The position numbers and the translations under genes are program-made. From an uncultured Bacilli bacterium (lineage in GTDB: Bacteria; Bacillota_I; Bacilli_A; RF39; UBA660), in NCBI GenBank assembly GCA_944371525.1, contig CALVXP010000003.1:111-64110 (forward strand): a DNA stretch of 64,000 nucleotides. Direction: 5' to 3'. This document shows positions 1-64,000 of the stretch, piece after piece. Each line of letters opens with the position of its first letter. Position 1 is the first letter of the stretch. The notes below the pieces were generated by a model. The model was not told the DNA's origin. It saw only the letters and a program-made list of their open reading frames with translations, and made no database searches.

Positions 1-1095
1 AATATTTACAAGCACTCCATATAATATTGCACAAAGTGGTACACTTATAATCATTCCTATTATTCCAAAAGTAGAGGCTCCAATTGTTACGGCTACAAGT
101 ACCCAAATTCCTGGAAGTCCAACAGATTTTCCTACAACTTTTGGATATATTAAATTACCTTCAAATTGTTGTAATATTATAATAAATATAACAAATATTA
201 TAGCTTTAATTGGATCTATCATTAGAATTAAGAATGCTCCAATTATAGTTCCTATAAATGCTCCAAACATAGGAATTAATGCTGTAAAAGCTACTAATAC
301 AGAAATAGTTGGTGCATAAGGTATTCTAAGTATAATCATACCAATAAAGCATAAAACACCAATTATTAATGCTTCAACAAATTGACCTGATGCAAAATTA
401 TAAAATGCTTTATTAATTATCCCAACGACAGTATCTATTTTAACTATAATTTTTTTATCAAGAAAAGCTTTCATTACTTTATTTACTTGATAAGTAAATT
501 TTTCTTTTTGTGCTAAAATATATAATGCAAATACTAAAGCTATTACTCCGTTTACAATATATCCTACCACCTTAGTAGCCATATCAAATATTCTTTCTGC
601 AATTTCATCAGTATTTGTCATTACAAAACTAGTAGCTTTCTTTTGCACTTCATTTAATGTATCAGTTACCATTTTAATATTTTCTTCACTAAATTCTTTT
701 TCTTCTAAATAATTTTCAATTATTTCTGTATATTTAGGTAAACTTTCACTAAAGATTTCAACAGCATTTATAAATTCTGGAATTACCAGTTTAAATATTA
801 GTGATATTAAAGCTATTACTAATATCATAACTGACACTAAACATATAGGTCTTTTTAGTTTTTCACTTCTTTTAGTCTTCTTTTTAAATATTTTAGGATA
901 CACTTTTGTTTCAATTATTTTAAGTAAAATATTCAAAATAAAAGCTACACCTATTCCTATTATAAATGGCATAAACAATTTAAGAATGTATATAATTATT
1001 CCAAATATCATTTTTAAATTAAATAAAGCAAATATTAATACAATAGCATAAGTGACAATTAATAATAATTCTTTTGTTTTTTCATTTATTTTCAT
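1..1095 (-). CDS. AI-2E family (PerM/YtvI-like) transporter; the C-terminal end runs off the window
   Basis: Absent from the ORF track because there is no stop codon in the window. My translation from the ATG at 1093-1095 (GGGGGAG RBS just upstream) gives 365 uninterrupted codons. The product is a polytopic membrane protein containing ...LQQFEGNLIYPKVVGKSVGLPGIWVLVAV..., which is typical of AI-2E/PerM proteins. Confidence 0.75.
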   Translation of the reverse strand, partial: MKINEKTKELLLIVTYAIVLIFALFNLKMIFGIIIYILKLFMPFIIGIGVAFILNILLKIIETKVYPKIFKKKTKRSEKLKRPICLVSVMILVIALISLIFKLVIPEFINAVEIFSESLPKYTEIIENYLEEKEFSEENIKMVTDTLNEVQKKATSFVMTNTDEIAERIFDMATKVVGYIVNGVIALVFALYILAQKEKFTYQVNKVMKAFLDKKIIVKIDTVVGIINKAFYNFASGQFVEALIIGVLCFIGMIILRIPYAPTISVLVAFTALIPMFGAFIGTIIGAFLILMIDPIKAIIFVIFIIILQQFEGNLIYPKVVGKSVGLPGIWVLVAVTIGASTFGIIGMIISVPLCAILYGVLVNI

Positions 1096-1174
1096 ATTTA
1101 CTCCCCCATTAGTTTTATTATAACACAAGTTCTATTTATATAATAGCCAAAAAATGTAAAAAAATAACAAATAT

Positions 1175-1360
1175 CTATTTATTTGTTACTTTTTGTTCTC
1201 CTTTATAAAAACCACATTTTGGACATGCACGATGTGGTCTAATCATTTCACCACAATTAGGGCATTTTACTAATCCATTAGCAGTAATTTTATAATGAGT
1301 TCTTCTCATATCTCTTCTAGTTTTACTTACTTTTCTAAATGGAACTGCCATATTATTCAC
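1175..1360 (-). CDS. rpmF: 50S ribosomal protein L32 (zinc-ribbon form)
   Basis: MAVPFRKVSKTRRDMRRTH... with CPNCG...CPKCG. The size and the position beside yceD match the usual arrangement. Confidence 0.95.
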   Translation of the reverse strand: MNNMAVPFRKVSKTRRDMRRTHYKITANGLVKCPNCGEMIRPHRACPKCGFYKGEQKVTNK

Positions 1361-1859
1361 TCCTTCCTTTTGAATCTAATAATTTTTGCAAATCACTAAA
1401 TGGTGAATTGTTACTAGTGTTAACTTCATCTTCACTAATAAGTCGCCATCCATTTCCTTGGGTTGTTTTGTTTCTACTTTTATCGCCAACAACCTTTAAA
1501 GGAATTTCTACTATTATATTTTGCCATAAAAAAGGAAGAATATCAATAGTATTTTGCACAATTTCAATATTATTTTCATTATTTTCAATATTTTCTCCAA
1601 AATTTTCATCAATTTGGATTTCATAATTGTAATCTACATCTTCTAGTGTAATATCATCTGGAAGCACCATTGTACCACTTAATACTCCAACTAAAGAAAA
1701 TGTATCATCACTTATTCTTGTAATTTTACCTTTGAAATAAGTATTATTTAACTTTCTAATATTTGTATTAGATAAATCAAGTGAAGTTACATCTACATTT
1801 TTATCAATATCAATACATTCTTTTAAATTAGTTACTAAACTACTTAAATCAATAATCAT
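1353..1859 (-). CDS. yceD: YceD/DUF177 family protein (large-subunit accumulation factor)
   Basis: 168 aa, acidic, and overlaps the rpmF start. This is the conserved yceD-rpmF pairing. Confidence 0.8.
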   Translation of the reverse strand: MIIDLSSLVTNLKECIDIDKNVDVTSLDLSNTNIRKLNNTYFKGKITRISDDTFSLVGVLSGTMVLPDDITLEDVDYNYEIQIDENFGENIENNENNIEIVQNTIDILPFLWQNIIVEIPLKVVGDKSRNKTTQGNGWRLISEDEVNTSNNSPFSDLQKLLDSKGRSE

Positions 1860-1914
1860 AAAATCACCTGCTAGATAATTATATACTAAAATTAAAAAAA
1901 TAGCAAGATTTTAC

Positions 1915-1944
1915 ATAATAAAAGAACTAAATTTATTAGTTCTT
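1915..1944 (-). terminator. Putative intrinsic terminator downstream of the yhcG-like pseudogene
   Basis: On the minus strand, AAGAACTAA-TAAAT-TTAGTTCTT is followed by TTATTAT. The stem is 9 bp and the U-tract is weak. Confidence 0.35.
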
Positions 1945-2117
1945 CATCTATATTAAACGCGAGTAGCACGCGTACCCACGACTAATATATATTATGCTGG
2001 GTACTTTATAATGTATAATGATTTAGCTCAAATTTATATTTATACTTCCATATATAGTATATTATATTTTTAAATATTTATTACACAATATAAGAATAAC
2101 TGTTCAAAAGGTATAAT

Positions 2118-2998
2118 TTACAATAATTCATATTCCCTAGATAGTATCCTATCATCACTACAATATTCCATTATAAATTTATTATCTTTTTTACAAATAA
2201 TTATTCCTATAGTTTTATCTTGGTAAATTTTTCTTAAATTATTATCTATATAATTCATATATACTTGTATTTGGCCTATATATTCTTTCTTTAATTCAGT
2301 TACTTTTAGTTCTACAACTACATAACAATTAAATTCTATATTATATAGAAATAAATCTATATAATTATAACTATTACCAATTTTAATTTTATATTCATTG
2401 CAATATAACTAAAATTATTTCCCAATTCTAATAAAAAATTATCTATGTCTTCTAATATTAACTGTTTTAATACCTTTTCTGATATTTTATTATAATTATA
2501 ACTATTTTTTATTAATATTGGATTTTTTACAAAATCTTCTATTTTAAATTTGTCTTTTTTAATTATTTTATTTCTAGTATCTTTAGGTAATCTCTCATAT
2601 TCTTGAGATTTTATTTTTTCTCTAAGTTGTCTTGTAGTCATGTTTAAAATTTCGCACTGATATATATAATATTTTATTTTTTCTATATCTTTAACTGATA
2701 ATAATTCAATCCAGTGACCCCACGATAAATTTGCAGTCAATGACTGCATTTTTTGAAATCGATAATATTTCAGCATATAACTTAAGCTTCTATAACTATA
2801 CTTTTTTCCTAATTCTACTGTCAATTTCTTTGAATATTCTTTTATTATGCCTTCACCATAATGTTTTCCAGCTGCTGCAAGTAATTTACCAATATTGTAA
2901 TAAGTTTGTAAATCACTTTTATTCTTACTATAATCTTTTATTTTTTTAGTAATTTCATTATTTATTATTTGCCTCTTTATTTCATTATAATAATTCAT
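2118..2998 (-). pseudogene. YhcG/DUF1016-family PD-(D/E)XK nuclease with the frame broken at a T4/A4 run (2381-2384)
   Basis: The track ORF 2357..2998 ends ...ELGNNFSYIAMNIKLKLVIVIII*. The adjacent frame continues IGNSYNYIDLFLYNIEFNCYVVVELKVTELKKEYIGQIQVYMNYIDNNLRKIYQDKTIGIIICKK...REYELL*, with its stop at 2118-2120. That continuation carries the D...E-x-K core. Confidence 0.75.
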
Positions 2999-3008
2999 TA
3001 AACCTCCT

Positions 3009-5090
3009 TTATGTTATATTAGTATCTATTTTTAAACTACTACTATTAATTTTACATATAATACTCCCATCTATATCAGTCCTATAAATAATTGTATCTT
3101 TTAAATTATTTAATACTTCATCATTGGGATGACCATACCAATTGTTTTTGCCAACTGATATAATACTATATTTAGGATTTATCTTATCTATAAAATATTT
3201 ACTAGAACTTGTATTACTACCATGATGCCCTACTTTTAATACATCAATATTTTTAAGATTATATTTTTTTATAATATCATTTTCTCTATCTATTCCAGAA
3301 TCTCCCATAAATAAGAATTTTATATTATTATAATTTAAATATATAACACTAGAGTTATCATTTTCATTATTATATTCTCTAGTATTCAAAAAATATAATG
3401 TATTATCATCTATATTTAAACTTTTTATATTTTGATAATATTTAATATCTTTTTCTTTTAATAAATTAATTAATTCAAGTTCTAAATCATTATAATTGCC
3501 AATATTAAATATAACTTTATTAACTTTAAATTCGTTAACTAAATTAATAGATTCCCCCATATGATCATAGTCACCATGAGTAATAATTACATAGTCTAGA
3601 CTAGTTATTCCAATACTTTTTAAATATGGAATAGTTTTGTTTTTAGTAATACTATAACTAGTATTGTATATTCCCCCTGTATCTATTAATATATTTCCTT
3701 TATTATATGGAAAACTTATTAATATAGAGTCACCTTGTCCAACATCTAAAAAAGTTACATTCATGATTGGATAAATGTATCTATAACATTTATGGAATAA
3801 TACTAGTAGAATTAAAAACAATAAATATTTTCTCTTATAGAAAGAAATATAAATTAATATATAGTAAAAAATAACAACAAGTATATTAGGTTTAGAAAAT
3901 ACAATTTTTGTAAATTCTATTTTATCTATATTTATAGAAATAAATTCTAAAAATTTAATTAACATATATAAAATATTATCTAAAAAAGGAAAAATAAAAG
4001 TTATTATTGAAAGTGGAAATATAATAATACTAACAAGTGGAATTACTATAACATTTAGTGGTATCGATATAATATTTACCTGATAAAAATTATAAATGGT
4101 TATAGGAAAAGATACTATAAAAGCAATATAAGATATGTACAAACTTTTTAAAATATAACTATTAATTTTCTTTATTTTATCTCTTAAAATTATTAATGTA
4201 AAACTAATAATATATGAATATTGAAAACCTATATCATAAATAATAAATGGATTTATAACAATGCAGATTACTAATACAAATAACATTAAATCAATACTTT
4301 CTATCTTTAAATTAAATAATTTATTAATAGCAAATAATATATACATAACAATAGTTCTAAGTACTGATGCAATCATTCCTAATAGAAAAGTATATATAAG
4401 TAAAAATGTAATGACTATTCCATAATTATAATAATTATTATAAGATATCCTTTTTATTAGATAAAATAAAATTCCTGAGATTAAACTAATATGCATTCCT
4501 GATATTGAAAATAAATGGGATATTCCATTATCTCTATATGTATTATTAATATTATCATCCATATATGATTTATCTCCTAGAATAAAGGTTTGTAAATATG
4601 AACTACTATTAGTTATATTATTTATTCTATTAGAAATAATATTTTTTATATAATATATTAAACTTGTATTATTTTCTACTTTTTTTATTTTATCTATGTT
4701 TAATAAATAATATATTTTTTTATTATATAAATATTCTTTATAATTAAAAGTATTTGGCACTGTATTACTACTAAGTTCAACTAACTCCCCTTTTATTTCA
4801 ATTATATCGCCTATTTTTATATCATTATATTCTTTATTATTTTTATAATAGTGTGTTGCTTTTAATAGTTCTTTCCCTTTTACTAACATACTTATTTTAT
4901 CTTCATCTTTTTCTATTTCTAATACCTTAACTAAAAATGTATTATCAATTATATTATATTTACTTTGATAAGTAATACATTTAGTTACAACAATAACATA
5001 AATTACACTTAATAAAAATATTATTTTAAATAAATATCTAGACCGTAATATATGCTTTAATCTGTTCATAAATTGCAGTCCCAATACCAT
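3009..5090 (-). CDS. comEC: DNA internalisation competence protein ComEC/Rec2 with a C-terminal metallo-beta-lactamase domain
   Basis: A polytopic membrane core is followed by LDVGQGDSILI...VIITHGDYDHMG...KVGHHGS. The gene lies downstream of comEA. Confidence 0.9.
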   Translation of the reverse strand: MVLGLQFMNRLKHILRSRYLFKIIFLLSVIYVIVVTKCITYQSKYNIIDNTFLVKVLEIEKDEDKISMLVKGKELLKATHYYKNNKEYNDIKIGDIIEIKGELVELSSNTVPNTFNYKEYLYNKKIYYLLNIDKIKKVENNTSLIYYIKNIISNRINNITNSSSYLQTFILGDKSYMDDNINNTYRDNGISHLFSISGMHISLISGILFYLIKRISYNNYYNYGIVITFLLIYTFLLGMIASVLRTIVMYILFAINKLFNLKIESIDLMLFVLVICIVINPFIIYDIGFQYSYIISFTLIILRDKIKKINSYILKSLYISYIAFIVSFPITIYNFYQVNIISIPLNVIVIPLVSIIIFPLSIITFIFPFLDNILYMLIKFLEFISINIDKIEFTKIVFSKPNILVVIFYYILIYISFYKRKYLLFLILLVLFHKCYRYIYPIMNVTFLDVGQGDSILISFPYNKGNILIDTGGIYNTSYSITKNKTIPYLKSIGITSLDYVIITHGDYDHMGESINLVNEFKVNKVIFNIGNYNDLELELINLLKEKDIKYYQNIKSLNIDDNTLYFLNTREYNNENDNSSVIYLNYNNIKFLFMGDSGIDRENDIIKKYNLKNIDVLKVGHHGSNTSSSKYFIDKINPKYSIISVGKNNWYGHPNDEVLNNLKDTIIYRTDIDGSIICKINSSSLKIDTNIT

Positions 5091-5766
5091 TTACATTAAG
5101 TATTTCTTCAATAGACCCAAATTTACCATTAATATTTCTATAATCAATTATATTTTGAGCTTTGCTAGATCCTATTCCTGGTAAACTATCTAACTCATCA
5201 ATACTAGCAGTATTAATGTTTACTATTGATATTTCTTCAATTTTATTTTCTCCTTCAATGATTTCATTATTACCAGTACTTGTTTCTCCTTCTATAACCG
5301 CATCATTTTTTATATCAGGAAATAATATTTCTTTATCAGTAATTATATTATCATAATTAATTTCTTCCCCATTTAACATTTTTTCTACTTCTTCTTTAGT
5401 ATAAATAATTATTACCATTTCATCAAAAACTTTTTTAGATAAATTAATTACAGTAATGTCAGAGCTTTCAAGTAATCCTCCGGCCATATCTATTACATCA
5501 ATTACTCTAGTATTATCAGTACCAATGTATACCCCAGGATTTGTTATTGCACCTTTAATATCTACTTTATATTCTGAAGTCTCTTCTTTAACTTTGTCAT
5601 CATTTTCATAACTAAATATTTCATTATCTATATTTAGTTCTTTATCTTTATTCAAATTAATTTTAATAATTATTACTAACATAATTATTAAAAAAATTAA
5701 AATAGTTGTAATTAAATATTTGTATTTTTTTATTAATTTCATACTCCTCCTTTCTTCGTCCTCCAT
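5038..5766 (-). CDS. comEA: ComEA-like DNA receptor (N-terminal anchor, SLBB-like region, C-terminal helix-hairpin-helix)
   Basis: The C-terminus is NINTASIDELDSLPGIGSSKAQNIIDYRNINGKFGSIEEILNVNGIG. It has a single N-terminal TM segment. Confidence 0.85.
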   Translation of the reverse strand: MEDEERRSMKLIKKYKYLITTILIFLIIMLVIIIKINLNKDKELNIDNEIFSYENDDKVKEETSEYKVDIKGAITNPGVYIGTDNTRVIDVIDMAGGLLESSDITVINLSKKVFDEMVIIIYTKEEVEKMLNGEEINYDNIITDKEILFPDIKNDAVIEGETSTGNNEIIEGENKIEEISIVNINTASIDELDSLPGIGSSKAQNIIDYRNINGKFGSIEEILNVNGIGTAIYEQIKAYITV

Positions 5767-5853
5767 ATATATTATAGATAAAAAAAAGAAGCAATTACTT
5801 CTTTTGATTAAAATTAATTCACCATTTATTAAAATTAATTCAAAAAAAAAGAA

Positions 5854-8166
5854 TTAACAGTTAATTCCTTTAACTTTTAATTCTTCTAATTCTTTATCAT
5901 CATCTTTTTTCTTTGGAGCTTTAATATTCTTTTTTTCTAAATATAACCAAATTTGATTAGAAATAAATACTGAAGAATATAAACCAGCGATGAATCCTAT
6001 TAAAAGTGCTATATTAAAGTTTATTATTTCTTTTGCTCCAAATAACATTAAACTAATTACTGGAAGTATAGTTGTTACTGTTGTTAAAATATTTCTAAAT
6101 AATGTAAGCCTAATAGAATCATCGACTATTTCTTCTAATTCACTATCTTTAGGTAATCTATTTTTAAATTTGCTATTATATTTTTCTCTTATCATATCAA
6201 AAGTTACTATTGTAGCATTTATTGAGTATCCAATAATTGTTAAGATTGCCGCAATAAATATTGAAGTAATTTCTATATTAAATAACCCAAAGAATAATAT
6301 TACAATACATACATCATGAATAAGAGCAATAACACCTGATACAGCATAATTAAATTTAAATCTAAAACTAATATATAAAATTATTCCAAGAGAAGCAATT
6401 AATAAAGACATTATAGCATTCTTAGTAAGTTCTTGCTTTACTATTTGGCTAACTACATATATATCAGCTGTAGTATTATAATCATTAGTTAAATTACTAT
6501 TTAAAGCATTTATTTCTTCTTTATTTAATACTTCATCTATTATTATTGTATAACTACTATTTGTTTTTTCTTCTTTTTTAAATGTATAATCTTTAGTTAT
6601 TTCTTCTTTTATTTCATTTATATTAGTATCATTATTAGTATTTACAGTAATATTAGTACCACCGGTAAAATCTACTCCTAGGTTAAATCCCGTAAATATT
6701 ATTCCGATTACAGATATTAATACAACTGCAAAAGTTATACCAAAATATATTTTTCTATTTTTATAGAATTGCATCTTTTTAAATGGAACATGAACTTCAT
6801 CACTTTTAACTATTTGTTTTTTCTTAACTCCAATAAATAACCATAATTTATTATTAAAGAATTTTGACTTAACAAATAAACCTAATATAAATCTTGCAAA
6901 GAATATCATTATAATAACTGTTACTATTATATTAATAATAAGCATAGTTGCAAATCCTTTAACAGAACTTTGTCCAAATATAAATAATATAATGGCTGCA
7001 ATTATTGTTGTTAAGTTAGCATCAATAATACTTGTAAATGATGATTTATTACCTATAAGGAATGCTTCTTTTAAAGTAGCACCTCTTTTTAATTGTTCTT
7101 TTATTCTTTCATAACTAATGACTGAAGCATCTACTGCCATTCCTATTCCTAAAAGCATTGCAGCAATTCCAGGAAGAGTTAATACTCCTTCAATTAGATA
7201 AAATATCAAAAATGATAGTATTGCATAAATTACAATATTCATACTAGCAATAAGTCCTGAAAATTTATATATAATAGTCATTAATACACATACAAGTGCA
7301 ACGCCAATAAAACCTGCGATCATTGTATTTGTAAGTGATGCACTACCATAAGTTGCTTCTACTGTTCTTGATGATATTTCTTCTAATTTTGTAGGAAGTG
7401 CTCCTGAATTAATAAGTTCTACTAGACTCTTTGCTTCTTCTTCGGTAAAGTTACCTTGAATAATTACATCTGATGCAAAGGCTTCATTTACTGTAGCAGC
7501 TGACAAACACTTGGAATTACTAAGTGATCCACAATTATCTTTTTCTTTTAAATAACTATCTTCATTAACATCATAATCTAACCATATAACGATAACATTA
7601 TTAGTCATATCTTTTACTTTATTAGTAACTTCATAAAAAGTATCTTTATCTTTAATAGATAAACTAACGGCTGGTTTTCCGTATTGGTCAGTTGTTACTT
7701 TAGCATTTCCCCCTAAAACAGAAGAAGTCATAAGTAAATTATCTGATGAATCTCTAAAGGAAAGTACTGCTGTTGAAGATATTGTTTCTCTTGCTTCTTC
7801 AACATTTTTAACACCTGCTAAACGAATTCTTATATGATTTTCTCCCTCAATAGTAATTTCTGGTTCACTAACACCTAATATATCAATTCTTTTTAATATT
7901 GCTTTATAAGTGTTATATACCATATCACTATCTAATTCTTGTCCTTCTTCAAGTGGACTTACTTCATATAAAACTTCAAATCCTCCTTGTAAGTCTAACC
8001 CATAATTTAAATTATTAAAAAGTGGCTTATAAGATAATACACAAGAAGATACTATACCTATACATCCAATAATTCCTAATACAAATTTAACATTCTTATT
8101 CTTAATTTTAGCCATTACTATAAATAAAATAATGGCTACTACCAATATCCCTATTATAATTTCCAT
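5854..8166 (-). CDS. secDF: Fused protein-export membrane protein SecDF
   Basis: 770 aa. Two SecD/SecF-type TM bundles are present (LDLQGGFEVLYEV..., GVDFTGGTNITV...). Confidence 0.9.
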   Translation of the reverse strand: MEIIIGILVVAIILFIVMAKIKNKNVKFVLGIIGCIGIVSSCVLSYKPLFNNLNYGLDLQGGFEVLYEVSPLEEGQELDSDMVYNTYKAILKRIDILGVSEPEITIEGENHIRIRLAGVKNVEEARETISSTAVLSFRDSSDNLLMTSSVLGGNAKVTTDQYGKPAVSLSIKDKDTFYEVTNKVKDMTNNVIVIWLDYDVNEDSYLKEKDNCGSLSNSKCLSAATVNEAFASDVIIQGNFTEEEAKSLVELINSGALPTKLEEISSRTVEATYGSASLTNTMIAGFIGVALVCVLMTIIYKFSGLIASMNIVIYAILSFLIFYLIEGVLTLPGIAAMLLGIGMAVDASVISYERIKEQLKRGATLKEAFLIGNKSSFTSIIDANLTTIIAAIILFIFGQSSVKGFATMLIINIIVTVIIMIFFARFILGLFVKSKFFNNKLWLFIGVKKKQIVKSDEVHVPFKKMQFYKNRKIYFGITFAVVLISVIGIIFTGFNLGVDFTGGTNITVNTNNDTNINEIKEEITKDYTFKKEEKTNSSYTIIIDEVLNKEEINALNSNLTNDYNTTADIYVVSQIVKQELTKNAIMSLLIASLGIILYISFRFKFNYAVSGVIALIHDVCIVILFFGLFNIEITSIFIAAILTIIGYSINATIVTFDMIREKYNSKFKNRLPKDSELEEIVDDSIRLTLFRNILTTVTTILPVISLMLFGAKEIINFNIALLIGFIAGLYSSVFISNQIWLYLEKKNIKAPKKKDDDKELEELKVKGINC

Positions 8167-8180
8167 AATTTTACTCCTTA

Positions 8181-8441
8181 CTATAATATTTCTTTTTCTT
8201 CTTTATTTAATTTATCTTTTAAATATCTATCAATCATTTTTTCTTCAACATTAATAATATCATTAACCATTTCTGATATACATAAATTAACATCATTACA
8301 CCATTTATTAGTTCTTAAATAATTCCATATATCTTCTTTTTTTATATAACTATATTCACTATTTCTAATAATTCGCATTTTAACATTTAAAGCAGGTACT
8401 AATGCTAAATATAGTTCTTTTTGACTTTTATATTCATCCAT
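8181..8441 (-). CDS. Small post-transcriptional-regulator-like protein (ComN/YrzD-like)
   Basis: 86 aa, sitting between secDF and the divergent spoVB-like gene as in Bacillus. The sequence resemblance is only loosely recognised. Confidence 0.5.
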   Translation of the reverse strand: MDEYKSQKELYLALVPALNVKMRIIRNSEYSYIKKEDIWNYLRTNKWCNDVNLCISEMVNDIINVEEKMIDRYLKDKLNKEEKEIL

Positions 8442-8562
8442 ACTTATTCACCAATAACATTATATACTATTTTAGTTATTTTTAAAAGACTTTAATTTTA
8501 TTTTATTTATTGTGTATTGCTATTTTTTTCTCTACTATTTCATATATTTAATTGGTGATACA

Positions 8563-9858
8563 ATGAAAAGTAAATTTATTAAATCTACTATTATCCTAAT
8601 AATTGGAGGCTTTATTACTAAAATACTTAGTATGGTAATTAGAATTGTTTTAACTAGAGTTGTATCTACTGAAGGTATTGGACTATATATGTTAGTTCTA
8701 CCTACTTTTAATTTATTTATAACTTTATCTACTTTAGGTCTTCCTACTTCTATATCAAAACTTGTTAGTGAAAACACTAGAAGTAATAAAAAAATAGTAT
8801 TATCTACTATTCCTATTACTCTAGTATTTAATATAATTTTAATGTTTATTTTATTTATAATTGCACCATTTTTATCAAAATATTTAATTAATAATACTGA
8901 CACTTATTATCCAATTATGGCTATTGGGTTAACTCTTCCATTTATATGTTTATCTGGAATATTAAAAGGTTATTTCTTTGGTAAAGAGCAAATGTTTCCT
9001 CATACTTTATCTAATATAGTAGAACAAATAGTAAGACTCTTATTAACTATATTCTTTATTCCTAGTTTACTTAAATATGGGTTAAATATTGCTATTACCG
9101 GTGTTGTATTAATTAATATAGTTAGTGAATTTGCTAGTTCTATTACAATGTTATTTTTTATGCCTAAACATGTAAAAATTAGTAAAGAAGACTTTAAATA
9201 TAATAAATATATTGTTAAAGATTTACTTAGTATTAGCATTCCCACTACTTCATCAAGATTTATTGGATCTATTTCTTACTTTTTAGAGCCTATTATTTTA
9301 TCATTTGTACTACTTAGTGTGGGATACTCTAATGAATATATTACTTTTGAATATGGAATAATTAATGGTTATGTATTTCCTATTCTACTTCTTCCATCAT
9401 TCTTTACAATGGCTATATCTAATGCCCTACTCCCTGTCGTATCTAATTCTTACTCTCATAGAAATTATACTTATACTAAAAGCAAGATTAAACAAGCAAT
9501 TATGTTTTCTTTATTAATAGGTATTCCTTGTACATTAATATTTATATTTATTCCTGAAGTACCTTTAAAATTTATCTATAATACTACTTTAGGCATTAAC
9601 TACATAAAAATAATTGCTCCATTCTTTATTCTTCATTATATCCAAGCACCACTTACTTCAACATTACTTGCTATGGGTAAAGCAAAAGATGCCATGTATG
9701 GAACTTTAATTGGTAGTATTATTAGAACTATATTACTAGGAGTCATCTCTTACCTAAAAGTAGGAATATGGGGGCTTATTGTTGCTTCTATATCTAATGT
9801 ATTATTCGTAACAATTCATCATATTTATTATGTAAATAAATATTTAAAAAAGGGATAA
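8563..9858 (+). CDS. MOP-superfamily flippase (SpoVB / polysaccharide biosynthesis protein family)
   Basis: The protein is polytopic, about 14 TM by eye. The start is moved to the ATG at 8563, which follows a GGTGA RBS. The upstream extension in the track is low-complexity. Confidence 0.7.
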   Translation: MKSKFIKSTIILIIGGFITKILSMVIRIVLTRVVSTEGIGLYMLVLPTFNLFITLSTLGLPTSISKLVSENTRSNKKIVLSTIPITLVFNIILMFILFIIAPFLSKYLINNTDTYYPIMAIGLTLPFICLSGILKGYFFGKEQMFPHTLSNIVEQIVRLLLTIFFIPSLLKYGLNIAITGVVLINIVSEFASSITMLFFMPKHVKISKEDFKYNKYIVKDLLSISIPTTSSRFIGSISYFLEPIILSFVLLSVGYSNEYITFEYGIINGYVFPILLLPSFFTMAISNALLPVVSNSYSHRNYTYTKSKIKQAIMFSLLIGIPCTLIFIFIPEVPLKFIYNTTLGINYIKIIAPFFILHYIQAPLTSTLLAMGKAKDAMYGTLIGSIIRTILLGVISYLKVGIWGLIVASISNVLFVTIHHIYYVNKYLKKG

Positions 9859-9868
9859 TAATTATCCC

Positions 9869-11242
9869 TTAAAATTCAATATTCTTTCTTATATAATCCT
9901 CTATTTCATCTAAGTTTAGGGTAATTTGTTTCATAGTATCCCTTTCTCTTATGGTTACAGTTCCTTCATTTAATGTATTATCATCTATTGTTATACAGTA
10001 TGGAGTACCTATCATATCTTGTCTTCTATATCTTTTACCGATAGAAGCTGTTTCATCATAAGATACCATAAAATGTTTAGATAATTTCTTATATACTTCT
10101 TTTGCTTTTTCTGTATGAAATTTCTTAACTAAAGGAAGTACCGCTACTTTATATGGAGCAAGATATGGATGTATTTTTAATACTTCTCTTTCACTTCCAT
10201 CTTCTAATGTTTCAACATTATATGCTTCACATAATACTGTTAAGAATAATCTTTCTACTCCTAAAGAAGGTTCTATTACATAAGGAATATATTTTTCATT
10301 AGTTTCCGGATCTAAATATTCTTGACTTACATTAGAATATTTCTGATGTTGTGATAAATCATAATTAGTTCTACTTGCTATTCCCCATAATTCTCCAAAA
10401 CCAAATGGGAATAAATATTCAATATCAGTAGTAGCATTACTGTAAAAACATAATTCTTCTTTAGAGTGATCTCTAAGTCTTAAATGTTCTTCACTAATAC
10501 CTAGACTAATTAAGAAATTTTTACAATATTCTTTATAATGTTTAAACCAATCAAGTTCTGTACCTGGTTTACAGAAAAATTCAAGTTCCATTTGTTCAAA
10601 CTCTCTAACTCTAAATATAAAGTTTCCTGGTGTTATTTCATTTCTAAAACTTTTACCTACTTGCGCTATTCCAAAAGGCACTTTTAATCTCATACTTCTT
10701 TGTACACTTAAAAAGTTAGCAAATATACCTTGAGCAGTTTCTGGTCTTAAATATATTGTACTTTTAGAGTCTTCTGTTACTCCTTGAAAAGTCTTAAACA
10801 TTAAATTAAATTGTCTTATATCAGTATAATCTAATTTACCACAATTAGGACATACTATATTATGTTCTTTTATATAATTGATTAATTCTTCATTAGACAT
10901 ACCACCAGCATCAATATGATCATGGTCTTCAATTAATTTATCTGCTCTATGTCTTGTTTTACAATGCTTACAATCAATTAAAGGATCTGAAAAAGTAGTT
11001 AAATGTCCGCTTGCTTCCCATACTTTAGGATTCATAAGTATTGCTGAATCAAGACCAACATTATTTTCATCTTCTTGAACAAATTTCTTTAACCAAGCAT
11101 TTTTTAAATTATTCTTAATAAGCATACCTATTGGTCCATAATCCCAAGTATTAGATAACCCTCCATATATTTCGCTTCCTTGGAATATAATTCCATTTTG
11201 CTTGCAATAACTAACAAGCTTTTCCATAGTTAATTTTTCCAT
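9869..11242 (-). CDS. glyQS: Glycine--tRNA ligase (alpha2 GlyQS type)
   Basis: [18 protein letters not shown]...[11 protein letters not shown]...[11 protein letters not shown]...PSLGVERL. The start is set at the ATG at 11240-11242, behind an AAGGAAGGA RBS. The track start is a TTG inside the leader. Confidence 0.93.
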
Positions 11243-11376
11243 ATTATCATCCTTCCTTATATACAAACAAAAAGATTCTTACAATATAAGGACGACAATG
11301 CCGCGGTTCCACCTTATTTATTCATAAGAATCCCTTTATATATACAGCTCCGAGTTTCCAACCTCATCTTCGCTCT
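11243..11376 (-). promoter_or_regulatory. T-box leader (Gly) upstream of glyQS
   Basis: The minus strand reads AAUAAGGUGGAACCGCGG (11302-11313 holds the GGUGGNACCGCG T-box core). A short 5' hairpin, AGCGAAGAUGAG-GUUGGAAA-CUCGGAGCU, exposes a GGA codon. Downstream, UCCUUAUAU (11284-11292) is complementary to AUAUAAGGA (11254-11262), which covers the RBS. Confidence 0.6.
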
Positions 11377-11930
11377 TAAATATTTAATCTTTTTTTGTAA
11401 TTAATAAATTGTGCACGCCTATCCTCTATTAATCTACAACTATCAACATATTTGCAAAAAATATTGTAATTAATAAGATCCTTTTTATTATTACTACTTT
11501 TCAACAAATATTCTCCAAATTTTATAAATAGATTAGACATATTCTCAATTTGAGCAAGAATATCAAAAGAAAAACTAGTAGAATAACTAGGAATACTAGA
11601 TCCCTTAGTAGATAAAAAATATCCATTATATTTTCTTATTACAATCATTTCCTTTTTTAATATTTTTTTGTTAACCGGCAAACAATAATTCCCGACAACA
11701 ATATATCCCGAATGTATTTTTTTACCTTGCTCATACAAAATCAATAATTGAACATGTGGGAAATTAGGTAAAACAGAAATTAATGCATATTCTTCATTTT
11801 TATAAAAAAATTCATTTTTTCTTATTAAATTATTTTTACTATTTTCTTTTATTATCTCTGTTCTAAATTTTGTAATTAAATTCATCAAATCATTATCAAT
11901 TTGTTCATGATATTCTAACATTTTGTTCAC
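11376..11930 (-). CDS. Hypothetical protein, no motif recognised
   Basis: 184-aa ORF lying between the DUF212 gene and the glyQS leader. Its 3' end abuts or overlaps the T-box leader. Confidence 0.4.
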   Translation of the reverse strand: MNKMLEYHEQIDNDLMNLITKFRTEIIKENSKNNLIRKNEFFYKNEEYALISVLPNFPHVQLLILYEQGKKIHSGYIVVGNYCLPVNKKILKKEMIVIRKYNGYFLSTKGSSIPSYSTSFSFDILAQIENMSNLFIKFGEYLLKSSNNKKDLINYNIFCKYVDSCRLIEDRRAQFINYKKRLNI

Positions 11931-11968
11931 TCCAATGACAATGATTATACCATTTTAACAATAATTTG

Positions 11969-12412
11969 TCAAATAATTATATTTTGTAACACTACTGCAA
12001 TAAATATTCCTGTTATAATACCACCTAATACTTCAATCGGTTTATGACCAATTTTTTCTTTGAGTAACACAAAACTTTCTTTTAAATTAGCTTTCTTTGC
12101 AAGAATATTAATTATTTCAGCTTGTTTTCCTGTTTCATATCTTATCCCCATAGCATCATACATTACAATTAAACTAAATATCAAACATATAGCAAATAAT
12201 TCTGAACTTAAACCATAATCTATATAAATAAGAGTAGTAAGTGAAATAACTGCTGTTGTATGTGTTGAAGGCATCCCACCTGCTCCGTTTAATAATCTTT
12301 CAAAAGAAAAATGCTTAGTACTTATTGTTTCAATAATTGTTTTTATAATTTGCGCTATTACTATTGATATTAATGGTATTATAATATATTTATACTCTTC
12401 CATATTTAACAC
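11969..12412 (-). CDS. Divergent PAP2 / DUF212 (YuiD-like) membrane protein
   Basis: GAGGMPSTHTTAV motif in a protein of about 147 aa with 4 TM segments. Confidence 0.75.
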   Translation of the reverse strand: MLNMEEYKYIIIPLISIVIAQIIKTIIETISTKHFSFERLLNGAGGMPSTHTTAVISLTTLIYIDYGLSSELFAICLIFSLIVMYDAMGIRYETGKQAEIINILAKKANLKESFVLLKEKIGHKPIEVLGGIITGIFIAVVLQNIII

Positions 12413-12415
12413 ATC

Positions 12416-13147
12416 CTAACTAATCTTATTTAAAAACTGTTTACTTTTTAAATATAAACCTGAATATCGATCATAATAATCATCGATAAACATATTTAAT
12501 TCTTTTTTTATATTCTCTGATATTTCTAATTTTTCAATCTTGGAAATGTCTACATAATAAAACATTCTTAATAATTTAATCGTTTTTATATTAACTATTT
12601 TTTCGTTATTTAGACATTTTTTGCAAAGATAGCCACCACGATAACTAGAAATAGTCACAATATCAGAAGTATTATGACAATTTACACATTTGTCTATACA
12701 TGGCCTTATTCCTAAATAATCCAACATTTTTAATTCTAAAATATTTGTGATTACTAAAGGATCAAAACCTTCATTTATTTTAATTAAACTAGCAATATAA
12801 TTAGAATATATCTCTTTATTTTGTTCATGTTTATAAACTTGATTAACTAAGTCTGTTAAATATAATGAATAACTCATTTTTATTAAGTCCTTCTTTATAT
12901 TTTTAAAACTATCAATTAAATCTACTTCAATTAATGAAGAAAGATTATCACGATAATTAATATGAAAATAACCATAGGTAAGCTTACTTGTAAGTCCCAT
13001 ATAAGGACTTTTTGGTCGCATTGCGCCTTTTGCTACTATACCAATAAGTCCTTCTTCTTTAGTTAAAACATTAATAATTTTACTTGTTTCATGATATGGT
13101 ATTTCACTTATTATTATTCCTTCTACTTTCTTTATCAAATTAATCAC
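12416..13147 (-). CDS. recO: DNA repair protein RecO
   Basis: The N-terminal OB region is followed by the CxxC...CxxC zinc motif (CVNCHN...CKKC). The gene is downstream of era. Confidence 0.88.
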   Translation of the reverse strand: MINLIKKVEGIIISEIPYHETSKIINVLTKEEGLIGIVAKGAMRPKSPYMGLTSKLTYGYFHINYRDNLSSLIEVDLIDSFKNIKKDLIKMSYSLYLTDLVNQVYKHEQNKEIYSNYIASLIKINEGFDPLVITNILELKMLDYLGIRPCIDKCVNCHNTSDIVTISSYRGGYLCKKCLNNEKIVNIKTIKLLRMFYYVDISKIEKLEISENIKKELNMFIDDYYDRYSGLYLKSKQFLNKIS

Positions 13148-13153
13148 TCTTTA

Positions 13154-13231
13154 CTACATTTTCTTATATTCTAAATAATATTCAATTTTCCCAGTTTCTT
13201 TAAACTTTTTCCATAGTTCTTTTTTTGTCAT
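13154..13231 (-). CDS. YqzL-like micro-protein (25 aa), not in the ORF track
   Basis: A GAGGTGA RBS precedes ATG...MTKKELWKKFKETGKIEYYLEYKKM*. The gene lies between era and recO, as yqzL does in Bacillus. Confidence 0.55.
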   Translation of the reverse strand: MTKKELWKKFKETGKIEYYLEYKKM

Positions 13232-13272
13232 TTTTATCACCTCTATTATATATTGAGGTAATATTATTATTT

Positions 13273-14163
13273 TTATTCATTATTAAAGTCTTTAAATCCA
13301 ATTTCATTTAATATTTTATCTCTATCACGCCATTTAGGTATTACTTTAACAAATAAATCTAAATAAACTTTTTTATTTAACAATTCTTCAATATCTTTTC
13401 TAGCCCTAATTCCTATTTCTTTTATCATACTTCCATTTTTGCCAATGATTATCTTTTTTAAATTATCTCTATCTACTATAATAGATGCATTAATTATAAT
13501 AGCGTTATTATCCTCTTCAATATTTTCAACAATGCAAGTAGTAGAATGAGGAACTTCTTCATTGGTAAGTTGTAATACTTTTTCTCTAATATACTCACTT
13601 ATCATAAAAGTAACATCTACATTAGTAACTGTATTATCATCAAAATATTTTATTGTATCTGGTAAATATTTTTTTAACACATCTATTAAATGACTTACAT
13701 TTTCTCTTTTTAATGCTGAAACAGGAACTATTTCATCAAAATTATATAAATCTTTATATTCATCTATTTTTAATAATATTTCCTCTTTAGGTAATTTATC
13801 AATTTTATTTAAAATTAATATTACTGGTTTATTAATTTCTTTAAACATTTCTATTATAAATTTATCACCAGGTCCTAATTTTTCAGTTATATCTACCAAA
13901 AACAAAATAATATCTACATCATTTATTGAGAAGAACGCTTGTTTATTTAATACCTTGCCTAATTTATGCTTAGGTTTATGTATTCCTGGGGTATCTACAA
14001 ATACCATTTGAACTTCCCCATCAGTATATATTCCTTGTATATTATTTCTTGTTGTTTGAGGTTTATTTGAAGTAATTGCTACTTTTCTTCCAATTATACT
14101 ATTTAATAATGTACTTTTTCCAACATTAGGTCTTCCTACTAATCCAATAAATCCACTTTTCAT
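13273..14163 (-). CDS. era: GTPase Era
   Basis: GRPNVGKSTL, DTPG and NKID G-motifs are followed by a C-terminal KH domain. Confidence 0.95.
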   Translation of the reverse strand: MKSGFIGLVGRPNVGKSTLLNSIIGRKVAITSNKPQTTRNNIQGIYTDGEVQMVFVDTPGIHKPKHKLGKVLNKQAFFSINDVDIILFLVDITEKLGPGDKFIIEMFKEINKPVILILNKIDKLPKEEILLKIDEYKDLYNFDEIVPVSALKRENVSHLIDVLKKYLPDTIKYFDDNTVTNVDVTFMISEYIREKVLQLTNEEVPHSTTCIVENIEEDNNAIIINASIIVDRDNLKKIIIGKNGSMIKEIGIRARKDIEELLNKKVYLDLFVKVIPKWRDRDKILNEIGFKDFNNE

Positions 14164-14177
14164 AAAACCCTCCAGAA

Positions 14178-14567
14178 TTAAACACTCAAATCTTCACTGT
14201 CAAATGGTAATGGACATAATTCATTTTTAGTATATGTCTTATTTTCACCTTGATTATTATATAATATTATTTCTGTATCATTGTTAAAAAATTCACTAAA
14301 TACTTGCCTACACATAAAACAACAACTACTTATTTTAGGACTATCTACCATTACATGTAGTTTTTTAAAGTCACCTTTCCTGTAACCATCACTTACTGCT
14401 TTAAATATAGCTACTCTCTCAGCGCATACAGTTGCCCCATATGATGAATTTTCTATGTTAACACCAGTATAAACATTACCATCAATAGTTTCTAAAATTG
14501 CACTTACTCTAAAATTTGAATATGGTGCATAAGATTTATTTAATAATTCCAATAATTTATCTTTCAT
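14178..14567 (-). CDS. cdd: Cytidine deaminase
   Basis: CAERVAI...CCFMCRQ zinc ligand motifs in a 129-aa protein. Confidence 0.9.
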   Translation of the reverse strand: MKDKLLELLNKSYAPYSNFRVSAILETIDGNVYTGVNIENSSYGATVCAERVAIFKAVSDGYRKGDFKKLHVMVDSPKISSCCFMCRQVFSEFFNNDTEIILYNNQGENKTYTKNELCPLPFDSEDLSV

Positions 14568-14941
14568 TTTATTACCTCCATTATTTTAGGTACAAATATA
14601 AGTATTCCTATAACTAAAGAAAATATAGACGCTGTAAATACCGCAGCTGCTGCTACATCTTTACAAGCTTTAGCTATTTTATTATATTCTTGAGTATATA
14701 AGTCTACTACTGACTCAAATGCAGTATTAAGTAGTTCTAATACTAAAACCAAATTAATAAGAAGTACTACTACTACCCACTCTAATATTGATATTTTAAG
14801 TAAAAAACTTAATATTACTGCTATTATACCCAATATTGTTTCTATTCTAAAATTTCTTTCATTTTTAAAAGTATAAGATATTCCTTCTAAACAGTATCTA
14901 ACACCACGAAGAAAAGATTTATCTTTGTATTTCGTATGCAT
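14564..14941 (-). CDS. dgkA: Diacylglycerol/undecaprenol kinase family protein
   Basis: 125 aa with 3 TM segments. It contains a NERNFRIE-type N-terminal motif and ...LNTAFESVVD.... Confidence 0.85.
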   Translation of the reverse strand: MHTKYKDKSFLRGVRYCLEGISYTFKNERNFRIETILGIIAVILSFLLKISILEWVVVVLLINLVLVLELLNTAFESVVDLYTQEYNKIAKACKDVAAAAVFTASIFSLVIGILIFVPKIMEVIK

Positions 14942-15371
14942 TAAGTAACTCCTCCTGTCTTTTAAACATTATTTTTTCTTCTTCTTCATTCATGTGATCA
15001 TAACCAAGTAAATGAAGAATACCATGAGTTGCTAAAAAACATAATTCTCTTTTTACAGAATGTCCATATAATTCTGCTTGTTCATAAGTTTTATCAATTG
15101 ATATATATATATCCCCTAAAATTCTAAATTCCATTCCTTTTACATTATCTTCATTATCTTCTAATGCAAAAGTTATTACATCTGTTTCTCTATCAATATT
15201 ACGATATTTACTATTAATTTCTTTAATTTCTTTATTATCTATTAAAATAATATTAAAAAGACAATTTTCTAAGTTTTCTTCCTTGACAACAAAATCAATA
15301 TAACCTTGTAATATATCTAATTCTCTAATTTCTTTATTATAATTATTTATTATTTCAAACATTAAATCCAC
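14919..15371 (-). CDS. ybeY: rRNA maturation endoribonuclease YbeY
   Basis: HGILHLLGYDH metal-binding motif. Confidence 0.93.
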   Translation of the reverse strand: MDLMFEIINNYNKEIRELDILQGYIDFVVKEENLENCLFNIILIDNKEIKEINSKYRNIDRETDVITFALEDNEDNVKGMEFRILGDIYISIDKTYEQAELYGHSVKRELCFLATHGILHLLGYDHMNEEEEKIMFKRQEELLNAYEIQR

Positions 15372-15991
15372 CCTAACTTATACAATCCAAATATATTTAT
15401 ATTAAATAAATATACAACCATTAAAATTATTAATATTATTACTACTAAATTTAAAAACCAATTACTACTAAATACTTTTGGTAATTTAGATTGTATAGCA
15501 TCCAATCCTACAAATAATAGAAATCCTACTATACCTCCTACTAAATTTAATATAATATCATCAATATCAAAGACTCTTCCTATGTACATTTGAACAAATT
15601 CAATTGTTGTTGATACAATAAGTGTAAGAAAAGCGATCGTTCCAAACTTTCTATTTTTTAAATAATACGAAGCAAAGAATCCATACGGTATAAACATAAC
15701 AATATTACCAACAATATTTCTTATAAATTTATAACTTCCTACATCATATCTAAGAATTTCTTTAAATGGTATAAAATTATTTGTTCCATAGTTTACATCT
15801 TGAAAAGTAACTACATGGAATAAACATAATATATATACCATAAACATTAAACCTAATAACTCTCTATATAAACAAAAACCTTTTTTATTTTTAGTTACAT
15901 ATGCAAGTCTCAATGTTGATACTATTACTGTAATAATTATTACCATTGGCCAAATATCTGGTAATATATCATAAATTACATCTCTTACCAT
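15362..15991 (-). CDS. VanZ-like membrane protein
   Basis: 209 aa and polytopic, with a NIVMFIPYGFF VanZ-type motif. Confidence 0.7.
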   Translation of the reverse strand: MVRDVIYDILPDIWPMVIIITVIVSTLRLAYVTKNKKGFCLYRELLGLMFMVYILCLFHVVTFQDVNYGTNNFIPFKEILRYDVGSYKFIRNIVGNIVMFIPYGFFASYYLKNRKFGTIAFLTLIVSTTIEFVQMYIGRVFDIDDIILNLVGGIVGFLLFVGLDAIQSKLPKVFSSNWFLNLVVIILIILMVVYLFNINIFGLYKLGWI

Positions 15992-16088
15992 CTAAAACAA
16001 CCTCCAATTTATCTATGTTAATTTTACTACATTTTTATTTTTTTGTATACCTTTTAAAAAGAAAAAAATATTAGTTTTACCTAATATT

Positions 16089-16595
16089 TTATTTTTCTTC
16101 TTTTTTAGTTGTTTTTTTAGCAGTAGTATCCTTTTTAGTTGTTTCTTTCTTTTCAGTAGTTTTCTTTTCTTTAACTTCTACTTTTTCTTCTGATTTCTTT
16201 TCTGCTTTAGTTTCTGATGCTTTTGGTTCATATTTTTTACCATTTAAAGCATCTTTTGCAATTTTAACCATTTCTGTAAATGATGCACTGTCATTAATTG
16301 CAATTTCACTTAACATTTTTCTATTAATTTCAATACCTGCTTTATTTAATCCTTCAATAAATCTAGAATATGAAATTTCATTTTCTCTACAAGCAGCATT
16401 AATTCTTGTAATCCATAATTTTCTAAAGTTTCTCTTATTTTGTCTTCTATCTCTAAATGCATATTGTCCTGAATGCATTAATTGTTCGTGAGCAGTTTTA
16501 TATAATCTATGTTTACTACCAAAATAACCTTTTGCTTCTTTTAATACTTTTTTTCTTCTAGCACGTGCTACTGTGCCACCTTTAACTCTTGTCAT
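16089..16595 (-). CDS. rplT: 50S ribosomal protein L20 with a Lys/Glu/Thr-rich C-terminal extension of about 48 aa
   Basis: The protein starts [19 protein letters not shown].... The usual core of about 118 aa is followed by [25 protein letters not shown].... Confidence 0.95.
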
Positions 16596-16613
16596 ACTGT
16601 TTCCTCCTTAATA

Positions 16614-16817
16614 CTATATTAAATCTTTAATTCTCTTATAATCAGATTTGTGTAATGTGCTTCCATTTCTTTTTTGTCTTGCTCTTTTTGATGAGTTTTT
16701 ACCTGTATTATGTAATATTCCTTGTCTTGTAATTTTAATAGAACCACTTTTTCTTTTTCTAAATACTTTTGCACTTGCTTTATGAGTTTTCATTTTATTT
16801 TTCTTAACTTTTGCCAT
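16614..16817 (-). CDS. rpmI: 50S ribosomal protein L35
   Basis: MKTHKASAKVF-type sequence, located between infC and rplT. Confidence 0.93.
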   Translation of the reverse strand: MAKVKKNKMKTHKASAKVFRKRKSGSIKITRQGILHNTGKNSSKRARQKRNGSTLHKSDYKRIKDLI

Positions 16818-16831
16818 AATAAGTCCTCCTT

Positions 16832-17353
16832 CTATTTTTTAGGTGTTAATTGCATAAAAATACTTCTACCCTCAAATTTAGGTTGAATTTCTACTTCTGA
16901 TATATCAGAAAGTTCATTACTAAATTTTTCTAGAACTTCTTTAGCAAGTTCTGGATGGGCAATTTGACGGCCTTTAAAGCGAATACTAGCTTTAATTTTT
17001 GAACCTTTTTCTAAGTTTTTACGAGCATTTCTTACACGAGTATCAAAATCATGTTTATCAATTGTTACTGATAATCTAAATTCTTTAGTATCTACAATTG
17101 TTTCTCTTTGCTTTTTCATAGCTTCTTTACTTTTTTTCTTCTTTTCATAACGGAATTTATTATAGTCCATTATTTTACATACCGGCGGATTAGAATTTTC
17201 ACTCATAAGTACTAAATCAAATCCTGCATAGTTTGCTAATGTTAAAGCATCTTGTCTACTCTTTAATCCTAATTGTTCTCCATTTGGTCCAATAACCATC
17301 ATTTCCTTACATCTGATTTGCTCATTTATAAGGTTTAACTTTTCTTTTGCGAT
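16832..17353 (-). CDS. infC: Translation initiation factor IF-3, probably starting at a non-AUG (AUC) codon
   Basis: ...LINEQIRCKEMMVIGPNGEQLG...; the C-terminal domain is present. The track's TTG start lies inside the leader terminator hairpin. A GGAGG RBS sits 8 nt before the in-frame ATC at 17351-17353. Confidence 0.85.
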   Translation of the reverse strand: MAKEKLNLINEQIRCKEMMVIGPNGEQLGLKSRQDALTLANYAGFDLVLMSENSNPPVCKIMDYNKFRYEKKKKSKEAMKKQRETIVDTKEFRLSVTIDKHDFDTRVRNARKNLEKGSKIKASIRFKGRQIAHPELAKEVLEKFSNELSDISEVEIQPKFEGRSIFMQLTPKK

Positions 17354-17493
17354 ATTAAACACCTCCATAAACAAAAATGAATACAAGAACTGTATTCACT
17401 CACACCAAAAAAACATTTTAAATATTTTTAGGCTTTTTACCTATTGCTATTGGCAATCAGGTGAGACAAATACATCTTCTTTCCGTTTGTTCG
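17354..17493 (-). promoter_or_regulatory. L20-type autoregulatory leader with an attenuator hairpin
   Basis: A leader of about 140 nt lies between the consensus promoter and the infC RBS. It ends in GAAUACA-GUUCU-UGUAUUC (17379-17397) followed by AUUUUUGUUU. The position matches the Firmicute infC-rpmI-rplT leader. Confidence 0.55.
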
Positions 17494-17499
17494 CTATCA

Positions 17500-17528
17500 A
17501 TTATATAGTAAATTATCGTAATTGTCAA
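17500..17528 (-). promoter_or_regulatory. SigA-type promoter of infC-rpmI-rplT
   Basis: On the minus strand: TTGACA (17523-17528), 17-nt spacer, TATAAT (17500-17505). Confidence 0.6.
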
Positions 17529-17606
17529 CTATTATATTTAACTTTTTATTCTTTTTATTAATTAACCTATTATATATTATCGAATATAATATATTAGGTG
17601 ATAACT

Positions 17607-17810
17607 ATGTTTAATCGTTTTCTAGGATTATTAAGAGTATATATTGGATTTCGTCTTCTTGCATTAATTGGATGTGTAATTTTATCGATAATTATCACAT
17701 ACCAATTGATTTTAACTTTATTTATTCCTTGCTTCTATAATGTCATAATAGTACTAATATTATATCTAATATTTTTATCTTTACTATGTTGGACCATTTT
17801 TGGATTTTAA
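17607..17810 (+). CDS. Hypothetical small two-TM membrane protein
   Basis: An AGGTGA RBS lies 5 nt before the ATG at 17607. The product is hydrophobic and its 3' end overlaps the convergent gene. Support is weak. Confidence 0.3.
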   Translation: MFNRFLGLLRVYIGFRLLALIGCVILSIIITYQLILTLFIPCFYNVIIVLILYLIFLSLLCWTIFGF

Positions 17811-18698
17811 TTTATTATTATATTGTGAAATTAAATCATCAGTTTTGTATATATAATCTAATACTTTACGATGTTTTTTACACAAATTGTATTCTCTTTC
17901 ATTTACTTCTATCTTCGGAGGAATAGCCATATATATAAATAAAAGCAGTCTTTCATCTTCGGTCAATCTATATCTACTCTCATACATTAAAAACAGCTCA
18001 CTAAAATCAAAATCTAAATAATGATTTTTATAAAACATCAATAAATCATATATTGGACTATCAATCTTACTTTTATTCCAACTAATAAAATATGGTTTAT
18101 CTTTTTTTAAATAATGATCTATACTTATATTATTATGAATATTTACAACTCGCATTTTTTTCTTATCTTTTATCTTTTCATACCATTTTTCTAAACTATA
18201 ATGACAATAATTTAACATTCCATATATTTTACCAATATTCCTTGCTATTAAATAGTCACTTGGTGACATATATATATTTGTTTCAATTACTGTTATTAAA
18301 TCGGTGTAATAATTATTTAAATATTTTATTCTACCATCTAATTCTTCATATATCTCTTTATAATAATCAAAATCGACTTCTTTATAAAAAGTAGTTTTAC
18401 TATGTAAAAGCGTCAATAAATTTATTATATCTACAGCTTTTTGTTCAATTGGTTCATTATAGTCTTCAATATATTCATACATTTCATATTTATCATTTTC
18501 ATCTATTTTTTCTGGATAATAATCGAAAGCTCTGGATGCCAAATATTTATAAACATTATCTATATTCCTATTATTACCTTTCTTTTTAAATACAAAAGAC
18601 CCTTTTTCCGTATCTATTATCCTAACATTATTTTTGATCGTTAGTCTCTTCGGAACAAGGGCGTTTTTCTTTACTATACTTCTTATTTCTTTATCCAT
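17784..18698 (-). CDS. CotS/YsxE-like spore-coat kinase-fold protein (kinase motif looks degenerate)
   Basis: 304 aa with an APH/CotS-like layout. IHNNISIDH occupies the place where HGDxxxxN is expected. The gene is immediately downstream of the SpoVID-like gene, as ysxE is in Bacillus. Confidence 0.55.
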   Translation of the reverse strand: MDKEIRSIVKKNALVPKRLTIKNNVRIIDTEKGSFVFKKKGNNRNIDNVYKYLASRAFDYYPEKIDENDKYEMYEYIEDYNEPIEQKAVDIINLLTLLHSKTTFYKEVDFDYYKEIYEELDGRIKYLNNYYTDLITVIETNIYMSPSDYLIARNIGKIYGMLNYCHYSLEKWYEKIKDKKKMRVVNIHNNISIDHYLKKDKPYFISWNKSKIDSPIYDLLMFYKNHYLDFDFSELFLMYESRYRLTEDERLLLFIYMAIPPKIEVNEREYNLCKKHRKVLDYIYKTDDLISQYNNKLKSKNGPT

Positions 18699-19437
18699 TA
18701 AGTGGTGTCGGAATAATTACTTTATCACCTGGTTTTATATTACTAAGATCGTTATAATCTGCTAAATCATCTTTACTTACATTGTATTTAGCCATAATCT
18801 TATCAATTGTATCATCTTCTTTTACAATATAAACATGATATGTTGAATAAGTTTCACCACTATCTAAATTATCAAATAAACTATTTTTTATTTCTGAAAT
18901 ACTACCATTAACATTATTATTAATGTTTACATTCTCCACATTAAGTTCAACTTCCTTTTCTTCTTCATTAGACTCTCTTACTTCTTCTTTTAACTCTTTT
19001 TCTTCTTTTTTATTATATATAATACTATTTACAATTTCTGGTTCTTCTTTTATTAATTCTTTTACATTTTCTTTAACTTCTTTTAAAGGTACTTCTTCTG
19101 CTTTAACTAAATCTCCTTCAATATATAAAATAATTTTTACTTTTAATATATCATTATTAACAACACTATAATTAAAGTCATCAATATCTACTACCATATT
19201 GTTTGTATCATATCTAGAATCTAACGCTATATCAAAAGGAATTGTATATTCAAATTTTTCACGATTAATACTTCCTTCAGTCATTTTATATTCTCCAGAT
19301 ATAATAAATTTACCTGTTATCAAATCATCAGCTTCCATTTTATAATTGTGTTCAATTGATATTGCAGTTATTTCACAAACTTTAGTTTTAAATACTAATT
19401 CTTTTTCAAATGGTATAATTTTTTTCATATAATCCAC
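18691..19437 (-). CDS. SpoVID-like protein (N-terminal SPOCS/DUF3794-like region, acidic linker, C-terminal LysM)
   Basis: The C-terminal LysM reads YHVYIVKEDDTIDKIMAKYNVSKDDLADYNDLSNIKPGDKVIIP. The middle of the protein is Glu/Lys-rich. Confidence 0.6.
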   Translation of the reverse strand: MDYMKKIIPFEKELVFKTKVCEITAISIEHNYKMEADDLITGKFIISGEYKMTEGSINREKFEYTIPFDIALDSRYDTNNMVVDIDDFNYSVVNNDILKVKIILYIEGDLVKAEEVPLKEVKENVKELIKEEPEIVNSIIYNKKEEKELKEEVRESNEEEKEVELNVENVNINNNVNGSISEIKNSLFDNLDSGETYSTYHVYIVKEDDTIDKIMAKYNVSKDDLADYNDLSNIKPGDKVIIPTPLNG

Positions 19438-19476
19438 CCTTTCCTAATTAAAAGTATGAAAAAAGAGTAATTAATA

Positions 19477-22400
19477 TTACTCAATTTTTAAAATTACTGA
19501 ATCTATAATAGAATATAAATATAAAGATACTGGTTTACCGCTAATGCTTCTTACAAATTCTTGATAACCCTTTAACTGTAAAATATATTTATCATCATCC
19601 ACATTTTTTAATTTATAATCAATAATATCAATATGATTATCATATTCTAACATTAAATCAATTATACCATGATATTTAACATCATCTTTAAAATATATAA
19701 ATTCATATTCTTTATATATTTTAGCGTCCTTAATATTTTTAAATAAATCACTATTTACTAGCTTATCTATTTTTTCTTGATAGAAATAATTGTCTAGTTT
19801 AGTTATATTCTTAAAATCAGTATTTTCTAAAATTTCATGCATTTTTAAACCTAATTCAATATTGTTTTTTGTTTCTATATCTATAAGTTCATGCATCTTT
19901 TTTGAAAAACTACTACTTTCTATTTCTATATTACTAATGTCTATATTTTTAACATCTAATTTTGTAACATTTTCTTCAATACTACTTTCAAAGTTACCTG
20001 ATTTAATAATATTATAATCCTTAGACATTTTTAGTTTATCTAGTTCTATCTTAGTAATATAACTATCAAGTCTATTTCTAATCGAATAGATAAAATCACC
20101 AAGAGTACGATACTCTTCTTTTTTCTCATCTTTTAAAACTACTTCATTATCCAAATCGTCTATATCTTTATTAGGTAACACTACTACCATTTTTTCTTTA
20201 GCACGAGTTACTGCAACATAAAAAAGTCTTATTTTTTCAGAAATTTCTTCTAATAAATAATCATTTTTTAATAATGTTTTATATATTGTTTCACCAATTC
20301 CTTCATCAAAAAATGGTGTAACTATTCCTATTCTATTATTATACAAAAATTTTTCATTTAATTCTCGAAGATTAAATCTTTTATACATATTAGGGAAATA
20401 ACAAACATGATATTCAAGTCCTTTTGATTTATGAATAGTCATTATTTTAACGGCATCACCAAAATCATTATTTACTTGATACTTCATTGTATAATTTTCT
20501 TTAACTAGTTTATCCAAGTGTTCTGAAAACATTCTTGGAGTATAACCTAAAACACTTAAAGAATTAGACATATCTAATATTTTATCAATCTTAATTATAC
20601 TAGTATCTATATTTCCTATTGTTATTAATTTTTCGTAAAAGTTAAATGCTTTTATAATTATATTTAATAATTCGTTAACAGAAATATTATTAATCTTTTT
20701 ACTTATTTCATAACTCTTCTTATATAATTCATTATCTTTAAAATTATTACTTAAAAAGTACTTAAAGATATTATCATCTGTTTCATTAATTATAAAACTA
20801 CGCATCAAACTTACAAATAAATATTTAAATGTTGTATCATACTCATGATTAGCAATTTTTATAATAAATTTAAGTAAATTATTTAAAACATAAACATCCT
20901 TATCATTGTTCATTTTTTCTTCTTTCAAAATATTTAAAGGTATTTGTTTATATTCAAAAATTTTCTTAAATAAATCAAAAGTAGAAGATCTATCTATTAA
21001 TATAGCAAAATCACTATATTTTATATCTCTAAGAATAAGTTCATCTTTATCAAACACTTGATAATGAGATTCTACTTTCTTTTTTATGTCATCAGCAATT
21101 ATAAAGCATTCTATTTCTTCCATAGTAAAGTCACTATCTTTATCATAATCGTATTCTAATATATCTATATTATAATTTTGATTAGTATTTCCTTCGTTTA
21201 TATAAGCATTATTCCCAAATACCATTTGATGTGTACTTATATAATCTGCACCCCCTATTAAATCACTCATGATCAAGTTAAACATCAAATTAACATTATC
21301 AAGTACTTCTCTTCTCGATCTAAAATTTTTATTTAAATCAATTTTAATACCGCCATTATTTACGGAATAATTATCATATTTATTTTTAAATATATTAGGG
21401 TTTGCATTTCTAAAACGATATATTGATTGCTTAATATCCCCCACCATGTAAACATTATTATTAGATATATAACTTATAAATTCTTCCTGCAAATCATTAG
21501 TATCTTGATACTCATCTATCATTATTTCATTAAAACTATTCTTTACTTCTTCTCTAACTTCTGGAAATTCTCTTACTAATTTTATCGATAATAAAGCTAT
21601 ATCGTTAAACTCATACGCATCATTATCGAATTTAAATTTATTTACTTTATCATCAAATTCTAAAATTATATCAATAATAGCTCTAATATAATCTTTAGTA
21701 AGTAAAATAGTATTTTTTATGTATTCTACATTTTCATATACACACATTTTCCCTAAATTCTTTATAATATCACTAAGTTTTTCTTTAACTTTTTTGCCTT
21801 CATCACTAGTTCCTTTAGGAATTCTAGGAATAGAAACATTTAAGGAATCTTTTATTTCATCATAAGTATTAGCATTTAATAACTTATCTAATGATTCATA
21901 TAATTTATTCATATAGTCACTATCAAAATAACTAGATAATTCATTACATATCCTTTCTATTTTATCTCTTTCTTTTTTTATTAAATCTAAATACTTATTA
22001 ACATCTTTTTCTATTTTCCCTAAAGTAAAATTCGTTTCTATATAATTAGATAAGTATTCTTTTTTGTTTGGTAGCATATCTAACTTATTACTTATTGCTA
22101 ATATTTCTTTTTGAATATTTTTATCATCTTTAACACAAAAATCATCTATTAAATGTAAAAACAATTTATCTCCCTGTAAATATTTATTTTCAAATATTTC
22201 ATTCATTATTTCTTCTTTTTTTATAGTTATTACAGCTTCGTCAATTATATTCACATTAGGAGATATATTTAATAAATAATTATACTTTTTTACTATGGAT
22301 AAAGCAAAGCTATCAAAAGTCGTTATATAAGAAGCATCTATCATATCAAGTTCTGAAAGTAAATCTTCTTCTTTACTAATTTTTTTTCTAATTCTTTGTT

Positions 22401-22599
22401 TCATTTCAGCAGCTGCAGCCTTAGTAAATGTTAAAAGCAATAATTCATTAATATGAACTCCACCTTTTAACTTACGAATAACTCTCTCACTTAAAACAGC
22501 AGTTTTCCCAGAACCTGCTCCCGCACTAACGATAATATTATTTCCTTCTTCGTTAATTGCTAAACTTTGTTCTTTTGTCCAACTAGGCATCATTTTCAC
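19477..22599 (-). CDS. addA: ATP-dependent helicase/nuclease subunit AddA
   Basis: UvrD-type motifs are present (AGAGSGKT, DEYQDT) along with a C-terminal PD-(D/E)XK motif (GIIDLM...DIIDYK). The gene overlaps the addB stop. Confidence 0.9.
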   Translation of the reverse strand: MKMMPSWTKEQSLAINEEGNNIIVSAGAGSGKTAVLSERVIRKLKGGVHINELLLLTFTKAAAAEMKQRIRKKISKEEDLLSELDMIDASYITTFDSFALSIVKKYNYLLNISPNVNIIDEAVITIKKEEIMNEIFENKYLQGDKLFLHLIDDFCVKDDKNIQKEILAISNKLDMLPNKKEYLSNYIETNFTLGKIEKDVNKYLDLIKKERDKIERICNELSSYFDSDYMNKLYESLDKLLNANTYDEIKDSLNVSIPRIPKGTSDEGKKVKEKLSDIIKNLGKMCVYENVEYIKNTILLTKDYIRAIIDIILEFDDKVNKFKFDNDAYEFNDIALLSIKLVREFPEVREEVKNSFNEIMIDEYQDTNDLQEEFISYISNNNVYMVGDIKQSIYRFRNANPNIFKNKYDNYSVNNGGIKIDLNKNFRSRREVLDNVNLMFNLIMSDLIGGADYISTHQMVFGNNAYINEGNTNQNYNIDILEYDYDKDSDFTMEEIECFIIADDIKKKVESHYQVFDKDELILRDIKYSDFAILIDRSSTFDLFKKIFEYKQIPLNILKEEKMNNDKDVYVLNNLLKFIIKIANHEYDTTFKYLFVSLMRSFIINETDDNIFKYFLSNNFKDNELYKKSYEISKKINNISVNELLNIIIKAFNFYEKLITIGNIDTSIIKIDKILDMSNSLSVLGYTPRMFSEHLDKLVKENYTMKYQVNNDFGDAVKIMTIHKSKGLEYHVCYFPNMYKRFNLRELNEKFLYNNRIGIVTPFFDEGIGETIYKTLLKNDYLLEEISEKIRLFYVAVTRAKEKMVVVLPNKDIDDLDNEVVLKDEKKEEYRTLGDFIYSIRNRLDSYITKIELDKLKMSKDYNIIKSGNFESSIEENVTKLDVKNIDISNIEIESSSFSKKMHELIDIETKNNIELGLKMHEILENTDFKNITKLDNYFYQEKIDKLVNSDLFKNIKDAKIYKEYEFIYFKDDVKYHGIIDLMLEYDNHIDIIDYKLKNVDDDKYILQLKGYQEFVRSISGKPVSLYLYSIIDSVILKIE

Positions 22600-24964
22600 C
22601 TCCTAAAAATTCGGCATTTTTATATTCTTTTAATTCAACTATATCTTTTTGTTCCATATAACATATATCATTAAAATTACAATATTTGCATCCAATGTTT
22701 TCTTTACCAATTTTTTTAGGATTTATATCAAATGAAACATCTAAAATATTATCTCTCGCTTCTTCTATTTTTTTGTCAACTAAATCAATTAAATTATCAA
22801 TTTGTTCATTATTAATAACTTTAGAATAACTATAAAATCCAGTTTTAGTTGTTTTTAAAGATTTAATCATATTGCTATTATCATAACTATCATCAAGTTC
22901 TCTTAATATTTCTGTATTATCATTACTATAACCTTGAAGTTTTAATCCTTCTTCTAACAAACTAGTATATGTATGTTTATAATCTTTAACTATTTCTTTA
23001 TTTAATATTTTTTGTAAATAAAATCCCGCTATTTCAACATTATTTATTTTTTCCATATTTTTACTTAAATATAAATATACAGGTAATTGAAGCCCTAATC
23101 CATAAATAACATTATTAATATTAATATCAGGATTTCCGGTTTTATAATCAATAATACAAACAATAGTATTATTACCTTTTTCTTCATACAATACCTTATC
23201 TATTATTCCATTAAAAGTTACTTTTACTGTACCACTTTTATCTACACAAACTTTTTCTTCATACATTGCCTTATTTAAGCTAGTATATTGATATTGTTTT
23301 TTTATTGTATCAATAACAAACTTTAAATCTTCTTTTGCTTTTTTTATAAAGTATAATTCCTTATTAGAAAACTCATATGTCTGCTTTTCTAAAAAAGTAT
23401 TATATTCTTTATCTAAGTCAAATTCTTCTGCAAATGCTTTTGACAACACTTCATGAAACAAAGTCCCTAAAATGGTCATAAATGTTTCTTCATAAGGATT
23501 TAATTTTAAAATGTTATTTAAATAATATCTAAATCCACATTTAAAATAATTATCCATACTAGTATAAGACAATGACAATTCATTTTTTATGTATTTAGTA
23601 AATTCTTCTTTGTCTATCTTTTTATACTCATTATTATATTCTAAATAATTTATATTTTTATAATTATTATATAATAATGATAAGTCTTTATCTTTTACAC
23701 CAAACTTTACTAATTTATCAATATTTGATGCTAATTTTATTTTATTTGCTTTATCAGAATAAGTATAAAATAAATTGTCTTCTTTTATTATATCAAGTTT
23801 TAATTCATCATTTAAGTTAGAAATAGTATAACTTTCTGTATTATTTGATAATTTATAAGTAATTATTAAATTTTTTATATTATTTATTTTCGAAATAATA
23901 TATTCTTTTTCCATTTTATTTTTAATTGTAGAAGTCGTTAACCCTAACCCTGATTTTAATTTATCACTTAAATATTCTTCATCTTTATATATTGTTGGAA
24001 TAATACCATAGTTAAATCCTAATATAAAAATATAATTATCATCATCTACTTCATTATCAAAACTAATTAACTTAACACTATTTTTAAGTTCTTTTGTCTT
24101 TATATTAGTATTTTTCATATCATGAATAATTAATTCTTTTACTTCCAATAAGTTGTTTGCCCATACATATTTATTACAAATATTTATTAATTTATTAATG
24201 ATATCAACATTATCTTCATTATTATCAAATTTATTTTTAATATTATCAAAAACACTATCACCATTAATATTTTCTAAAAAGTAATTACCTATTTCTGTGC
24301 TATAAATACTTCCTTCACTAGGTAATGATACAGGAATATTATAAATTTCTGAATATCTTTTCATTATTCCATAATAGTCATTAGTAAGTCCCATTATTTT
24401 TATTTTATTTATATCTATACCCTTATTTATTAAATCTGCAATATGTTCAAACACATACTCTACTTCATCTTTAATTGTCTTAAATTCATATATATTTTTA
24501 TGTTTATATTTTGGTTCTAATATAGAAACAATATTTATATCATCACTTAATTTTTTTAACATTTTTTTATCAAAATCACTAATAAAGTGATATCCATATA
24601 CAATAATTTTCTTATTTTTATATTCGTTATATAGACTAATAATATTTAATTTATTATCTACTATTTCTTTTTGTATATCTAATAATTTTTTTATTTTTTG
24701 TTCTTTAACTTCACTATCACTAACATAAATAATATTATCTAAATATATTTTAGCAACATCATATTTTATATTATATTTACTCATTAAATAAAATATTGCT
24801 TTTTCATCATAATCAAATATAATTTTTCTTCTTAATTCTTCTAATGAAATGTATTTTATATTCGTAAGAGGCTTTTCTTTTGTTACAGTAGTTATTACTT
24901 CTTCTTTAATACTACTTGGAATAACTAAAACAGTACCATCTTCAATATAGTCTAGATAACTCAC
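22583..24964 (-). CDS. addB: ATP-dependent helicase/nuclease subunit AddB
   Basis: 793 aa. The C-terminal nuclease carries an Fe-S Cys pattern (CGFRYY...CKYCNFNDIC) and an IIDYKTG motif. Confidence 0.88.
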   Translation of the reverse strand: MSYLDYIEDGTVLVIPSSIKEEVITTVTKEKPLTNIKYISLEELRRKIIFDYDEKAIFYLMSKYNIKYDVAKIYLDNIIYVSDSEVKEQKIKKLLDIQKEIVDNKLNIISLYNEYKNKKIIVYGYHFISDFDKKMLKKLSDDINIVSILEPKYKHKNIYEFKTIKDEVEYVFEHIADLINKGIDINKIKIMGLTNDYYGIMKRYSEIYNIPVSLPSEGSIYSTEIGNYFLENINGDSVFDNIKNKFDNNEDNVDIINKLINICNKYVWANNLLEVKELIIHDMKNTNIKTKELKNSVKLISFDNEVDDDNYIFILGFNYGIIPTIYKDEEYLSDKLKSGLGLTTSTIKNKMEKEYIISKINNIKNLIITYKLSNNTESYTISNLNDELKLDIIKEDNLFYTYSDKANKIKLASNIDKLVKFGVKDKDLSLLYNNYKNINYLEYNNEYKKIDKEEFTKYIKNELSLSYTSMDNYFKCGFRYYLNNILKLNPYEETFMTILGTLFHEVLSKAFAEEFDLDKEYNTFLEKQTYEFSNKELYFIKKAKEDLKFVIDTIKKQYQYTSLNKAMYEEKVCVDKSGTVKVTFNGIIDKVLYEEKGNNTIVCIIDYKTGNPDININNVIYGLGLQLPVYLYLSKNMEKINNVEIAGFYLQKILNKEIVKDYKHTYTSLLEEGLKLQGYSNDNTEILRELDDSYDNSNMIKSLKTTKTGFYSYSKVINNEQIDNLIDLVDKKIEEARDNILDVSFDINPKKIGKENIGCKYCNFNDICYMEQKDIVELKEYKNAEFLGGENDA

Positions 24965-25968
24965 TTATTATCACCATCCATAATTTCTTTAAACATTGAA
25001 CTAGCATATTTAGATATATCAGATACATCTTTCATTTTATATTTCTTACCTATATTAGTAAAATAGTCTTTCATAGTATCTGTATCAATAATATTTGATG
25101 AATATTCTTCTTCACTTAATTCTTTTCTTCCTTCTTCCCATGGAATAGTAGTATGTGTCATTTTTTCTAATATTTTACCGCTGTAAACACCAAAATTATT
25201 TATAACAGAATCTATTAATTTAAGTTCTTTTTCATTTAAAGAATCTATCTCGTTATAACTTTCAAATTCATTTTTAGAAATAGGATTATACCTATAATAA
25301 CTAAATCTATCGTAGATTTCTCGATATACAGGTCCATGTACCCAAGCTTCAGCATTATCATTAAATATAGGTTTATCAAAGAAGTAAGTAGAAAATCCCT
25401 GAATATAATATAATATTTTTTGAAGAGCAAGTGGCGTTATATCTTCCATCTTCGCAATAATATGCTTAGATATTAAATATATTTTAGATTGATCTTCTGT
25501 TAATTTAAGTTCCATAATTTTCCCAAGCGTCTTCTTATATGCTACTTTTGTTATTAGATCTTTATTTTTTTCTAAATATTCATATAAAGTATTTGGATCT
25601 TCCAATACTTTTTTTAATATATCAGAATATGCTTTTTCTGGAGTACTTCCTTCTAAGTATCTAATAATTGTTACTTCTCCCCACCCCAAAACTAGAGAAA
25701 GTGGTTTTTTCCCTATTGCGTATTTATTTAATATTTTTTCTATTTCTTTTATAGTAATAACACCATTAATTTCTTTTACTTTTTCCGAATATTCTAGCAT
25801 ATTTTGATCATATAATTTCTCTACATAAACTTCATTATTACATTTTTTACAAATAGCATAAAATTCATTAAATAACACTATTTTATTATTAATTATTTCT
25901 TCTTTAATTCTTTTCTTTATTTTATATTCCACTAATTCGTTACATATTTCACAAAAAGTTTTACTCAC
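24961..25968 (-). CDS. Antitoxin-like protein: MqsA/YgiT-type zinc ribbon + HTH + DUF4065 (SocA/Panacea) domain
   Basis: The N-terminus is CEICN...CKKCN. The middle is ITIKEIEKILNKYAIGKKPLSLVLGWGEVTIIRYLEG. The DUF4065-like part is LQKILYYIQGFSTYFFDKPIFNDNAEAWVHGPVYREIY. The stop overlaps the addB start by 4 nt. Confidence 0.7.
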   Translation of the reverse strand: MSKTFCEICNELVEYKIKKRIKEEIINNKIVLFNEFYAICKKCNNEVYVEKLYDQNMLEYSEKVKEINGVITIKEIEKILNKYAIGKKPLSLVLGWGEVTIIRYLEGSTPEKAYSDILKKVLEDPNTLYEYLEKNKDLITKVAYKKTLGKIMELKLTEDQSKIYLISKHIIAKMEDITPLALQKILYYIQGFSTYFFDKPIFNDNAEAWVHGPVYREIYDRFSYYRYNPISKNEFESYNEIDSLNEKELKLIDSVINNFGVYSGKILEKMTHTTIPWEEGRKELSEEEYSSNIIDTDTMKDYFTNIGKKYKMKDVSDISKYASSMFKEIMDGDNK

Positions 25969-25981
25969 TTATATCATCTCC

Positions 25982-26374
25982 CTATATAAACATATATTCT
26001 AAATTATGAAGTGCTTCATGAAATGAAACAACAATTGCTGTTCTTTTAACTTCAATATAATTAATTTTTAAATATACTTGCATATCTTGCCTTTGTCCTT
26101 TTAAATCTACAAGTTTAAGTTTTGGAGCAAATACATATAATTTCTCATTTTCATATCCTGGATGCTCATTAAAAAGTACTGACGAAAAATCTTCTACTGT
26201 AAGTTTACTTATAATGTTTTTAAGTATTTTACTGTTTATAGCAAATTTTTTACAAAATTCCATATTTTTACCGCGATTAGATAAAACAAGATATCCATTA
26301 GTTATGATATTCTTTTTTATCTTTTGTAAAAGTATTTCTACTTCTTCTTTTGTTACTTCACATACCAAATTCAA
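25982..26374 (-). CDS. MqsR-family-like toxin
   Basis: LTVEDFSSVLF...QVYLKINYIEVKRTAIVVSFHEA parallels E. coli MqsR LSESDFYKSMT...QVYLKITVIHDVLIVSFKEK (recalled from memory). The toxin gene precedes the antitoxin gene, as in mqsRA. The start is uncertain; TTG at 26372-26374, 8 nt after GGGAG, is my best guess. Confidence 0.6.
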   Translation of the reverse strand: MNLVCEVTKEEVEILLQKIKKNIITNGYLVLSNRGKNMEFCKKFAINSKILKNIISKLTVEDFSSVLFNEHPGYENEKLYVFAPKLKLVDLKGQRQDMQVYLKINYIEVKRTAIVVSFHEALHNLEYMFI

Positions 26375-26398
26375 GAATATCACTCCCTATCTATATTC

Positions 26399-26427
26399 AT
26401 TATAGCATTGTTACAACTCTATGTCAA
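26399..26427 (-). promoter_or_regulatory. Consensus SigA promoter in front of the toxin-antitoxin-addBA string
   Basis: On the minus strand: TTGACA (26422-26427), 17-nt spacer ending in TGC, TATAAT (26399-26404). This gives an extended -10. Confidence 0.65.
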
Positions 26428-26430
26428 CAA

Positions 26431-26456
26431 AAAAGTATCAAAAGATACTTTTTTAT
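26431..26456. terminator. Bidirectional intrinsic terminator (ends the ynbB-like transcript)
   Basis: AAAAGTATC-AAAA-GATACTTTT is flanked by A-runs on the left and T-runs on the right. Confidence 0.65.
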
Positions 26457-26754
26457 GTGTTAAATATTTTAAAATTTAATTAATTAAAAAATATATATTA
26501 AAACCACAACATTAATAAATACTTTTGTACAAACTTAACAAAAAAACAGGCCTCTATAATATAATCAATAATACTACTAAAAACCAATCATATCATATTC
26601 AACCTATTTTATTAATATAAACATTGAAAAGAACTCTGCTACTGTGTCTGATGCTAAATATCCCCAGACTAACGCCCAAAACGAACAGCAGTACAAGTTC
26701 TTCAACACAATAGTAACATAAATAAAAATAATAATCAAATCACATAGTTATCAT

Positions 26755-27990
26755 TTAATGTAATTTATTAAGCACATTCATAATAGCAATTTTACCATAT
26801 TCATAAGTTAAACTTCCTTGTTGATATGCTATATACGGACTTCTAATCGGTCCATCACAAGATAATTCTATAGAACTTCCTTGAGTAAAAGTACCTGCTG
26901 CCATAATAACTTTATCAGTATATCCCGGCATATCCCAAGGTTCAGGAACAACATATGAGTCAACCGGACTAGATTCTTGAATACTACTTACATATTTGAT
27001 TAATTTATCTTTATCATTAAATATAATATTTTGAACTATATCAGCTCTTTCTTCATTATATTTAGGTTCTACTTCATATCCTTCCTTTTCCATTACATAA
27101 CTAGTAAGTATTGCAGTTTTAAGAGCACTAGCTACTACACTTGGAGCCATATATAAACCTTGCAATAATTGTTTATTCATACCCAAAGAAGGACCTACCT
27201 CTTTAGCTTCGCCAGGCAAATTTAATCTTTCACTAGCAAGATATACTAAGTCTTTTCTACCTACAATATATGCACCATTTGCAGCAATTCCTCCACCTAA
27301 ATTTTTAATTAAAGAACCAACCACAATATCAGCACCTACTTCTATTGGCTCTTTTTTAGACACAAATTCACAATAACAATTATCAATCATTATAATTACA
27401 TCTTTATTAATATTTTTAATAAATTTAATTACTTTTTCCACTTTATCTATACAAATACTTTTTCTAGTAGAATACCCCCTACTTCTTTGAATTTCAATTA
27501 CTTTAATTCTATTTTTTCTAAGACATTTTTCAATAGCATCATAATCAAAATCATCATTAATTAAATCTATTTGTTTATAATCTATATTAAAACTTTTTAA
27601 AGAACTATTATTTTCTACTATTCCAATTACCTCATCTAATGTATCATAAGGTTTACCTGTTATACTTAAAAAAATATCTCCTGGTCTTAATAATGCAAAT
27701 AAACAAACTGTTAAAGCGTGAGAACCTGATATAAACTGACTTCTAACAAGTGCATCTTCTGCTTTAAATATATCAGCATATATCTTTTCTATTACATCTC
27801 TTCCTTCATCATTATAACCGTACCCTGTTGTACTATTAAAGTGATTTTCACTAAGATTATTTTTATTAAAAGCTGTTAATACTTTTAAACTATTTGCTTC
27901 AGCAATTTCATCTACTTTCTCTAATTCATCTTTTAATTCTTTTTCACACTTTTTTACATATTTATATGCTTCTTCACTAATTTTTAACAT
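26755..27990 (-). CDS. Methionine gamma-lyase family protein (YnbB / aluminium-resistance-protein family, PLP fold)
   Basis: 411 aa. A characteristic TGYGYNDEGRD N-terminal motif is present, and the layout is PLP fold-type I. Confidence 0.8.
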   Translation of the reverse strand: MLKISEEAYKYVKKCEKELKDELEKVDEIAEANSLKVLTAFNKNNLSENHFNSTTGYGYNDEGRDVIEKIYADIFKAEDALVRSQFISGSHALTVCLFALLRPGDIFLSITGKPYDTLDEVIGIVENNSSLKSFNIDYKQIDLINDDFDYDAIEKCLRKNRIKVIEIQRSRGYSTRKSICIDKVEKVIKFIKNINKDVIIMIDNCYCEFVSKKEPIEVGADIVVGSLIKNLGGGIAANGAYIVGRKDLVYLASERLNLPGEAKEVGPSLGMNKQLLQGLYMAPSVVASALKTAILTSYVMEKEGYEVEPKYNEERADIVQNIIFNDKDKLIKYVSSIQESSPVDSYVVPEPWDMPGYTDKVIMAAGTFTQGSSIELSCDGPIRSPYIAYQQGSLTYEYGKIAIMNVLNKLH

Positions 27991-28048
27991 TATATACCTC
28001 CACTACTATTTTCTTGCCTATATATATTATATTAAAAAAAAAGAAAAA

Positions 28049-28083
28049 AACAATATCAAAAGATATTATTGATATTGTTTTTT
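28049..28083. promoter_or_regulatory. Terminator-like hairpin in the divergent region upstream of the ynbB-like gene (possible attenuator)
   Basis: AACAATATCAA-N9-TTGATATTGTT has flanking A and T runs. A nested alternative hairpin is AATATC-AAAA-GATATT. On the minus strand the element lies about 40 nt before the GGAGG RBS. Confidence 0.4.
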
Positions 28084-28198
28084 AATCACAATTATAATTA
28101 CTATTTATTAATTTTAACTTGCTTTGTAATACTATTACTAAATTAGAAATTGTTTTAGCAAGTAAAATTAAATTATCTAAAAATTTATGTAACAAATC

Positions 28199-29494
28199 AT
28201 GCGAGTAGCCATACTAACAATGTTTAATGGGTTGAGTCAAACTTATTCACTTGTAAATGTTGTTGCAGAACACATAAAAATGTTTTTAGATAACAACATA
28301 GACACTACAATCATCGTTAGTGAAACAATTAATGATAATGAAAAATGGGGAATATTTTTAGATAAAAGACTTAAATGGATAAAAATTGTAAATAAATTAA
28401 ATGGTAAACAAATAAAATGGTATGACTATAATAATTCAAAATGTACATTACATAATACATTTTATGATGAAGTAGACATAATTGCTAATGATTTTGAAAA
28501 TAAGTTAAAAGATTTTGACTTTTGTTTTATGCACGATGTTTTGTATCAAGGATGGCATTATATCCATAATATAGCTATTAGAAAAGCTCAAAAAAAATTA
28601 CCTAATTTAAAATTTATATCGTTTACACAATCTTTCCCTGTAACTAGACCAAAAGATATAGATAAAGAGTTTGAAGGAAGATATACTAGTATGCCTAATA
28701 CTATTTTTGCATACCCTACAAAGTCAGGGCTTAATGTCTTAGCTAATCAATATAATGTTCCTATAAATAAATGTGTTGTTATTAATAATAGTATTCCTAT
28801 ATTAGATTTTCTAGATAACGATATAAAAAAATTAAATAAAAAAACTAATTTTATCGATGCAGACATTTTAATTGTATATCCAGGAAGGCTTACACCTAGT
28901 AAAAAATTTGAACATGTATCCTCTTTAGTAGGTACAATAAAAGAAATATCTAATAAAACAGTTAAGATAATTTTCTGTGATTTTAATTGTATGGATGTAA
29001 ATAGTAATACTTATAAAAAATATATAATTAATGAAGGAATAAATTATGGATTAAATAAAGAAGATATTATTTTTACTAGTGATTATGGATATGAAAAAGG
29101 TTTTCCGCGAAAAGCTGTACTTGATTTATTTACCCTATCAAACCTATATATATGCCCATCATTTTCAGAATCTTTTGGTCTTACTGTATTAGAAGCTGCT
29201 AGTCGTGGAAACTTTATTATATTAAATAAAAAAGTTCCCGCTTTAGAGGAACTAGGTAATAATATTCATGCTTATTTTATGTGCTGGGAAGCAAAAAATA
29301 ATGGATACGATACAATAGAAACATATTATCCAAGTAAAAAAGATTATTACATTGAACACGCAAAAAACATTCGAAAAGAATTAAACAATCCTGTTATTTT
29401 AGCTAAAACTAAAATAAGAACTAATTTTAATAATAAAGCAATATTTAATAAACAAATTAAACCATTATTAGAAAATTATAATTTATATAAATAA
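28199..29494 (+). CDS. GT-B fold glycosyltransferase (GT4-like)
   Basis: The C-terminal half has PSFSESFGLTVLEAASRGN, the E-x7-E-type donor-binding motif. Confidence 0.65.
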   Translation: MRVAILTMFNGLSQTYSLVNVVAEHIKMFLDNNIDTTIIVSETINDNEKWGIFLDKRLKWIKIVNKLNGKQIKWYDYNNSKCTLHNTFYDEVDIIANDFENKLKDFDFCFMHDVLYQGWHYIHNIAIRKAQKKLPNLKFISFTQSFPVTRPKDIDKEFEGRYTSMPNTIFAYPTKSGLNVLANQYNVPINKCVVINNSIPILDFLDNDIKKLNKKTNFIDADILIVYPGRLTPSKKFEHVSSLVGTIKEISNKTVKIIFCDFNCMDVNSNTYKKYIINEGINYGLNKEDIIFTSDYGYEKGFPRKAVLDLFTLSNLYICPSFSESFGLTVLEAASRGNFIILNKKVPALEELGNNIHAYFMCWEAKNNGYDTIETYYPSKKDYYIEHAKNIRKELNNPVILAKTKIRTNFNNKAIFNKQIKPLLENYNLYK

Positions 29495-29535
29495 AAGATT
29501 GTTAGAAATCTATTATAACTAACAATCTTTTTTAT
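29495..29535. terminator. Bidirectional terminator between convergent genes
   Basis: AAGATTGTTAG (29495-29505) pairs with CTAACAATCTT (29519-29529) to form an 11-bp stem. T-runs follow. Confidence 0.7.
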
Positions 29536-30239
29536 TGTATTTTATTTATTAATTCAGTATACATATTAGATAATTCATCTGTATCAAATACTATTACATT
29601 ATCTTCTATATGCCATGAACTGCTATTTTCACTTAAAAAGTTAATAACTTCTTCAGATACATTTAAAATTTCAATAATTTGATTAACCGAATCTTCAACT
29701 GTTTTATCTTCACTGACATTTTCCATATCTCCGACATATTCATCTTTATATAAACCAACATAATAACTATCTAATCCTTTATTTTCTATATAAGACATTG
29801 CTTTTTCTTCAGTAAGAAAACTATAATAACTATTTTTTAATTCTTCTAATTTAGTTTTTATTTCTGTAATATATGCTTTTGTTTCTGTAAAATTTGGTCC
29901 ATCATTTTGATAATTTTCTGCTGTTAATATAGAAACTAATTTATCACTATTTAATATATCCATCATTTGAAAAATACTATCAAATGTATCAGATAAATAT
30001 TCTTTAAAAGATTCTTCTACTACTTTATAATCTCCAGTAGTTACAGTTCTATTTAACATTTCTTTTACTTTATCTATATCAATATTTTCTTCATTTACAA
30101 GCATATTAAGTTCTTCTAATTCATCTTTTAGTTTTTCTTCTTGCTTTAAGTCACTTACTACAATATAACCAATAACACCAATTATTAGTACTAAAAATAA
30201 TCCTACACCAATTAAAATTTTCTTTTTCATAACATTCAA
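29532..30239 (-). CDS. Hypothetical membrane-anchored protein
   Basis: An N-terminal TM segment is followed by an acidic helical ectodomain. No motif was recognised. Confidence 0.45.
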   Translation of the reverse strand: MNVMKKKILIGVGLFLVLIIGVIGYIVVSDLKQEEKLKDELEELNMLVNEENIDIDKVKEMLNRTVTTGDYKVVEESFKEYLSDTFDSIFQMMDILNSDKLVSILTAENYQNDGPNFTETKAYITEIKTKLEELKNSYYSFLTEEKAMSYIENKGLDSYYVGLYKDEYVGDMENVSEDKTVEDSVNQIIEILNVSEEVINFLSENSSSWHIEDNVIVFDTDELSNMYTELINKIQ

Positions 30240-30332
30240 TCTCCTATTAATTATAGTAATAAATAAAAAAAGTATTACTTAATTATATTATATAGTATTT
30301 TTATATAAAATGCAAGATTTGTTTAACATTTA

Positions 30333-30758
30333 TTATAATTTAGCGTATTCACTATCACTAACTGGTTCTAACCATTCATTTTCTGTATCAATGCCTGAAA
30401 CTTCTATAGATATGTGACTAAACCACGAATCTTTTTTAGCACCATGCCAATGTTTAACATTAGGTTTTATAACAATAACTTTTCCTGGTTCTAATGATAC
30501 AGCATCTTTTCCTTCTTCTTGATACCAACCATAACCAGCTGTACATATTAATATTTGTCCTCCCCCACTTGTGGCATGATGAATATGCCAATTATTGCGA
30601 CAAGATGGTTCAAATGTTACATTTGCTAAAAATAGTGGACTATTATCAGGATCTACTAATGGATTTAAATAAGAGTTACCAATAAAATATTTAGCATAGT
30701 TATCATTAGGATTCCCTTTTCCAAATACATTTATTTTATCAAACTCTTCTTTATTCAT
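30333..30758 (-). CDS. Cupin-domain protein
   Basis: NWHIHHATSGGGQILI...KHWHGA cupin motifs. The start is moved to the ATG at 30756-30758, 9 nt after AGGAGG. The track's longer version overlaps the CMD gene. Confidence 0.8.
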   Translation of the reverse strand: MNKEEFDKINVFGKGNPNDNYAKYFIGNSYLNPLVDPDNSPLFLANVTFEPSCRNNWHIHHATSGGGQILICTAGYGWYQEEGKDAVSLEPGKVIVIKPNVKHWHGAKKDSWFSHISIEVSGIDTENEWLEPVSDSEYAKL

Positions 30759-31074
30759 TATCATATACCTCCTTTGCCATATTAAATACTGCCCAAGCAT
30801 TAGGCCATCCAGCATAAAATGCAACATGTGTAATAATTTCTGCAAATTCTTCTTTTGTTACACCATTTTTCTTAGCATTCATTATATGATACTTTAAACT
30901 ACTATCTAAAATACCTTTACTCATAAGGGCTACTACAGTAATAGTTGATCTAGTTTTTAAATCTAATTCTTTTTCTCTTGACCAAACTTCCCCAAATAAA
31001 ACATCATCATTTAATTCTGCGAATTTAGGAGCAAAATCTCCTAGTGAATCTCTACCTGCTGTTTGCTTAATCAT
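30751..31074 (-). CDS. Carboxymuconolactone decarboxylase (AhpD-like) family protein
   Basis: 107 aa. ...ITVVALMSKG...EIITHVAFYAGWPNAW matches the CMD family. Confidence 0.8.
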   Translation of the reverse strand: MIKQTAGRDSLGDFAPKFAELNDDVLFGEVWSREKELDLKTRSTITVVALMSKGILDSSLKYHIMNAKKNGVTKEEFAEIITHVAFYAGWPNAWAVFNMAKEVYDNE

Positions 31075-31100
31075 ATTAACATCTCCTTTTATTGTTATTA

Positions 31101-32048
31101 TTAATTAATTTTTAAACTTACTATAATATTATTTTTAGATTTTATATTATCTAATACTTCTACATCGTCTAATTTACCAATCTTTGTATAACTATATGAT
31201 GTATTAAATGATTCATAAAAAATAACTAAACAATTATTACCATATAAATAAATATCTCCTTTATTTATTTTGCCTGGATTATATGAATTAGTTGGTAAAG
31301 TAAAATCTAAATATGAATAAAATTCATTACCATTTAAATTATTCATTGATAAGTTTAATGGCATATTATTTATTAAAGCATCTACTGTTTCATTATCTTC
31401 TAAAGTAATACTATATTCTTTATTATTTATTAATAATTTAGCACTTTTACTATTTGAATTATTATTTATATTTAATGAATTTATCCAAGTAATCACTTCT
31501 TCTTTTGATGAATTAGGACTAAATCTTTTTCCATCTAATACATTTAATTTATCATTATAATTTCTAATATTACTAACACTTAATTCTATTCCGGATCCAC
31601 CTGATGTGCAAAACGGAATAATTGTTTTGTTTTCTAAATTATAATTATCTAATAAAGTTAAAATAATTCTAGGTTCTTCTTCCCACCAAATGGGATATCC
31701 AAGATAAATAATATCATAATTTTCTAAATCTAATTTATTTAATATTTCTGGTCTAGCATTTTTATCGTTTTGTTCTCTATTTGCTCTAGAATTATTGTTA
31801 TTATAATCTAAGTCTTCATTTGTATATGCATCTTTTGGTATTATTTCTAAAATATCAGATGAAGTAATTTCACTTATATATTTAGCTATTTGTTTTGTAT
31901 TATTTGTAGCAGAAAAATATAAAACTAAAGATTTATTATTTATATTTGAATTTTCAATATTCATATTAGTTCTCTCCTTTTTAAAAAGACATATTATTAA
32001 TATAATAATTATTATTCCAATTATTAAAATACTTATAATTTTTTTCAT
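31101..32048 (-). CDS. Membrane-anchored flavodoxin-like protein fused to a cyclophilin-like C-terminal domain
   Basis: An N-terminal TM segment is followed by LVLYFSATNNTKQIAKYI (flavodoxin_4-like). The C-terminal region, ...GDIYLYGNNCLVIFYE..., is cyclophilin-like. Confidence 0.65.
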   Translation of the reverse strand: MKKIISILIIGIIIIILIICLFKKERTNMNIENSNINNKSLVLYFSATNNTKQIAKYISEITSSDILEIIPKDAYTNEDLDYNNNNSRANREQNDKNARPEILNKLDLENYDIIYLGYPIWWEEEPRIILTLLDNYNLENKTIIPFCTSGGSGIELSVSNIRNYNDKLNVLDGKRFSPNSSKEEVITWINSLNINNNSNSKSAKLLINNKEYSITLEDNETVDALINNMPLNLSMNNLNGNEFYSYLDFTLPTNSYNPGKINKGDIYLYGNNCLVIFYESFNTSYSYTKIGKLDDVEVLDNIKSKNNIIVSLKIN

Positions 32049-32165
32049 ATTATTTTAAATTCTCCTTAAATAAATGCTAGTACTTGAACATATACCACAA
32101 AATATTGTTCTTTTATCCCAGATCCTTACTAAATTTAATTCTTCTTCCATCACTATCCTCCATTA

Positions 32166-32194
32166 TTGACCAACATAACTATTAGTTCTATAAT
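32166..32194 (+). promoter_or_regulatory. Promoter of the merR-family gene, face-to-face with the MerR-type promoter
   Basis: TTGACC (32166-32171), 17-nt spacer, TATAAT (32189-32194). Confidence 0.5.
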
Positions 32195-32195
32195 A

Positions 32196-32226
32196 ATTAT
32201 ACAATCTAAACTTTGGTTTAGGTCAA
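32196..32226 (-). promoter_or_regulatory. MerR-type promoter/operator for the flavodoxin-CMD-cupin operon
   Basis: On the minus strand: TTGACC (32221-32226), 19-nt spacer, TATAAT (32196-32201). The spacer contains the palindrome CTAAAC-N4-GTTTAG (32206-32221). Confidence 0.6.
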
Positions 32227-32253
32227 GTATTTAAATAACATTTGGAGGTAAAT

Positions 32254-32697
32254 ATGCAAATTGGAGAAATATCAAAGAAAACTGGATTATCAATATCAAC
32301 ATTAAGATATTATGATAAACATGGATTATTACAAAATATAAATAGATCAAATGGTGGTATAAGAAAATTTGATGATAAAGATTTAGAAGCCTTAAGAATA
32401 ATTATATGTTTAAAAACATCAGGTATGAAGATTTCTGAAATCAAACAATTTATGGATTGGTGTAGTAAAGGAGATACCACTATTGATAAAAGATTAAATA
32501 TGTTCTATCAGCAAGAAAAAAATATCAATGAACAAATTGATATTCTTAATAAATCACTAAAATTAATTAAATTTAAACAGTGGTATTATGAAGCTGCTAA
32601 AAGAGATGGCACTGAAAAGAATGTAAAAGATATGAATTTAGATGATTATCCTGACGATATTAGAAAATTATATGAAGAAGCTCACATAATTTGGTGA
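32254..32697 (+). CDS. MerR-family transcriptional regulator
   Basis: MQIGEISKKTGLSISTLRYYDKHGLL is a MerR HTH. The ATG at 32254 follows a GGAGG RBS. Confidence 0.9.
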   Translation: MQIGEISKKTGLSISTLRYYDKHGLLQNINRSNGGIRKFDDKDLEALRIIICLKTSGMKISEIKQFMDWCSKGDTTIDKRLNMFYQQEKNINEQIDILNKSLKLIKFKQWYYEAAKRDGTEKNVKDMNLDDYPDDIRKLYEEAHIIW

Positions 32698-32719
32698 GTT
32701 TCTTTATAAATATATATTT

Positions 32720-34684
32720 TTATAATTCTCCTTTATAAAAATATATTTTCATAGCATCTTCACTATATGCAGGTTTTGATATATCTATATTTAAAAAATT
32801 TGATATATAATATATTAAAAATTGAGAAGCAACTAATAAATCATATTCACATAAAATTCCATCATATCTACTTTCAATTATTAAATTTTTATCTTTTGAT
32901 AAATAATCTAATAATTTATTTTCATATGAACTTGTGCTTTTTTGTTTTAAATAGATATTTTTATTTTGACTTAAATGTTCATAATTAATAAATCTTCCAT
33001 GAGAAAAATTTTTCTTTTCATGAACTAAACAATTATAAATACCTGATTCTACTATTTTACTTTCTAGATCATTACCTGCAGATTCTGTAAAATCTCCTGT
33101 AAAAATATTTATTTGTCCACCTTCAGTTAAGAAATCCTCTAACATTTGTTTATTATCTTTAAAATATATATCAAAATATTCTCTCCAATACTTTATACTA
33201 TTTTTAATAAAATCATTAATATTACCAATTGATTGATTTTCAAAATATAGTTTTAAAAATAAACTTGATGGTGATAATGCTCCTTCAAAAGATAGAAATC
33301 CCTTTTCTTTTCCCTTATTTGTTCCTGTTCGATATGAAATAATATTATTTTTTGATATTCCTGTTTTTGTTACTATTTTTTGAAGTTCTCCTTTTGTTAT
33401 AATATATTTATTTTTATTATCAATTAAACTTGTTGCTACTAATAAATCATTAGTGGTTCCCGAATAAGTAAACAAAAATAAACAATCTATCTTTTTATTA
33501 TTTCTATAATATACATCTCTAGGATATAATGCAACTGTATTTGTTCCGTATAAGTAATTAATAACTTTTGAAGAAAATTTTGCAGCCGCAAAAGAACCAC
33601 CAGTTCCTAAAAAAATACTATTATCTAAATCTTTAAAGTTTATTTTTATTAATTTTTCATATGCATTACTATTAACAGCATTAATTACTCTTGCTTCTAA
33701 ATTATTTATATTAATGTTACATCTTTTAATTTGCTTTCTTGTTGATATTTCAAAATTATTGCAAGTACAAATATCTGTTATTTTTTTTATTTTATATAAT
33801 GGTTGGATATGACCTCTAGCGCCAAATTTTTTTACAACTTTTTTTGTAAGACTTGTAGCTTTTAAAAAAGTTGTATCAATAAATTTTTCATCAATTACAT
33901 AATTATTTTTTACATAGAAACTAATAAATACAGAAAAGAAGGCATCTCCTGCTCCTGTTGGATCAATTTCTACTTCAGGATTAGACAATTCTTTAGTTAT
34001 TTTTTTATTATTTATTATAAAATCTGCTCCTTTTTTACCCCTTGTAACAATTATCATCTTAGGTTTTAAAATATTATATATATCTTCAAGTGAATTTAAA
34101 GAAAATCTATTTATTAAATATTTTTCAACACGTTCATTTAAATTTATAATATCAAATTTATTTTCTATTTTTTTAATCAATTCTTCAGCACTATAATTAT
34201 CTAATTCAAAATATTGACCTAAATCCAACATTTTTTTATTTTCACAATTATTAATAATAATTTGGTTTTTAATATTTAAATTATCAAACACCAAAACATC
34301 TTCTATGTTAATTTTCTTTAATATATCATCAGTATTTATATTACTTTCTTCATACCATTGTTTTTGATTACATATCGGACATCTCTTTTTTGATTTAAAT
34401 TCTAATTTTCCATTTTCTTCAATATATGATACATGAAAACAACGTGTTTTTATATTTTCCATAATTTCTACATTATCAGTGTTTACGCCAATATCTTTTA
34501 AACTTTTTAATGCAACATTACCTGTAACATCTTGTCCACATACTCCATAAACTGCTGTATCTAACCCTATTTTAGCTATATTAGCAATTATATTATGAGA
34601 TGTCATTCCACCATTAACCCCAACTAGTTTTCCATTTTTATAATAAAAATCTGTAACTAAATCACCTATACTAATTATTTTCAT
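32720..34684 (-). CDS. Fusion protein: PfkB-family kinase (with a Cys/His insert) + tandem SIS (sugar isomerase/deglycase-like) module
   Basis: The N-terminus is MKIISIGDLVTDF... with DPTGAGDAFFSVF (PfkB signature 2). The insert reads RCFH...CPICN. The C-terminus has FLGTGGSFAAAKF and LFLFTYSGTTNDL, which are SIS motifs, followed by a second SIS-like half. The start is the ATG at 34684, 7 nt after AAGGAG. Confidence 0.7.
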   Translation of the reverse strand: MKIISIGDLVTDFYYKNGKLVGVNGGMTSHNIIANIAKIGLDTAVYGVCGQDVTGNVALKSLKDIGVNTDNVEIMENIKTRCFHVSYIEENGKLEFKSKKRCPICNQKQWYEESNINTDDILKKINIEDVLVFDNLNIKNQIIINNCENKKMLDLGQYFELDNYSAEELIKKIENKFDIINLNERVEKYLINRFSLNSLEDIYNILKPKMIIVTRGKKGADFIINNKKITKELSNPEVEIDPTGAGDAFFSVFISFYVKNNYVIDEKFIDTTFLKATSLTKKVVKKFGARGHIQPLYKIKKITDICTCNNFEISTRKQIKRCNININNLEARVINAVNSNAYEKLIKINFKDLDNSIFLGTGGSFAAAKFSSKVINYLYGTNTVALYPRDVYYRNNKKIDCLFLFTYSGTTNDLLVATSLIDNKNKYIITKGELQKIVTKTGISKNNIISYRTGTNKGKEKGFLSFEGALSPSSLFLKLYFENQSIGNINDFIKNSIKYWREYFDIYFKDNKQMLEDFLTEGGQINIFTGDFTESAGNDLESKIVESGIYNCLVHEKKNFSHGRFINYEHLSQNKNIYLKQKSTSSYENKLLDYLSKDKNLIIESRYDGILCEYDLLVASQFLIYYISNFLNIDISKPAYSEDAMKIYFYKGEL

Positions 34685-34695
34685 TTTTGTACTCC

Positions 34696-35337
34696 TTATA
34701 TATTTCTTTCTAACCACTCATATAAATATTTATCTTTAAAAGCATGAGATGTTAAAAAATGATTATCATCTTTAATTATTTTTAATTCTATATTATCTAC
34801 ATTCATTTTCTTTAATTTATCATATGCATCATAGCTTTCTTTAACATCTATAACATCATCCCTATCTCCATGATAAATTAAAATTTTTTTTTCTAATACA
34901 TTTATTAAAGTATCTGGTATTGCTAACATTATACCTCCTGATACTGATACTATACCTTTAAATAAATTTGGTCTAGATATTATATAATTCCATGCTCCAA
35001 AAGCTCCCATACTACTTCCTAATATGCAAACTCTTTCTTTATCATATTTATAATCCTTATATACTTCTACCATAATCCTTTCTACATCTCTAAGATGATA
35101 ATCCCAAAAGTTAGAATAACTACATTGTGGAGCTATTACTATGTAAGGTATATCATATATATTCATATATTTAGGTAAAGCATACTTTTCCACATCTTCT
35201 ATATGATTACCTCTTTCCCCTATTCCATGTAAAAATAATAACAAAGGCATATTGTCGACTACTTTTTCTGGATAATATATTATATAATTCATTTTCTCAT
35301 TATTATTAATAAGTATTTGTTTATATTTTTTTAACAT
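34696..35337 (-). CDS. Alpha/beta-hydrolase esterase (carboxylesterase/PHB-depolymerase-like)
   Basis: LLLFLHGIGERG, the GSSMG nucleophile elbow, GDRDDV and DDNHF are present, giving a Ser-Asp-His triad. Confidence 0.75.
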   Translation of the reverse strand: MLKKYKQILINNNEKMNYIIYYPEKVVDNMPLLLFLHGIGERGNHIEDVEKYALPKYMNIYDIPYIVIAPQCSYSNFWDYHLRDVERIMVEVYKDYKYDKERVCILGSSMGAFGAWNYIISRPNLFKGIVSVSGGIMLAIPDTLINVLEKKILIYHGDRDDVIDVKESYDAYDKLKKMNVDNIELKIIKDDNHFLTSHAFKDKYLYEWLERNI

Positions 35338-36019
35338 ATATTTTCTCCTTTTTTTCTATTGCATTTTTAATTTCAATATTATTTATAATATTTTGTAAAT
35401 TATTAAAAAATAATCCCATATGTACTCCATCTTGAAAAGCATGATTTACTAATAAAGAAATATCTATTATATAACTATTATTATCTTCATAATATTTTCC
35501 CCAACAAATTTTAGGTTTACTATTTTTTTCCGAATAATCTATTGCATCCTTAAAATTTGAAAACGGAATCCAAGGAATACAAGTAATATTTACTTTATTC
35601 ATATCATCTAAATTGGGAATTTTATAATACATTTCCCCGTTAGAAGCATCATCAATTGCTTTTTGGAATGTATTTATAAATTGTTGAAAATCATTTGAAA
35701 ATTTTATATATCTTGTAAAATTCAATTCATTATCTTCATTCAATGTAGTTACAGAAACTGCCAAATCTTCATATTTATAAATATATTGCTTCCCATTTTC
35801 TTTCCCGTATCCATAATGAAAAGCATCTATTTCATTTAAAGATGATAATACATAATACGACATAGCAGCATAAAATGAAATATTATAATATTTACAATAA
35901 TTAACAAGATTTGTTACATCAATTTTGGTTACAATTCCTGTATAAGGATCTTCATAATTAGAAAATATATTATATGCTATTTTTCTTTTCCAATTATTAA
36001 TTTCTATTTGCTTTCTCAT
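35321..36019 (-). CDS. Chloramphenicol-acetyltransferase-family (CAT fold) acyltransferase, substrate unknown
   Basis: INNWKRK...ITCIPWIPFSNF...GKYYEDNNSYIIDISLLVNHAFQDGVHMG aligns with the CAT segment ...[30 protein letters not shown]. The catalytic His is retained. Confidence 0.75.
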   Translation of the reverse strand: MRKQIEINNWKRKIAYNIFSNYEDPYTGIVTKIDVTNLVNYCKYYNISFYAAMSYYVLSSLNEIDAFHYGYGKENGKQYIYKYEDLAVSVTTLNEDNELNFTRYIKFSNDFQQFINTFQKAIDDASNGEMYYKIPNLDDMNKVNITCIPWIPFSNFKDAIDYSEKNSKPKICWGKYYEDNNSYIIDISLLVNHAFQDGVHMGLFFNNLQNIINNIEIKNAIEKKEKIYVKKI

Positions 36020-38339
36020 TTTTCACCTTTCTTTTTAAACATAAAACTTCACTTTCTCTAGAATAATCACCGTTTTTTACTAAACATTCTAATATTTTTC
36101 TTCTGTTTAGATCAAAAATTCCTAATGAATCTTCGTATGGATTTAAACTATATGGATTTCTCCAACTGTATGGACTAGGAAAATATAATCCTTCTATAAA
36201 TTCAAAAAAATGTTTATAGTCAATGGCCCCATGATTCGGCATAAACATTTGACTAATTCTATTAACACTTGGATATCTAACAACAATTATTTTGTTAACG
36301 TCTATTTCTACATCATATAATACTGTTAGTGCTATTTGCATAGTTTTGCCAGTTAATAAGTTATCATCAAATATAATGTATTTTTTTCTCTTATCAATTC
36401 CTAAAAGTTCAATACCACCATTTTCAAAAATATTAAAAAATCTTAAATCTAATGACTGTTTTTTTGAATAACCTGTTACATTTTTATTAAATTTTAATAC
36501 AGATACATCGCTTATCCTATTATTAATTGATTTCATCAAAATAGGTAGTTCTAATCCACCATAGCAAATGCCACAAATTCCTTTATTATAAATATCTGAA
36601 TCTTTCTGAAGTGTTAAATAACAGGTTATGAAGTTTTCAGCAAAATTATCAATTTCTCTATATGCTCTAAAATCCTTAGAATAATTTTCTTTTTCTATAC
36701 TTTTCTCAAAATCCATTTTAAATTTATTTATAATTAAAATTACATTTTTTATCAATAATTCAATCTCTTTACAATTAATAATATAATTATTATCAAAAGA
36801 AATTTTTCCCATTAGTTTTTCTACTACTAACAAACTTGCATAAGTTTTATAAATAATTGTATCTTTATTTATGTTTTCAAAATTTAACATTATATTTTTT
36901 TCCACATTTCTACTAATTATTTGCTGATTTAATATAATTAACAAACAATTTCTAATATTATCAATTAAACCTAATATCATTTTCATATTGCAATAATCAT
37001 TTAAATCAATTTTAGAATTTATAGCTTCTAATGCTCCTACATAAAAACTTATATTATTATTTAACCATTCTATAATCATTTCCTTTGTAGTTGTATCTTC
37101 TCTAGTTTCTTCATTATGAGATCTTTGCGATAAAAAATAATAATATGTTTGTGATCCCCTTAATAATATGTTTTGATTATCAAACATTGCATAACATAAT
37201 GATGATTCTTTTTTAGTTAACCATAGTTTTTTCAATAAATTATCATTTGATATAGAAATCCATTCATACATAGGAATTTTTACACTTCCACTAGAAGCAT
37301 CAAATAAACTATTAACTCCATCAATATTTTGAAATTTTAAATTTACTAAATTATTAAAATATGAAATTTTTTTAATTTTACCCAAATTCATATCTTTCTC
37401 TATTTTAGCATAAGCTTGGGTATATTCATTTTCTGTCGCATGTTCTAAACAAATTGTTGGTAATAACTTAACTTTGTTTATTAAAGATAATGTTGCGTTT
37501 ACTCCTGTTATTATTTTTCCATTTTCAATTACAGGAAAACACTTATCAATTTCACCACTTACCTTATCTACACTAAATCCTTGTGGACAATTTAACATGG
37601 AATAATCATTTCCATACCTATCTCCACAATCTCCTATTCTTAACATTGAATTTTGAGGAATTCCAATGATCCTTTCTGCAATATTAATAGCTGTATTTTT
37701 TGTAGCAGTACCAATTTGTAAAATTCGTTTTCCTTCATGTATACCCATTGTTAAATTTAAATTTGAATTTTTTGTATCGGCAATCAAGGAAGCAATCATG
37801 TCAATTATTTTATTAGCAATTTGTTCATCATCTATTAAAACTAACAACCTTATATTAATTATAATATCATTACTCAAATCTTTTGAATAAGAAATTTGAC
37901 AACAATTTTTTAATGATGTTGTCTCTAAAATCTTTTTAATTTTTTCATTTAATTCTCTTAAACATGTTAAATCTTCTGGGGTAGATATATATTCACTCAC
38001 ATTAAAAATTTGACTGCTATTTTTACTAGTCATAAATATTCTAGCTCCATCATTTGTAAGCGCATACATTCTTTGTAATTGTCTATCTGTCACTCCATAT
38101 TTATTTTTTAAATCATTAACAATTTCCTTTGATAAATCATTTAGACCAGTTTCTCCTCTACCAGTTATAAAAACCACAGTAATATGTTTTTTTAATATAT
38201 TGGCTAACATAGGTAAAACACGAACATCAATTTTCTTTGAATTGTTTTCTGTTAATGTTCCATCTATATCAAAACAAACAGCATTATATTTTTGATTTAA
38301 AGATTTTCCGTAATTATTTATTAATTCTTCATTTATCAT
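35997..38339 (-). CDS. Three-part fusion: HAD-IIB phosphatase + uncharacterised middle region + phosphoribosyltransferase (PRTase) domain
   Basis: The HAD part has VCFDIDGTLTEN, ITGRG and IGDCGDRYGNDYSML. The C-terminal PRPP-binding loop is KKYIIFDDNLLTGKTMQ. About 300 aa in the middle carry no motif I recognise. Confidence 0.7.
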   Translation of the reverse strand: MINEELINNYGKSLNQKYNAVCFDIDGTLTENNSKKIDVRVLPMLANILKKHITVVFITGRGETGLNDLSKEIVNDLKNKYGVTDRQLQRMYALTNDGARIFMTSKNSSQIFNVSEYISTPEDLTCLRELNEKIKKILETTSLKNCCQISYSKDLSNDIIINIRLLVLIDDEQIANKIIDMIASLIADTKNSNLNLTMGIHEGKRILQIGTATKNTAINIAERIIGIPQNSMLRIGDCGDRYGNDYSMLNCPQGFSVDKVSGEIDKCFPVIENGKIITGVNATLSLINKVKLLPTICLEHATENEYTQAYAKIEKDMNLGKIKKISYFNNLVNLKFQNIDGVNSLFDASSGSVKIPMYEWISISNDNLLKKLWLTKKESSLCYAMFDNQNILLRGSQTYYYFLSQRSHNEETREDTTTKEMIIEWLNNNISFYVGALEAINSKIDLNDYCNMKMILGLIDNIRNCLLIILNQQIISRNVEKNIMLNFENINKDTIIYKTYASLLVVEKLMGKISFDNNYIINCKEIELLIKNVILIINKFKMDFEKSIEKENYSKDFRAYREIDNFAENFITCYLTLQKDSDIYNKGICGICYGGLELPILMKSINNRISDVSVLKFNKNVTGYSKKQSLDLRFFNIFENGGIELLGIDKRKKYIIFDDNLLTGKTMQIALTVLYDVEIDVNKIIVVRYPSVNRISQMFMPNHGAIDYKHFFEFIEGLYFPSPYSWRNPYSLNPYEDSLGIFDLNRRKILECLVKNGDYSRESEVLCLKRKVKNEKANRN

Positions 38340-38349
38340 AAAAATCTCC

Positions 38350-38829
38350 TTATAAAATTTTCTCTAAAGTTTTTATTGTCATAAATTCTTGTGTAGAAAC
38401 TTGTTCCTCATTAAAATAAATACCTGTCCCCCCTTTTTGTTTCCAATCTACAAGATTCTTTATGCTGTCATCTATTAAAATTTCTCCATTATTTGGTAAA
38501 TATATTTGACTCTTTTTTATATGTGGTGGAACAAATAATATTGGAATTTTTATTTTTCTACTTCTTAATGCCTTTGTTTTTGCTTCCATTTCAAGCAATG
38601 TATGAATTTTAGTTAAAACTGCCAATTGTTTAGTTCTAGTTTGACCATCTAATATATAATCGATTGCATTATTTATAACTTTGGCTTCATCTAACAATTG
38701 AAACCAATCAAGATTGTCAAAAAATTCATTCCAGGTAAGATTAGGATTTTCATTTTTCCTTTCAGCAACTCTTTTTTCTGTATCAAAAATTACGCCATCA
38801 AAATCAATAAAAATTTTTTTGTTATTCAT
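38350..38829 (-). CDS. Small HAD-superfamily nucleotidase (NT5C / deoxyribonucleotidase-like)
   Basis: KIFIDFDGVIFDT...LIDDS. The start is the ATG at 38827-38829, after GAGGTG. Confidence 0.65.
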   Translation of the reverse strand: MNNKKIFIDFDGVIFDTEKRVAERKNENPNLTWNEFFDNLDWFQLLDEAKVINNAIDYILDGQTRTKQLAVLTKIHTLLEMEAKTKALRSRKIKIPILFVPPHIKKSQIYLPNNGEILIDDSIKNLVDWKQKGGTGIYFNEEQVSTQEFMTIKTLEKIL

Positions 38830-38851
38830 AAAAAACACCTCATTTAAATAT

Positions 38852-38860
38852 ATTATAGCA
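38852..38860 (-). promoter_or_regulatory. Extended -10 element (TGCTATAAT) between the WYL gene and the enzyme genes
   Basis: The minus strand reads TGCTATAAT, about 20 nt upstream of the small-HAD start. There is no good -35. Confidence 0.35.
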
Positions 38861-38886
38861 TATATATAGGAAGTATTTGGTCTATA

Positions 38887-39480
38887 TTATTTTTGATTCA
38901 ATTTTATTCTACTGATTTCAAAATGTCTTATATCATCTCGTAATTCACAATAAGCTGTTACATAAAATTGATCATCATATTTAAAAATTTGTAATGGATG
39001 AATTATTCTTTCCTGCCATTCCTGATTTAAACTTCTATATAAAATTTTTAATGGATTTTTATTTGTAATTGCATCATTTAACGCAAAATATAATTTTGAT
39101 TTATCTTTAACTGAATAATCTAAAAAATATTTACTTTTTTCTTCTTCTATATCATTAGACATTTGCACTTTATTAATTATTTTTTCATATTTTTTGATAT
39201 TTTCATAATTTATTTCTTTTAAGATATTATCTACATTATTTAATATTTGCAAATCATATTTATTAAAATGATTATACTGATTTTTAGGGTTCAATATATA
39301 ATACCCTCCATTAGGTCCCATAAATGTTTCTATTGAAATTCCCGCTTGTTCTAATTCAGCTTTATAATACCTAACCATACGTTCGGTAATACCTATTTTT
39401 TCAGCTAAATCTTTAACACTATATTTATTTCCTGTGTTTAAATAATTTAACATTTCAATAGCATTTGAAATTTTTCCCAT
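38887..39480 (-). CDS. HTH + WYL domain transcriptional regulator (short; no obvious WCX extension)
   Basis: The N-terminal wHTH reads YSVKDLAEKIGITERMVRYYKAELEQAGISIE. The C-terminal WYL-like part reads ILYRSLNQEWQERIIHPLQIFKYDDQFYVTAYCELRDDIRHFEISRI. Confidence 0.8.
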   Translation of the reverse strand: MGKISNAIEMLNYLNTGNKYSVKDLAEKIGITERMVRYYKAELEQAGISIETFMGPNGGYYILNPKNQYNHFNKYDLQILNNVDNILKEINYENIKKYEKIINKVQMSNDIEEEKSKYFLDYSVKDKSKLYFALNDAITNKNPLKILYRSLNQEWQERIIHPLQIFKYDDQFYVTAYCELRDDIRHFEISRIKLNQK

Positions 39481-39688
39481 TTTTTCACCCTATTCTATTT
39501 TAATAACTTTGTATTTAAAATATAATTTAAAATATATTTTTTCTCTTTTTTCTATATTTTACCATAAGTATAACTACTAAACAACAAATTTACTGTTTAC
39601 AAAAACAATTTATATAAAAAATAATCTCTAATTTTTAAATTACTATTATAAAAACTCTTCATGAAGTATCATAGTTATATTTAGTCTA

Positions 39689-39821
39689 ATTTTACAAAAT
39701 ACTAAAATATTTATTTTAAAAATTTCATGTTCTTTAGTTTATTAAAATTTACTTAAATTTGATAGAATTTAATTGGTTGCTCGTCTAGAAATACACCTAA
39801 TATTTTAGTATTTTGTAAAAT
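39689..39821. repeat. Perfect 23-bp inverted repeat separated by 87 bp
   Basis: ATTTTACAAAATACTAAAATATT at 39689-39711 has its exact reverse complement at 39799-39821. The element lies in the 628-bp gap between the DUF2075 cassette and the WYL gene. Confidence 0.85.
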
Positions 39822-40091
39822 CCCTTTATGATAATTTGTTCATTTTTCATATATATCACTAAATATTTCTAAATAAATTAATACATAACATTTTCTCCAA
39901 TTTAATAAATTTTCTTGTATCAATTATTTTATTTACTAGTATATATTATTAACATCAAACTAATAAGATAAAAATAAAAATAGAAAATGTATTAAAATTA
40001 AATTCGTTATCAATCACAAATACTATTCCAATTGATATTACTATAAAAATAATTGTAAATAAATTATTTTAATTATCATTTGAATTATATA

Positions 40092-40126
40092 TATTAAAAA
40101 AGAGCAACTCAATTAATGTTGTTCTT
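40092..40126 (-). terminator. Intrinsic terminator of the MazG-HEPN-DUF2075 cassette
   Basis: On the minus strand, AAGAACAAC-N9-GUUGCUCUU (one G-U pair) is followed by UUUUUAAUAU. The loop contains the TGA stop. Confidence 0.6.
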
Positions 40127-41986
40127 AAGATATTTTTGTAATTTTTTATCAGTGCAATAAACATAGCAACCTTTCATACCTCTAGTCATTAATGTTCTAT
40201 AAGTATTTTTTATTATATTATCCGCTATTTTATCAGCAACTTCTTTCCCTTGATCTTTAGCAATCTTTTTAATTCCATTTAATGAAGTATCAGTCTTAGC
40301 TCTTTTTGTATAATCTGTTATTATATGACCATTTTCATATCGTAAATCATCACCTATAATTACCCCAACATAATCAAATTCTAATCCTTGGCATGTATGA
40401 ATACAACCAACTTCATTGATTGATTCTGAATCAATAGCCCAAGTACTAGAATTGCCTAAATTCCAGCTCATTCCAAAATTATATTCTGGTATTTCAATAT
40501 CGTGTACATCACTATTATTTTTCCCTTCAGATATCCAATTCCAACAATAGCCTGCAACTATTCTAGATTTATTATTAGTTCTATTTTTTTTCTCAATCAA
40601 TCTTCTAACTTCATTAGGATCATCTAATACTCTAAAATCATAATCAAATCCATCTATATCAAAGTTAGCAGTATCTTTAATATCCAATACTCTATCAAGC
40701 CATGCAATATAACCATCTGATCCATTACATCGAAATTGACTATCCAAATCAAATGTATAAATACCTGCTTTTTGTTCTTTGGCAAATATTTTAATTAAAT
40801 CTTCACTACCAATATCTTTTAAAGTGACTTTTTGATTTTCATCAATAAAGAATATAGAAAATTTACTAGCATTAATAATTTCTTTAATTTGATTTTCACC
40901 TTTATTTTGAAACATACCTGATTTAGCATTTAATCTATGAGCTTCATCTACTACTAAACAATCTAACTTATTTCTCTCTTCATCTATAAAACTACCAGAT
41001 CCTTGAAACAAATGATTAATATAAGTTTGGGTATAATCTCCTCTTAACTTACTAGAATATACACTTCTTGGTGCAGCATTTTTTGTAACATAAAAACATG
41101 TCATATTTCTATTATTTAATTCAACTAATAAATTAACTGCTAAAACGGATTTACCAGTACCTGGTCCACCTCTAACTATCATTACATTTTTATCATTAGC
41201 AGACACTGTATCAATTGCATTTCTTAAAGCATATTCATAAACAATCTTTTGATTATCTATCATATAGAATTCTTTATTACCTTTTAGCATATTTTTTAAA
41301 GAATCCTGTAACATTTTTGATGGTCTGATTTTTCCATGATCTATTTCATATAAAATATCCCCATCATCACCATCTTCGATATATTTCTTAATAAAATTTC
41401 TTAATTTAATAACATCATTATGTCCAAATAAAGGTGCTTTATCAGTGTATTCTTTATAATTATTTGATAATAGTGTATCACCATCTTCAAAATAATAATT
41501 ATGAAGATATGCACATGGAACAACATTAATATCTTTTAATTGAACTGATTCGTTATAGTCTTTAATTAGATTTGCGTAAGTCATGGCTTGATAAGAAGGA
41601 TGATTAACATCTCTTAATCCTCCACCAGTATAAGTATTAACTTTATATATACCATCCATTTCTTTAACTTCAGTTACCTTATCCCATTGTTTTAACTCTA
41701 TTATTACAACATTAGATTTATCCTTATTATAACCAGACATCATAAAGTCAATTCTACACCCAGTTGGAGGTATATTGTATTCTATAGCTATACCAGTATT
41801 ATTCGGTATATCATTATCAGAGAGTACACCTCTCATATATTGCATAGAATTTTTCCATGAATTAAATTCTGGTGCACTAGGCCTTTTCTTTATAACTTCA
41901 ATATATTTATTTCTTATTTTATCAGCTATTATTCCTAAGTCTACATCATCAATAAAACCTGATTTAATGCCCTCGTATACTAACAT
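40109..41986 (-). CDS. DUF2075-type protein: N-terminal PD-(D/E)XK nuclease-like domain + SF1-like P-loop helicase/ATPase
   Basis: CRIDFMMSGYNKDKSNVVIIELKQW gives D...E-x-K. GGPGTGKS is Walker A and LVVDEAHRL is Walker B. HTCQGLEFDYVGVIIG and YRTLMTRGMKGCYVYC are typical DUF2075 C-terminal motifs. Confidence 0.8.
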   Translation of the reverse strand: MLVYEGIKSGFIDDVDLGIIADKIRNKYIEVIKKRPSAPEFNSWKNSMQYMRGVLSDNDIPNNTGIAIEYNIPPTGCRIDFMMSGYNKDKSNVVIIELKQWDKVTEVKEMDGIYKVNTYTGGGLRDVNHPSYQAMTYANLIKDYNESVQLKDINVVPCAYLHNYYFEDGDTLLSNNYKEYTDKAPLFGHNDVIKLRNFIKKYIEDGDDGDILYEIDHGKIRPSKMLQDSLKNMLKGNKEFYMIDNQKIVYEYALRNAIDTVSANDKNVMIVRGGPGTGKSVLAVNLLVELNNRNMTCFYVTKNAAPRSVYSSKLRGDYTQTYINHLFQGSGSFIDEERNKLDCLVVDEAHRLNAKSGMFQNKGENQIKEIINASKFSIFFIDENQKVTLKDIGSEDLIKIFAKEQKAGIYTFDLDSQFRCNGSDGYIAWLDRVLDIKDTANFDIDGFDYDFRVLDDPNEVRRLIEKKNRTNNKSRIVAGYCWNWISEGKNNSDVHDIEIPEYNFGMSWNLGNSSTWAIDSESINEVGCIHTCQGLEFDYVGVIIGDDLRYENGHIITDYTKRAKTDTSLNGIKKIAKDQGKEVADKIADNIIKNTYRTLMTRGMKGCYVYCTDKKLQKYLKNNIN

Positions 41987-41989
41987 ATT

Positions 41990-42565
41990 TTACTTCTCCT
42001 TATCAAAATTCAAACTAAAATGCAACCCCAATTTATCATCATCATATTCCTTACTAAGTTTAACACATTCTTCCATAATATAATTCAATATCTTCTTAGA
42101 TAATAATATCTGTGTATTAAGGAACTCAAAATTCTTATCATATATATCTTCTATTTCTAATAAATATTTAATTTCTATATGTCCATACATTTTATCTCTT
42201 AAAGTATTTATATTTTCAATAGTATCTTTATAATTAGATAATTCATTTCTTATCTTTTTCACTTCTTTATTTAATTTTTCTTTTCCTTCCTGTTCACACA
42301 AATTTAATAATTTCCAAATTGAAAGACTCTTAGGATTATTATCAAATATATTTCCCATTCCAATTACAATTCTATATCTCATAGAATCAAGAATAGTTGA
42401 AAACAATGAAGGAAAATCATTAAGTTTTTCTAATATCCTATTATCTTCTAAATTCGTACAAATAAAATATTGTTTAATTGCTTCTCGAATATCTTTACAT
42501 TGAAAATATATAGTAAATAAAACATTTTGCAACCTCGTTGCTTCATCACCCTTAATATACAACAT
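41990..42565 (-). CDS. HEPN-domain protein (AbiU2/AbiV-like)
   Basis: The protein is all-helical by composition and carries an Rx4-6H motif, LRDKMYGH. Its stop is 3 nt before the DUF2075 start. The start is uncertain; the ATG at 42565 is preferred over the track's GTG at 42634, which overlaps the MazG gene. Confidence 0.55.
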   Translation of the reverse strand: MLYIKGDEATRLQNVLFTIYFQCKDIREAIKQYFICTNLEDNRILEKLNDFPSLFSTILDSMRYRIVIGMGNIFDNNPKSLSIWKLLNLCEQEGKEKLNKEVKKIRNELSNYKDTIENINTLRDKMYGHIEIKYLLEIEDIYDKNFEFLNTQILLSKKILNYIMEECVKLSKEYDDDKLGLHFSLNFDKEK

Positions 42566-42572
42566 ATGCACT

Positions 42573-42887
42573 CTATAATTTATTATACTTTGTACTATTT
42601 CCTTTTGCTTTTTCAACAGGATACTTCTTAGCACTTATTTTCATTTTTTCTAAAACTATTTCTTTAGGATCTACTCCAATTTGATGACATAATAAAATAC
42701 AATAATTCATAACATCTGCAATTTCATACTTTAACTCATTTTTATCATAATTGTTATTCCATTGAAAACATTCTAATAACTCTCCCGCTTCAATTACTAT
42801 GCTTTTGGCTAAATTTTCAGGTGTATTAAATTGTAACCAATCTCTTTCTTCTGCAAATTTAACTATTTTACTTTCTAATTCTTTCAT
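42573..42887 (-). CDS. MazG-like all-alpha nucleoside-triphosphate pyrophosphohydrolase (DCTPP1/RS21-C6-like)
   Basis: FAEERDWLQFNTPENLAKSIVIEAGELLECFQW...EIADVMNYCILLC...KKYP, in a 104-aa protein. Confidence 0.8.
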   Translation of the reverse strand: MKELESKIVKFAEERDWLQFNTPENLAKSIVIEAGELLECFQWNNNYDKNELKYEIADVMNYCILLCHQIGVDPKEIVLEKMKISAKKYPVEKAKGNSTKYNKL

Positions 42888-42906
42888 AAGATATCACCTA
42901 TAAGTT

Positions 42907-42915
42907 ATTATATCA
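42907..42915 (-). promoter_or_regulatory. Extended -10 promoter element (TGATATAAT) for the MazG-HEPN-DUF2075 cassette
   Basis: The minus strand reads TGATATAAT, about 20 nt upstream of the MazG ATG. An AGGTGA RBS follows. Confidence 0.45.
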
Positions 42916-43087
42916 TAAAATTTTAAATTTCCATTATTGCAGACCAAAAAATCTATATATTTCTTTATACAATGCCTATTTTTTATTATGAAATCTTACA
43001 AATTTACGCAAAAATGTAAAATTTATAAAATTAAATGTGTAACTAAAGTCATTTTTAATAACATTATAAATCGTCACAATTCTTTAT

Positions 43088-43121
43088 AAATAAAGAAAAA
43101 ATGAGAGCCACGAGGGCTCTC
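43088..43121 (-). terminator. Intrinsic terminator (recG and/or the candidate sRNA)
   Basis: A GC-rich 7-bp stem, GAGAGCC/GGCUCUC, with a 5-nt loop is followed by AUUUUUUCUUUAUUU. Confidence 0.8.
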
Positions 43122-43188
43122 TTCAGGGGGTTTTGGTTGAATCACTCCTACATTTTAGTTCGTAGAAAGCGGTCATATTATCTATGAC
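43090..43188 (-). ncRNA. Candidate small RNA (about 100 nt) with its own promoter, a C-rich single-stranded stretch and a strong terminator
   Basis: On the minus strand: TTGTAT (43218-43223), 17-nt spacer, TACAAT (43195-43200). The transcript would contain GUCAU-N7-AUGAC, CUAC-N10-GUAG and ...CAACCAAAACCCCCUGAA..., and would end in GAGAGCC-CUCGU-GGCUCUC plus a U-run. Confidence 0.35.
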
Positions 43189-43269
43189 ATTATCATTGTA
43201 ATATATTACCAAATAAAATACAATACTTTTTTTAACACTTTACATTTTATTTTTTTAGAATGTAAACTA

Positions 43270-45270
43270 TTAGTCAAGATACTCTGTTTTCATAAGTTCT
43301 TGCTTGACACTATCGTAAAGTCCTGTTTTATCATTTAATATCTCATCAATATAATAATCAGCATCTTCTTTAGCCTTTAACATCATCTTAAAATCTCTAT
43401 TAACATTAGCAAGAACAAGTCCTGTTTCTCCACTTTGTCTTATACCAAACAAATCACCTTCACCCCTATTTTGGAAATCATATTCACTAATTTCAAATCC
43501 ATCGTTACATCTTTCTAACATTTTAAGTCTCTCTTGATATTCTTTAGCAATTAATATGCAATAACTTTGAGTATCTCCTCTTCCTACTCTTCCTCTTAAC
43601 TGATGTAAAGTAGATAGTCCAAATAAATTAGCATTAAATATAACTATCATACTGGCATTAGGTACATTGACACCAACTTCTATTACTGTTGTAGATATTA
43701 ATATATCTATTTTTTTCTTCTCAAAGTCTGTCATAACATTACTCTTATCTTTTGAGTCCATCTTACCATGTACAGATCCTATCTTACATATCTTACCAAA
43801 TGCTTTCTTCATCTTTTCTTCTAAATCAATTACGCTTTCTTTTTCATCACTATCTTCATCAATTGAAGGGGCAATTACATATATTTGGTGTCCCTTATCT
43901 AACTCCTCTTTCATTAGATTTAAAACATCATACATATCTTTTTCTTTTTTAAAGTATGTTATTATCTCTTTTCTTCCAACTGGTTTAGTCTTAATACTAG
44001 ATACATCCATATCTCCATATATAGTAAGAGCATATGTTCTTGGAATTGGAGTAGCACTCATCGATAAAATATCTGGTGTCTCTCCTTTATTTTTGAAAGT
44101 ATCTCTTTGATTTACACCAAACCTATGTTGTTCATCGGTTATAACTAATCCTAGATTCTTATATTTTATTTGTTCTTGAATAAGAGATTGTGTTCCAATT
44201 ATTAAATCAATTTCTCCACTCTCTAACTTTTCATATATTTCTTCTTTTTTCTTTTTTGAAGTAGATGATGTAAGTAATTCTATATTCATTTTTTCATCTT
44301 TAAATAATTCTTGGGCATTTAAATAATGTTGATTTGCAAGTATTTCTGTAGGTACCATCATTGCAGTTTGATAGCCCGCTAGAAAGTTTCCATAACTAGC
44401 GATAAATGCTATAACTGTTTTACCACTTCCAACATCACCTTGTAAAAGTCTATTCATTCTTTTAGTGCTATTTAAGTCTTTAATAATATCTTCTTCGGCT
44501 TTTAGTTGGTCAATAGTTAATTTAAATGGTAACTTACTTATAAATTCATTTATTTTATCTTGACTAATACTTCTTGATATTGCTTTCTTATCATTATTTA
44601 TCTTTAATTTCATATAATTAATTTTTAATAAATACATAAATAATTCTTCATATTTAAGTCTTTGTCTTGCTTTTTTTAAAGATAATATATCACTTGGAAA
44701 ATGAACTTCATATAAAGCATCATTAATATTAAATAAATTATATTTTTCTATAATACTAGTTGGTAATATATCATTTTCTTTATCTTTATTAAGAAAAGCA
44801 CTTGATATAAACTTTGATATATTTTTTGAAGACAAACCACTAGTAGAATGATATACTGCTTCTATTTTAGGTTCTATAGGTAGCTTTTCAAATCTTACTT
44901 CACTAGCTACAATTGTATTTTTAACTTTATCATATTTACCTATTATCGTTATATCTTTACCTGACTTTAATTCATCATATAAATACACTTGATTATAAAT
45001 ACTAATATTTAAAATAGTCTTCTTATTACTAATTCTAAATATCATTTTTTTAAGTCCTCTATTTAAATAGATAATAGTAGGACTTCCTTCTACTACTCCA
45101 TCAATTACTACTTTTGATCCATCTTCTAAATTGGTAATATCACTTCTTTTTAATATATCATATCTATATGGATAAAATCTTATTAAATCATTTTGATTAT
45201 GAATATGAAGTTTCCCTAATAACTCTGCTGTTTTAGGTCCTATTCCTTGTATACTTTCTAAATCATTCAT
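43270..45270 (-). CDS. recG: ATP-dependent DNA helicase RecG
   Basis: A wedge domain is followed by LLQGDVGSGKT, DEQHRFG, and QLRGRVGRG. Confidence 0.93.
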   Translation of the reverse strand: MNDLESIQGIGPKTAELLGKLHIHNQNDLIRFYPYRYDILKRSDITNLEDGSKVVIDGVVEGSPTIIYLNRGLKKMIFRISNKKTILNISIYNQVYLYDELKSGKDITIIGKYDKVKNTIVASEVRFEKLPIEPKIEAVYHSTSGLSSKNISKFISSAFLNKDKENDILPTSIIEKYNLFNINDALYEVHFPSDILSLKKARQRLKYEELFMYLLKINYMKLKINNDKKAISRSISQDKINEFISKLPFKLTIDQLKAEEDIIKDLNSTKRMNRLLQGDVGSGKTVIAFIASYGNFLAGYQTAMMVPTEILANQHYLNAQELFKDEKMNIELLTSSTSKKKKEEIYEKLESGEIDLIIGTQSLIQEQIKYKNLGLVITDEQHRFGVNQRDTFKNKGETPDILSMSATPIPRTYALTIYGDMDVSSIKTKPVGRKEIITYFKKEKDMYDVLNLMKEELDKGHQIYVIAPSIDEDSDEKESVIDLEEKMKKAFGKICKIGSVHGKMDSKDKSNVMTDFEKKKIDILISTTVIEVGVNVPNASMIVIFNANLFGLSTLHQLRGRVGRGDTQSYCILIAKEYQERLKMLERCNDGFEISEYDFQNRGEGDLFGIRQSGETGLVLANVNRDFKMMLKAKEDADYYIDEILNDKTGLYDSVKQELMKTEYLD

Positions 45271-45365
45271 ATTTTAACACCTACTTTATAATAAGATTAT
45301 ACCATATATGTTAAAAATTTTACATAAAGTTACTTTCTAGTTAAAAAAATACCAGTTAAGGTATC

Positions 45366-46319
45366 CTATATTCTTTGTTTAACTTCTCCTTTTTCACATC
45401 TATTTCCCCATGCATCAATAATTCTATTATCTCTACTTACACATATTATTTCACAGTTATTTGCACATCTATGACATTCTATTCCTCTTGTTTCAAAAGA
45501 TACATCTTCTATATCAAATGAGAAATTAATTTCATCTTCTTTTTTAGATAGAATAGCAACTCCTAAAGCACCCATTAAATGTGAATTAGGGTCCACTATT
45601 ATTTTTTCTCCAGTTACTTCTTCAAATGCTGCAATTACCCCAACATTCTTACTTACTCCACCTTGGAATACTATTGGTGTTCTAATCTTTTTCCCTTTAC
45701 CAACATTATTTAAATAGTTTGTAACTACTGCTTTACAAAGGCCCGCAATTATATCTTCTTTTTTATGACCTATTTGAGCTTTATGAACTAAATCAGATTC
45801 AGCAAATACAGTACATCTTGCTGCTATTCTAGTAGGATTTTTACTAGTTAGAGCTATTTTACCAAAGTCTTCAACTGCTACTCCTAGCCTCCTTGCTTGG
45901 CTAGATAAAAATGATCCTGTTCCCGCTGCGCATAAAGTATTCATTGCATAATCAGTAACTACACCATCATCTAATATAATAATTTTTGAGTCTTGCCCTC
46001 CTATTTCAAATATTGTTTTAACATCAGGATACAATGATGTTGTACCTATTGCATGAGCAGTTATTTCATTTTTAATAATACTTGCTCCAAGTATTGTTCC
46101 TATTAATTTTCTAGCACTACCAGTAGTACCTACTCCTACTACTTGGTATTCATTTATATTTAAATTATTTTTTAAACTTTTTATTAATTTTTTTATTGCC
46201 CCAATGGGGTCTCCTTCAGTTCTTAAATAATCACTTGCTAAAATATTATTATCTTCATCTATTACTACTCCTTTAGTAGAAATACTTCCAATATCGACTC
46301 CTAAATATGCTTTTTTCAT
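45366..46319 (-). CDS. BadF/BadG/BcrA/BcrD-type ATPase (acyl-CoA dehydratase activase-like) with a Cys-rich tail
   Basis: YLGVDIGSISTKGVV...GIGTTGSAR...FEIGGQDSK is an ASKHA fold. The C-terminus is CHRCANNCEIIC...CEKG. Confidence 0.75.
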   Translation of the reverse strand: MKKAYLGVDIGSISTKGVVIDEDNNILASDYLRTEGDPIGAIKKLIKSLKNNLNINEYQVVGVGTTGSARKLIGTILGASIIKNEITAHAIGTTSLYPDVKTIFEIGGQDSKIIILDDGVVTDYAMNTLCAAGTGSFLSSQARRLGVAVEDFGKIALTSKNPTRIAARCTVFAESDLVHKAQIGHKKEDIIAGLCKAVVTNYLNNVGKGKKIRTPIVFQGGVSKNVGVIAAFEEVTGEKIIVDPNSHLMGALGVAILSKKEDEINFSFDIEDVSFETRGIECHRCANNCEIICVSRDNRIIDAWGNRCEKGEVKQRI

Positions 46320-46390
46320 ATATTCCCTTCTTTCAACTAATTTTATGTAAATACATTCATATTATAACAACCATATATAGAAAAATTTGT

Positions 46391-46418
46391 CGAAAAAAAG
46401 CGACCTTCTAAGTCGCTT
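46391..46418 (-). terminator. Intrinsic terminator about 165 nt downstream of the YihY-family gene
   Basis: On the minus strand, AAGCGAC-UUAGAAG-GUCGCUU is followed by UUUUUUCG. Confidence 0.65.
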
Positions 46419-46581
46419 ACCCGTAATAGGCTATTAATATTTATAAGGAGATCATAGTATTACTTTAAAATATATTATCGTTAGTTCACAGTAAAACTAG
46501 ATTAATAATATTAATAGTCTGTGAATTAGAATACACATAAGTAACACTATAAATTGTGTATTCTTTATTATTATATCTAAT

Positions 46582-47388
46582 TTAATCAGAATTATTATAT
46601 TTAGTAGCATTTATAGCCATACCTAATACAAAAACATAACATAAAACATACATCCATATCATTAACATAATAATTGTTGATAAATTTCCATATAAAACAT
46701 CATATTTAGCAAAATAAGTTACATAATAAGAAAATACTACTGTACTAATTACCCATATTACTGTTGTAAAAAAAGCTCCATATGTTGTTTCATTACTAGG
46801 TATTTGTTTACTTGGAGATATTGCATAAATTAATTTTATATTAAAGTAAATTATTAAAAATGATATTGGCCATTTAATTAAATCATAAATAAACATTAAA
46901 CTACCATCAAATATTTCAATACTTTCTAAAAGCGATAATATTTGTCCTCCTAGTATTGGTACTAATAACAAAAAGAAAAGTAATATTACTATTATTATTA
47001 GAATTAATACTGATTTTATTCTATCTTTTAACATATCATTTTCTTCTACTTTATATAAAGTATTAGAAGCTGTTATTATAGAATAAGTACCATTAGTAGC
47101 TACTGCAAAAGCTACAATATTAAATATTCCAATATTACTATCAAATCCTTTACCAGAAATTAATGCTATTATTGTATCTGATACTTGATTAGGAAATATA
47201 TCTTTAACTAAATCTGCTACTAAATCTATTGAAATAGAAAAGTATGAAGCTACCAAAATTATAATCGTTAAAAGAGGAATTAAAGCAAGTACAAAATAGA
47301 AAGCCATATTACCTGGTAATATATTCATTTCTGGTTTTCGTAAAACTTTAATTAACTTCTTTAAATAACGCTTTAACCTGGTCTTCAT
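46582..47388 (-). CDS. YihY/BrkB (RNase BN-like) family membrane protein
   Basis: 268 aa with about 6 TM segments and a MAFYFVLALIPLL-type N-terminal motif. Confidence 0.75.
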   Translation of the reverse strand: MKTRLKRYLKKLIKVLRKPEMNILPGNMAFYFVLALIPLLTIIILVASYFSISIDLVADLVKDIFPNQVSDTIIALISGKGFDSNIGIFNIVAFAVATNGTYSIITASNTLYKVEENDMLKDRIKSVLILIIIVILLFFLLLVPILGGQILSLLESIEIFDGSLMFIYDLIKWPISFLIIYFNIKLIYAISPSKQIPSNETTYGAFFTTVIWVISTVVFSYYVTYFAKYDVLYGNLSTIIMLMIWMYVLCYVFVLGMAINATKYNNSD

Positions 47389-47397
47389 ACTTTCACC

Positions 47398-49428
47398 CTA
47401 TTTCTTTTCTTTTTGTTGTCTCATTAAAATAGTTGCTTCATTAATTGCATCCTCAATGGTTTTAATATCATCAAGAATCATACTATAACCAATTGATGCT
47501 CCATATTGATGTGGTAATTCTTTTAATTCTTTATGAATTTTTCTTGTATATGCTATTACGGCTTTTTCTTCATAACCAACCATATATATTAAAAATTCAT
47601 TACCATCAGTTCTTATTATATCTGTTTTCTCAAGTTGATTATTTATAAGAATTGAAGCTGCTTTCTTTATTTCATTATCCCCTTCTTCAACTCCATAATT
47701 ATCATTAATATCTTTTATATTATTTAAATCTATTACAATAACTGCTTGAGGATATATAACATTTTCTTCCCATTTAGGAATATTATGATTTAAATAATTT
47801 CTATTTTTTAAGGAAGTCATAATATCTATATATTTTAGTTTATCATCTTTTCCTAATTTTTCTTTTTTATGTTTTTTGAACGCTACCATAAGAACAATTA
47901 TTCCCATAACAAAGAATAACGCTATAATTAAGTATTTAATTAAACTCTTTAAGAAGTCCATATTACTAATAGTAGCAGTCGTATTGTATTTATATTTTAT
48001 ATCATTATAATTAACTGTACTAATATAAGTTGTAAATAATTTAGCAAATGTTGTATTCTTATTAACATCTCTTATTACAAACTTAAAATCTTGATCAAGA
48101 AGTCCTGTATATAATACTTTGTATCCTAATAACTTTTGATCTTGGTAATATCTATAAGTATTAATATCTAATGCTATAATACTATTATTATCAACATTTT
48201 TTAAAAGTTCATCCGTATTATTAAAACCTTTAGTCTTAACATTATTACTACCTAAATAATCATCTAAATAAGTATTACTAACTACATATACTTCTTTATT
48301 ATCTAAACTTCTAATAGAATCTACTGTAAATGGTTCTTTAGCAAGTATTACATATTCTTCCTTTAAAGGAGATATTGAATATATTTTATCAATATTCGTT
48401 CCATCAACATTAAAGTTTGAAAATACTAAATCTACTTCTCCATTTGATAATGCTTGTCTAAGTTCTTTAATATTACTATACTCTACCATCTTGAAGTCTA
48501 CATCATAAGCATCTTCAAAACCACTTAAATAATTAGATATAGTACCTACAAAATCATTACTTTCACTATTTTCATATGGCATATTTACTACATAACCATA
48601 AGTATATGTACTACTATTATAACTTGATTTTTCTGAATCACTTATTTCTAAATATTTAAATGTCGATGTAAGTAAATTAGTGTTATAAGATTCATCATAA
48701 AGACTTGTAAACTGTTTATTATATTTCTTCATTATATTAAGAAGCGTTTCATTATTATTAATAGTTAAAACATATTTCTTACTTAAATCACTTACATGAA
48801 ATAATATATTTAAATTATTTTTAATAATATCATCTAAATATAAAGTCTTAGGAATTATTGCATAAGATAACTTTTCTTCTTTTATCGCAGTAATTATTTC
48901 TTCTTCTGACTTATATGGTGTATACTTTACTTCTTTAGCATCTACTAAATAATAAGACATTAAAGATAAATCTTCTTCTAATACCCCTATTTCTAAATTA
49001 CTTAAATCAGATATTTTATCAATACCTGCTGTTTTAGTGCTTACCACAACATAAGTATCTTCATATAATAATATATCATTATTACTAAGTTCTGAATCAC
49101 TACTTAATACTTTAAATGATACATTCTTATAATTAGTATCACTATCATATAAATAAGATATTTTATTAAATTTAATATTATATTTTTCTGTAAAATCATC
49201 TAAATAATCAAATGATACTCCACTTCCATTTTCCCCAAATACAGGAACATCATTATATATACTAACATCTATTACATTATTCTCATTATCTTTAATCCAT
49301 TTTTTTTCAAGTAAAGAAAAAGTTGAATCATCTTTACTATAATTTAAAATAAATATAAGTAATACTACTAAGAGAATAACACCAATTATCGTTAGTATTA
49401 AAGTTTTATTTGCCTTATTTTTTTTCAT
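47398..49428 (-). CDS. Membrane protein with two periplasmic solute-binding-like repeats and a degenerate C-terminal GGDEF domain
   Basis: The C-terminus reads LTSLKNRNYL...VIVIDLNNIKDINDNYGVEEGD...IIRTDGNEFLIY, with DGNEF in place of GGDEF. The start is the ATG at 49428, after GGTGA. Confidence 0.7.
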   Translation of the reverse strand: MKKNKANKTLILTIIGVILLVVLLIFILNYSKDDSTFSLLEKKWIKDNENNVIDVSIYNDVPVFGENGSGVSFDYLDDFTEKYNIKFNKISYLYDSDTNYKNVSFKVLSSDSELSNNDILLYEDTYVVVSTKTAGIDKISDLSNLEIGVLEEDLSLMSYYLVDAKEVKYTPYKSEEEIITAIKEEKLSYAIIPKTLYLDDIIKNNLNILFHVSDLSKKYVLTINNNETLLNIMKKYNKQFTSLYDESYNTNLLTSTFKYLEISDSEKSSYNSSTYTYGYVVNMPYENSESNDFVGTISNYLSGFEDAYDVDFKMVEYSNIKELRQALSNGEVDLVFSNFNVDGTNIDKIYSISPLKEEYVILAKEPFTVDSIRSLDNKEVYVVSNTYLDDYLGSNNVKTKGFNNTDELLKNVDNNSIIALDINTYRYYQDQKLLGYKVLYTGLLDQDFKFVIRDVNKNTTFAKLFTTYISTVNYNDIKYKYNTTATISNMDFLKSLIKYLIIALFFVMGIIVLMVAFKKHKKEKLGKDDKLKYIDIMTSLKNRNYLNHNIPKWEENVIYPQAVIVIDLNNIKDINDNYGVEEGDNEIKKAASILINNQLEKTDIIRTDGNEFLIYMVGYEEKAVIAYTRKIHKELKELPHQYGASIGYSMILDDIKTIEDAINEATILMRQQKEKK

Positions 49429-49429
49429 A

Positions 49430-49897
49430 CTATTCACCGTTATTTGTCCATCCTATTTCATCTAATGATGGGTGCTTATTTCCTGTAACAACATAAGGAT
49501 TATCTCCTTCACCAGTAGATTCTCTAGTCAAAAAGTATTGAACATTATAAAAATTCAATTGTTCTTCACTAAAACTTTCTAATGTAGATGATGCTATTTC
49601 CTTAGCTTTAGTAGAATCAATATCACTATTAAATGTAAGAATTACATTAATTATCTTTCCTTGAATTCTAACATTAGCGTCTTTTACTCCTTCTTTTTCT
49701 TTCATTTCTATTGCAATAGTATCTAATTCATCATTAGAAATTTCTACTTCTTCTATTCCATCTAATCTATTTCCATATTTATTAGAAGAACCTCCAACTA
49801 ATAACATTACAAAAAATACTAATATAATTAACAATAGAACTAAAGAAATCCCCACAGCAATAGCTAATTTCTTATGTTTTTTAATTAAATCTTTCAT
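49430..49897 (-). CDS. Hypothetical membrane-anchored protein
   Basis: An N-terminal TM segment is followed by a domain of about 110 aa. The ATG at 49897 follows GGAGG. No motif was recognised. Confidence 0.45.
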   Translation of the reverse strand: MKDLIKKHKKLAIAVGISLVLLLIILVFFVMLLVGGSSNKYGNRLDGIEEVEISNDELDTIAIEMKEKEGVKDANVRIQGKIINVILTFNSDIDSTKAKEIASSTLESFSEEQLNFYNVQYFLTRESTGEGDNPYVVTGNKHPSLDEIGWTNNGE

Positions 49898-50030
49898 TAT
49901 AACCTCCACTTTCTATACTAATATATTATACTATATTATTATTTAATAATCAATAATATTTTCTTAGTATTTCGGTTATAGTTCGACAAAATATTACATA
50001 AATTAGATATATACTAAATACGGTGATAAG

Positions 50031-50501
50031 ATGAAAGAAAAAATAATAAATCAAACAAAAAAAGTAGTAATTCCTGTATTTATATCAATACTATGTGGAG
50101 CAATATGTGGTAAAATTGTCTATAACATATATGATGAAAACAACACTTTTTTAGCAAATAATACTATGTATTTATTACAAGCGGGAGCCTACTCTAGTTA
50201 TGATAATATGAGAGCTAACACAATGGGAAATAATTATGTATATTATGAAGATGATGGTTTATATAAAGCAATTATTGGTATTACTTCTTCTTATGATAAT
50301 ATTGAAAAAATTAAAAACGCTTACAATGGAGAAGTTATTGTTAATGAATACTATTTAAATGATATTGAATTATCTAATAAAATTTATGAACTTGATAAAG
50401 AATTGAGTAAAGAAGAAGACACCAATAATATCAAAGAAATAATCAATTCTATGTTAGCATTATATAAAGAAGAAAATATAAATTTAACAAAAGTTAATTA
50501 A
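50031..50501 (+). CDS. Membrane-anchored SPOR-like domain protein
   Basis: A TM anchor is followed by YLLQAGAYSSYDNMRAN...YKAIIGITSSYDNIEKIK, a SPOR-like beta-alpha-beta-beta pattern. Confidence 0.5.
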   Translation: MKEKIINQTKKVVIPVFISILCGAICGKIVYNIYDENNTFLANNTMYLLQAGAYSSYDNMRANTMGNNYVYYEDDGLYKAIIGITSSYDNIEKIKNAYNGEVIVNEYYLNDIELSNKIYELDKELSKEEDTNNIKEIINSMLALYKEENINLTKVN

Positions 50502-50516
50502 ATGTATGTAAAGTAA

Positions 50517-50545
50517 TTGACTTTTTTTTTATTTTACTATAAAAT
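50517..50545 (+). promoter_or_regulatory. Promoter of tRNA-Ser
   Basis: TTGACT (50517-50522), 17-nt spacer, TAAAAT (50540-50545). It lies about 15 nt before the tRNA 5' end. Confidence 0.5.
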
Positions 50546-50560
50546 TAGATATGTAGCCAT

Positions 50561-50651
50561 GGAGACGTACTCAAGAGGCTGAAGAGGCGCCCCTGCTAAG
50601 GGTGTAGACCGGGAAACTGGTGCGAGGGTTCAAATCCCTCCGTCTCCGCCA
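50561..50651 (+). tRNA. tRNA-Ser (anticodon GCU), long variable arm, CCA encoded
   Basis: The acceptor stem GGAGACG pairs with CGTCTCC. The anticodon loop is CU-GCU-AA. There is a long extra arm (GGTGTAGACCGGGAAACTGGTGC), a T-arm GAGGGTTCAAATCCCTC, and a 3' GCCA end. Confidence 0.93.
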
Positions 50652-50662
50652 TTTATGTAATT

Positions 50663-50687
50663 AAGAACATTATGTTCTTTTTTTATT
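50663..50687 (+). terminator. Intrinsic terminator after tRNA-Ser
   Basis: AAGAACA-TTA-TGTTCTT is followed by TTTTTATTT. Confidence 0.7.
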
Positions 50688-50695
50688 TGTTATTA

Positions 50696-50724
50696 TTGAT
50701 TTATACTTTATTTTTTTGTATAAT
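50696..50724 (+). promoter_or_regulatory. Promoter of the ComGA/PilB-like ATPase gene
   Basis: TTGATT (50696-50701), 17-nt spacer ending in TG, TATAAT (50719-50724). Confidence 0.55.
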
Positions 50725-50753
50725 ACATATAGAGAATAAGAAAAGAGGGTACT

Positions 50754-51992
50754 ATGAGAAAGACTTTTGATTTTACTAAAATGCCAGTCGTTGATGCTGT
50801 CAATGAAATTATTATATATGCCGCAGAAAAAGGTGCATCAGATATTCATTTTGACCCAGCAGATGATTACTTAAGAGTTAGAATAAGGATAGATGGTGTA
50901 CTAGATACTCTTACAACTATTCCTAATGGCGTTCGTCAAAATATTATTACAAGAATAAAAATACTTGCTGGAATGAACATAACAGAAACTAGATTACCAC
51001 AAGATGGCGCAATAAAAACAATATTAAGAGGAATAAACTTAGATATGCGTGTATCTGCTTTACCTACTAAACGTGGTGAAAAAATAGTTATTCGTATTAT
51101 GGATTATTCAATGAGTTTAAAAGGTATTGAATACTTATATTTTAGTGAAGTTAATTATAAAAAAGTATTAAAAATGATTAGTGCTCCTAATGGAATTATC
51201 TTAGTAACTGGTGCTACTGGTTCTGGTAAATCTACTACCGTATATTCATTTTTACAAAGACTTAATGTTGAAGGATCCAACTTAGTTACTGTTGAAGACC
51301 CCGTTGAAATGGATATTGAAGGAATTAATCAAGTTCAAGTTAATAGTGAAATAGGACTTGATTTTGCAACAGTACTTAGAAGTATTTTAAGACAAGACCC
51401 TAATGTTATTATGATTGGAGAAATTCGTGATAGCGAAACAGCCAGAATAGCTGTTAGAGCATCCATTACAGGTCACTTAGTATTATCAACTATTCACACC
51501 AATAACTCCTTAAACACCATAGAAAGACTCTTAGATATGGATGTTGAAAGATACTTACTTGCTAGTGCTCTTATGGGAATAATATCTCAAACATTAGCTA
51601 GAAAATTATGTGACAAATGTAAGCATTTAAGACCTACTACTCAATATGAAAAGAATTTATTTAAATTAGTATTAGGTAGAGAAGTAAATCAAATATATGA
51701 AGCAGGGGATTGTGATGAATGTAATAATGGTTTTAAAGGAAGAGTAGCACTTCATGAAGTATTACTTATAAATCAAGATATAAGAGATGCTATTAGTGCT
51801 GGAATAAGAAAAGACCAATTAAGAAAACTTGTATATACAAAGGATGTAATCACTATGTTACAAGATGGATTATATAAAGTGCTAGCAGGCTTTACAACAT
51901 TTGAAGAAGTACTTAGATTAGTCGATTTAGATGAAAGTATTGATTCTGATGAAATAAAAGCTAATATTACTAATAGTTTAAATAATAAATAA
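50754..51992 (+). CDS. GspE/PilB/ComGA-family secretion ATPase (short form, no N-terminal GSPII domains)
   Basis: GATGSGKSTT is Walker A. The Asp box, Walker B (VIMIGEIRD), His box (GHLVLSTIHTN) and a tetracysteine motif (CDKC...CDEC) are all present. Confidence 0.85.
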   Translation: MRKTFDFTKMPVVDAVNEIIIYAAEKGASDIHFDPADDYLRVRIRIDGVLDTLTTIPNGVRQNIITRIKILAGMNITETRLPQDGAIKTILRGINLDMRVSALPTKRGEKIVIRIMDYSMSLKGIEYLYFSEVNYKKVLKMISAPNGIILVTGATGSGKSTTVYSFLQRLNVEGSNLVTVEDPVEMDIEGINQVQVNSEIGLDFATVLRSILRQDPNVIMIGEIRDSETARIAVRASITGHLVLSTIHTNNSLNTIERLLDMDVERYLLASALMGIISQTLARKLCDKCKHLRPTTQYEKNLFKLVLGREVNQIYEAGDCDECNNGFKGRVALHEVLLINQDIRDAISAGIRKDQLRKLVYTKDVITMLQDGLYKVLAGFTTFEEVLRLVDLDESIDSDEIKANITNSLNNK

Positions 51993-52006
51993 CCTAGGAT
52001 AATTAT

Positions 52007-52306
52007 TTATCCTAGGTTTTCTTCATCATTAATTCCTTTATTAAATTTATTAATTTCTCTTAAATATTCTTGATATACTTTATTATTATTTAAAATATTT
52101 ACCTTTTCTTCTATTAATTTATTTATTTCTATATATTTAGGATTGTTATCATATTCTAAACACAATGCTTCACTTTGTAATTTATTTATTTCTGTCATTA
52201 ATTTACTAATACTAGAATCTTTTTTTAATATATCCCCTATTTTATTATATTCATCATATAATGAAGAAGATTTAATATCATTAAATAATTTATTTATATT
52301 ACTCAT
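52007..52306 (-). CDS. ymcA: YmcA/YlbF-family (RicA-like) protein
   Basis: A helical protein of about 100 aa immediately downstream of miaB, as ymcB-ymcA are arranged in Bacillus. The start is the ATG at 52306, 9 nt after GGAG. Confidence 0.6.
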   Translation of the reverse strand: MSNINKLFNDIKSSSLYDEYNKIGDILKKDSSISKLMTEINKLQSEALCLEYDNNPKYIEINKLIEEKVNILNNNKVYQEYLREINKFNKGINDEENLG

Positions 52307-53720
52307 TATAAAGTTCTCCATCTAATGACCAAGTCTTTACATCTGTAATTTTAACATTTACGATTTTACCAAGATAAGATTCGTCACATTTAACATTAAC
52401 AAGCTTCATTGTATCAGTATACCCCATTAAATATCCCTGTTTTTCAGAAGCCCCTTCAATTAAAACTTCTACTACTTTATCTTTATATTTCATATTATTA
52501 ATATTAGCATACTTATTTACAAGTTCATTTAGTCTTGCTAATCTTTCTTTTTTCTCTTCCATACTAACATTATCTTCCATATTATAAGCAGGGGTTCCGA
52601 CTCTTTTAGAAAATATAAAAGTATATGCTAAATCATATTTTAACTTATCTACTACTTCCAAAGTATCTTTGAAGTCTTCTTCTGTCTCACCTGGAAAACC
52701 TACAATTATGTCAGTAGAAATTGCTACATTAGGAATCTTATTTTTTATTTTATTAAATAATTCAATATATTCTTCTTTAGTATATCTTCTACCCATTAAT
52801 TTTAAAATTCTACTACTTCCTGATTGAATAGGTAAATGAATATAAGGCATAACATTATCATATTTTGCTATTACATCAATCATATCATCAGTAAAATCCC
52901 AAGGATGAGAAGTAATAAACCTTACCCTAGGAATTCCGATTTTAGCAACATCTTCAAGTAAATTAGTCATAGTATAATTTATATCTAAATCTTTTCCATA
53001 AGCATTAACATTTTGACCAAGTAAAGTAATTTCCATATACCCTTCTTTTTTTAATTCTTCTACTTCTTTTAAAATATCTTCAGGTAACCTACTTCTTTGT
53101 TTTCCCCTAGTATAAGGAACAATACAATATGTACAGAACTTATCACAACCATACATTATATTTACCCAAGCTTTATATTTAGAATCTCTTTTTACAGGTA
53201 TTCCTTCATATACAACTCCTTCAATACTATATACTTCTATTTCTTGTTTTCTGCTCTTATATAAATCACTTAAATATATTGGTAACTTGTGAATATTATG
53301 AGTACCAAAAACTATATCTACCCATTTGTATTTATCTTTTATCATATTAGCAATACTCTCTTCTTGTGCCATACAACCACAGAAAATAGTTATAATATCT
53401 TTTTTAGTTTCTCTTAAATGTTTAATTCTACCTAACATACCCACTACTTTATTATGAGCATTTTCTCTGATTGCACAAGTATTAATTACAATAATATCAG
53501 CTTCATCCATATTATCAGTTCTTATATATTTCATATCTTCTAATATTGCACTAATATTTTCTGAATCATGAACATTCATCTGACAACCATATGTAATTAT
53601 ATGATATTTTTTATTTATACCAACATTTTTTACATCATTAGGAATTACATAATCATCTTTTATTATTTGAATTTTATTTTTTGTTCTTTTTTTTGCATCT
53701 TTTAAATTTGGAAGCATCAT
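52299..53720 (-). CDS. miaB: tRNA-i6A37 methylthiotransferase MiaB
   Basis: The UPF0004 N-terminus is TYGCQMNVHDSE. The radical-SAM motif is CDKFCTYC. A C-terminal TRAM domain is present. Confidence 0.9.
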   Translation of the reverse strand: MMLPNLKDAKKRTKNKIQIIKDDYVIPNDVKNVGINKKYHIITYGCQMNVHDSENISAILEDMKYIRTDNMDEADIIVINTCAIRENAHNKVVGMLGRIKHLRETKKDIITIFCGCMAQEESIANMIKDKYKWVDIVFGTHNIHKLPIYLSDLYKSRKQEIEVYSIEGVVYEGIPVKRDSKYKAWVNIMYGCDKFCTYCIVPYTRGKQRSRLPEDILKEVEELKKEGYMEITLLGQNVNAYGKDLDINYTMTNLLEDVAKIGIPRVRFITSHPWDFTDDMIDVIAKYDNVMPYIHLPIQSGSSRILKLMGRRYTKEEYIELFNKIKNKIPNVAISTDIIVGFPGETEEDFKDTLEVVDKLKYDLAYTFIFSKRVGTPAYNMEDNVSMEEKKERLARLNELVNKYANINNMKYKDKVVEVLIEGASEKQGYLMGYTDTMKLVNVKCDESYLGKIVNVKITDVKTWSLDGELYNE

Positions 53721-53724
53721 ACTA

Positions 53725-55551
53725 TCACTTCTTTCTTATCTTCTTTTTGGCTACTAAATAATTATACTCACTAGCAAATAAAGCATTATTTTTAATTCTT
53801 TCATTTAAATATGGGCACGCTTCTTTTAAAATGTTTTCCCATTTATAAATAGTTTTATCATCAAAATTTCCATTAAACAATATATCATATATAACATATT
53901 GACCAAGCGCATCAGCATATCTTCTAAGAGGACTAGTGGAATGTGAATAATAATCAAGACCTAATCCATAGTGTTTTGCACTTGTACTAGAATATTCAGC
54001 ATTTAAATATCTCTCCTTGACAGCATTTAATATTTTAACACACTTAGGATTATTACGCAATGTACCTGAATCAATTCCTAATATAAGCATTATATTTTTA
54101 TCAATATCAGCACTTGGCGCATTATGAATTCTATGTATATAAGGATACCCTCTTTGTACAAAATATTTATCAACATAACTATTAGTAAGAATCATCATTT
54201 CTTGAACAATTTTTGCCGCATTAGATTTATTCGCTAATAAACTATTAGTAACTTCTCCTGTTGTTTTATTTTCTGTTTTTCTATAAATATCCTTATATAA
54301 ATTTCCACTTTTTAAAATTGAAGAAATACAATTCAAGGCTAATAACATAGTATCTGTATAATTATTTCCAATTTTACTTAATCTTTTATCTACTTCACTA
54401 TAACTAAGAGATTTACCAACCTTTATTAAAGAACGCTCTATTACAAAACTATCTGGATCTATTTCAAAACTAGAAGTAACAATAAATTTATATGTAATAA
54501 CTTTTCTAACATTTCCCTCTAGCATAGATCCCAAATCATTAGATATAACTTCTGGATATACAGTAATTTCATTATCACACAAATATATTGTTTCAGCACT
54601 TTTATATGCCATTAAATCTAGATAACTATCTTTCTTTATTAATGTAGGAACATCAGATATATGAATATATAAAGTATATGTCCCATCAATATTTTTTTCA
54701 ATAAATAAACCATCATCATTACATTTATTACCTTCATCATCAATAGTTATAACATTTTGATATCTATAATCATGTCTTGCATATTCACATATACTGCAAT
54801 CTGAAATATCATAATGAAGATTATTATTTGTACTAACATTGTATTTTTTCTTTAAATCTTCTTGAAAAATTTTCTTATTATTTAACCTATCAATAAGCAA
54901 TTTTACATGTTCTTTTTTATTACCACTATTTAATATTTTCATATACTTTTCACTATTTTTTGATAAATATCTATTGAAACTACTTCTAGCAAAAATCACA
55001 ATAAGTTTATAATAGTAATTGATTTCATCTTCTTCTATTACATTTACATAATCTTCTAAAATATTGCTAAATACTTCATCTATTACTTTACAATCTATGT
55101 TTTTCTTACTCTTTATTAAAGTTTCAATATTTTCAATAGATTTTTCTTCATAAATTAACTTATAAAATATATTAAATATATTATTTTGTTGTTCTTCTCT
55201 TTTTTTAGTTTCAATTTCTCTTAAAATTTTTATTAATCTATTTTTTAAGCCAATAATATCATTTTTACTTTTTTTAGTGTAAGTAGCCTCTATTCTATTA
55301 TTTAATTTTTTTATTAGTTCTACTATTATCTTTAACTTTTTTTCTTCATCTTCACAATTTACAACAAATTCTATTTCATTAAAAATATCTTCAATTAACT
55401 CTTTATTTTTATTTGCATGTTTCATTAATGTATATAAAGCATCAACCATACCAGTCATAACTGATATAAAATAATTATCCATATAGTCTTCCAACTCATA
55501 TATTTTCAAATCATAATTTAAAATTTTTTGTTCAATCTCCTTATTACTCAT
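53725..55551 (-). CDS. RNB-domain exoribonuclease (RNase II/R superfamily) with a non-canonical N-terminus and no S1 tail
   Basis: RNB motifs are present: ...DDGLFIEK...LYIHISDV... and HYGLGLDYYSHSTSPLRRYADAL. The first approximately 265 aa are helical and low-complexity rather than cold-shock-like. Confidence 0.75.
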   Translation of the reverse strand: MSNKEIEQKILNYDLKIYELEDYMDNYFISVMTGMVDALYTLMKHANKNKELIEDIFNEIEFVVNCEDEEKKLKIIVELIKKLNNRIEATYTKKSKNDIIGLKNRLIKILREIETKKREEQQNNIFNIFYKLIYEEKSIENIETLIKSKKNIDCKVIDEVFSNILEDYVNVIEEDEINYYYKLIVIFARSSFNRYLSKNSEKYMKILNSGNKKEHVKLLIDRLNNKKIFQEDLKKKYNVSTNNNLHYDISDCSICEYARHDYRYQNVITIDDEGNKCNDDGLFIEKNIDGTYTLYIHISDVPTLIKKDSYLDLMAYKSAETIYLCDNEITVYPEVISNDLGSMLEGNVRKVITYKFIVTSSFEIDPDSFVIERSLIKVGKSLSYSEVDKRLSKIGNNYTDTMLLALNCISSILKSGNLYKDIYRKTENKTTGEVTNSLLANKSNAAKIVQEMMILTNSYVDKYFVQRGYPYIHRIHNAPSADIDKNIMLILGIDSGTLRNNPKCVKILNAVKERYLNAEYSSTSAKHYGLGLDYYSHSTSPLRRYADALGQYVIYDILFNGNFDDKTIYKWENILKEACPYLNERIKNNALFASEYNYLVAKKKIRKK

Positions 55552-55560
55552 CTTGGTCTC

Positions 55561-57357
55561 CTATTTCTTTTCTATTTCATTTGTACTTAAAACTGTTAAA
55601 AATGCTTCACTAGGTATTTCTACATGTCCTATTTGTTTCATTTTCTTTTTACCTTCTTTTTGTTTATCTAATAATTTTCTTTTTCTTGTAATATCACCAC
55701 CATAACACTTGGCTAAAACATTTTTACGCATTGCTTTTATATCACTCCGAGCAATTACTTTACTACCAATTACAGCTTGAATTGGTACCTCAAACATTTG
55801 TCTTGGTATAATATTTTTTAAATTATCTACAACAATTCTTCCCCTTTTATAAGCAAAATCTCTATGTACAATTATACTTAAAGCATCGACCATCTCACCA
55901 TTTAATAATATATCCATTTTAACTAAATCGCTATCTTTATTACCAATTAAATCATAATCAAATGAAGCATACCCCTTTGTATAAGATTTTAGCTTATCAA
56001 AAAAATCATATACTATCTCCGATAAAGGAATTTCATAATGAATATTTACTCTTGTTTTATCTATGTACTCCATACCTATATATGTTCCTCTTTTGTCTTG
56101 ACATAATTCCATGATACTACCAATATAATTACTGGGAACAAATATATTAGTCCTTATATATGGCTCTTTTATCGTTCTAATTTTTACTCTTTCAGGAAAT
56201 TCTGATGGATTGTCTATATATATTATATTTCCATCAGTAAGTTCTATTTCATAAATAACTGATGGAGAAGTCGCTATTATTTCTACTCCAAATTCTCTTT
56301 CAATTCTTTCCACTATTATTTCCATATGTAATAGTCCTAAGAATCCTGTTCTAAAACCAAACCCTAATGTAGTGGATGTTTCCGGTTCAAATATTAATGA
56401 TGCATCATTTAATTTTAGTTTTTCTAAGGCTTCTCTTAAACTAGGATACTTTGATGAATCAATTGGATATAGTCCACAAAAGACCATTGGTTTCATTGGT
56501 TTATATCCTTCAAGTGGTATTTCAGCAGGATTATCTTTTAATGTAATTGTATCACCTACCTTTACATCATCAATACTTTTTATACTAGCACAAATAAAAC
56601 CTACATCTCCCGCTACTAATGTATCTACTTTCTTTTCCATTGGAGTATGATATCCCAATTCTACTACTTCATAAGTAGCATTTGTTGCCATCATCTTAAT
56701 AGTATCACCTACTTTAAGTTGACCTTCCATTACTCTAACTAATGCAATTACTCCTTTATATGAATCAAAATAACTATCAAATATTAAACATTGTAACTTA
56801 TTTTCTTTTTCTCCTTTAGGAGAAGGAATCCTTTCAATAATAGCATTAACTAATTTATCTATACCTACCCCAGTTTTAGCAGATGTAAGTATAATTTCAT
56901 CCTTTTTAAAACCAAAAGTATCTTCTAGCTCTTTAATTCTACTTTCAATGTCAGCATTTGGTAAGTCAATTTTATTAATAACAGGAATTATCTCTAAATT
57001 ATTCTCAATAGCCAAATAAACATTAGCAAGTGTTTGTGCTTCTATTCCTTGAGCAGCATCTACAATTAATATAGCACCTTCACAAGAAGCTAAACTGCGA
57101 GAAACTTCATAAGTAAAATCAACATGACCTGGTGTATCTATTAAATTCAAAACATATCCATTATAATTTAATCTTACTGTATTTAATTTAATCGTTATTC
57201 CTCTTTCTCGCTCAATATCCATATTGTCTAACAATTGATCTTTCATTTGTCTTTTATCTATTGCACCAGTATATTCTAAAATACGATCTGCTAATGTACT
57301 TTTACCATGATCAATATGTGCAATAATACTAAAATTTCTAATTTTTTTTATATCCAT
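55561..57357 (-). CDS. lepA: Elongation factor 4 (LepA)
   Basis: [20 protein letters not shown]...DTPGHVDF...NKIDL, plus the LepA-specific C-terminal domain. Confidence 0.95.
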
Positions 57358-57517
57358 AAAAACCACAACTTTCTCTCTTATTATAACACGGTAAAAGAAA
57401 GTTTAGCAACAAATTAACATAAATTATAACAATAAAATTATTTTATTAATTAATAAAAATTTGCTACATATACATTGTTTATGATATAATAATTATTGGT
57501 GTAAAGGAGAATTTTAT

Positions 57518-58735
57518 ATGCATATAATAAGTCTTACAGAACTACAATTTAAAAATTATTCGAGAATACATAGTAAACGAAATTATTTACAAAGCATAGA
57601 ATTTGCTAATATGCAAAAGAACAATGGTTATAGTATACTATATGTGGGAATGATTGATGACGAAAATAATTTAGTAGCAGCTTCATTAATTTTAGGAAAA
57701 AAAATAATTGGGAAATATTTTTTAGGTCACGCACCAGGAGGATATTTAATTGATTATAACAATTATGATTTATTAAGTAAGTTTACTAAATTATTAAAAG
57801 AATATTTATCAAAATTAAATTATGTATATATTTCTATAAACCCATTATACCCAATAAAAATTTCAAACAAAAAAAAAGATATCATTTATAATAACTCTAA
57901 CATAATTAATAATCTTAATACTTTAGGTTACAAAAAATGCAAAAGAAATACCCTAAATACAATTTTATATTTACAAACCAATGGTAACATTCAAGAAACT
58001 TATAATAATTTAAGTCGTTTTGTTAAAAGAAATATTCAAGAAAACAAATTAAAAAGTATAAAAATTTATGAAGGGGAAAAAAATGATATAGATACTTTTT
58101 ATAAATTTATTAACAAGAAAACTAATTTTTCAAAAGAATATTATAATGAATTATTCACTTACTTTAATAATGACAATAATAAATTTGAAATATATTTTGC
58201 TTTTTTAGATACTAATGAGTATTTAAAAAATTATAATAATTTATTAAATAAGGAAAAAAGAAATAACGAAAAGATAAGTGAAAAAATTTTAAATATTAAT
58301 ATAAAAAACAAAAGGGATTATGTAGATAAAAAAATTAATTCAGATAAATTATTGGAAAAATATAACAATGAAATAAAAAAAGCAATTAACTTGAATAATT
58401 TATATAAAAACGGATTAATTGCGGCTACAGTGGCAATTATTAAAACAAATAATGAAATTACTTTTCTCATAGATGGATATGAAGAAAAAATAAGAAATAT
58501 TAGGGCTTCTTATACTATAAAATGGGAAATAATAAAAAAATACAGTGAATTAGGATACACTACTTTTAACTTAGGATATATTCCAAATAGTAATAATAAA
58601 AAAATTGATGGTATTGTTTTATCAAGAATAGGATTTAACGCAAATATTCATGAAACACCAGGAAATTATAATTTAATAATAAATAATTCAATATATACTT
58701 TAATAAACTTTATGGATAATTCTATACCAAAGTAA
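57518..58735 (+). CDS. FemAB-family peptidoglycan interpeptide-bridge aminoacyltransferase
   Basis: 405 aa. A two-lobe GNAT-like layout is interrupted by a coiled-coil insert (...NLLNKEKRNNEKISEKILN...). The N-terminus, FLQS.EFANMQ, is FemX-like. Confidence 0.65.
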   Translation: MHIISLTELQFKNYSRIHSKRNYLQSIEFANMQKNNGYSILYVGMIDDENNLVAASLILGKKIIGKYFLGHAPGGYLIDYNNYDLLSKFTKLLKEYLSKLNYVYISINPLYPIKISNKKKDIIYNNSNIINNLNTLGYKKCKRNTLNTILYLQTNGNIQETYNNLSRFVKRNIQENKLKSIKIYEGEKNDIDTFYKFINKKTNFSKEYYNELFTYFNNDNNKFEIYFAFLDTNEYLKNYNNLLNKEKRNNEKISEKILNINIKNKRDYVDKKINSDKLLEKYNNEIKKAINLNNLYKNGLIAATVAIIKTNNEITFLIDGYEEKIRNIRASYTIKWEIIKKYSELGYTTFNLGYIPNSNNKKIDGIVLSRIGFNANIHETPGNYNLIINNSIYTLINFMDNSIPK

Positions 58736-58743
58736 TTAAAAAA

Positions 58744-58774
58744 AAGAAACTTCACATAGTTTCTTTTTTTTTTT
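58744..58774 (+). terminator. Intrinsic terminator of the femAB-like gene
   Basis: AAGAAACT-TCACAT-AGTTTCTT is followed by a T9 run. Confidence 0.75.
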
Positions 58775-58796
58775 AAAATTTTAAAATTATATTTTA

Positions 58797-58826
58797 TCAA
58801 AAAAAGAATGTAAATAAATACACTCT
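58797..58826 (-). terminator. Intrinsic terminator of tuf / the str operon
   Basis: On the minus strand, AGAGUGUA-N6-UACAUUCU (one G-U pair) is followed by a U7 run. Confidence 0.65.
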
Positions 58827-58838
58827 TTTTTTCTATAA

Positions 58839-60023
58839 TTATTCAATAATTTCTGATACTACACCAGCACCTACTGTACGTCCACCTTCACGAATTGAGA
58901 AGTTAGTTCCGTTTTCAACAGCGATTGGCGCAATCAATTCAACAGTCATAGTTACTTTGTCTCCTGGCATTACCATTTCTGTTCCTTCTGGTAATTCAAT
59001 TACACCAGTAACATCAGTAGTTCTGAAATAGAATTGTGGTCTGTAGTTTGCAAAGAATGGAGTATGTCTTCCACCTTCTTCTTTAGTAAGTACATAAACT
59101 TCTGCTTTGAATTTTTTATGTGGATGAACACTTCCTGGTTTAGCAAGAACTTGTCCTCTTTCAACTTCTTCACGAGCAATACCACGTAATAATACACCAG
59201 CATTATCTCCTGCTTCTGCATAGTCAAGTTGTTTTCTAAACATTTCAATTCCTGTAACTACTGTTTTCTTAGTAGGTTTTAAACCAACGATTTCAACTTC
59301 ATCATTAAGTTTTAATTGTCCTCTTTCAACACGACCTGTAACAACAGTTCCACGACCTGTAATTGTAAATACATCTTCAATTGACATTAAGAATGGTTTA
59401 TCAGTATCTCTTTCTGGAGTTGGAATCCAAGTGTCTACTGCATCCATTAATTTTTCAATTGATTCTACATATTTAGGATCTCCTTCAAGAGCTTTTAATG
59501 CAGATCCTCTGATTACAGGAGTATTATCTCCATCAAATCCATATTCATTTAATAATTCACGAATTTCCATTTCTACAAGGTCTAATAATTCTTCATCATC
59601 AACCATGTCACATTTGTTCATGAATACAACCATTTTAGGAACACCAACTTGTCTTGATAATAAGATGTGTTCTCTTGTTTGAGCCATTGGTCCATCAGTT
59701 GCAGCAATAACTAAGATTGCTCCATCCATTTGAGCAGCACCAGTAATCATATTTTTAACATAGTCTGCATGTCCTGGACAGTCAACATGAGCATAGTGAC
59801 GATTTGCAGTTTGATACTCAACATGAGAAGTATTAATTGTAATACCTCTTTCTCTTTCTTCTGGAGCTTTATCAATATTTGCATAATCAACGAATTCTGC
59901 TCCACCTTTTCCTGCTAAAACTTTAGTAATAGCAGCAGTTAATGTAGTTTTACCATGGTCAACATGTCCAATTGTACCAATGTTAACATGGGGTTTGCTT
60001 CTGTCAAATTTTTCTTTTGCCAT
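58839..60023 (-). CDS. tuf: Elongation factor Tu
   Basis: The protein starts [28 protein letters not shown]... and is recognisable over its full length. Confidence 0.98.
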
Positions 60024-60061
60024 TTTTATTTTCCTCTCTTTCTTAATTAATTACATATTCT

Positions 60062-60089
60062 ATTTTATCAAATTTTGGAAATATTGCAA
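60062..60089 (-). promoter_or_regulatory. Possible internal promoter for tuf
   Basis: On the minus strand: TTGCAA (60084-60089), 16-nt spacer ending in TGA, TAAAAT (60062-60067). Confidence 0.4.
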
Positions 60090-60098
60090 TATCTTTAA

Positions 60099-62171
60099 TT
60101 AATTTCCACCATTTTTTTTGATTATGTCTTCTGCAATAGATTTTGGAACTTCTTCATAATGGTCAAGAACCATTGTAAAGTTACCTCTACCTTGTGTATT
60201 TGAACGAAGACTAGTTGCATAACCAAACATTTCTGCAAGTGGTACCATAGCCTCAAATGCTATTGCATTACCTCTAGCTTCTTGTCCAAGTGGACGACCA
60301 CGTCTAGAAGTGATATCTCCCATTACAGCACCTGTATATTCTTCTGGAGCAACTACTACTACTTTCATAATTGGCTCTAAAAGAACTGGTTTACATTTAT
60401 TTTTAGCTTCTTTTAAAGCAAGTGATGCAGCAATCTTAAATGCCATTTCTGATGAGTCTACATCATGATATGATCCATCAAATAATGTAGCTTTTACATC
60501 TACCATTGGATATCCTGCAAGTACACCTGTTTGCATTGCATCTTGTAATCCTTTATCTACTACCGAAATATATTCTCTTGGTACTACACCACCAACGATA
60601 TTATCAACAAATTCATATCCTTTATCTGGATTTGGTTCAAATTTAACCCATACATGTCCATATTGTCCACGACCTCCAGATTGTTTAATATGTTTACCTT
60701 CGCACTCAGCAGTTTGAGTAATTGTTTCACGATAAGCAACTTGTGGAGCACCTACTGTAGCTTCTACTCCAAATTCTCTTCTCATTCTATCAATTAATAC
60801 ATCCAAGTGTAATTCTCCCATACCAGAAATAACTGTTTGTCCTGTCTCAGGGTCAGTACGCATCTTAAATGTTGGATCTTCTTCTGCTAATTTTTGAAGA
60901 GCTAATCCCATTTTGTCTTGATCAGCTTTTGATTTTGGTTCAACTGCTTGAGTAATAACTGGTTCTGGGAATTCCATACCTTTCATAATGCATGGTTTCT
61001 TTTCATCACATAAAGTATCCGCTGTTGTTGTATTTTTAAGTCCTACTGCAGCAGCAATATCTCCTGCATATACTTCTGATATTTCTTCCCTATGATTAGC
61101 ATGCATTTGAAGAATTCTTCCAACTCTTTCCTTAACATTTTTAGTTGAATTTAATACATATGATCCACTATTTAACATTCCAGAATATACTCTAAAGAAG
61201 GTAAGTTTACCAACAAATGGGTCTGTCATAATTTTAAATGCTAACGCAGTAAATGGTTCTGAATCTGATGGATGTCTTAATACTTCATTTCCATTCATAT
61301 CAGTACATTCAATAGCTTCAACATCAGTTGGAGCAGGTAAATAATCAATTACAGCATCAAGTAATAACTTAATACCCATGTTTCCTAAAGCAGTTCCACA
61401 CATAACTGGGAAAAATTCTGCTTTTAAAACACCAGTTCTAATAGCTTTTTTAAGAGCTTCTACTGTAATTTCTCCTCCATCTAAATAAGTCATCATTAAT
61501 TCTTCATCAAAATCTGCTGCTTTTTCAATTAAAATATTACGATATTCTTCAGCTTTATCTTTCATATCAGCAGGTATTTCAATTTCAGTATAATTTTCAT
61601 CTTGTTGTCCATCAAAATGATACGCTTTCATAGTTACTAAATCTATAACGCCATTAAAATTATCTTCTGCGCCAATAGGAAGTTCTATTGCAGCACTATT
61701 AGCACCTAATCTATCTTCAATAGTTTTTAAACTAAAGTAAAAGTCAGCTCCCATCTTGTCCATTTTATTTGAGAAAATTATTCTTGGTACTTTGTATTCA
61801 TTAGCTTGTCTCCATACAGTTTCACTTTGTGGTTCAACTCCTGCTTGTGAGTCAATTAATAATACTGCACCATCAAGTACTCTAAGACTTCTTTGAACTT
61901 CAATAGTAAAGTCAACATGTCCTGGAGTATCTATAATATTAAATCTATAACCTTTCCAAAATGCTGTAGTAGCAGCAGAAGTAATAGTTATACCACGTTC
62001 TTGTTCTTGTTCCATCCAATCCATTTGGCTTTCTCCATCATGAGTTTCACCAATTTTATGAATTTTACCAGTATGATATAAAACACGTTCTGTTGTTGTT
62101 GTTTTACCAGCATCGATATGGGCCATAATTCCAATATTACGTGTATGTTCTAACGATATTTTACGAGCCAT
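60099..62171 (-). CDS. fusA: Elongation factor G
   Basis: [18 protein letters not shown]...DTPGHVDF..., recognisable over its full length. Confidence 0.97.
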
Positions 62172-62190
62172 ATTCTATTTCCTTTCTTAA

Positions 62191-62658
62191 TTACCATCTA
62201 TAATGAGCAAATGCTTTATTTGCTTCTGCCATCTTATGAGTATCTTCTCTTTTCTTAACAGAAGCTCCTACTCCATTAGATGCATCAATTATTTCATTTG
62301 CTAAATTTTCAGACATTGAATGTCCATTTCTAAGTCTTGCATATTGTACCAACCAACGAAATGCAAGTGTTTGAGCACGTTCAGCTTTAACTTCAATTGG
62401 AACTTGATAGTTAGCTCCTCCAACTCTTCTTGATTTAACTTCTAAAGCTGGTTTTATGTTTTCCATTGCAGCATTAAATACTTCCATAGAATCTTTGCCA
62501 GTTTTTTCTTCAATCATCTTAAATGCATCATAAACTATTCTTTGAGCTGTTCCTTTTTTACCATCATTCATTATTTGATTGATTAATTTAGTAACAACTT
62601 TAGAATTATATATTGCATCAGGTAATACATCTCTCTTTACTGCACGTTTTTTACGCAT
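62191..62658 (-). CDS. rpsG: 30S ribosomal protein S7
   Basis: The protein runs [14 protein letters not shown]...AFAHYRW. Confidence 0.97.
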
Positions 62659-62696
62659 GTTCTTCCTCCTTCCTTACATATATTAATTTAAAAGTT

Positions 62697-63110
62697 TTAT
62701 TTTTTAGGTTTTTTTGCACCATATTTAGAACGACCTTGCATACGATTTTGAACTCCAGCAGTATCCATTGTACCACGAATAATGTGATATCTAACACCGA
62801 TTAAGTCCTTAACACGTCCTCCTCTAATTAATACAACACTGTGTTCTTGTAAGTTATGTCCAATTCCTGGAATATAACAAGTAACTTCCATTCCATTGGA
62901 TAAACGAACACGCGCATATTTACGAAGTGCAGAGTTTGGTTTTTTGGGAGTCATTGTTCCAACACGAGTACATACTCCTCTTTTTTGAGGTGAATCTAAT
63001 TTAGTAGTTTTCTTTTGAACACTATTAATTCCTACTCCTAAAGCTGGTGATTTACTCTTTCTAACTTTTTTATCTCTACCTTTTCTAATAATTTGATTAA
63101 TTGTAGGCAT
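62697..63110 (-). CDS. rpsL: 30S ribosomal protein S12 (carries Ile where the conserved KDLPGVRYH proline normally sits)
   Basis: [12 protein letters not shown]...[11 protein letters not shown]...[18 protein letters not shown]. Confidence 0.97.
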
Positions 63111-63206
63111 TTTAACCCTCCTTTCTTACACATACCCTGGTGTTTCATTTTTTACTCAAAAGATAAGTTCTGTGACAACACAAAACTTAAATTTCTGAAC
63201 ATTATT

Positions 63207-63235
63207 AATATAACACACTAGAAAGCTAGTGTCAA
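63207..63235 (-). promoter_or_regulatory. SigA-type promoter of the str operon
   Basis: On the minus strand: TTGACA (63230-63235), 17-nt spacer, TATATT (63207-63212). It lies about 95 nt upstream of the rpsL ATG. Confidence 0.6.
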
Positions 63236-63262
63236 GTATTTTTAACTTATCAATATTAGTTT

Positions 63263-64000
63263 TTAATTAATGTTTACAATTTCTCCTACTTCAATATATT
63301 TATAATATTTTAATTTTATTCGAGAATTTTCTTCTATTACTTCTCCATAATAATTTACTAGTATTTCCTTTCCACCATAGTCACAATATACACTTCTTGC
63401 TTCAAAAGAATCTTCTTTATAATTATTACTACTAGTTACAGTGCATACTAATTCATTATAATTATTTGTTAAAACATTAGGAATATCTAAAATGCATTTC
63501 CAGTCAAAAATAAACATTCCAAAACAAAATATAAATATAAAGCCAAATAATATATCATATAATTTAATTAAATTTTTCTTTTCCCTTGTATCTTTTGTTT
63601 TTCTATAATATTTAGTTTTTTCAGTAGGGAAAAATGTTTCTTTTAATTTTATTACTCTATATAATCTATAAATTCCATATACAATAATTAATATTTCTGC
63701 CAAACAAACAATATAAGTAATAATTATTAACCATGTAGTATATCCATTAAATACTCCTTTACTAACAAAACTTAAATTTTTACTAAATTCTAATATTTTA
63801 GTAAAAAATATAGTATATAAAAATGAAATTAAGATCAAAATATTAAAATTATAAAAAAATATCTTTTTACAATTTGTTTTTAATGTCATCATAATGTCAT
63901 TTATAATATCATTATCTAAATTTGACTTATCTAATATAATGAAATTATTTTTACCAGTTTTTAATAATATTAATTTTTTTGTACAAATAATTCTTTTTAC
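63263..64000 (-). CDS. Hypothetical membrane protein; the frame stays open to the window edge, so the 5' end may be outside
   Basis: The track ORF is 63263..63892 (about 4 TM segments). The same frame continues upstream with no stop (VKRIICTKKLILLKTGKNNFIILDKSNLDNDIINDIMMT...). No motif was recognised. Confidence 0.4.
   Translation of the reverse strand, partial: VKRIICTKKLILLKTGKNNFIILDKSNLDNDIINDIMMTLKTNCKKIFFYNFNILILISFLYTIFFTKILEFSKNLSFVSKGVFNGYTTWLIIITYIVCLAEILIIVYGIYRLYRVIKLKETFFPTEKTKYYRKTKDTREKKNLIKLYDILFGFIFIFCFGMFIFDWKCILDIPNVLTNNYNELVCTVTSSNNYKEDSFEARSVYCDYGGKEILVNYYGEVIEENSRIKLKYYKYIEVGEIVNIN

Follow-up and report, generated by a model that had tools for sequence, protein, structure and literature searches.

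A cluster of six minus-strand genes from a gut bacterium with a small genome, lying at positions 32720 to 39480 of the 64,000-nucleotide stretch of DNA analysed here (the window), is built around two multidomain fusion proteins. It is quite possible, though short of probable, that this module produces or tailors a small ribosylated molecule, nucleoside-like or ribosylamine-derived, starting from PRPP. The product might serve in competition, act against phages, or be a metabolite particular to this lineage. A literature search found no description of the cluster. The preliminary description had recognised neither a named pathway nor a named defence system in this gene set, and both statements hold: all matches to NCBIfam models of named pathways are far under the cut-offs, and PADLOC matches nothing except the WYL regulator itself.

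Gene arrangement

The six open reading frames, packed on the minus strand, were verified at the window positions first reported, and the junctions between them proved correct. They encode a wHTH-WYL transcription factor (39480-38887, 197 aa), a small HAD phosphatase (38829-38350, 159 aa), a HAD::MID::PRTase fusion (38339-35997, 780 aa), a CatA-like O-acyltransferase (CAT; 36019-35321, 232 aa), an alpha/beta-hydrolase esterase (35337-34696, 213 aa), and a PfkB::SIS fusion (34684-32720, 654 aa). Gene junctions within the cluster overlap or span 10-11 nt. Ribosome-binding sites that overlap the preceding stop codon, as previously described, are seen as TAAGGAG at the ends of the small HAD and esterase genes. 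The small HAD likely starts at ATG 38829 and not at GTG 38838, because the latter falls inside a GAGGTG ribosome-binding site. For the PfkB::SIS gene (alternative start 34717), ATG 34684 is the likely start since the resulting 654 aa is the length in all homologues. A weak terminator-like hairpin (32681..32698, minus strand), detected by consensus scan only, follows the PfkB::SIS stop codon and is common to this gene and a convergent MerR gene.

The two fusion proteins

All domain assignments made earlier (WYL, HAD, HAD-IIB, PRTase, CAT, esterase, PfkB, SIS) hold. The 780-aa fusion begins with a Cof-type HAD-IIB phosphatase domain (residues 1-295; 37455..38339) with intact catalytic motifs, the residues D24/D26, K214, D237, and N244/D245 being invariant in the alignment. 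The window domain matches TIGR01484 (HAD-IIB) at 8e-9, under the curated cut-off, and 22 of 28 diverse homologues of the fusion match Cof/HAD-IIB (best 1e-13). With its AlphaFold2 model (pLDDT 85), Foldseek returned the IMP-specific nucleotidase ISN1 at the top (6RME, 3e-8; 8J6H), followed by trehalose-6-phosphate phosphatase and Cof phosphatases.

The middle domain (MID; residues 296-560; 36660..37454) corresponds to the roughly 300 aa in which no recognisable motif had been noticed. It indeed has no family match in Pfam, NCBIfam, or PDB sequence searches; it is conserved, mostly helical, and confidently modelled by AlphaFold2, with R394, G395, Y399, and D460 invariant. MID was never seen apart from a PRTase domain: among 149 cluster representatives, 75 have the architecture HAD-MID-PRT and 35 MID-PRT.

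The C-terminal type I PRTase domain (residues 561-780; 35997..36659) carries the invariant PRPP loop motif YIIFDDNLLTGKTM (D658, D659, N660, T663, T666), a YGGxELP loop, and the conserved hood residues R688, P690, N693, R694, and H703. The window domain matches PF00156 at only 0.02, and nine of the 28 homologues match (best 4e-6). There are weak matches to PyrR, HGPRT, APRT, and Prs, and to PRTases in the viral Foldseek search (0.015-0.03).

In the 654-aa fusion, the PfkB-family kinase domain (33785..34684) has a GAGDAF catalytic motif, a conserved CPxC...WY insert, and catalytic residues that are invariant in the homologue alignment. It matches PF00294 (5e-19), and Foldseek matched sugar kinases and nucleoside kinases equally (about 4e-15); among NCBIfam models, it weakly matches fructoselysine 6-kinase and ribose-1-phosphate kinases. 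The remainder, a linker and a double SIS module (32720..33784), is assigned to the GlmS/NagB-II/FrlB type from homologue profiles and shows the motifs GTGGS, YSGTTxD, and DLESKxxESG...HEKKxFSHGRF. The window sequence matches PF01380 at only 0.064, versus 3e-8 and 4e-8 for full-length homologues from loci L038 and L039. When a profile built from the last 340 aa was run against the PDB, it found double-SIS structures: the GlcN6P deaminase 1J5X (1.9e-5), 2AML (9e-4), GlmS isomerase domains, NagB-II, and FrlB-like 2A3N. The AlphaFold2 model is poor at the SIS part (pLDDT 60.6 overall). The assignments of PRTase and SIS in the window rest on these low-scoring matches plus homologue profiles, which is a point against the proposed chemistry. 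No characterised enzyme was found to match either fusion end to end.

Conservation of the cluster

The order WYL / small HAD / HAD::PRT / PfkB::SIS is kept in 22 of 23 species-level genomes from an uncultured lineage of gut Bacilli, an arrangement far beyond chance. The two fusions are adjacent in all 23 species loci, while the WYL gene is syntenic in 22 and the small HAD is found in 21, with a shortened remnant in L030. Co-occurrence of the fusions in unrelated genomes, which the preliminary description had raised as a question, was also found: the pair is still adjacent in the distant relatives L038, L039/L040, and L044, down to about 28% identity, where the partner aligns full-length with the window PfkB::SIS protein (E 1e-84 to 3e-91). 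Genomes sharing both fusions span 24-43% GC. Although members of the family are only about 25-30% identical, none of the four enzyme domains shows any variation in its catalytic motifs. The HAD::MID::PRTase and PfkB::double-SIS fusions are the invariant core, and the WYL and small HAD genes are lineage additions.

Identity is 53% for the HAD::PRT fusion and 64% for PfkB::SIS, versus 53% for RecG, which corresponds to a housekeeping rate; any defence role in this lineage is accordingly conjectural. A MazG / HEPN_AbiU2 / DUF2075 cassette adjoins the cluster in the window; its HEPN/DUF2075 part had been pointed out. This neighbourhood is specific to the window genome, whereas the other annotated loci of the lineage are flanked by housekeeping genes, among them PcrA/LigA/IleRS, MraY/FtsW, RNase J/PNPase, and GyrB. 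These flanks are shuffled between species while the cluster order stays; in L027, NAD-salvage genes directly precede the cluster. Slow evolution and housekeeping flanks are more in keeping with core metabolism than with a weapon used in conflict. In this lineage, the cluster was found to contain no exporter, immunity gene, or extra tRNA synthetase, and at no locus does it include a transporter gene.

The WYL regulator and the enzyme promoter

The WYL protein matches PF13280 (7e-16) and the PADLOC WYL model PDLC01457 (8.7e-27), and its N-terminus is HTH_11/Rrf2-like. It had been proposed to lead a single operon, which it does not; nor is it a constant partner of the fusions. The WYL gene is absent from L030 (in whose lineage it was lost), L038, L039, and L044, and a conserved promoter between the WYL and small HAD genes makes the enzyme genes a separate transcription unit, with the WYL gene upstream in a unit of its own.

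This near-consensus, sigma-70-type promoter (38852..38884, minus strand) lies just after the WYL stop codon. Its -35 element is TAGACC (38884-38879), followed by the 17-nt spacer AAATACTTCCTATATAT and the extended -10 element TGCTATAAT (38860-38852). The consensus tAGACa-(AATAtTtCCTAtAtaTa)-TGnTAtAAT, including the spacer, occurs in 19 of 19 distinct loci, even where the proteins are only 52-61% identical, and has a single occurrence in the window at 0 mismatches. We consider the conserved spacer a candidate WYL operator, and the enzyme transcription unit is probably WYL-repressed. The enzyme genes are retained in lineages devoid of the WYL gene; the enzymes are thus not toxic in themselves. 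WYL regulators frequently gate defence systems, and signals of known ones are nucleic acids or nucleotides (PMC9122601).

Small HAD, CAT, and esterase

The small HAD (DxD motif FIDFDGVIFDT) resembles NT5C-type deoxyribonucleotidases and matches phrog_2643 ("5'-3' deoxyribonucleotidase", 3e-15); it has no Pfam match and no PDB sequence match. The CAT keeps its catalytic His (NHAFQDGVH) and matches PF00302 (4e-22) and solved CAT structures (6e-21). The esterase, with a GSSMG nucleophile elbow, matches Peptidase_S9 (5e-13) and Abhydrolase_2 (3e-12).

CAT and esterase are accessory genes in a slot between the two core fusions. The slot may be empty or hold an esterase alone, a CAT with an esterase, or an NrnA-like DHH phosphoesterase (3e-18) paired with an APH-type kinase that shares 34% identity with the L034 kinase. 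CAT occurs at 7 of the 23 species loci, along with the esterase at 6-7; at four loci the esterase stands without CAT, a misfit to a simple mask/unmask pair. Homologues of the window-type CAT adjoin MID-PRT in L034 (2.9e-51) and on Bacillus cereus plasmid pRML02 (31% identity, 4e-36).

MID-PRT modules in other settings

Distant relatives are placed in antibiotic-like gene clusters and in surroundings like those of defence islands. Plasmid pRML02 carries the ordered trio MID-PRT / CatA-like / NT5C-type HAD (5'-nucleotidase), flanked by genes for an aminotransferase, an ACP, a PLP decarboxylase, adenylate-forming enzymes, a BtrH-like acyltransferase, and an ABC transporter, with an extra metG (MetRS) about 3 kb away. 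This cluster resembles those of natural-product biosynthesis. L034 has the same ordered trio (CAT 36% and HAD 32% identical to the pRML02 proteins), in which MID-PRT carries a fused TyrRS-like domain; a second, complete TyrRS lies nearby. Both relatives are devoid of the fused HAD and of PfkB::SIS, and their chemistry may differ.

Protein P0276 joins HAD-MID-PRT to a domain (4e-13) of the TrpF (PRAI) type, an enzyme that catalyses the Amadori rearrangement of a phosphoribosylamine. P0287 has an N-terminal TIR domain, and in L036 a PfkB-only gene comes after the TIR-fused relative; P0301, P0334, and two others carry a calcineurin-like phosphoesterase domain. Whether the genes lie near defence genes had been raised as a question; surroundings like those of defence islands were seen in L037 (dGTPase-like HD, RT-nitrilase, SLFN_AlbA_2), L044 (N6 methylase, Abi_C, ResIII endonuclease), and L038 (PLD nuclease), but not at the other annotated lineage loci with their housekeeping flanks. 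NADAR genes adjoin two relatives, one of them matching an anti-phage NADAR model. Phage collections yielded no relatives, and only one among 72,556 plasmid records did.

Proposed function and alternatives

The preliminary description had envisaged a nucleoside- or sugar-phosphate-like product derived from PRPP. The B. cereus plasmid cluster and the domain fusions lend this comparative support, with CAT and esterase reduced to an accessory role. In such a route, the PRTase would combine PRPP with a base or amine to form an N-(5-phosphoribosyl) product, from which the fused HAD and the NT5C-like small HAD would take the phosphate to leave a free riboside. A sugar-phosphate or ribosylamine intermediate, provided or re-phosphorylated by the PfkB kinase, might undergo aldose/ketose (Amadori-type) isomerisation at the double SIS; in P0276, the fused TrpF domain would replace this step. 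The order of steps is a guess, because SIS isomerases require a free anomeric carbon. CAT and esterase would put on and take off a masking acetyl group, for which the APH-type kinase and NrnA-like phosphoesterase of one relative might substitute a phosphate. Adding and removing a masking group is the usual way in which producers handle a bioactive product. The WYL protein would bind the conserved spacer, repress the strong promoter, and let go on some signal.

An alternative that we consider unlikely, yet the most serious one, is that a small-genome auxotroph uses the cluster for housekeeping salvage or catabolism. PfkB would phosphorylate a scavenged ketoamine, aminosugar, or riboside, which the double SIS would deglycate or deaminate (roles as in FrlD/FrlB or NagB-II), while the base or amine set free would be cycled by PRTase and HAD through its base, nucleotide, and nucleoside forms, and WYL would sense a metabolite and repress a catabolic promoter. 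Vertical inheritance at a housekeeping rate among core genes, presence in all 23 species found, the GlcN6P deaminases and GlmS/FrlB-like proteins as closest PDB relatives of the SIS part, the weak kinase matches in NCBIfam, the NAD-salvage genes in L027, and the presumably constitutive expression tolerated by lineages devoid of WYL all agree with it. Against it stand the lack of a transporter gene, the sub-threshold pathway models, the CAT/NT5C/MID-PRT trio within a natural-product-like cluster, and the relatives that are fused to TIR or calcineurin-like domains or adjoin restriction, Abi, RT-nitrilase, and dGTPase-like genes. Paired add/remove enzymes are atypical for catabolism, and known WYL regulators respond to nucleic acids or nucleotides (PMC9122601). 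The TIR and calcineurin-like fusions and the defence-island-like neighbourhoods of L037, L044, and L038 would suit an inducible anti-phage or stress effector draining nucleotide, PRPP, or ATP pools, which we regard as improbable. After WYL derepression, PRTase and phosphatases would form nucleosides from bases and PRPP, or from (d)NMPs, while kinase and SIS consume sugar phosphates and ATP, so that phage replication is starved. PUA-Cal-HAD, DS-9, and ShosT would be comparable systems. Depletion of dNTPs has been validated for the effector made up of calcineurin-CE and HAD (PMC12871103), and ShosT acts as a toxin of the PRTase type (PMC11961720); WYL gating (PMC9122601), the ISN1-like HAD fold, the NADAR genes, and the cassette adjoining the window cluster point the same way. 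Yet none of the enzymes matches a PADLOC model, relatives are absent from the phage collections and nearly so from plasmids, conservation rate and lineage flanks are unlike those of typical defence genes, and the SIS isomerase has no clear role in pool draining. Intact enzymes behind a promoter in loci devoid of WYL further argue against a toxic abortive-infection effector.

That unrelated metabolic or resistance genes (CAT, esterase, sugar kinase) are juxtaposed by accident and share no common function is hardly credible. CAT and APH are classic antibiotic-resistance families, and about half of the loci have neither CAT nor esterase. This explanation is already contradicted by the synteny data, in which gene order persists despite shuffled flanks, by the tight gene junctions, by the fusion pair kept at about 28% identity, and by homologous CAT beside MID-PRT in three independent architectures.

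Organization of the gene cluster and its genomic setting

An ORF check confirmed that six genes are arranged on the minus strand at positions 39480-32720, as outlined in the preliminary description. They code for a WYL-domain regulator, a small HAD protein, a 780-aa fusion protein (HAD::PRT; a Cof-type HAD, a middle domain, and a type I PRTase), a CAT-fold protein, an esterase, and a second fusion protein (PfkB::SIS; a PfkB kinase and a double SIS). Adjacent genes in the cluster overlap by 23 or 17 nt or are 10-11 nt apart, and in the small HAD and esterase genes the stop codon overlaps a TAAGGAG ribosome-binding site. Two start codons were reassigned. The small HAD is considered to start at ATG 38829 because GTG 38838 belongs to a GAGGTG ribosome-binding site. 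With its start moved to ATG 34684, the PfkB::SIS fusion has 654 aa, the same length as every homologue.

The window has a GC content of ca 23% and represents chromosomal DNA, with genes for AddA/AddB, ComEC, SecDF, and RecG. Directly upstream of the WYL gene, a minus-strand cassette (40109-42887) codes for a MazG-like pyrophosphatase (PF12643, 1.4e-18), a HEPN_AbiU2 protein (PF18734, 8e-16), and a helicase of the DUF2075/Schlafen-group-3 type (PF09848, 4e-108), the latter with weak PADLOC matches to PDC-S41, AbiO, and Nhi. The cassette looks like a separate candidate defence system which was inserted between recG and the cluster. Such a cassette was not found beside the cluster in any of 23 related species loci. 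The DUF2075 gene is separated from the WYL gene by a very AT-rich gap of 628 bp (39481-40108), devoid of ORFs of at least 32 aa. On the minus strand (24961-25968), a gene located directly downstream of the AddB-like nuclease gene, with which it overlaps, codes for a 335-aa protein that has a SocA/Panacea antitoxin domain (PF13274, 2.5e-22). The sole Rfam match in the window is a tRNA (50561-50648).

Domain composition of the two fusion proteins

On its own, the HAD::PRT protein scores weakly against family models (HAD-IIB, 8e-9; PF00156, E-value 0.02 and 14.6 bits against a cut-off of 26.3). The assignments become clearer for a set of 28 homologues with 24-43% sequence identity. Cof/HAD-IIB models (TIGR00099 or TIGR01484) match 22 of these (best E-value 1e-13) and PF00156 matches nine (best E-value 4e-6); for one relative, P0421, a PF00156 match is precomputed. 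Throughout this set, catalytic residues of the HAD domain are conserved, as is the PRPP loop (DDNxxTGxT). HAD motifs I-IV and a C2B cap, as expected for a Cof-type HAD-IIB phosphatase, are present. In the DIDGT motif, D24 is invariant and D26 is at least 90% conserved. Conservation is likewise complete or no lower than 90% at G60/R61/G62, at K214, and in the GDxxxxxxND segment (D237, N244, D245). The PRPP-binding loop of type I PRTases is represented by YIIFDDNLLTGKTM in the window protein; D659, N660, and T663 are invariant across the 28 homologues, and D658 and T666 are at least 90% conserved.

The AlphaFold2 model of HAD::PRT is confident (pLDDT 85, pTM 0.84), and its HAD fold matches HAD-IIB structures in Foldseek. 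The best structural match of this domain is the IMP-specific nucleotidase ISN1 (6RME, 3e-8; 8J6H, 5e-7) at 12-16% sequence identity. Trehalose-6-phosphate phosphatase and Cof-type phosphatases score nearly as well (1.7e-7 to 1e-5), and we thus do not assign a substrate class to the HAD domain. When the 780-aa model was compared to the PDB, the 50 best matches listed were to HAD structures alone; weak PRTase matches were obtained with the viral library. The middle domain (residues 296-560) is mostly helical and was not matched by any family model in Pfam, NCBIfam, and PDB sequence searches.

In one species (L024, L025, and L026; ca 11958-11991, protein P0106), the HAD::PRT gene is split into ORFs of 655 aa and 112-122 aa, right at the PRPP-binding loop. 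Because the same split recurs on 12 contigs, including assemblies of more than 1 Mb, it may be a real frameshift, a split gene, or a recoding site rather than an assembly error. The gene is also in two pieces in the metagenome-assembled genomes L005, L015, L017, L018, and L022, where the mapped break points differ.

The N-terminal region of PfkB::SIS is a PfkB kinase (PF00294, 5e-19, 69 bits against a cut-off of 25.8), and its catalytic motif TGAGDAF is invariant among homologues. Foldseek matches PfkB kinases (4e-15); since PfkB kinases of every substrate class fill the match list, this yields no substrate clue. In the C-terminal 340 aa, the canonical SIS phosphate-binding motifs GTGGS and YSGTTxD are invariant. 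This region matches PF01380 in full-length homologues (3e-8), and its profile matches double-SIS GlcN6P deaminases, GlmS isomerase domains, and a FrlB-like protein in the PDB (1.9e-5 and weaker). The first SIS domain is thus supported by motifs and by profile matches. No solved structure aligns to the second, for which the model is poor; its putative Glu/His catalytic signature may correspond to the E488/H504 motif of GlmS. The AlphaFold2 model of PfkB::SIS is poor (pLDDT 60.6) because the available homologues are all at least 73% identical, and the presence of the second SIS domain is therefore only presumed.

A CPxC...WY insert in the PfkB lid (residues 102-105) is invariant even in relatives with 31% sequence identity, and three linker cysteines (C306, C308, and C322, within residues 306-322 of the 654-aa protein) are conserved in the close lineage only. 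The insert and the linker cysteines (within 33700-34400 of the window) may form a metal or redox site.

The small HAD, CAT-fold, and esterase proteins

The small HAD matches the phage 5'-3' deoxyribonucleotidase family (3e-15). Pfam and a sequence search against the PDB returned no match. The CAT-fold protein scores 79.5 bits against PF00302 (cut-off 23.5), carries the catalytic His in NHAFQDGVH, and is matched by solved CAT structures at 6e-21. It is not a CatA resistance enzyme, since it is below the NCBIfam equivalog cut-offs for CatA (101 against 270). The esterase is an alpha/beta hydrolase according to its family profile match.

Conservation across the lineage

When one genome per GTDB species was searched, 23 loci were obtained. 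The family is present in all 23 species genomes recovered from this uncultured, small-genome lineage of human-gut Bacilli. The order WYL, small HAD, HAD::PRT, PfkB::SIS is retained in 22 of these loci. Between the two fusion genes is a variable slot, which is occupied by CAT and esterase genes (seven loci, including L004, where the contig ends after the CAT gene), by the esterase gene alone (four loci), or by neither (11 loci). In L017, the slot holds an NrnA-like DHH phosphoesterase (3e-18 against solved NrnA/DHH proteins) and an adjoining APH-type kinase, which is 34% identical to a kinase beside a distant family member.

The genes flanking the cluster vary between species and are mostly housekeeping genes. 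Compared to genome L033, sequence identity is 53% for RecG, 53% for HAD::PRT, and 64% for PfkB::SIS. Cluster proteins thus diverge at the level of RecG, which indicates vertical inheritance under housekeeping-level constraint. Genomes of this group are small (roughly 1-1.6 Mb), so that retained genes are expected to matter; two of the contigs carrying the cluster exceed 1 Mb. In L027, the cluster directly follows an NAD-salvage block (1-8702; NrtR-like, NadK, PncA, PncB, NUDIX, NadE, NadD) and is itself followed by genes for a fused NT5C::PlsC-type acyltransferase and for an AMP-binding ligase (14381-17595). This is another case of nucleotidase and acylation enzymes beside the core.

Distant relatives

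A profile search with the HAD::PRT family over 1.84 billion representatives revealed a large unnamed family, defined by the two fusions and comprising 813 clusters at 50% identity; E-values are below 1e-30 for 183 clusters. Among the best 149 of the 813 cluster representatives, 75 have the complete HAD-MID-PRT architecture (MID being the middle domain, for which there is no family model) and 35 have MID-PRT only. The invariant module is thus the middle domain plus the PRTase. Fusion partners are TIR domains, calcineurin-like phosphoesterases, TrpF (PRAI, 4e-13) together with a second ribulose-phosphate barrel, and a TyrRS/TrpRS-like domain.

Co-occurrence of the two fusions in unrelated genomes, which the preliminary description had posed as a question, was borne out. 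In L038, L039/L040, and L044, full-length HAD::PRT relatives with ca 28% sequence identity are directly followed by a full-length PfkB::SIS gene, and GC content varies from 24% to 43% across the distant loci. In L036, a TIR-fused relative (P0287) is followed by a PfkB-only kinase. Several distant loci have neighbours of the defence type: L037 adjoins genes for a dGTPase-like HD protein, an RT-nitrilase, and a SLFN_AlbA_2 protein; genes for an N6 methylase, an Abi_C protein, and a ResIII endonuclease precede the L044 family member; a PLD-type nuclease gene precedes that of L038; and L045 and L034 are adjoined by NADAR genes, with a match to an anti-phage NADAR model for one of these. The L039 cluster lacks the regulator and is set among genes for RNase J, FtsK, and PNPase. 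A metagenome scan for the family returned one short contig. No family member was found in a viral-contig scan and a phage collection, and a phage origin was dropped as an explanation.

The most informative relative is from the Bacillus cereus plasmid pRML02 (NZ_CP011157.1, 102046-115042). Its MID-PRT protein has 28% sequence identity over 483 aa to residues 324-765 of the window protein (2e-30). The gene is followed by a CatA-like gene (31% identity to the window CAT, 4e-36) and then by an NT5C-type HAD gene, the product of which has no BLAST similarity to the small HAD of the window. The trio sits among genes for a BtrH-like/DUF6005 acyltransferase, an aminotransferase, an ACP, and a PLP decarboxylase, in a run that also includes two adenylate-forming enzymes (one CoA-ligase-like) and an ABC transporter. 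This cluster is unannotated and resembles natural-product biosynthesis. An extra metG gene (methionyl-tRNA synthetase) is located ca 3 kb away on the other strand. Spare copies of tRNA synthetases beside biosynthetic genes are a classic hallmark of self-resistance, and the plasmid cluster possibly makes a compound that targets a tRNA synthetase.

The same ordered trio occurs in L034, with 36% (CAT) and 32% (HAD) sequence identity to the plasmid-encoded proteins. There (7577-15939), genes for a RelA/SpoT-type protein and an APH/fructosamine-kinase-like kinase precede a MID-PRT protein fused to a TyrRS/TrpRS-like domain, which is followed by the CAT, the NT5C-type HAD, an Imp-YgjV membrane protein, and a second TyrRS, which is complete. 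The region has NUDIX and NADAR genes on its flanks.

Comparison to known systems

None of the pathway-specific NCBIfam models comes near its cut-off, and PADLOC-DB v2 is silent (E <= 0.01) on the small HAD, HAD::PRT, CAT, esterase, and PfkB::SIS. The initial impression that the set corresponds to no named pathway and no named defence system thus holds. A description of the cluster was not found in the literature searched.

The coupling of a PfkB-family kinase to a predicted double SIS of ca 340 aa recalls FrlD/FrlB (fructoselysine 6-kinase and fructoselysine-6-phosphate deglycase) and the double-SIS enzymes GlmS/NagB-II/AgaS, and GlcN6P deaminases, GlmS isomerase domains, and a FrlB-like protein are the closest solved relatives of the SIS module. 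Unlike FrlD/FrlB, kinase and SIS are fused in one polypeptide, which is always paired with HAD::PRT. FrlD and SIS models score far below cut-offs, and the first SIS domain alone aligns to solved structures. The FrlBD pathway was rejected (FrlD model NF007321, 25 bits against 247, covering residues 12-88 only; FrlB-like 2A3N, E-value 0.75), and a transporter or regulator of the frl type is absent from the cluster.

In the ADP-heptose pathway (GmhA, HldE, GmhB), SIS, PfkB, and HAD enzymes act on one sugar phosphate prior to a nucleotide-type attachment. The window has a double SIS of the GlmS type rather than a single-domain GmhA, a Cof-type IIB HAD, and a PRTase in place of the nucleotidyltransferase; the HAD of GmhB is of type IIIA. 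This pathway was likewise rejected (rfaE_dom_I, 1.9e-9, 37 bits against 345), and GmhA and GmhB models are absent among the NCBIfam matches listed. Scores for a ribose-1-phosphate kinase/pentose-bisphosphate route are also far below cut-off.

In nucleoside natural products and, as predicted, in the Ter-associated module, PRPP is turned into a nucleotide by a type I PRTase, and the nucleoside is then freed by a phosphatase dedicated to this step. The minimycin and tubercidin clusters are reportedly likely examples of this logic. Relatives of the window cluster share apparent acyl masking and extra target copies with nucleoside natural products. Nothing in these pathways corresponds to the middle domain, the fusion to a HAD-IIB, or the PfkB::SIS partner, and sequence-level membership was not found (PRTase_2 matched one of the 28 homologues, 0.004). 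Ter PRTases have been proposed to make such a nucleotide, and a module for a "nucleoside-like metabolite" was predicted (PMC5512222).

Possible function of the cluster

We tentatively favour, at somewhat below an even chance, that the module synthesises or tailors a ribosylated small molecule. A base or amine would be condensed with PRPP, the condensation product would be dephosphorylated, a sugar intermediate would be isomerised or re-phosphorylated, and the product would optionally be masked and unmasked. TrpF, to which a relative is fused, and SIS domains of the GlmS/FrlB type have unrelated folds, and both are Amadori-type aldose/ketose-amine isomerases, which would point to a phosphoribosylamine-type intermediate. 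The pairs found in the variable slot (acetyltransferase and esterase; kinase and phosphoesterase) suggest reversible masking of a bioactive compound. A more far-reaching version seems unlikely to us: the HAD/MID/PRTase and PfkB/double-SIS proteins would be the core of an unrecognised, widespread pathway for a bioactive ribosylated molecule (e.g., a nucleoside analogue or an aminoacyl-adenylate mimic directed against replication or tRNA synthetases), masked by interchangeable acetyl or phosphate pairs, gated by WYL in a major uncultured lineage of the human gut, and used in conflict with phages or competitors. Among relatives, the module is found with TIR and calcineurin-like effectors, in defence islands, and in a natural-product-like plasmid cluster with a spare tRNA synthetase. 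Arguments against a role in conflict within the lineage are that the cluster evolves at a housekeeping rate, is flanked by core genes, has neither an exporter nor an immunity gene, and keeps its enzymes where WYL is missing. To a salvage or catabolic route we assign a smaller though still appreciable likelihood than to synthesis or tailoring.

It is rather improbable that the cluster is a defence effector that depletes nucleotide pools. In PUA-Cal-HAD (PMC12871103), DS-9 (metallophosphatase and HAD; PMC13092281), the ShosT PRTase toxin (PMC11961720), and the PRTase-like effector of Retron-Eco11 (PMC12746101), HAD, calcineurin-like, or PRTase domains act on nucleotide pools, a likeness by domain type. 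Some relatives of the window proteins, with calcineurin-like or TIR domains and located in defence-like islands, recall such nucleotide-targeting effectors. Unlike these, the window cluster has no PUA sensor, antitoxin, retron RT, or ncRNA, and some lineages keep its enzymes without the regulator. In PUA-Cal-HAD/DS-9, a calcineurin-CE (or MazG) effector is coupled to its cognate HAD and to a PUA-like sensor. Membership was rejected by domain content, as the cluster lacks a calcineurin-like or PUA domain; the Metallophos domain occurs only in distant relatives (P0301, P0334). That the genes are juxtaposed by chance we regard as very unlikely, with the two fusion genes being neighbours even in relatives with ca 28% sequence identity.

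If the product were identified, a new bioactive compound of the nucleoside type or a new immune metabolite of the gut microbiota might come to light. Alternatively, the outcome could be a new salvage route which accounts for the lifestyle of these auxotrophs.

The WYL regulator and the promoter of the enzyme genes

The first gene codes for a wHTH and WYL protein (PF13280, 7e-16; PADLOC WYL model, 8.7e-27), and it precedes the enzyme genes in the species loci. The cluster had been described as an operon led by this regulator, which has to be revised. A near-consensus promoter on the minus strand (38884-38852) is located in the 57 nt that separate the WYL stop codon from the start of the small HAD gene; its -35 element is TAGACC and its extended -10 element is TGCTATAAT, with a spacer of 17 nt. 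The enzyme genes thus have their own conserved promoter and are a separate transcription unit. The consensus tAGACa-AATAtTtCCTAtAtaTa-TGnTAtAAT is found in all 19 distinct loci, including those with proteins of 52-61% sequence identity, and the promoter/spacer motif is unique in the window.

Conservation of the spacer is best explained by a protein-binding site, presumably the WYL operator. AATACTTCCTATAT, within 38840-38890, is a candidate WYL-binding sequence, and the enzyme genes are probably repressed by WYL. A motif scan detected no second copy upstream of the WYL gene (39481-39830, and the complete gap 39481-40108). The conserved promoter and spacer provide a directly testable candidate operator and a route to the WYL ligand.

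BrxR, CapW, DriD, and PafBC share with the window protein an N-terminal wHTH, a WYL domain, and a position directly upstream of presumed targets; such defence and stress regulators likewise have a conserved DNA element in the target promoter. The window protein differs by its size (197 aa; BrxR and CapW are longer), by having no recognisable C-terminal extension domain, and by target enzymes of a metabolic type. In the 23 species loci, the WYL gene is not regularly co-localised with known defence systems.

In the L030 lineage, WYL is lost and the small HAD is reduced to a truncated remnant, so that both are dispensable. In L030-L032 (ca 9800-10000), this remnant consists of MNNKKILIDFDGVIFDTE followed by a stop codon, and the HAD::PRT gene is preceded by a TAGTATAAT -10 element.

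Sensing of c-di-GMP has been reported for one WYL regulator (PMC11880434). The window codes for a 679-aa GGDEF-domain protein (47398-49437), and a diguanylate cyclase in such a small genome may thus be relevant to the ligand of the WYL protein.

Follow-up and report, generated by a model that had tools for sequence, protein, structure and literature searches.

In a 64,000-nucleotide stretch of DNA from an uncultured Bacilli bacterium (GCA_944371525.1 CALVXP010000003.1:111-64110, hereafter the window), genes for a MazG-like pyrophosphohydrolase, a HEPN protein and a DUF2075 helicase follow one another closely on one strand, which raises the question of whether they form an anti-phage system and which of them are its conserved part. 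The analysis described here leads to a plausible defence operon whose function is predicted, and its conserved core is a pair of genes and not the trio. The features of the locus are listed below in the direction of transcription.

43103..43121, minus strand: intrinsic terminator of recG, the upstream boundary of the cassette (7-bp stem with 5 G-C pairs, then a T-run)
42907..42915, minus strand: extended -10 promoter-like element TGATATAAT (read directly; conserved among related cassettes)
42894..42899, minus strand: ribosome-binding site AGGTGA of the MazG-like gene (read from the sequence; conserved)
42573..42887, minus strand: gene 1, 104 aa, all-alpha MazG-like NTP pyrophosphohydrolase, DCTPP1/RS21-C6 type (PF12643, PDB matches)
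41990..42565, minus strand: gene 2 (the slot gene), HEPN_AbiU2 protein, 191 aa (PF18734)
40109..41986, minus strand: gene 3, nuclease-like N-terminus followed by a DUF2075/SLFN-group-3 SF1 helicase, 625 aa (PF09848)
41492..41986, minus strand: predicted PD-(D/E)xK-like N-terminal core of gene 3, residues 1-165 (E69, D80, E97-x-K99)
40148..41191, minus strand: helicase/NTPase domain of gene 3 (Walker A K279, Walker B D347-E348; Pfam and conserved motifs)
40092..40126, minus strand: weak hairpin followed by T6, overlapping the gene 3 stop codon (a claimed terminator; folding energy)

Organisation of the cassette and its three proteins

The three open reading frames lie on the minus strand and, as read from the sequence, are separated by gaps of 7 and 3 nt, in line with the three-gene cassette with 3-7 nt spacing of the preliminary description. 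All of the motifs quoted in that description are found (EERDW, EAGELLECFQW and EIADV in gene 1, LRDKMYGH in gene 2, and D..ELK, GGPGTGKS, VVDEAH and CQGLEFDYVGVI in gene 3), and its MazG, HEPN and DUF2075 domain calls are upheld by a Pfam profile search. The promoter-like element that it had placed at 42915..42907 is also present, and TGnTATAAT is kept in the same register in 8 of 12 related cassettes, though the sequence upstream of the element diverges. Among cassettes from unrelated contexts, the homology begins at ~42,920-42,970, just upstream of the -10 element, and the ribosome-binding site is kept as (A)GGTGAT in most related cassettes. The terminator claimed at 40092-40126, in contrast, had to be abandoned: the hairpin (A/T-rich 8-bp stem containing a single mismatch, 9-nt loop, T6 downstream) has a folding energy of -4.5 kcal/mol that is no better than chance (z = -0.78; 34 of 200 shuffles fold equally well), and a terminator scan makes no call at this position. 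The recG terminator is the sole strong terminator nearby.

No Rfam match is present within 38.8-43.4 kb, and no direct repeats marking an insertion were found on either side of the cassette. The G+C content, 26% in the cassette vs 24% for the window, gives no sign of a foreign origin. The downstream HTH-WYL regulator (38887-39480) was rejected as a component, as only the syntenic locus L014, among the other loci checked, has it beside the cassette; locus L015 is devoid of the whole 34.7-40.1 kb block.

Gene 1 matches PF12643 (MazG-like) at 67.3 bits (cut-off 27, E 1.4e-18), and its PDB matches include 4qgp (6e-17) and DCTPP1/RS21-C6 (1.7e-15), which agrees with the earlier assignment of a DCTPP1/RS21-C6-type MazG of 104 aa. 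The likeness to DCTPP1 extends to the metal-binding acids of the ExxE...ExxD motif (E33, E36, E55 and D58), which are identical in 61 of 61 distinct DUF2075-linked MazG sequences, whereas gene 1, with 104 aa vs 170 aa, is without the extensions that the eukaryotic protein has at both termini. DCTPP1-type enzymes are house-cleaning enzymes, and DCTPP1 itself is eukaryotic. No PADLOC model matches gene 1, and the PHROGs search yields only a weak pyrophosphatase match. MazG has been predicted to act in defence and has never been experimentally validated as a defence component (PMC13092281).

Gene 2 matches PF18734 (HEPN_AbiU2) at 58.8 bits (cut-off 26.8, E 6.6e-16). The preliminary description had likened this protein to the AbiU2 and AbiV types; the first likeness stands and the second falls, since only AbiU2 matches in Pfam. 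R123, D124 and H129 of the Rx5H motif R123-D-K-M-Y-G-H129 (42199..42179, minus strand) are invariant in 24 homologues, and the ATG start is common to all homologues. The AF2 model is all-helical (pLDDT 84). A Foldseek search of this model against the PDB returns only generic helical bundles, none of them significant (best E 0.13), PDB sequence and profile searches with the HEPN family give nothing meaningful, and no PADLOC model matches gene 2. The family is rare, with 25 clusters, and includes 165 representatives at E<=1e-3 and 18 at E<=1e-10.

Gene 3 is a member of a very large family (>8000 relatives scored) and matches PF09848 (SLFN-g3_helicase/DUF2075) over the full model length (residues 266-613, 362 bits, 3.9e-108); the GGPGTGK and DExH motifs show at least 95% conservation among its relatives. 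In the N-terminal region, E69, D80 and ELKQW are invariant in 46 gene 3 sequences and at least 95% conserved in 84, and the AF2 model (pLDDT 84) has the order helix-strand-strand-strand, in which D80 starts one strand and the ExK motif lies in the next. These features suggest a PD-(D/E)xK-like nuclease core. Pfam gives no nuclease match in gene 3, PDB sequence and profile searches with gene 3 and with its N-terminal domain give nothing meaningful, and a Foldseek search of the N-terminal domain model against the PDB gives no significant match (best E 0.27; MspJI 0.74). The 625-aa DUF2075 protein of the preliminary description and its D..ELK motif are thus confirmed, and the nuclease-like core attributed to it is a prediction from the conserved motif, the modelled order of secondary structure and the alignment of the motif with that of verified Nhi-like. 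Because the Foldseek searches gave no significant match, both the nuclease and the HEPN folds rest on sequence motifs and HMMs, and gene 2 is regarded as a candidate HEPN RNase on this basis.

A core gene pair with a variable slot

In all 16 loci with a relative of the HEPN gene, MazG lies directly upstream and DUF2075 directly downstream, an arrangement that is far beyond chance. When the loci are considered from the side of gene 3, MazG adjoins a gene 3 relative in 62 of 70 informative loci, being directly upstream in 20 of these pairs, upstream with a slot gene in 27 and directly downstream in 15. The slot gene is absent in 35 of the 62 pairs, i.e. about half, and the core therefore does not need one. 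The trio proposed as a conserved unit is accordingly found as such wherever a HEPN relative occurs, but the trio does not itself constitute the conserved system, whose core consists of the MazG and nuclease-DUF2075 genes with an exchangeable position between them. This variable slot between the MazG and DUF2075 genes is a new observation. The pair extends to Archaea and to distant Bacillota, and across gut and rumen metagenomes many of its copies share at least 91% identity. Viral contigs hold only distant relatives of gene 3 (23-33% identity), and four of five of these have a MazG gene nearby.

The reading preferred here, to which we give a slightly better than even chance, is that of an anti-phage operon, transcribed as a unit and mobile by horizontal transfer, which has a core of MazG and nuclease-helicase genes with a variable slot; its defence function is predicted. 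The position between the core genes would be a recombination-prone slot in which different lineages hold different defence genes, and in the window the rare HEPN_AbiU2 RNase would most likely add a second, abortive-infection layer.

The HEPN gene is one rare occupant among about 20 unrelated families. Other occupants include two type IV methyl-directed restriction enzymes (mREase, 5.7e-55 and 4.6e-225), a defence-associated reverse transcriptase (DRT, RT_UG13b at 2.6e-113), a PtuA-like ATPase (4e-26), PD-T7-4, HNH, AIPR, Mrr_cat, membrane proteins and small proteins. One occupant is a type IV restriction enzyme of 1041 aa with NUDIX, and the unannotated ones span 57 to 369 aa. Other slot proteins, L039 (254 aa) and L109 (369 aa), contain Rx4-5H-like strings, but a HEPN assignment has no Pfam support and is not claimed for them, and the A1 HMM matches none of these proteins. 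Additionally, P0145 was rejected as a case of one DUF2075 gene with two slot genes, in that its 57-aa gene is an in-frame deletion derivative of its 128-aa gene.

Where a slot gene is present, it is always the only one, runs on the same strand without a promoter of its own, and lies 2-15 nt from both flanks or overlaps them. This would also be expected of an integrated three-component system, with DUF2075 as sensor or motor, MazG as regulator and the slot gene as an exchangeable effector activated by the core (here the HEPN RNase). Slot swaps would then parallel the exchange of effectors in CBASS, Thoeris or Lamassu, and many occupants are indeed effector-like (HEPN, HNH, Mrr_cat, membrane proteins), but some are complete stand-alone defence enzymes (the 1041-aa type IV enzyme with NUDIX; DRT UG13b). 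The small size of other occupants (57-128 aa), too small for stand-alone systems, the same three-part layout with HNH in the slot of B. cereus-group plasmids at only 25% identity, and the restriction of the otherwise very rare HEPN subfamily to the slot (16/16 loci) agree with an integrated system, whereas the numerous pairs without a slot gene and the conserved nuclease motif that gene 3 itself bears do not. An integrated system is judged unlikely.

The HEPN gene itself has recently been exchanged between cassettes with diverged flanks. In the comparisons of L001 with L010 and of the window with L015, the HEPN dS is 0, whereas the dS of the flanks is 0.7-1.0 and 0.10-0.19, respectively, and of the codon differences in the HEPN gene over the two comparisons, 9 are non-synonymous and 0 synonymous. 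The dN/dS of the HEPN gene is 0.22-0.40 vs 0.02-0.15 for the flanks, the ratio of the HEPN gene being four to eight times theirs, and the identities between cassettes are mosaic, the three genes having differing histories. This mobility and mosaicism, like the diversity of the occupants, might also reflect a mere favoured insertion or recombination site at the MazG/DUF2075 junction, with the HEPN gene as an independent passenger (a solo Abi or toxin gene); extra defence genes also occur upstream of MazG in some loci (a type IV restriction enzyme with NUDIX; MutT with DUF3578). However, a passenger family would be expected elsewhere too, and no relative of the HEPN gene was found outside the slot in the loci and viral contigs examined, including a scan of the viral contigs. 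Slot occupants have neither a promoter nor a terminator of their own and are spaced as for translational coupling, and a solo HEPN toxin without a cognate antitoxin would need some other control. A pure hotspot is judged quite unlikely.

Comparison with known and predicted defence systems

The preliminary description gave the trio no system name; its pair, however, is already a candidate in Millman et al. 2022 (Table S2), where a pyrophosphatase and DUF2075 are listed as "Pyrophosphatase" (SG192 and SG193). SG192, from Bacillus firmus LK28, is marked "x" (no defence detected; verified systems are marked "v"), and SG193, from B. thuringiensis Lr3/2, carries the entry "Cloning failed" (Millman et al. 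2022 Table S2), and for this reason "Pyrophosphatase" is a prediction and not a characterised system. In SG192, a MazG-type gene lies beside a DUF2075 gene with the same N-terminal domain as gene 3; the DUF2075 proteins share 53% identity over 402 aa (E 6e-157) and the MazG proteins 42%. SG192 is a two-gene pair with nothing between, whereas the slot of the cassette in the window is occupied by a HEPN_AbiU2 gene. The negative result for this orthologous pair and the failure of the second construct count against the preferred reading, and no member of the pair has a demonstrated phenotype.

The Nhi-like system is marked "v" (verified) in the same table (Millman et al. 2022 Table S2). Like gene 3, the Nhi-like protein has an N-terminal nuclease or nuclease-like region with an E..D..ExK motif followed by a DUF2075 SF1 helicase, and a pairwise BLASTP alignment of gene 3 with the verified protein of Bacillus cereus FSL H8-0482 (21% identity, 327 aa, E 1e-7) spans the nuclease motif and Walker A/B. 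Because the identity is very low, the two proteins are assigned, by sequence comparison, to different subfamilies of a common superfamily. Nhi-like works as a single gene, whereas the gene 3 subfamily is almost always paired with MazG, and this pairing in 62 of 70 loci argues against filing gene 3 simply as a single-gene Nhi-like system. Loss of the phage's own DNA methylase allows escape from Nhi-like (10.1101/2022.08.27.505566), which suggests modification-dependent restriction by Nhi-like and would fit the presence of type IV restriction enzymes within the slot or next to it. The operon repeatedly contains or adjoins methyl-directed type IV restriction enzymes, NUDIX enzymes and readers of modified DNA, and this recurrence, together with the methylase dependence of Nhi-like, suggests why a standard phage panel may have missed a phenotype, in that the target may be DNA or dNTPs in modified form.

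Nhi (Staphylococcus epidermidis SERP2475), which targets phage replication intermediates, and lactococcal AbiO are also single-protein defences that combine a nuclease with a DUF2075/SF1B helicase, but their N-terminal domains have no detectable similarity to that of gene 3. PADLOC gives only partial, helicase-region matches on gene 3: its Nhi and AbiO models match residues 237-449 only (48-52 bits), with no N-terminal match. In the literature compared here, no MazG or HEPN partner is reported for Nhi or AbiO. Hochhauser et al. count PF09848 among the Abi protein families (PMC10121019).

Gene 2 is linked to AbiU of Lactococcus lactis (AbiUi and AbiUii) in that its Pfam family, HEPN_AbiU2, is named after AbiUii, which adjoins a nuclease-like defence protein (PMC13064643). 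In that system, AbiUi alone gives resistance and AbiUii lowers it. AbiU differs from the cassette in that AbiUi is not a DUF2075 protein and MazG is absent, and PADLOC finds no AbiU match for any of the three cassette proteins. The PrrC anticodon nuclease is embedded in the EcoprrI type I restriction operon and is triggered by restriction inhibitors. Although its protein families are unrelated to those of the cassette, the location of a co-expressed abortive-infection RNase gene inside a DNA-restriction operon offers a working model for the HEPN protein as a back-up layer.

Genomic context and proposed function

The preliminary description had proposed a check of the genomic context, and the cassettes of relatives do lie in defence or mobile contexts. 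They adjoin methylase and Mrr, Fic, AAA_13, KAP NTPase, type I R-M and integrase genes, and some adjoin HATPase_c_3/Z1/DUF4420/AIPR clusters, which we take to be the Mza system; additionally, cassettes are frequently located on integrative or mobilisable elements. The neighbourhood in the window is mostly housekeeping (recG, AddAB-like and metabolic genes), and this, with the lack of a PADLOC match for the MazG and HEPN proteins, the merely partial PADLOC matches of gene 3, the Foldseek results and the lack of experimental validation of MazG in defence, also counts against the preferred reading.

The position beside recG among such genes, the frequent location on mobile elements, the house-cleaning role of DCTPP1-type enzymes and the outcomes for SG192 and SG193 could point away from immunity, toward DNA repair, nucleotide-pool sanitation, or the addiction or stabilisation of a mobile element in which the HEPN protein would be a toxin and its neighbour an antidote. 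Such roles are very unlikely in view of the patchy distribution across domains of life (a Methanosphaera plasmid bears a copy with 57% identity) and of neighbours that are repeatedly restriction or Abi genes. Pseudogenised copies (L013 and Marivirga), the homology of gene 3 to the verified Nhi-like defence enzyme, and a fast-evolving middle gene, which is typical of conflict genes, also argue against them.

In the preferred reading of a mobile anti-phage operon, the nuclease-helicase encoded by gene 3 would restrict phage DNA, probably modified DNA or replication intermediates, and MazG would act on the dNTP pool, with non-canonical or modified dNTPs as its most likely substrates; we infer these activities and substrates as well as any functional link between the three proteins. 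The division of the preliminary description into a sensing helicase/nuclease and HEPN and dNTP pyrophosphatase effectors is likewise a proposal, as would be any control of the HEPN protein by its neighbours. A more far-reaching proposal, which is speculative and rather improbable, treats MazG-[X]-DUF2075 as a modular immune chassis. In such a chassis, gene 3 would be a motor for modification-dependent restriction, and MazG would protect the host by destroying modified dNTPs that stem from phage synthesis or from the recycling of degraded phage DNA and that would otherwise mark host DNA as a target. The slot would be a dedicated exchange site at which lineages replace, by recombination, effectors or sensors of a second layer (HEPN RNase, HNH, Mrr, membrane proteins, RT and type IV restriction enzymes), and the HEPN allele would be under diversifying selection exerted by phage inhibitors.

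The MazG and DUF2075 pair is very widespread, yet only a negative or failed test is on record, and the HEPN-bearing cassette in the window is an intact copy that provides a clonable example of this version. With about 20 unrelated genes, the slot constitutes a natural experiment on the exchange of modules in defence operons, and it is a handle for new defence genes among its unannotated occupants.

Layout of the cassette and assignment of its proteins

Three minus-strand ORFs are arranged head to tail, separated by intergenic gaps of 7 nt (genes 1 and 2) and 3 nt (genes 2 and 3).

Features of the cassette and of the preceding recG end
43121..43103, minus strand: strong terminator at the end of recG (terminator scan)
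42915..42907, minus strand: promoter-like element TGATATAAT, followed by AGGTGA and the gene 1 ATG
42899..42894, minus strand: AGGTGA ahead of the gene 1 ATG (sequence read)
42887..42573, minus strand: gene 1, 104 aa
42565..41990, minus strand: gene 2, 191 aa, ATG start
41986..40109, minus strand: gene 3, 625 aa, AAGGAG ahead of the start

For gene 2, the automatic ORF list picks a GTG at 42634, within gene 1; the start is placed at 42565 because 24 of 24 homologues start at an ATG (MLYI/T/N-G). A promoter scan has no discriminating power in DNA of 24% G+C (49 sites, 44 expected). In a comparison of cassettes, of 12 related cassettes, 8 have TGnTATAAT in the same register despite divergent upstream sequence, and nucleotide homology among cassettes of unrelated contexts starts at ~42,920-42,970 and ends at ~40,116-40,125, which together indicate that the cassette is a discrete unit with its own promoter-like element. 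The preliminary description of a three-gene cassette is borne out in its layout and in all motifs quoted from the three proteins; only the terminator assigned to the cassette end fails, as its fold is weak (-4.5 kcal/mol, z = -0.78), 34 of 200 shuffled sequences fold equally well and the terminator scan makes no call there.

Gene 1 matches the MazG-like family PF12643 (67 bits, Pfam), and among solved structures it is closest to 4qgp, a pyrophosphatase (6e-17), and to DCTPP1/RS21-C6 of mouse and human (1.7e-15). Residues E33, E36, E55 and D58 (ExxE...ExxD) are identical across 61 distinct DUF2075-linked homologues. Gene 2 matches PF18734 HEPN_AbiU2 (59 bits, cut-off 26.8, Pfam), and R123, D124 and H129 of its Rx5H motif are invariant in 24 homologues. 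Its AF2 model is an all-helical bundle (pLDDT 84) for which Foldseek returns generic bundles only, so that the evidence for HEPN comes from the HMM and the motif.

Residues 266-613 of gene 3 match PF09848 (DUF2075 / Schlafen group-3 helicase, 362 bits), and PADLOC reports only partial matches to PDC-S41, AbiO and Nhi. Residues 1-260 have no Pfam or PDB sequence match, and a Foldseek search with their model gives nothing significant (best E 0.27; MspJI 0.74). In this region E69, D80, E97-L-K99-Q-W, HPSYQ and PCAxLHNY are invariant across 46 sequences. The AF2 model (pLDDT 84) contains a helix followed by three strands, with D80 beginning one strand and ExK in the next; as modeled, this order and placement is the canonical PD-(D/E)xK layout. 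The best positive evidence for a putative nuclease identity is a pairwise BLASTP alignment with an experimentally verified protein, Nhi-like from B. cereus FSL H8-0482 (21% identity, E 1e-7), which pairs EY..D..ExK of gene 3 with EYEI..PDIL..IECK and also pairs the Walker motifs.

The MazG-DUF2075 pair and its variable slot

Counted from the HEPN gene, the trio is a unit as proposed: in 16 of 16 loci encoding a HEPN relative, MazG lies immediately upstream and DUF2075 immediately downstream. The HEPN family is tiny: 5.8 billion proteins yield 25 clusters, a set of 1.84 billion gives 165 representatives at E<=1e-3, of which 18 reach E<=1e-10, and 185,579 species genomes contain 5 loci, one of them pseudogenised; it was not found in the viral contigs scanned.

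More than 8000 gene 3 relatives were scored, the best 120 of which are all at least 91% identical. Metagenome loci with gene 3 were recovered in 80 cases, 70 of which have enough flank to judge the position of MazG.

Position of MazG relative to DUF2075 in 70 loci
Immediately upstream of DUF2075 (gap -4 to 37 nt): 20
Upstream but separated by an insert of 223-3561 nt: 27
Immediately downstream: 15
No MazG adjacent: 8

Wherever ORFs are callable, the insert is one same-strand ORF abutting or overlapping both flanks, except in locus L040, which has two. The occupants of this slot belong to ~20 unrelated families.

Occupants of the slot
HEPN_AbiU2: 3 of 27 insert loci
Type IV methyl-directed restriction enzyme, Mrr type: 5.7e-55
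PLD-helicase-DUF3427 type IV enzyme, along with a NUDIX protein: 4.6e-225
DRT RT_UG13b: 2.6e-113
PtuA-like ATPase: 4e-26
DUF4145/PD-T7-4-like protein
HNH
AIPR
Two membrane proteins
Unannotated proteins of 57 to 369 aa

On a plasmid of the archaeon Halalkalicoccus (L098), MazG lies 5 nt upstream of DUF2075; a Priestia plasmid (L096) has the order MutT, DUF3578, MazG, DUF2075 and adjoins a type I R-M system; and B. cereus-group plasmids, whose identity is only 25%, encode an NTP pyrophosphohydrolase, an HNH protein and a DUF2075 helicase in order. The survey and these plasmid layouts indicate that the pair is the conserved unit and that the middle is a variable slot. The earlier reading of the trio as a defense module stays plausible as to defense, but the unit is the pair with an exchangeable middle gene. 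The HEPN gene is one rare occupant and appears specialized for the slot. It seems unlikely that the slot gene serves one integrated system as a dedicated effector that can be swapped, and rather improbable that the site is a pure hotspot in which the slot gene is an unrelated passenger.

Several further arrangements were observed. An identical DUF2075 protein (P0145) is accompanied by a 128-aa coiled-coil/zinc-ribbon gene in L113/L115 versus a 57-aa slot gene in L114/L116, the latter being an in-frame deletion derivative of the former. Modified-DNA-targeting or pool-cleaning enzymes repeatedly co-occur in extended MazG-DUF2075 operons: in L105-L108 (P0083), L040 and L096, a type IV PLD-helicase-DUF3427 protein or a protein with DUF3578, presumably a modified-DNA reader domain, is joined to the operon together with a NUDIX/MutT enzyme. 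Two DUF2075 paralogues in tandem, with 48% and 32% identity to gene 3, lie beside R-M genes in L099 (Hymenobacter plasmid) and L095 (Marivirga plasmid), with no recognizable MazG. In L095, a decaying, frameshifted DUF2075 gene adjoins an annotated pyrophosphohydrolase, and the whole trio is frameshifted and decaying in L013 (Clostridium sp. CP091739.1).

Exchange of the cassette genes and genomic surroundings

Pairwise identities between cassettes are mosaic: the window and L012 share 71% (MazG), 38% (HEPN) and 90% (DUF2075), and L011 and L053 share 94%, 73% and 65%, respectively. The HEPN dS is 0 both between L001 and L010, with flanks at 0.7-1.0, and between the window and L015, with flanks at 0.10-0.19, which indicates that the HEPN gene moved recently between diverged cassettes. 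In these two pairs combined, the codon differences are 9 non-synonymous and 0 synonymous for HEPN, and 14 and 33 for MazG. In deeper pairs, dN/dS is 0.22-0.40 for HEPN, 0.02-0.15 for MazG and 0.06-0.09 for DUF2075, except for 0.29 in L011-L053. Judged from sequence, HEPN diverges in the manner of a conflict gene; with counts this small, positive selection is suggestive only. Relatives of gene 3 on archaeal plasmids (L094 Methanosphaera, 57% identity; L098, 52%) point to inter-domain transfer.

The window cassette directly follows the recG terminator, and a 630-nt spacer of 16% G+C separates it from an HTH-WYL gene. The recG 3' flank (43103-45270) is a repeated site of MazG-X-DUF2075 cassettes (L005, L006, L014, L039, L114, L116). 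These cassettes belong to several lineages, in which RecG is just 49-74% identical to that of the window, and the L006 cassette is separated from recG by an integrase. L014 shares synteny with the window (87% nucleotide identity over 12 kb). In L015, the same cassette (95%) is joined directly to a PfkB-like gene, and 34.7-40.1 kb of the window is absent, so the WYL block is a separate variable insert outside the cassette. Other cassette neighbors include methylase and Mrr, Fic, AAA_13, KAP NTPase and LlaJI-type R-M genes, as well as HATPase_c_3/Z1/DUF4420/AIPR clusters, which we take to be the Mza system; some cassettes are carried on integrase/MobC/Mob_Pre elements.

The WYL block (34696-39480) is a tight minus-strand block with nucleotide-metabolism domains, encoding an alpha/beta hydrolase, a CatA-like acetyltransferase, a 780-aa HAD-IIB and phosphoribosyltransferase fusion, a 162-aa HAD/NT5C-like protein and the HTH-WYL regulator, the only one matched by PADLOC. 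L014 keeps most of it (36.0-40.1 kb) and lacks 34.7-36.0 kb. The spacer contains a perfect 23-nt inverted repeat (39689-39711 and 39799-39821, arms 87 nt apart), ~210-340 nt ahead of the start of the WYL gene, which may represent an operator or the remnant of a small mobile element. The remainder of the window consists mostly of housekeeping genes. Directly downstream of AddAB-like helicase-nuclease genes (19477-24964), a 335-aa SocA/Panacea antitoxin-domain protein (24961-25968) adjoins a 133-aa ORF without annotation (25982-26383); the two may be a toxin-antitoxin or defense pair.

Relation to earlier candidates and proposed function

The pair corresponds to the candidate family "Pyrophosphatase" (pyrophosphatase and DUF2075 protein) in Table S2 of Millman et al. 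2022 (10.1101/2022.05.11.491447), where construct SG192 (Bacillus firmus LK28) is scored "x", SG193 "Cloning failed" and the verified Nhi-like SG141 "v". At the protein level, genes 3 and 1 share 53% and 42% identity with their SG192 counterparts, and the pair is thus a known prediction without a phenotype. That the cassette has no immunity role whatsoever is considered very improbable. MazG is among the predicted, not validated, defense domains of DefensePredictor (PMC13092281), and AbiUii, the founding member of the AbiU2 family, decreases resistance in Lactococcus instead of conferring it (PMC13064643). Phages escaping Nhi-like lose a phage DNA methylase (Stokar-Avihail et al., 10.1101/2022.08.27.505566), which fits the type IV enzymes and modified-DNA readers (DUF3427, DUF3578) in and around the slot, and also the earlier observation of DUF3427 enzymes as neighbors of DUF2075 (PMC6765204). 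A full-text literature search of incomplete coverage, which leaves absence unproven, found neither MazG + HEPN + DUF2075 nor the variable slot. What is new is the architecture of the slot and the variant that carries HEPN; the pair itself is already a known candidate.

Beyond the observed domain identities, linkage and dynamics of the cassette genes, we infer substrates, coupling and a phenotype as follows. The gene 3 protein, a putative nuclease-helicase, would restrict phage DNA, MazG would work on the dNTP pool, and the slot gene, in the window a predicted HEPN RNase, may contribute an abortive-infection layer by analogy with PrrC, the gene for which is located inside the EcoprrI operon. 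By a modest preference, we regard the cassette as a co-transcribed, layered defense operon in which these three activities may be combined.
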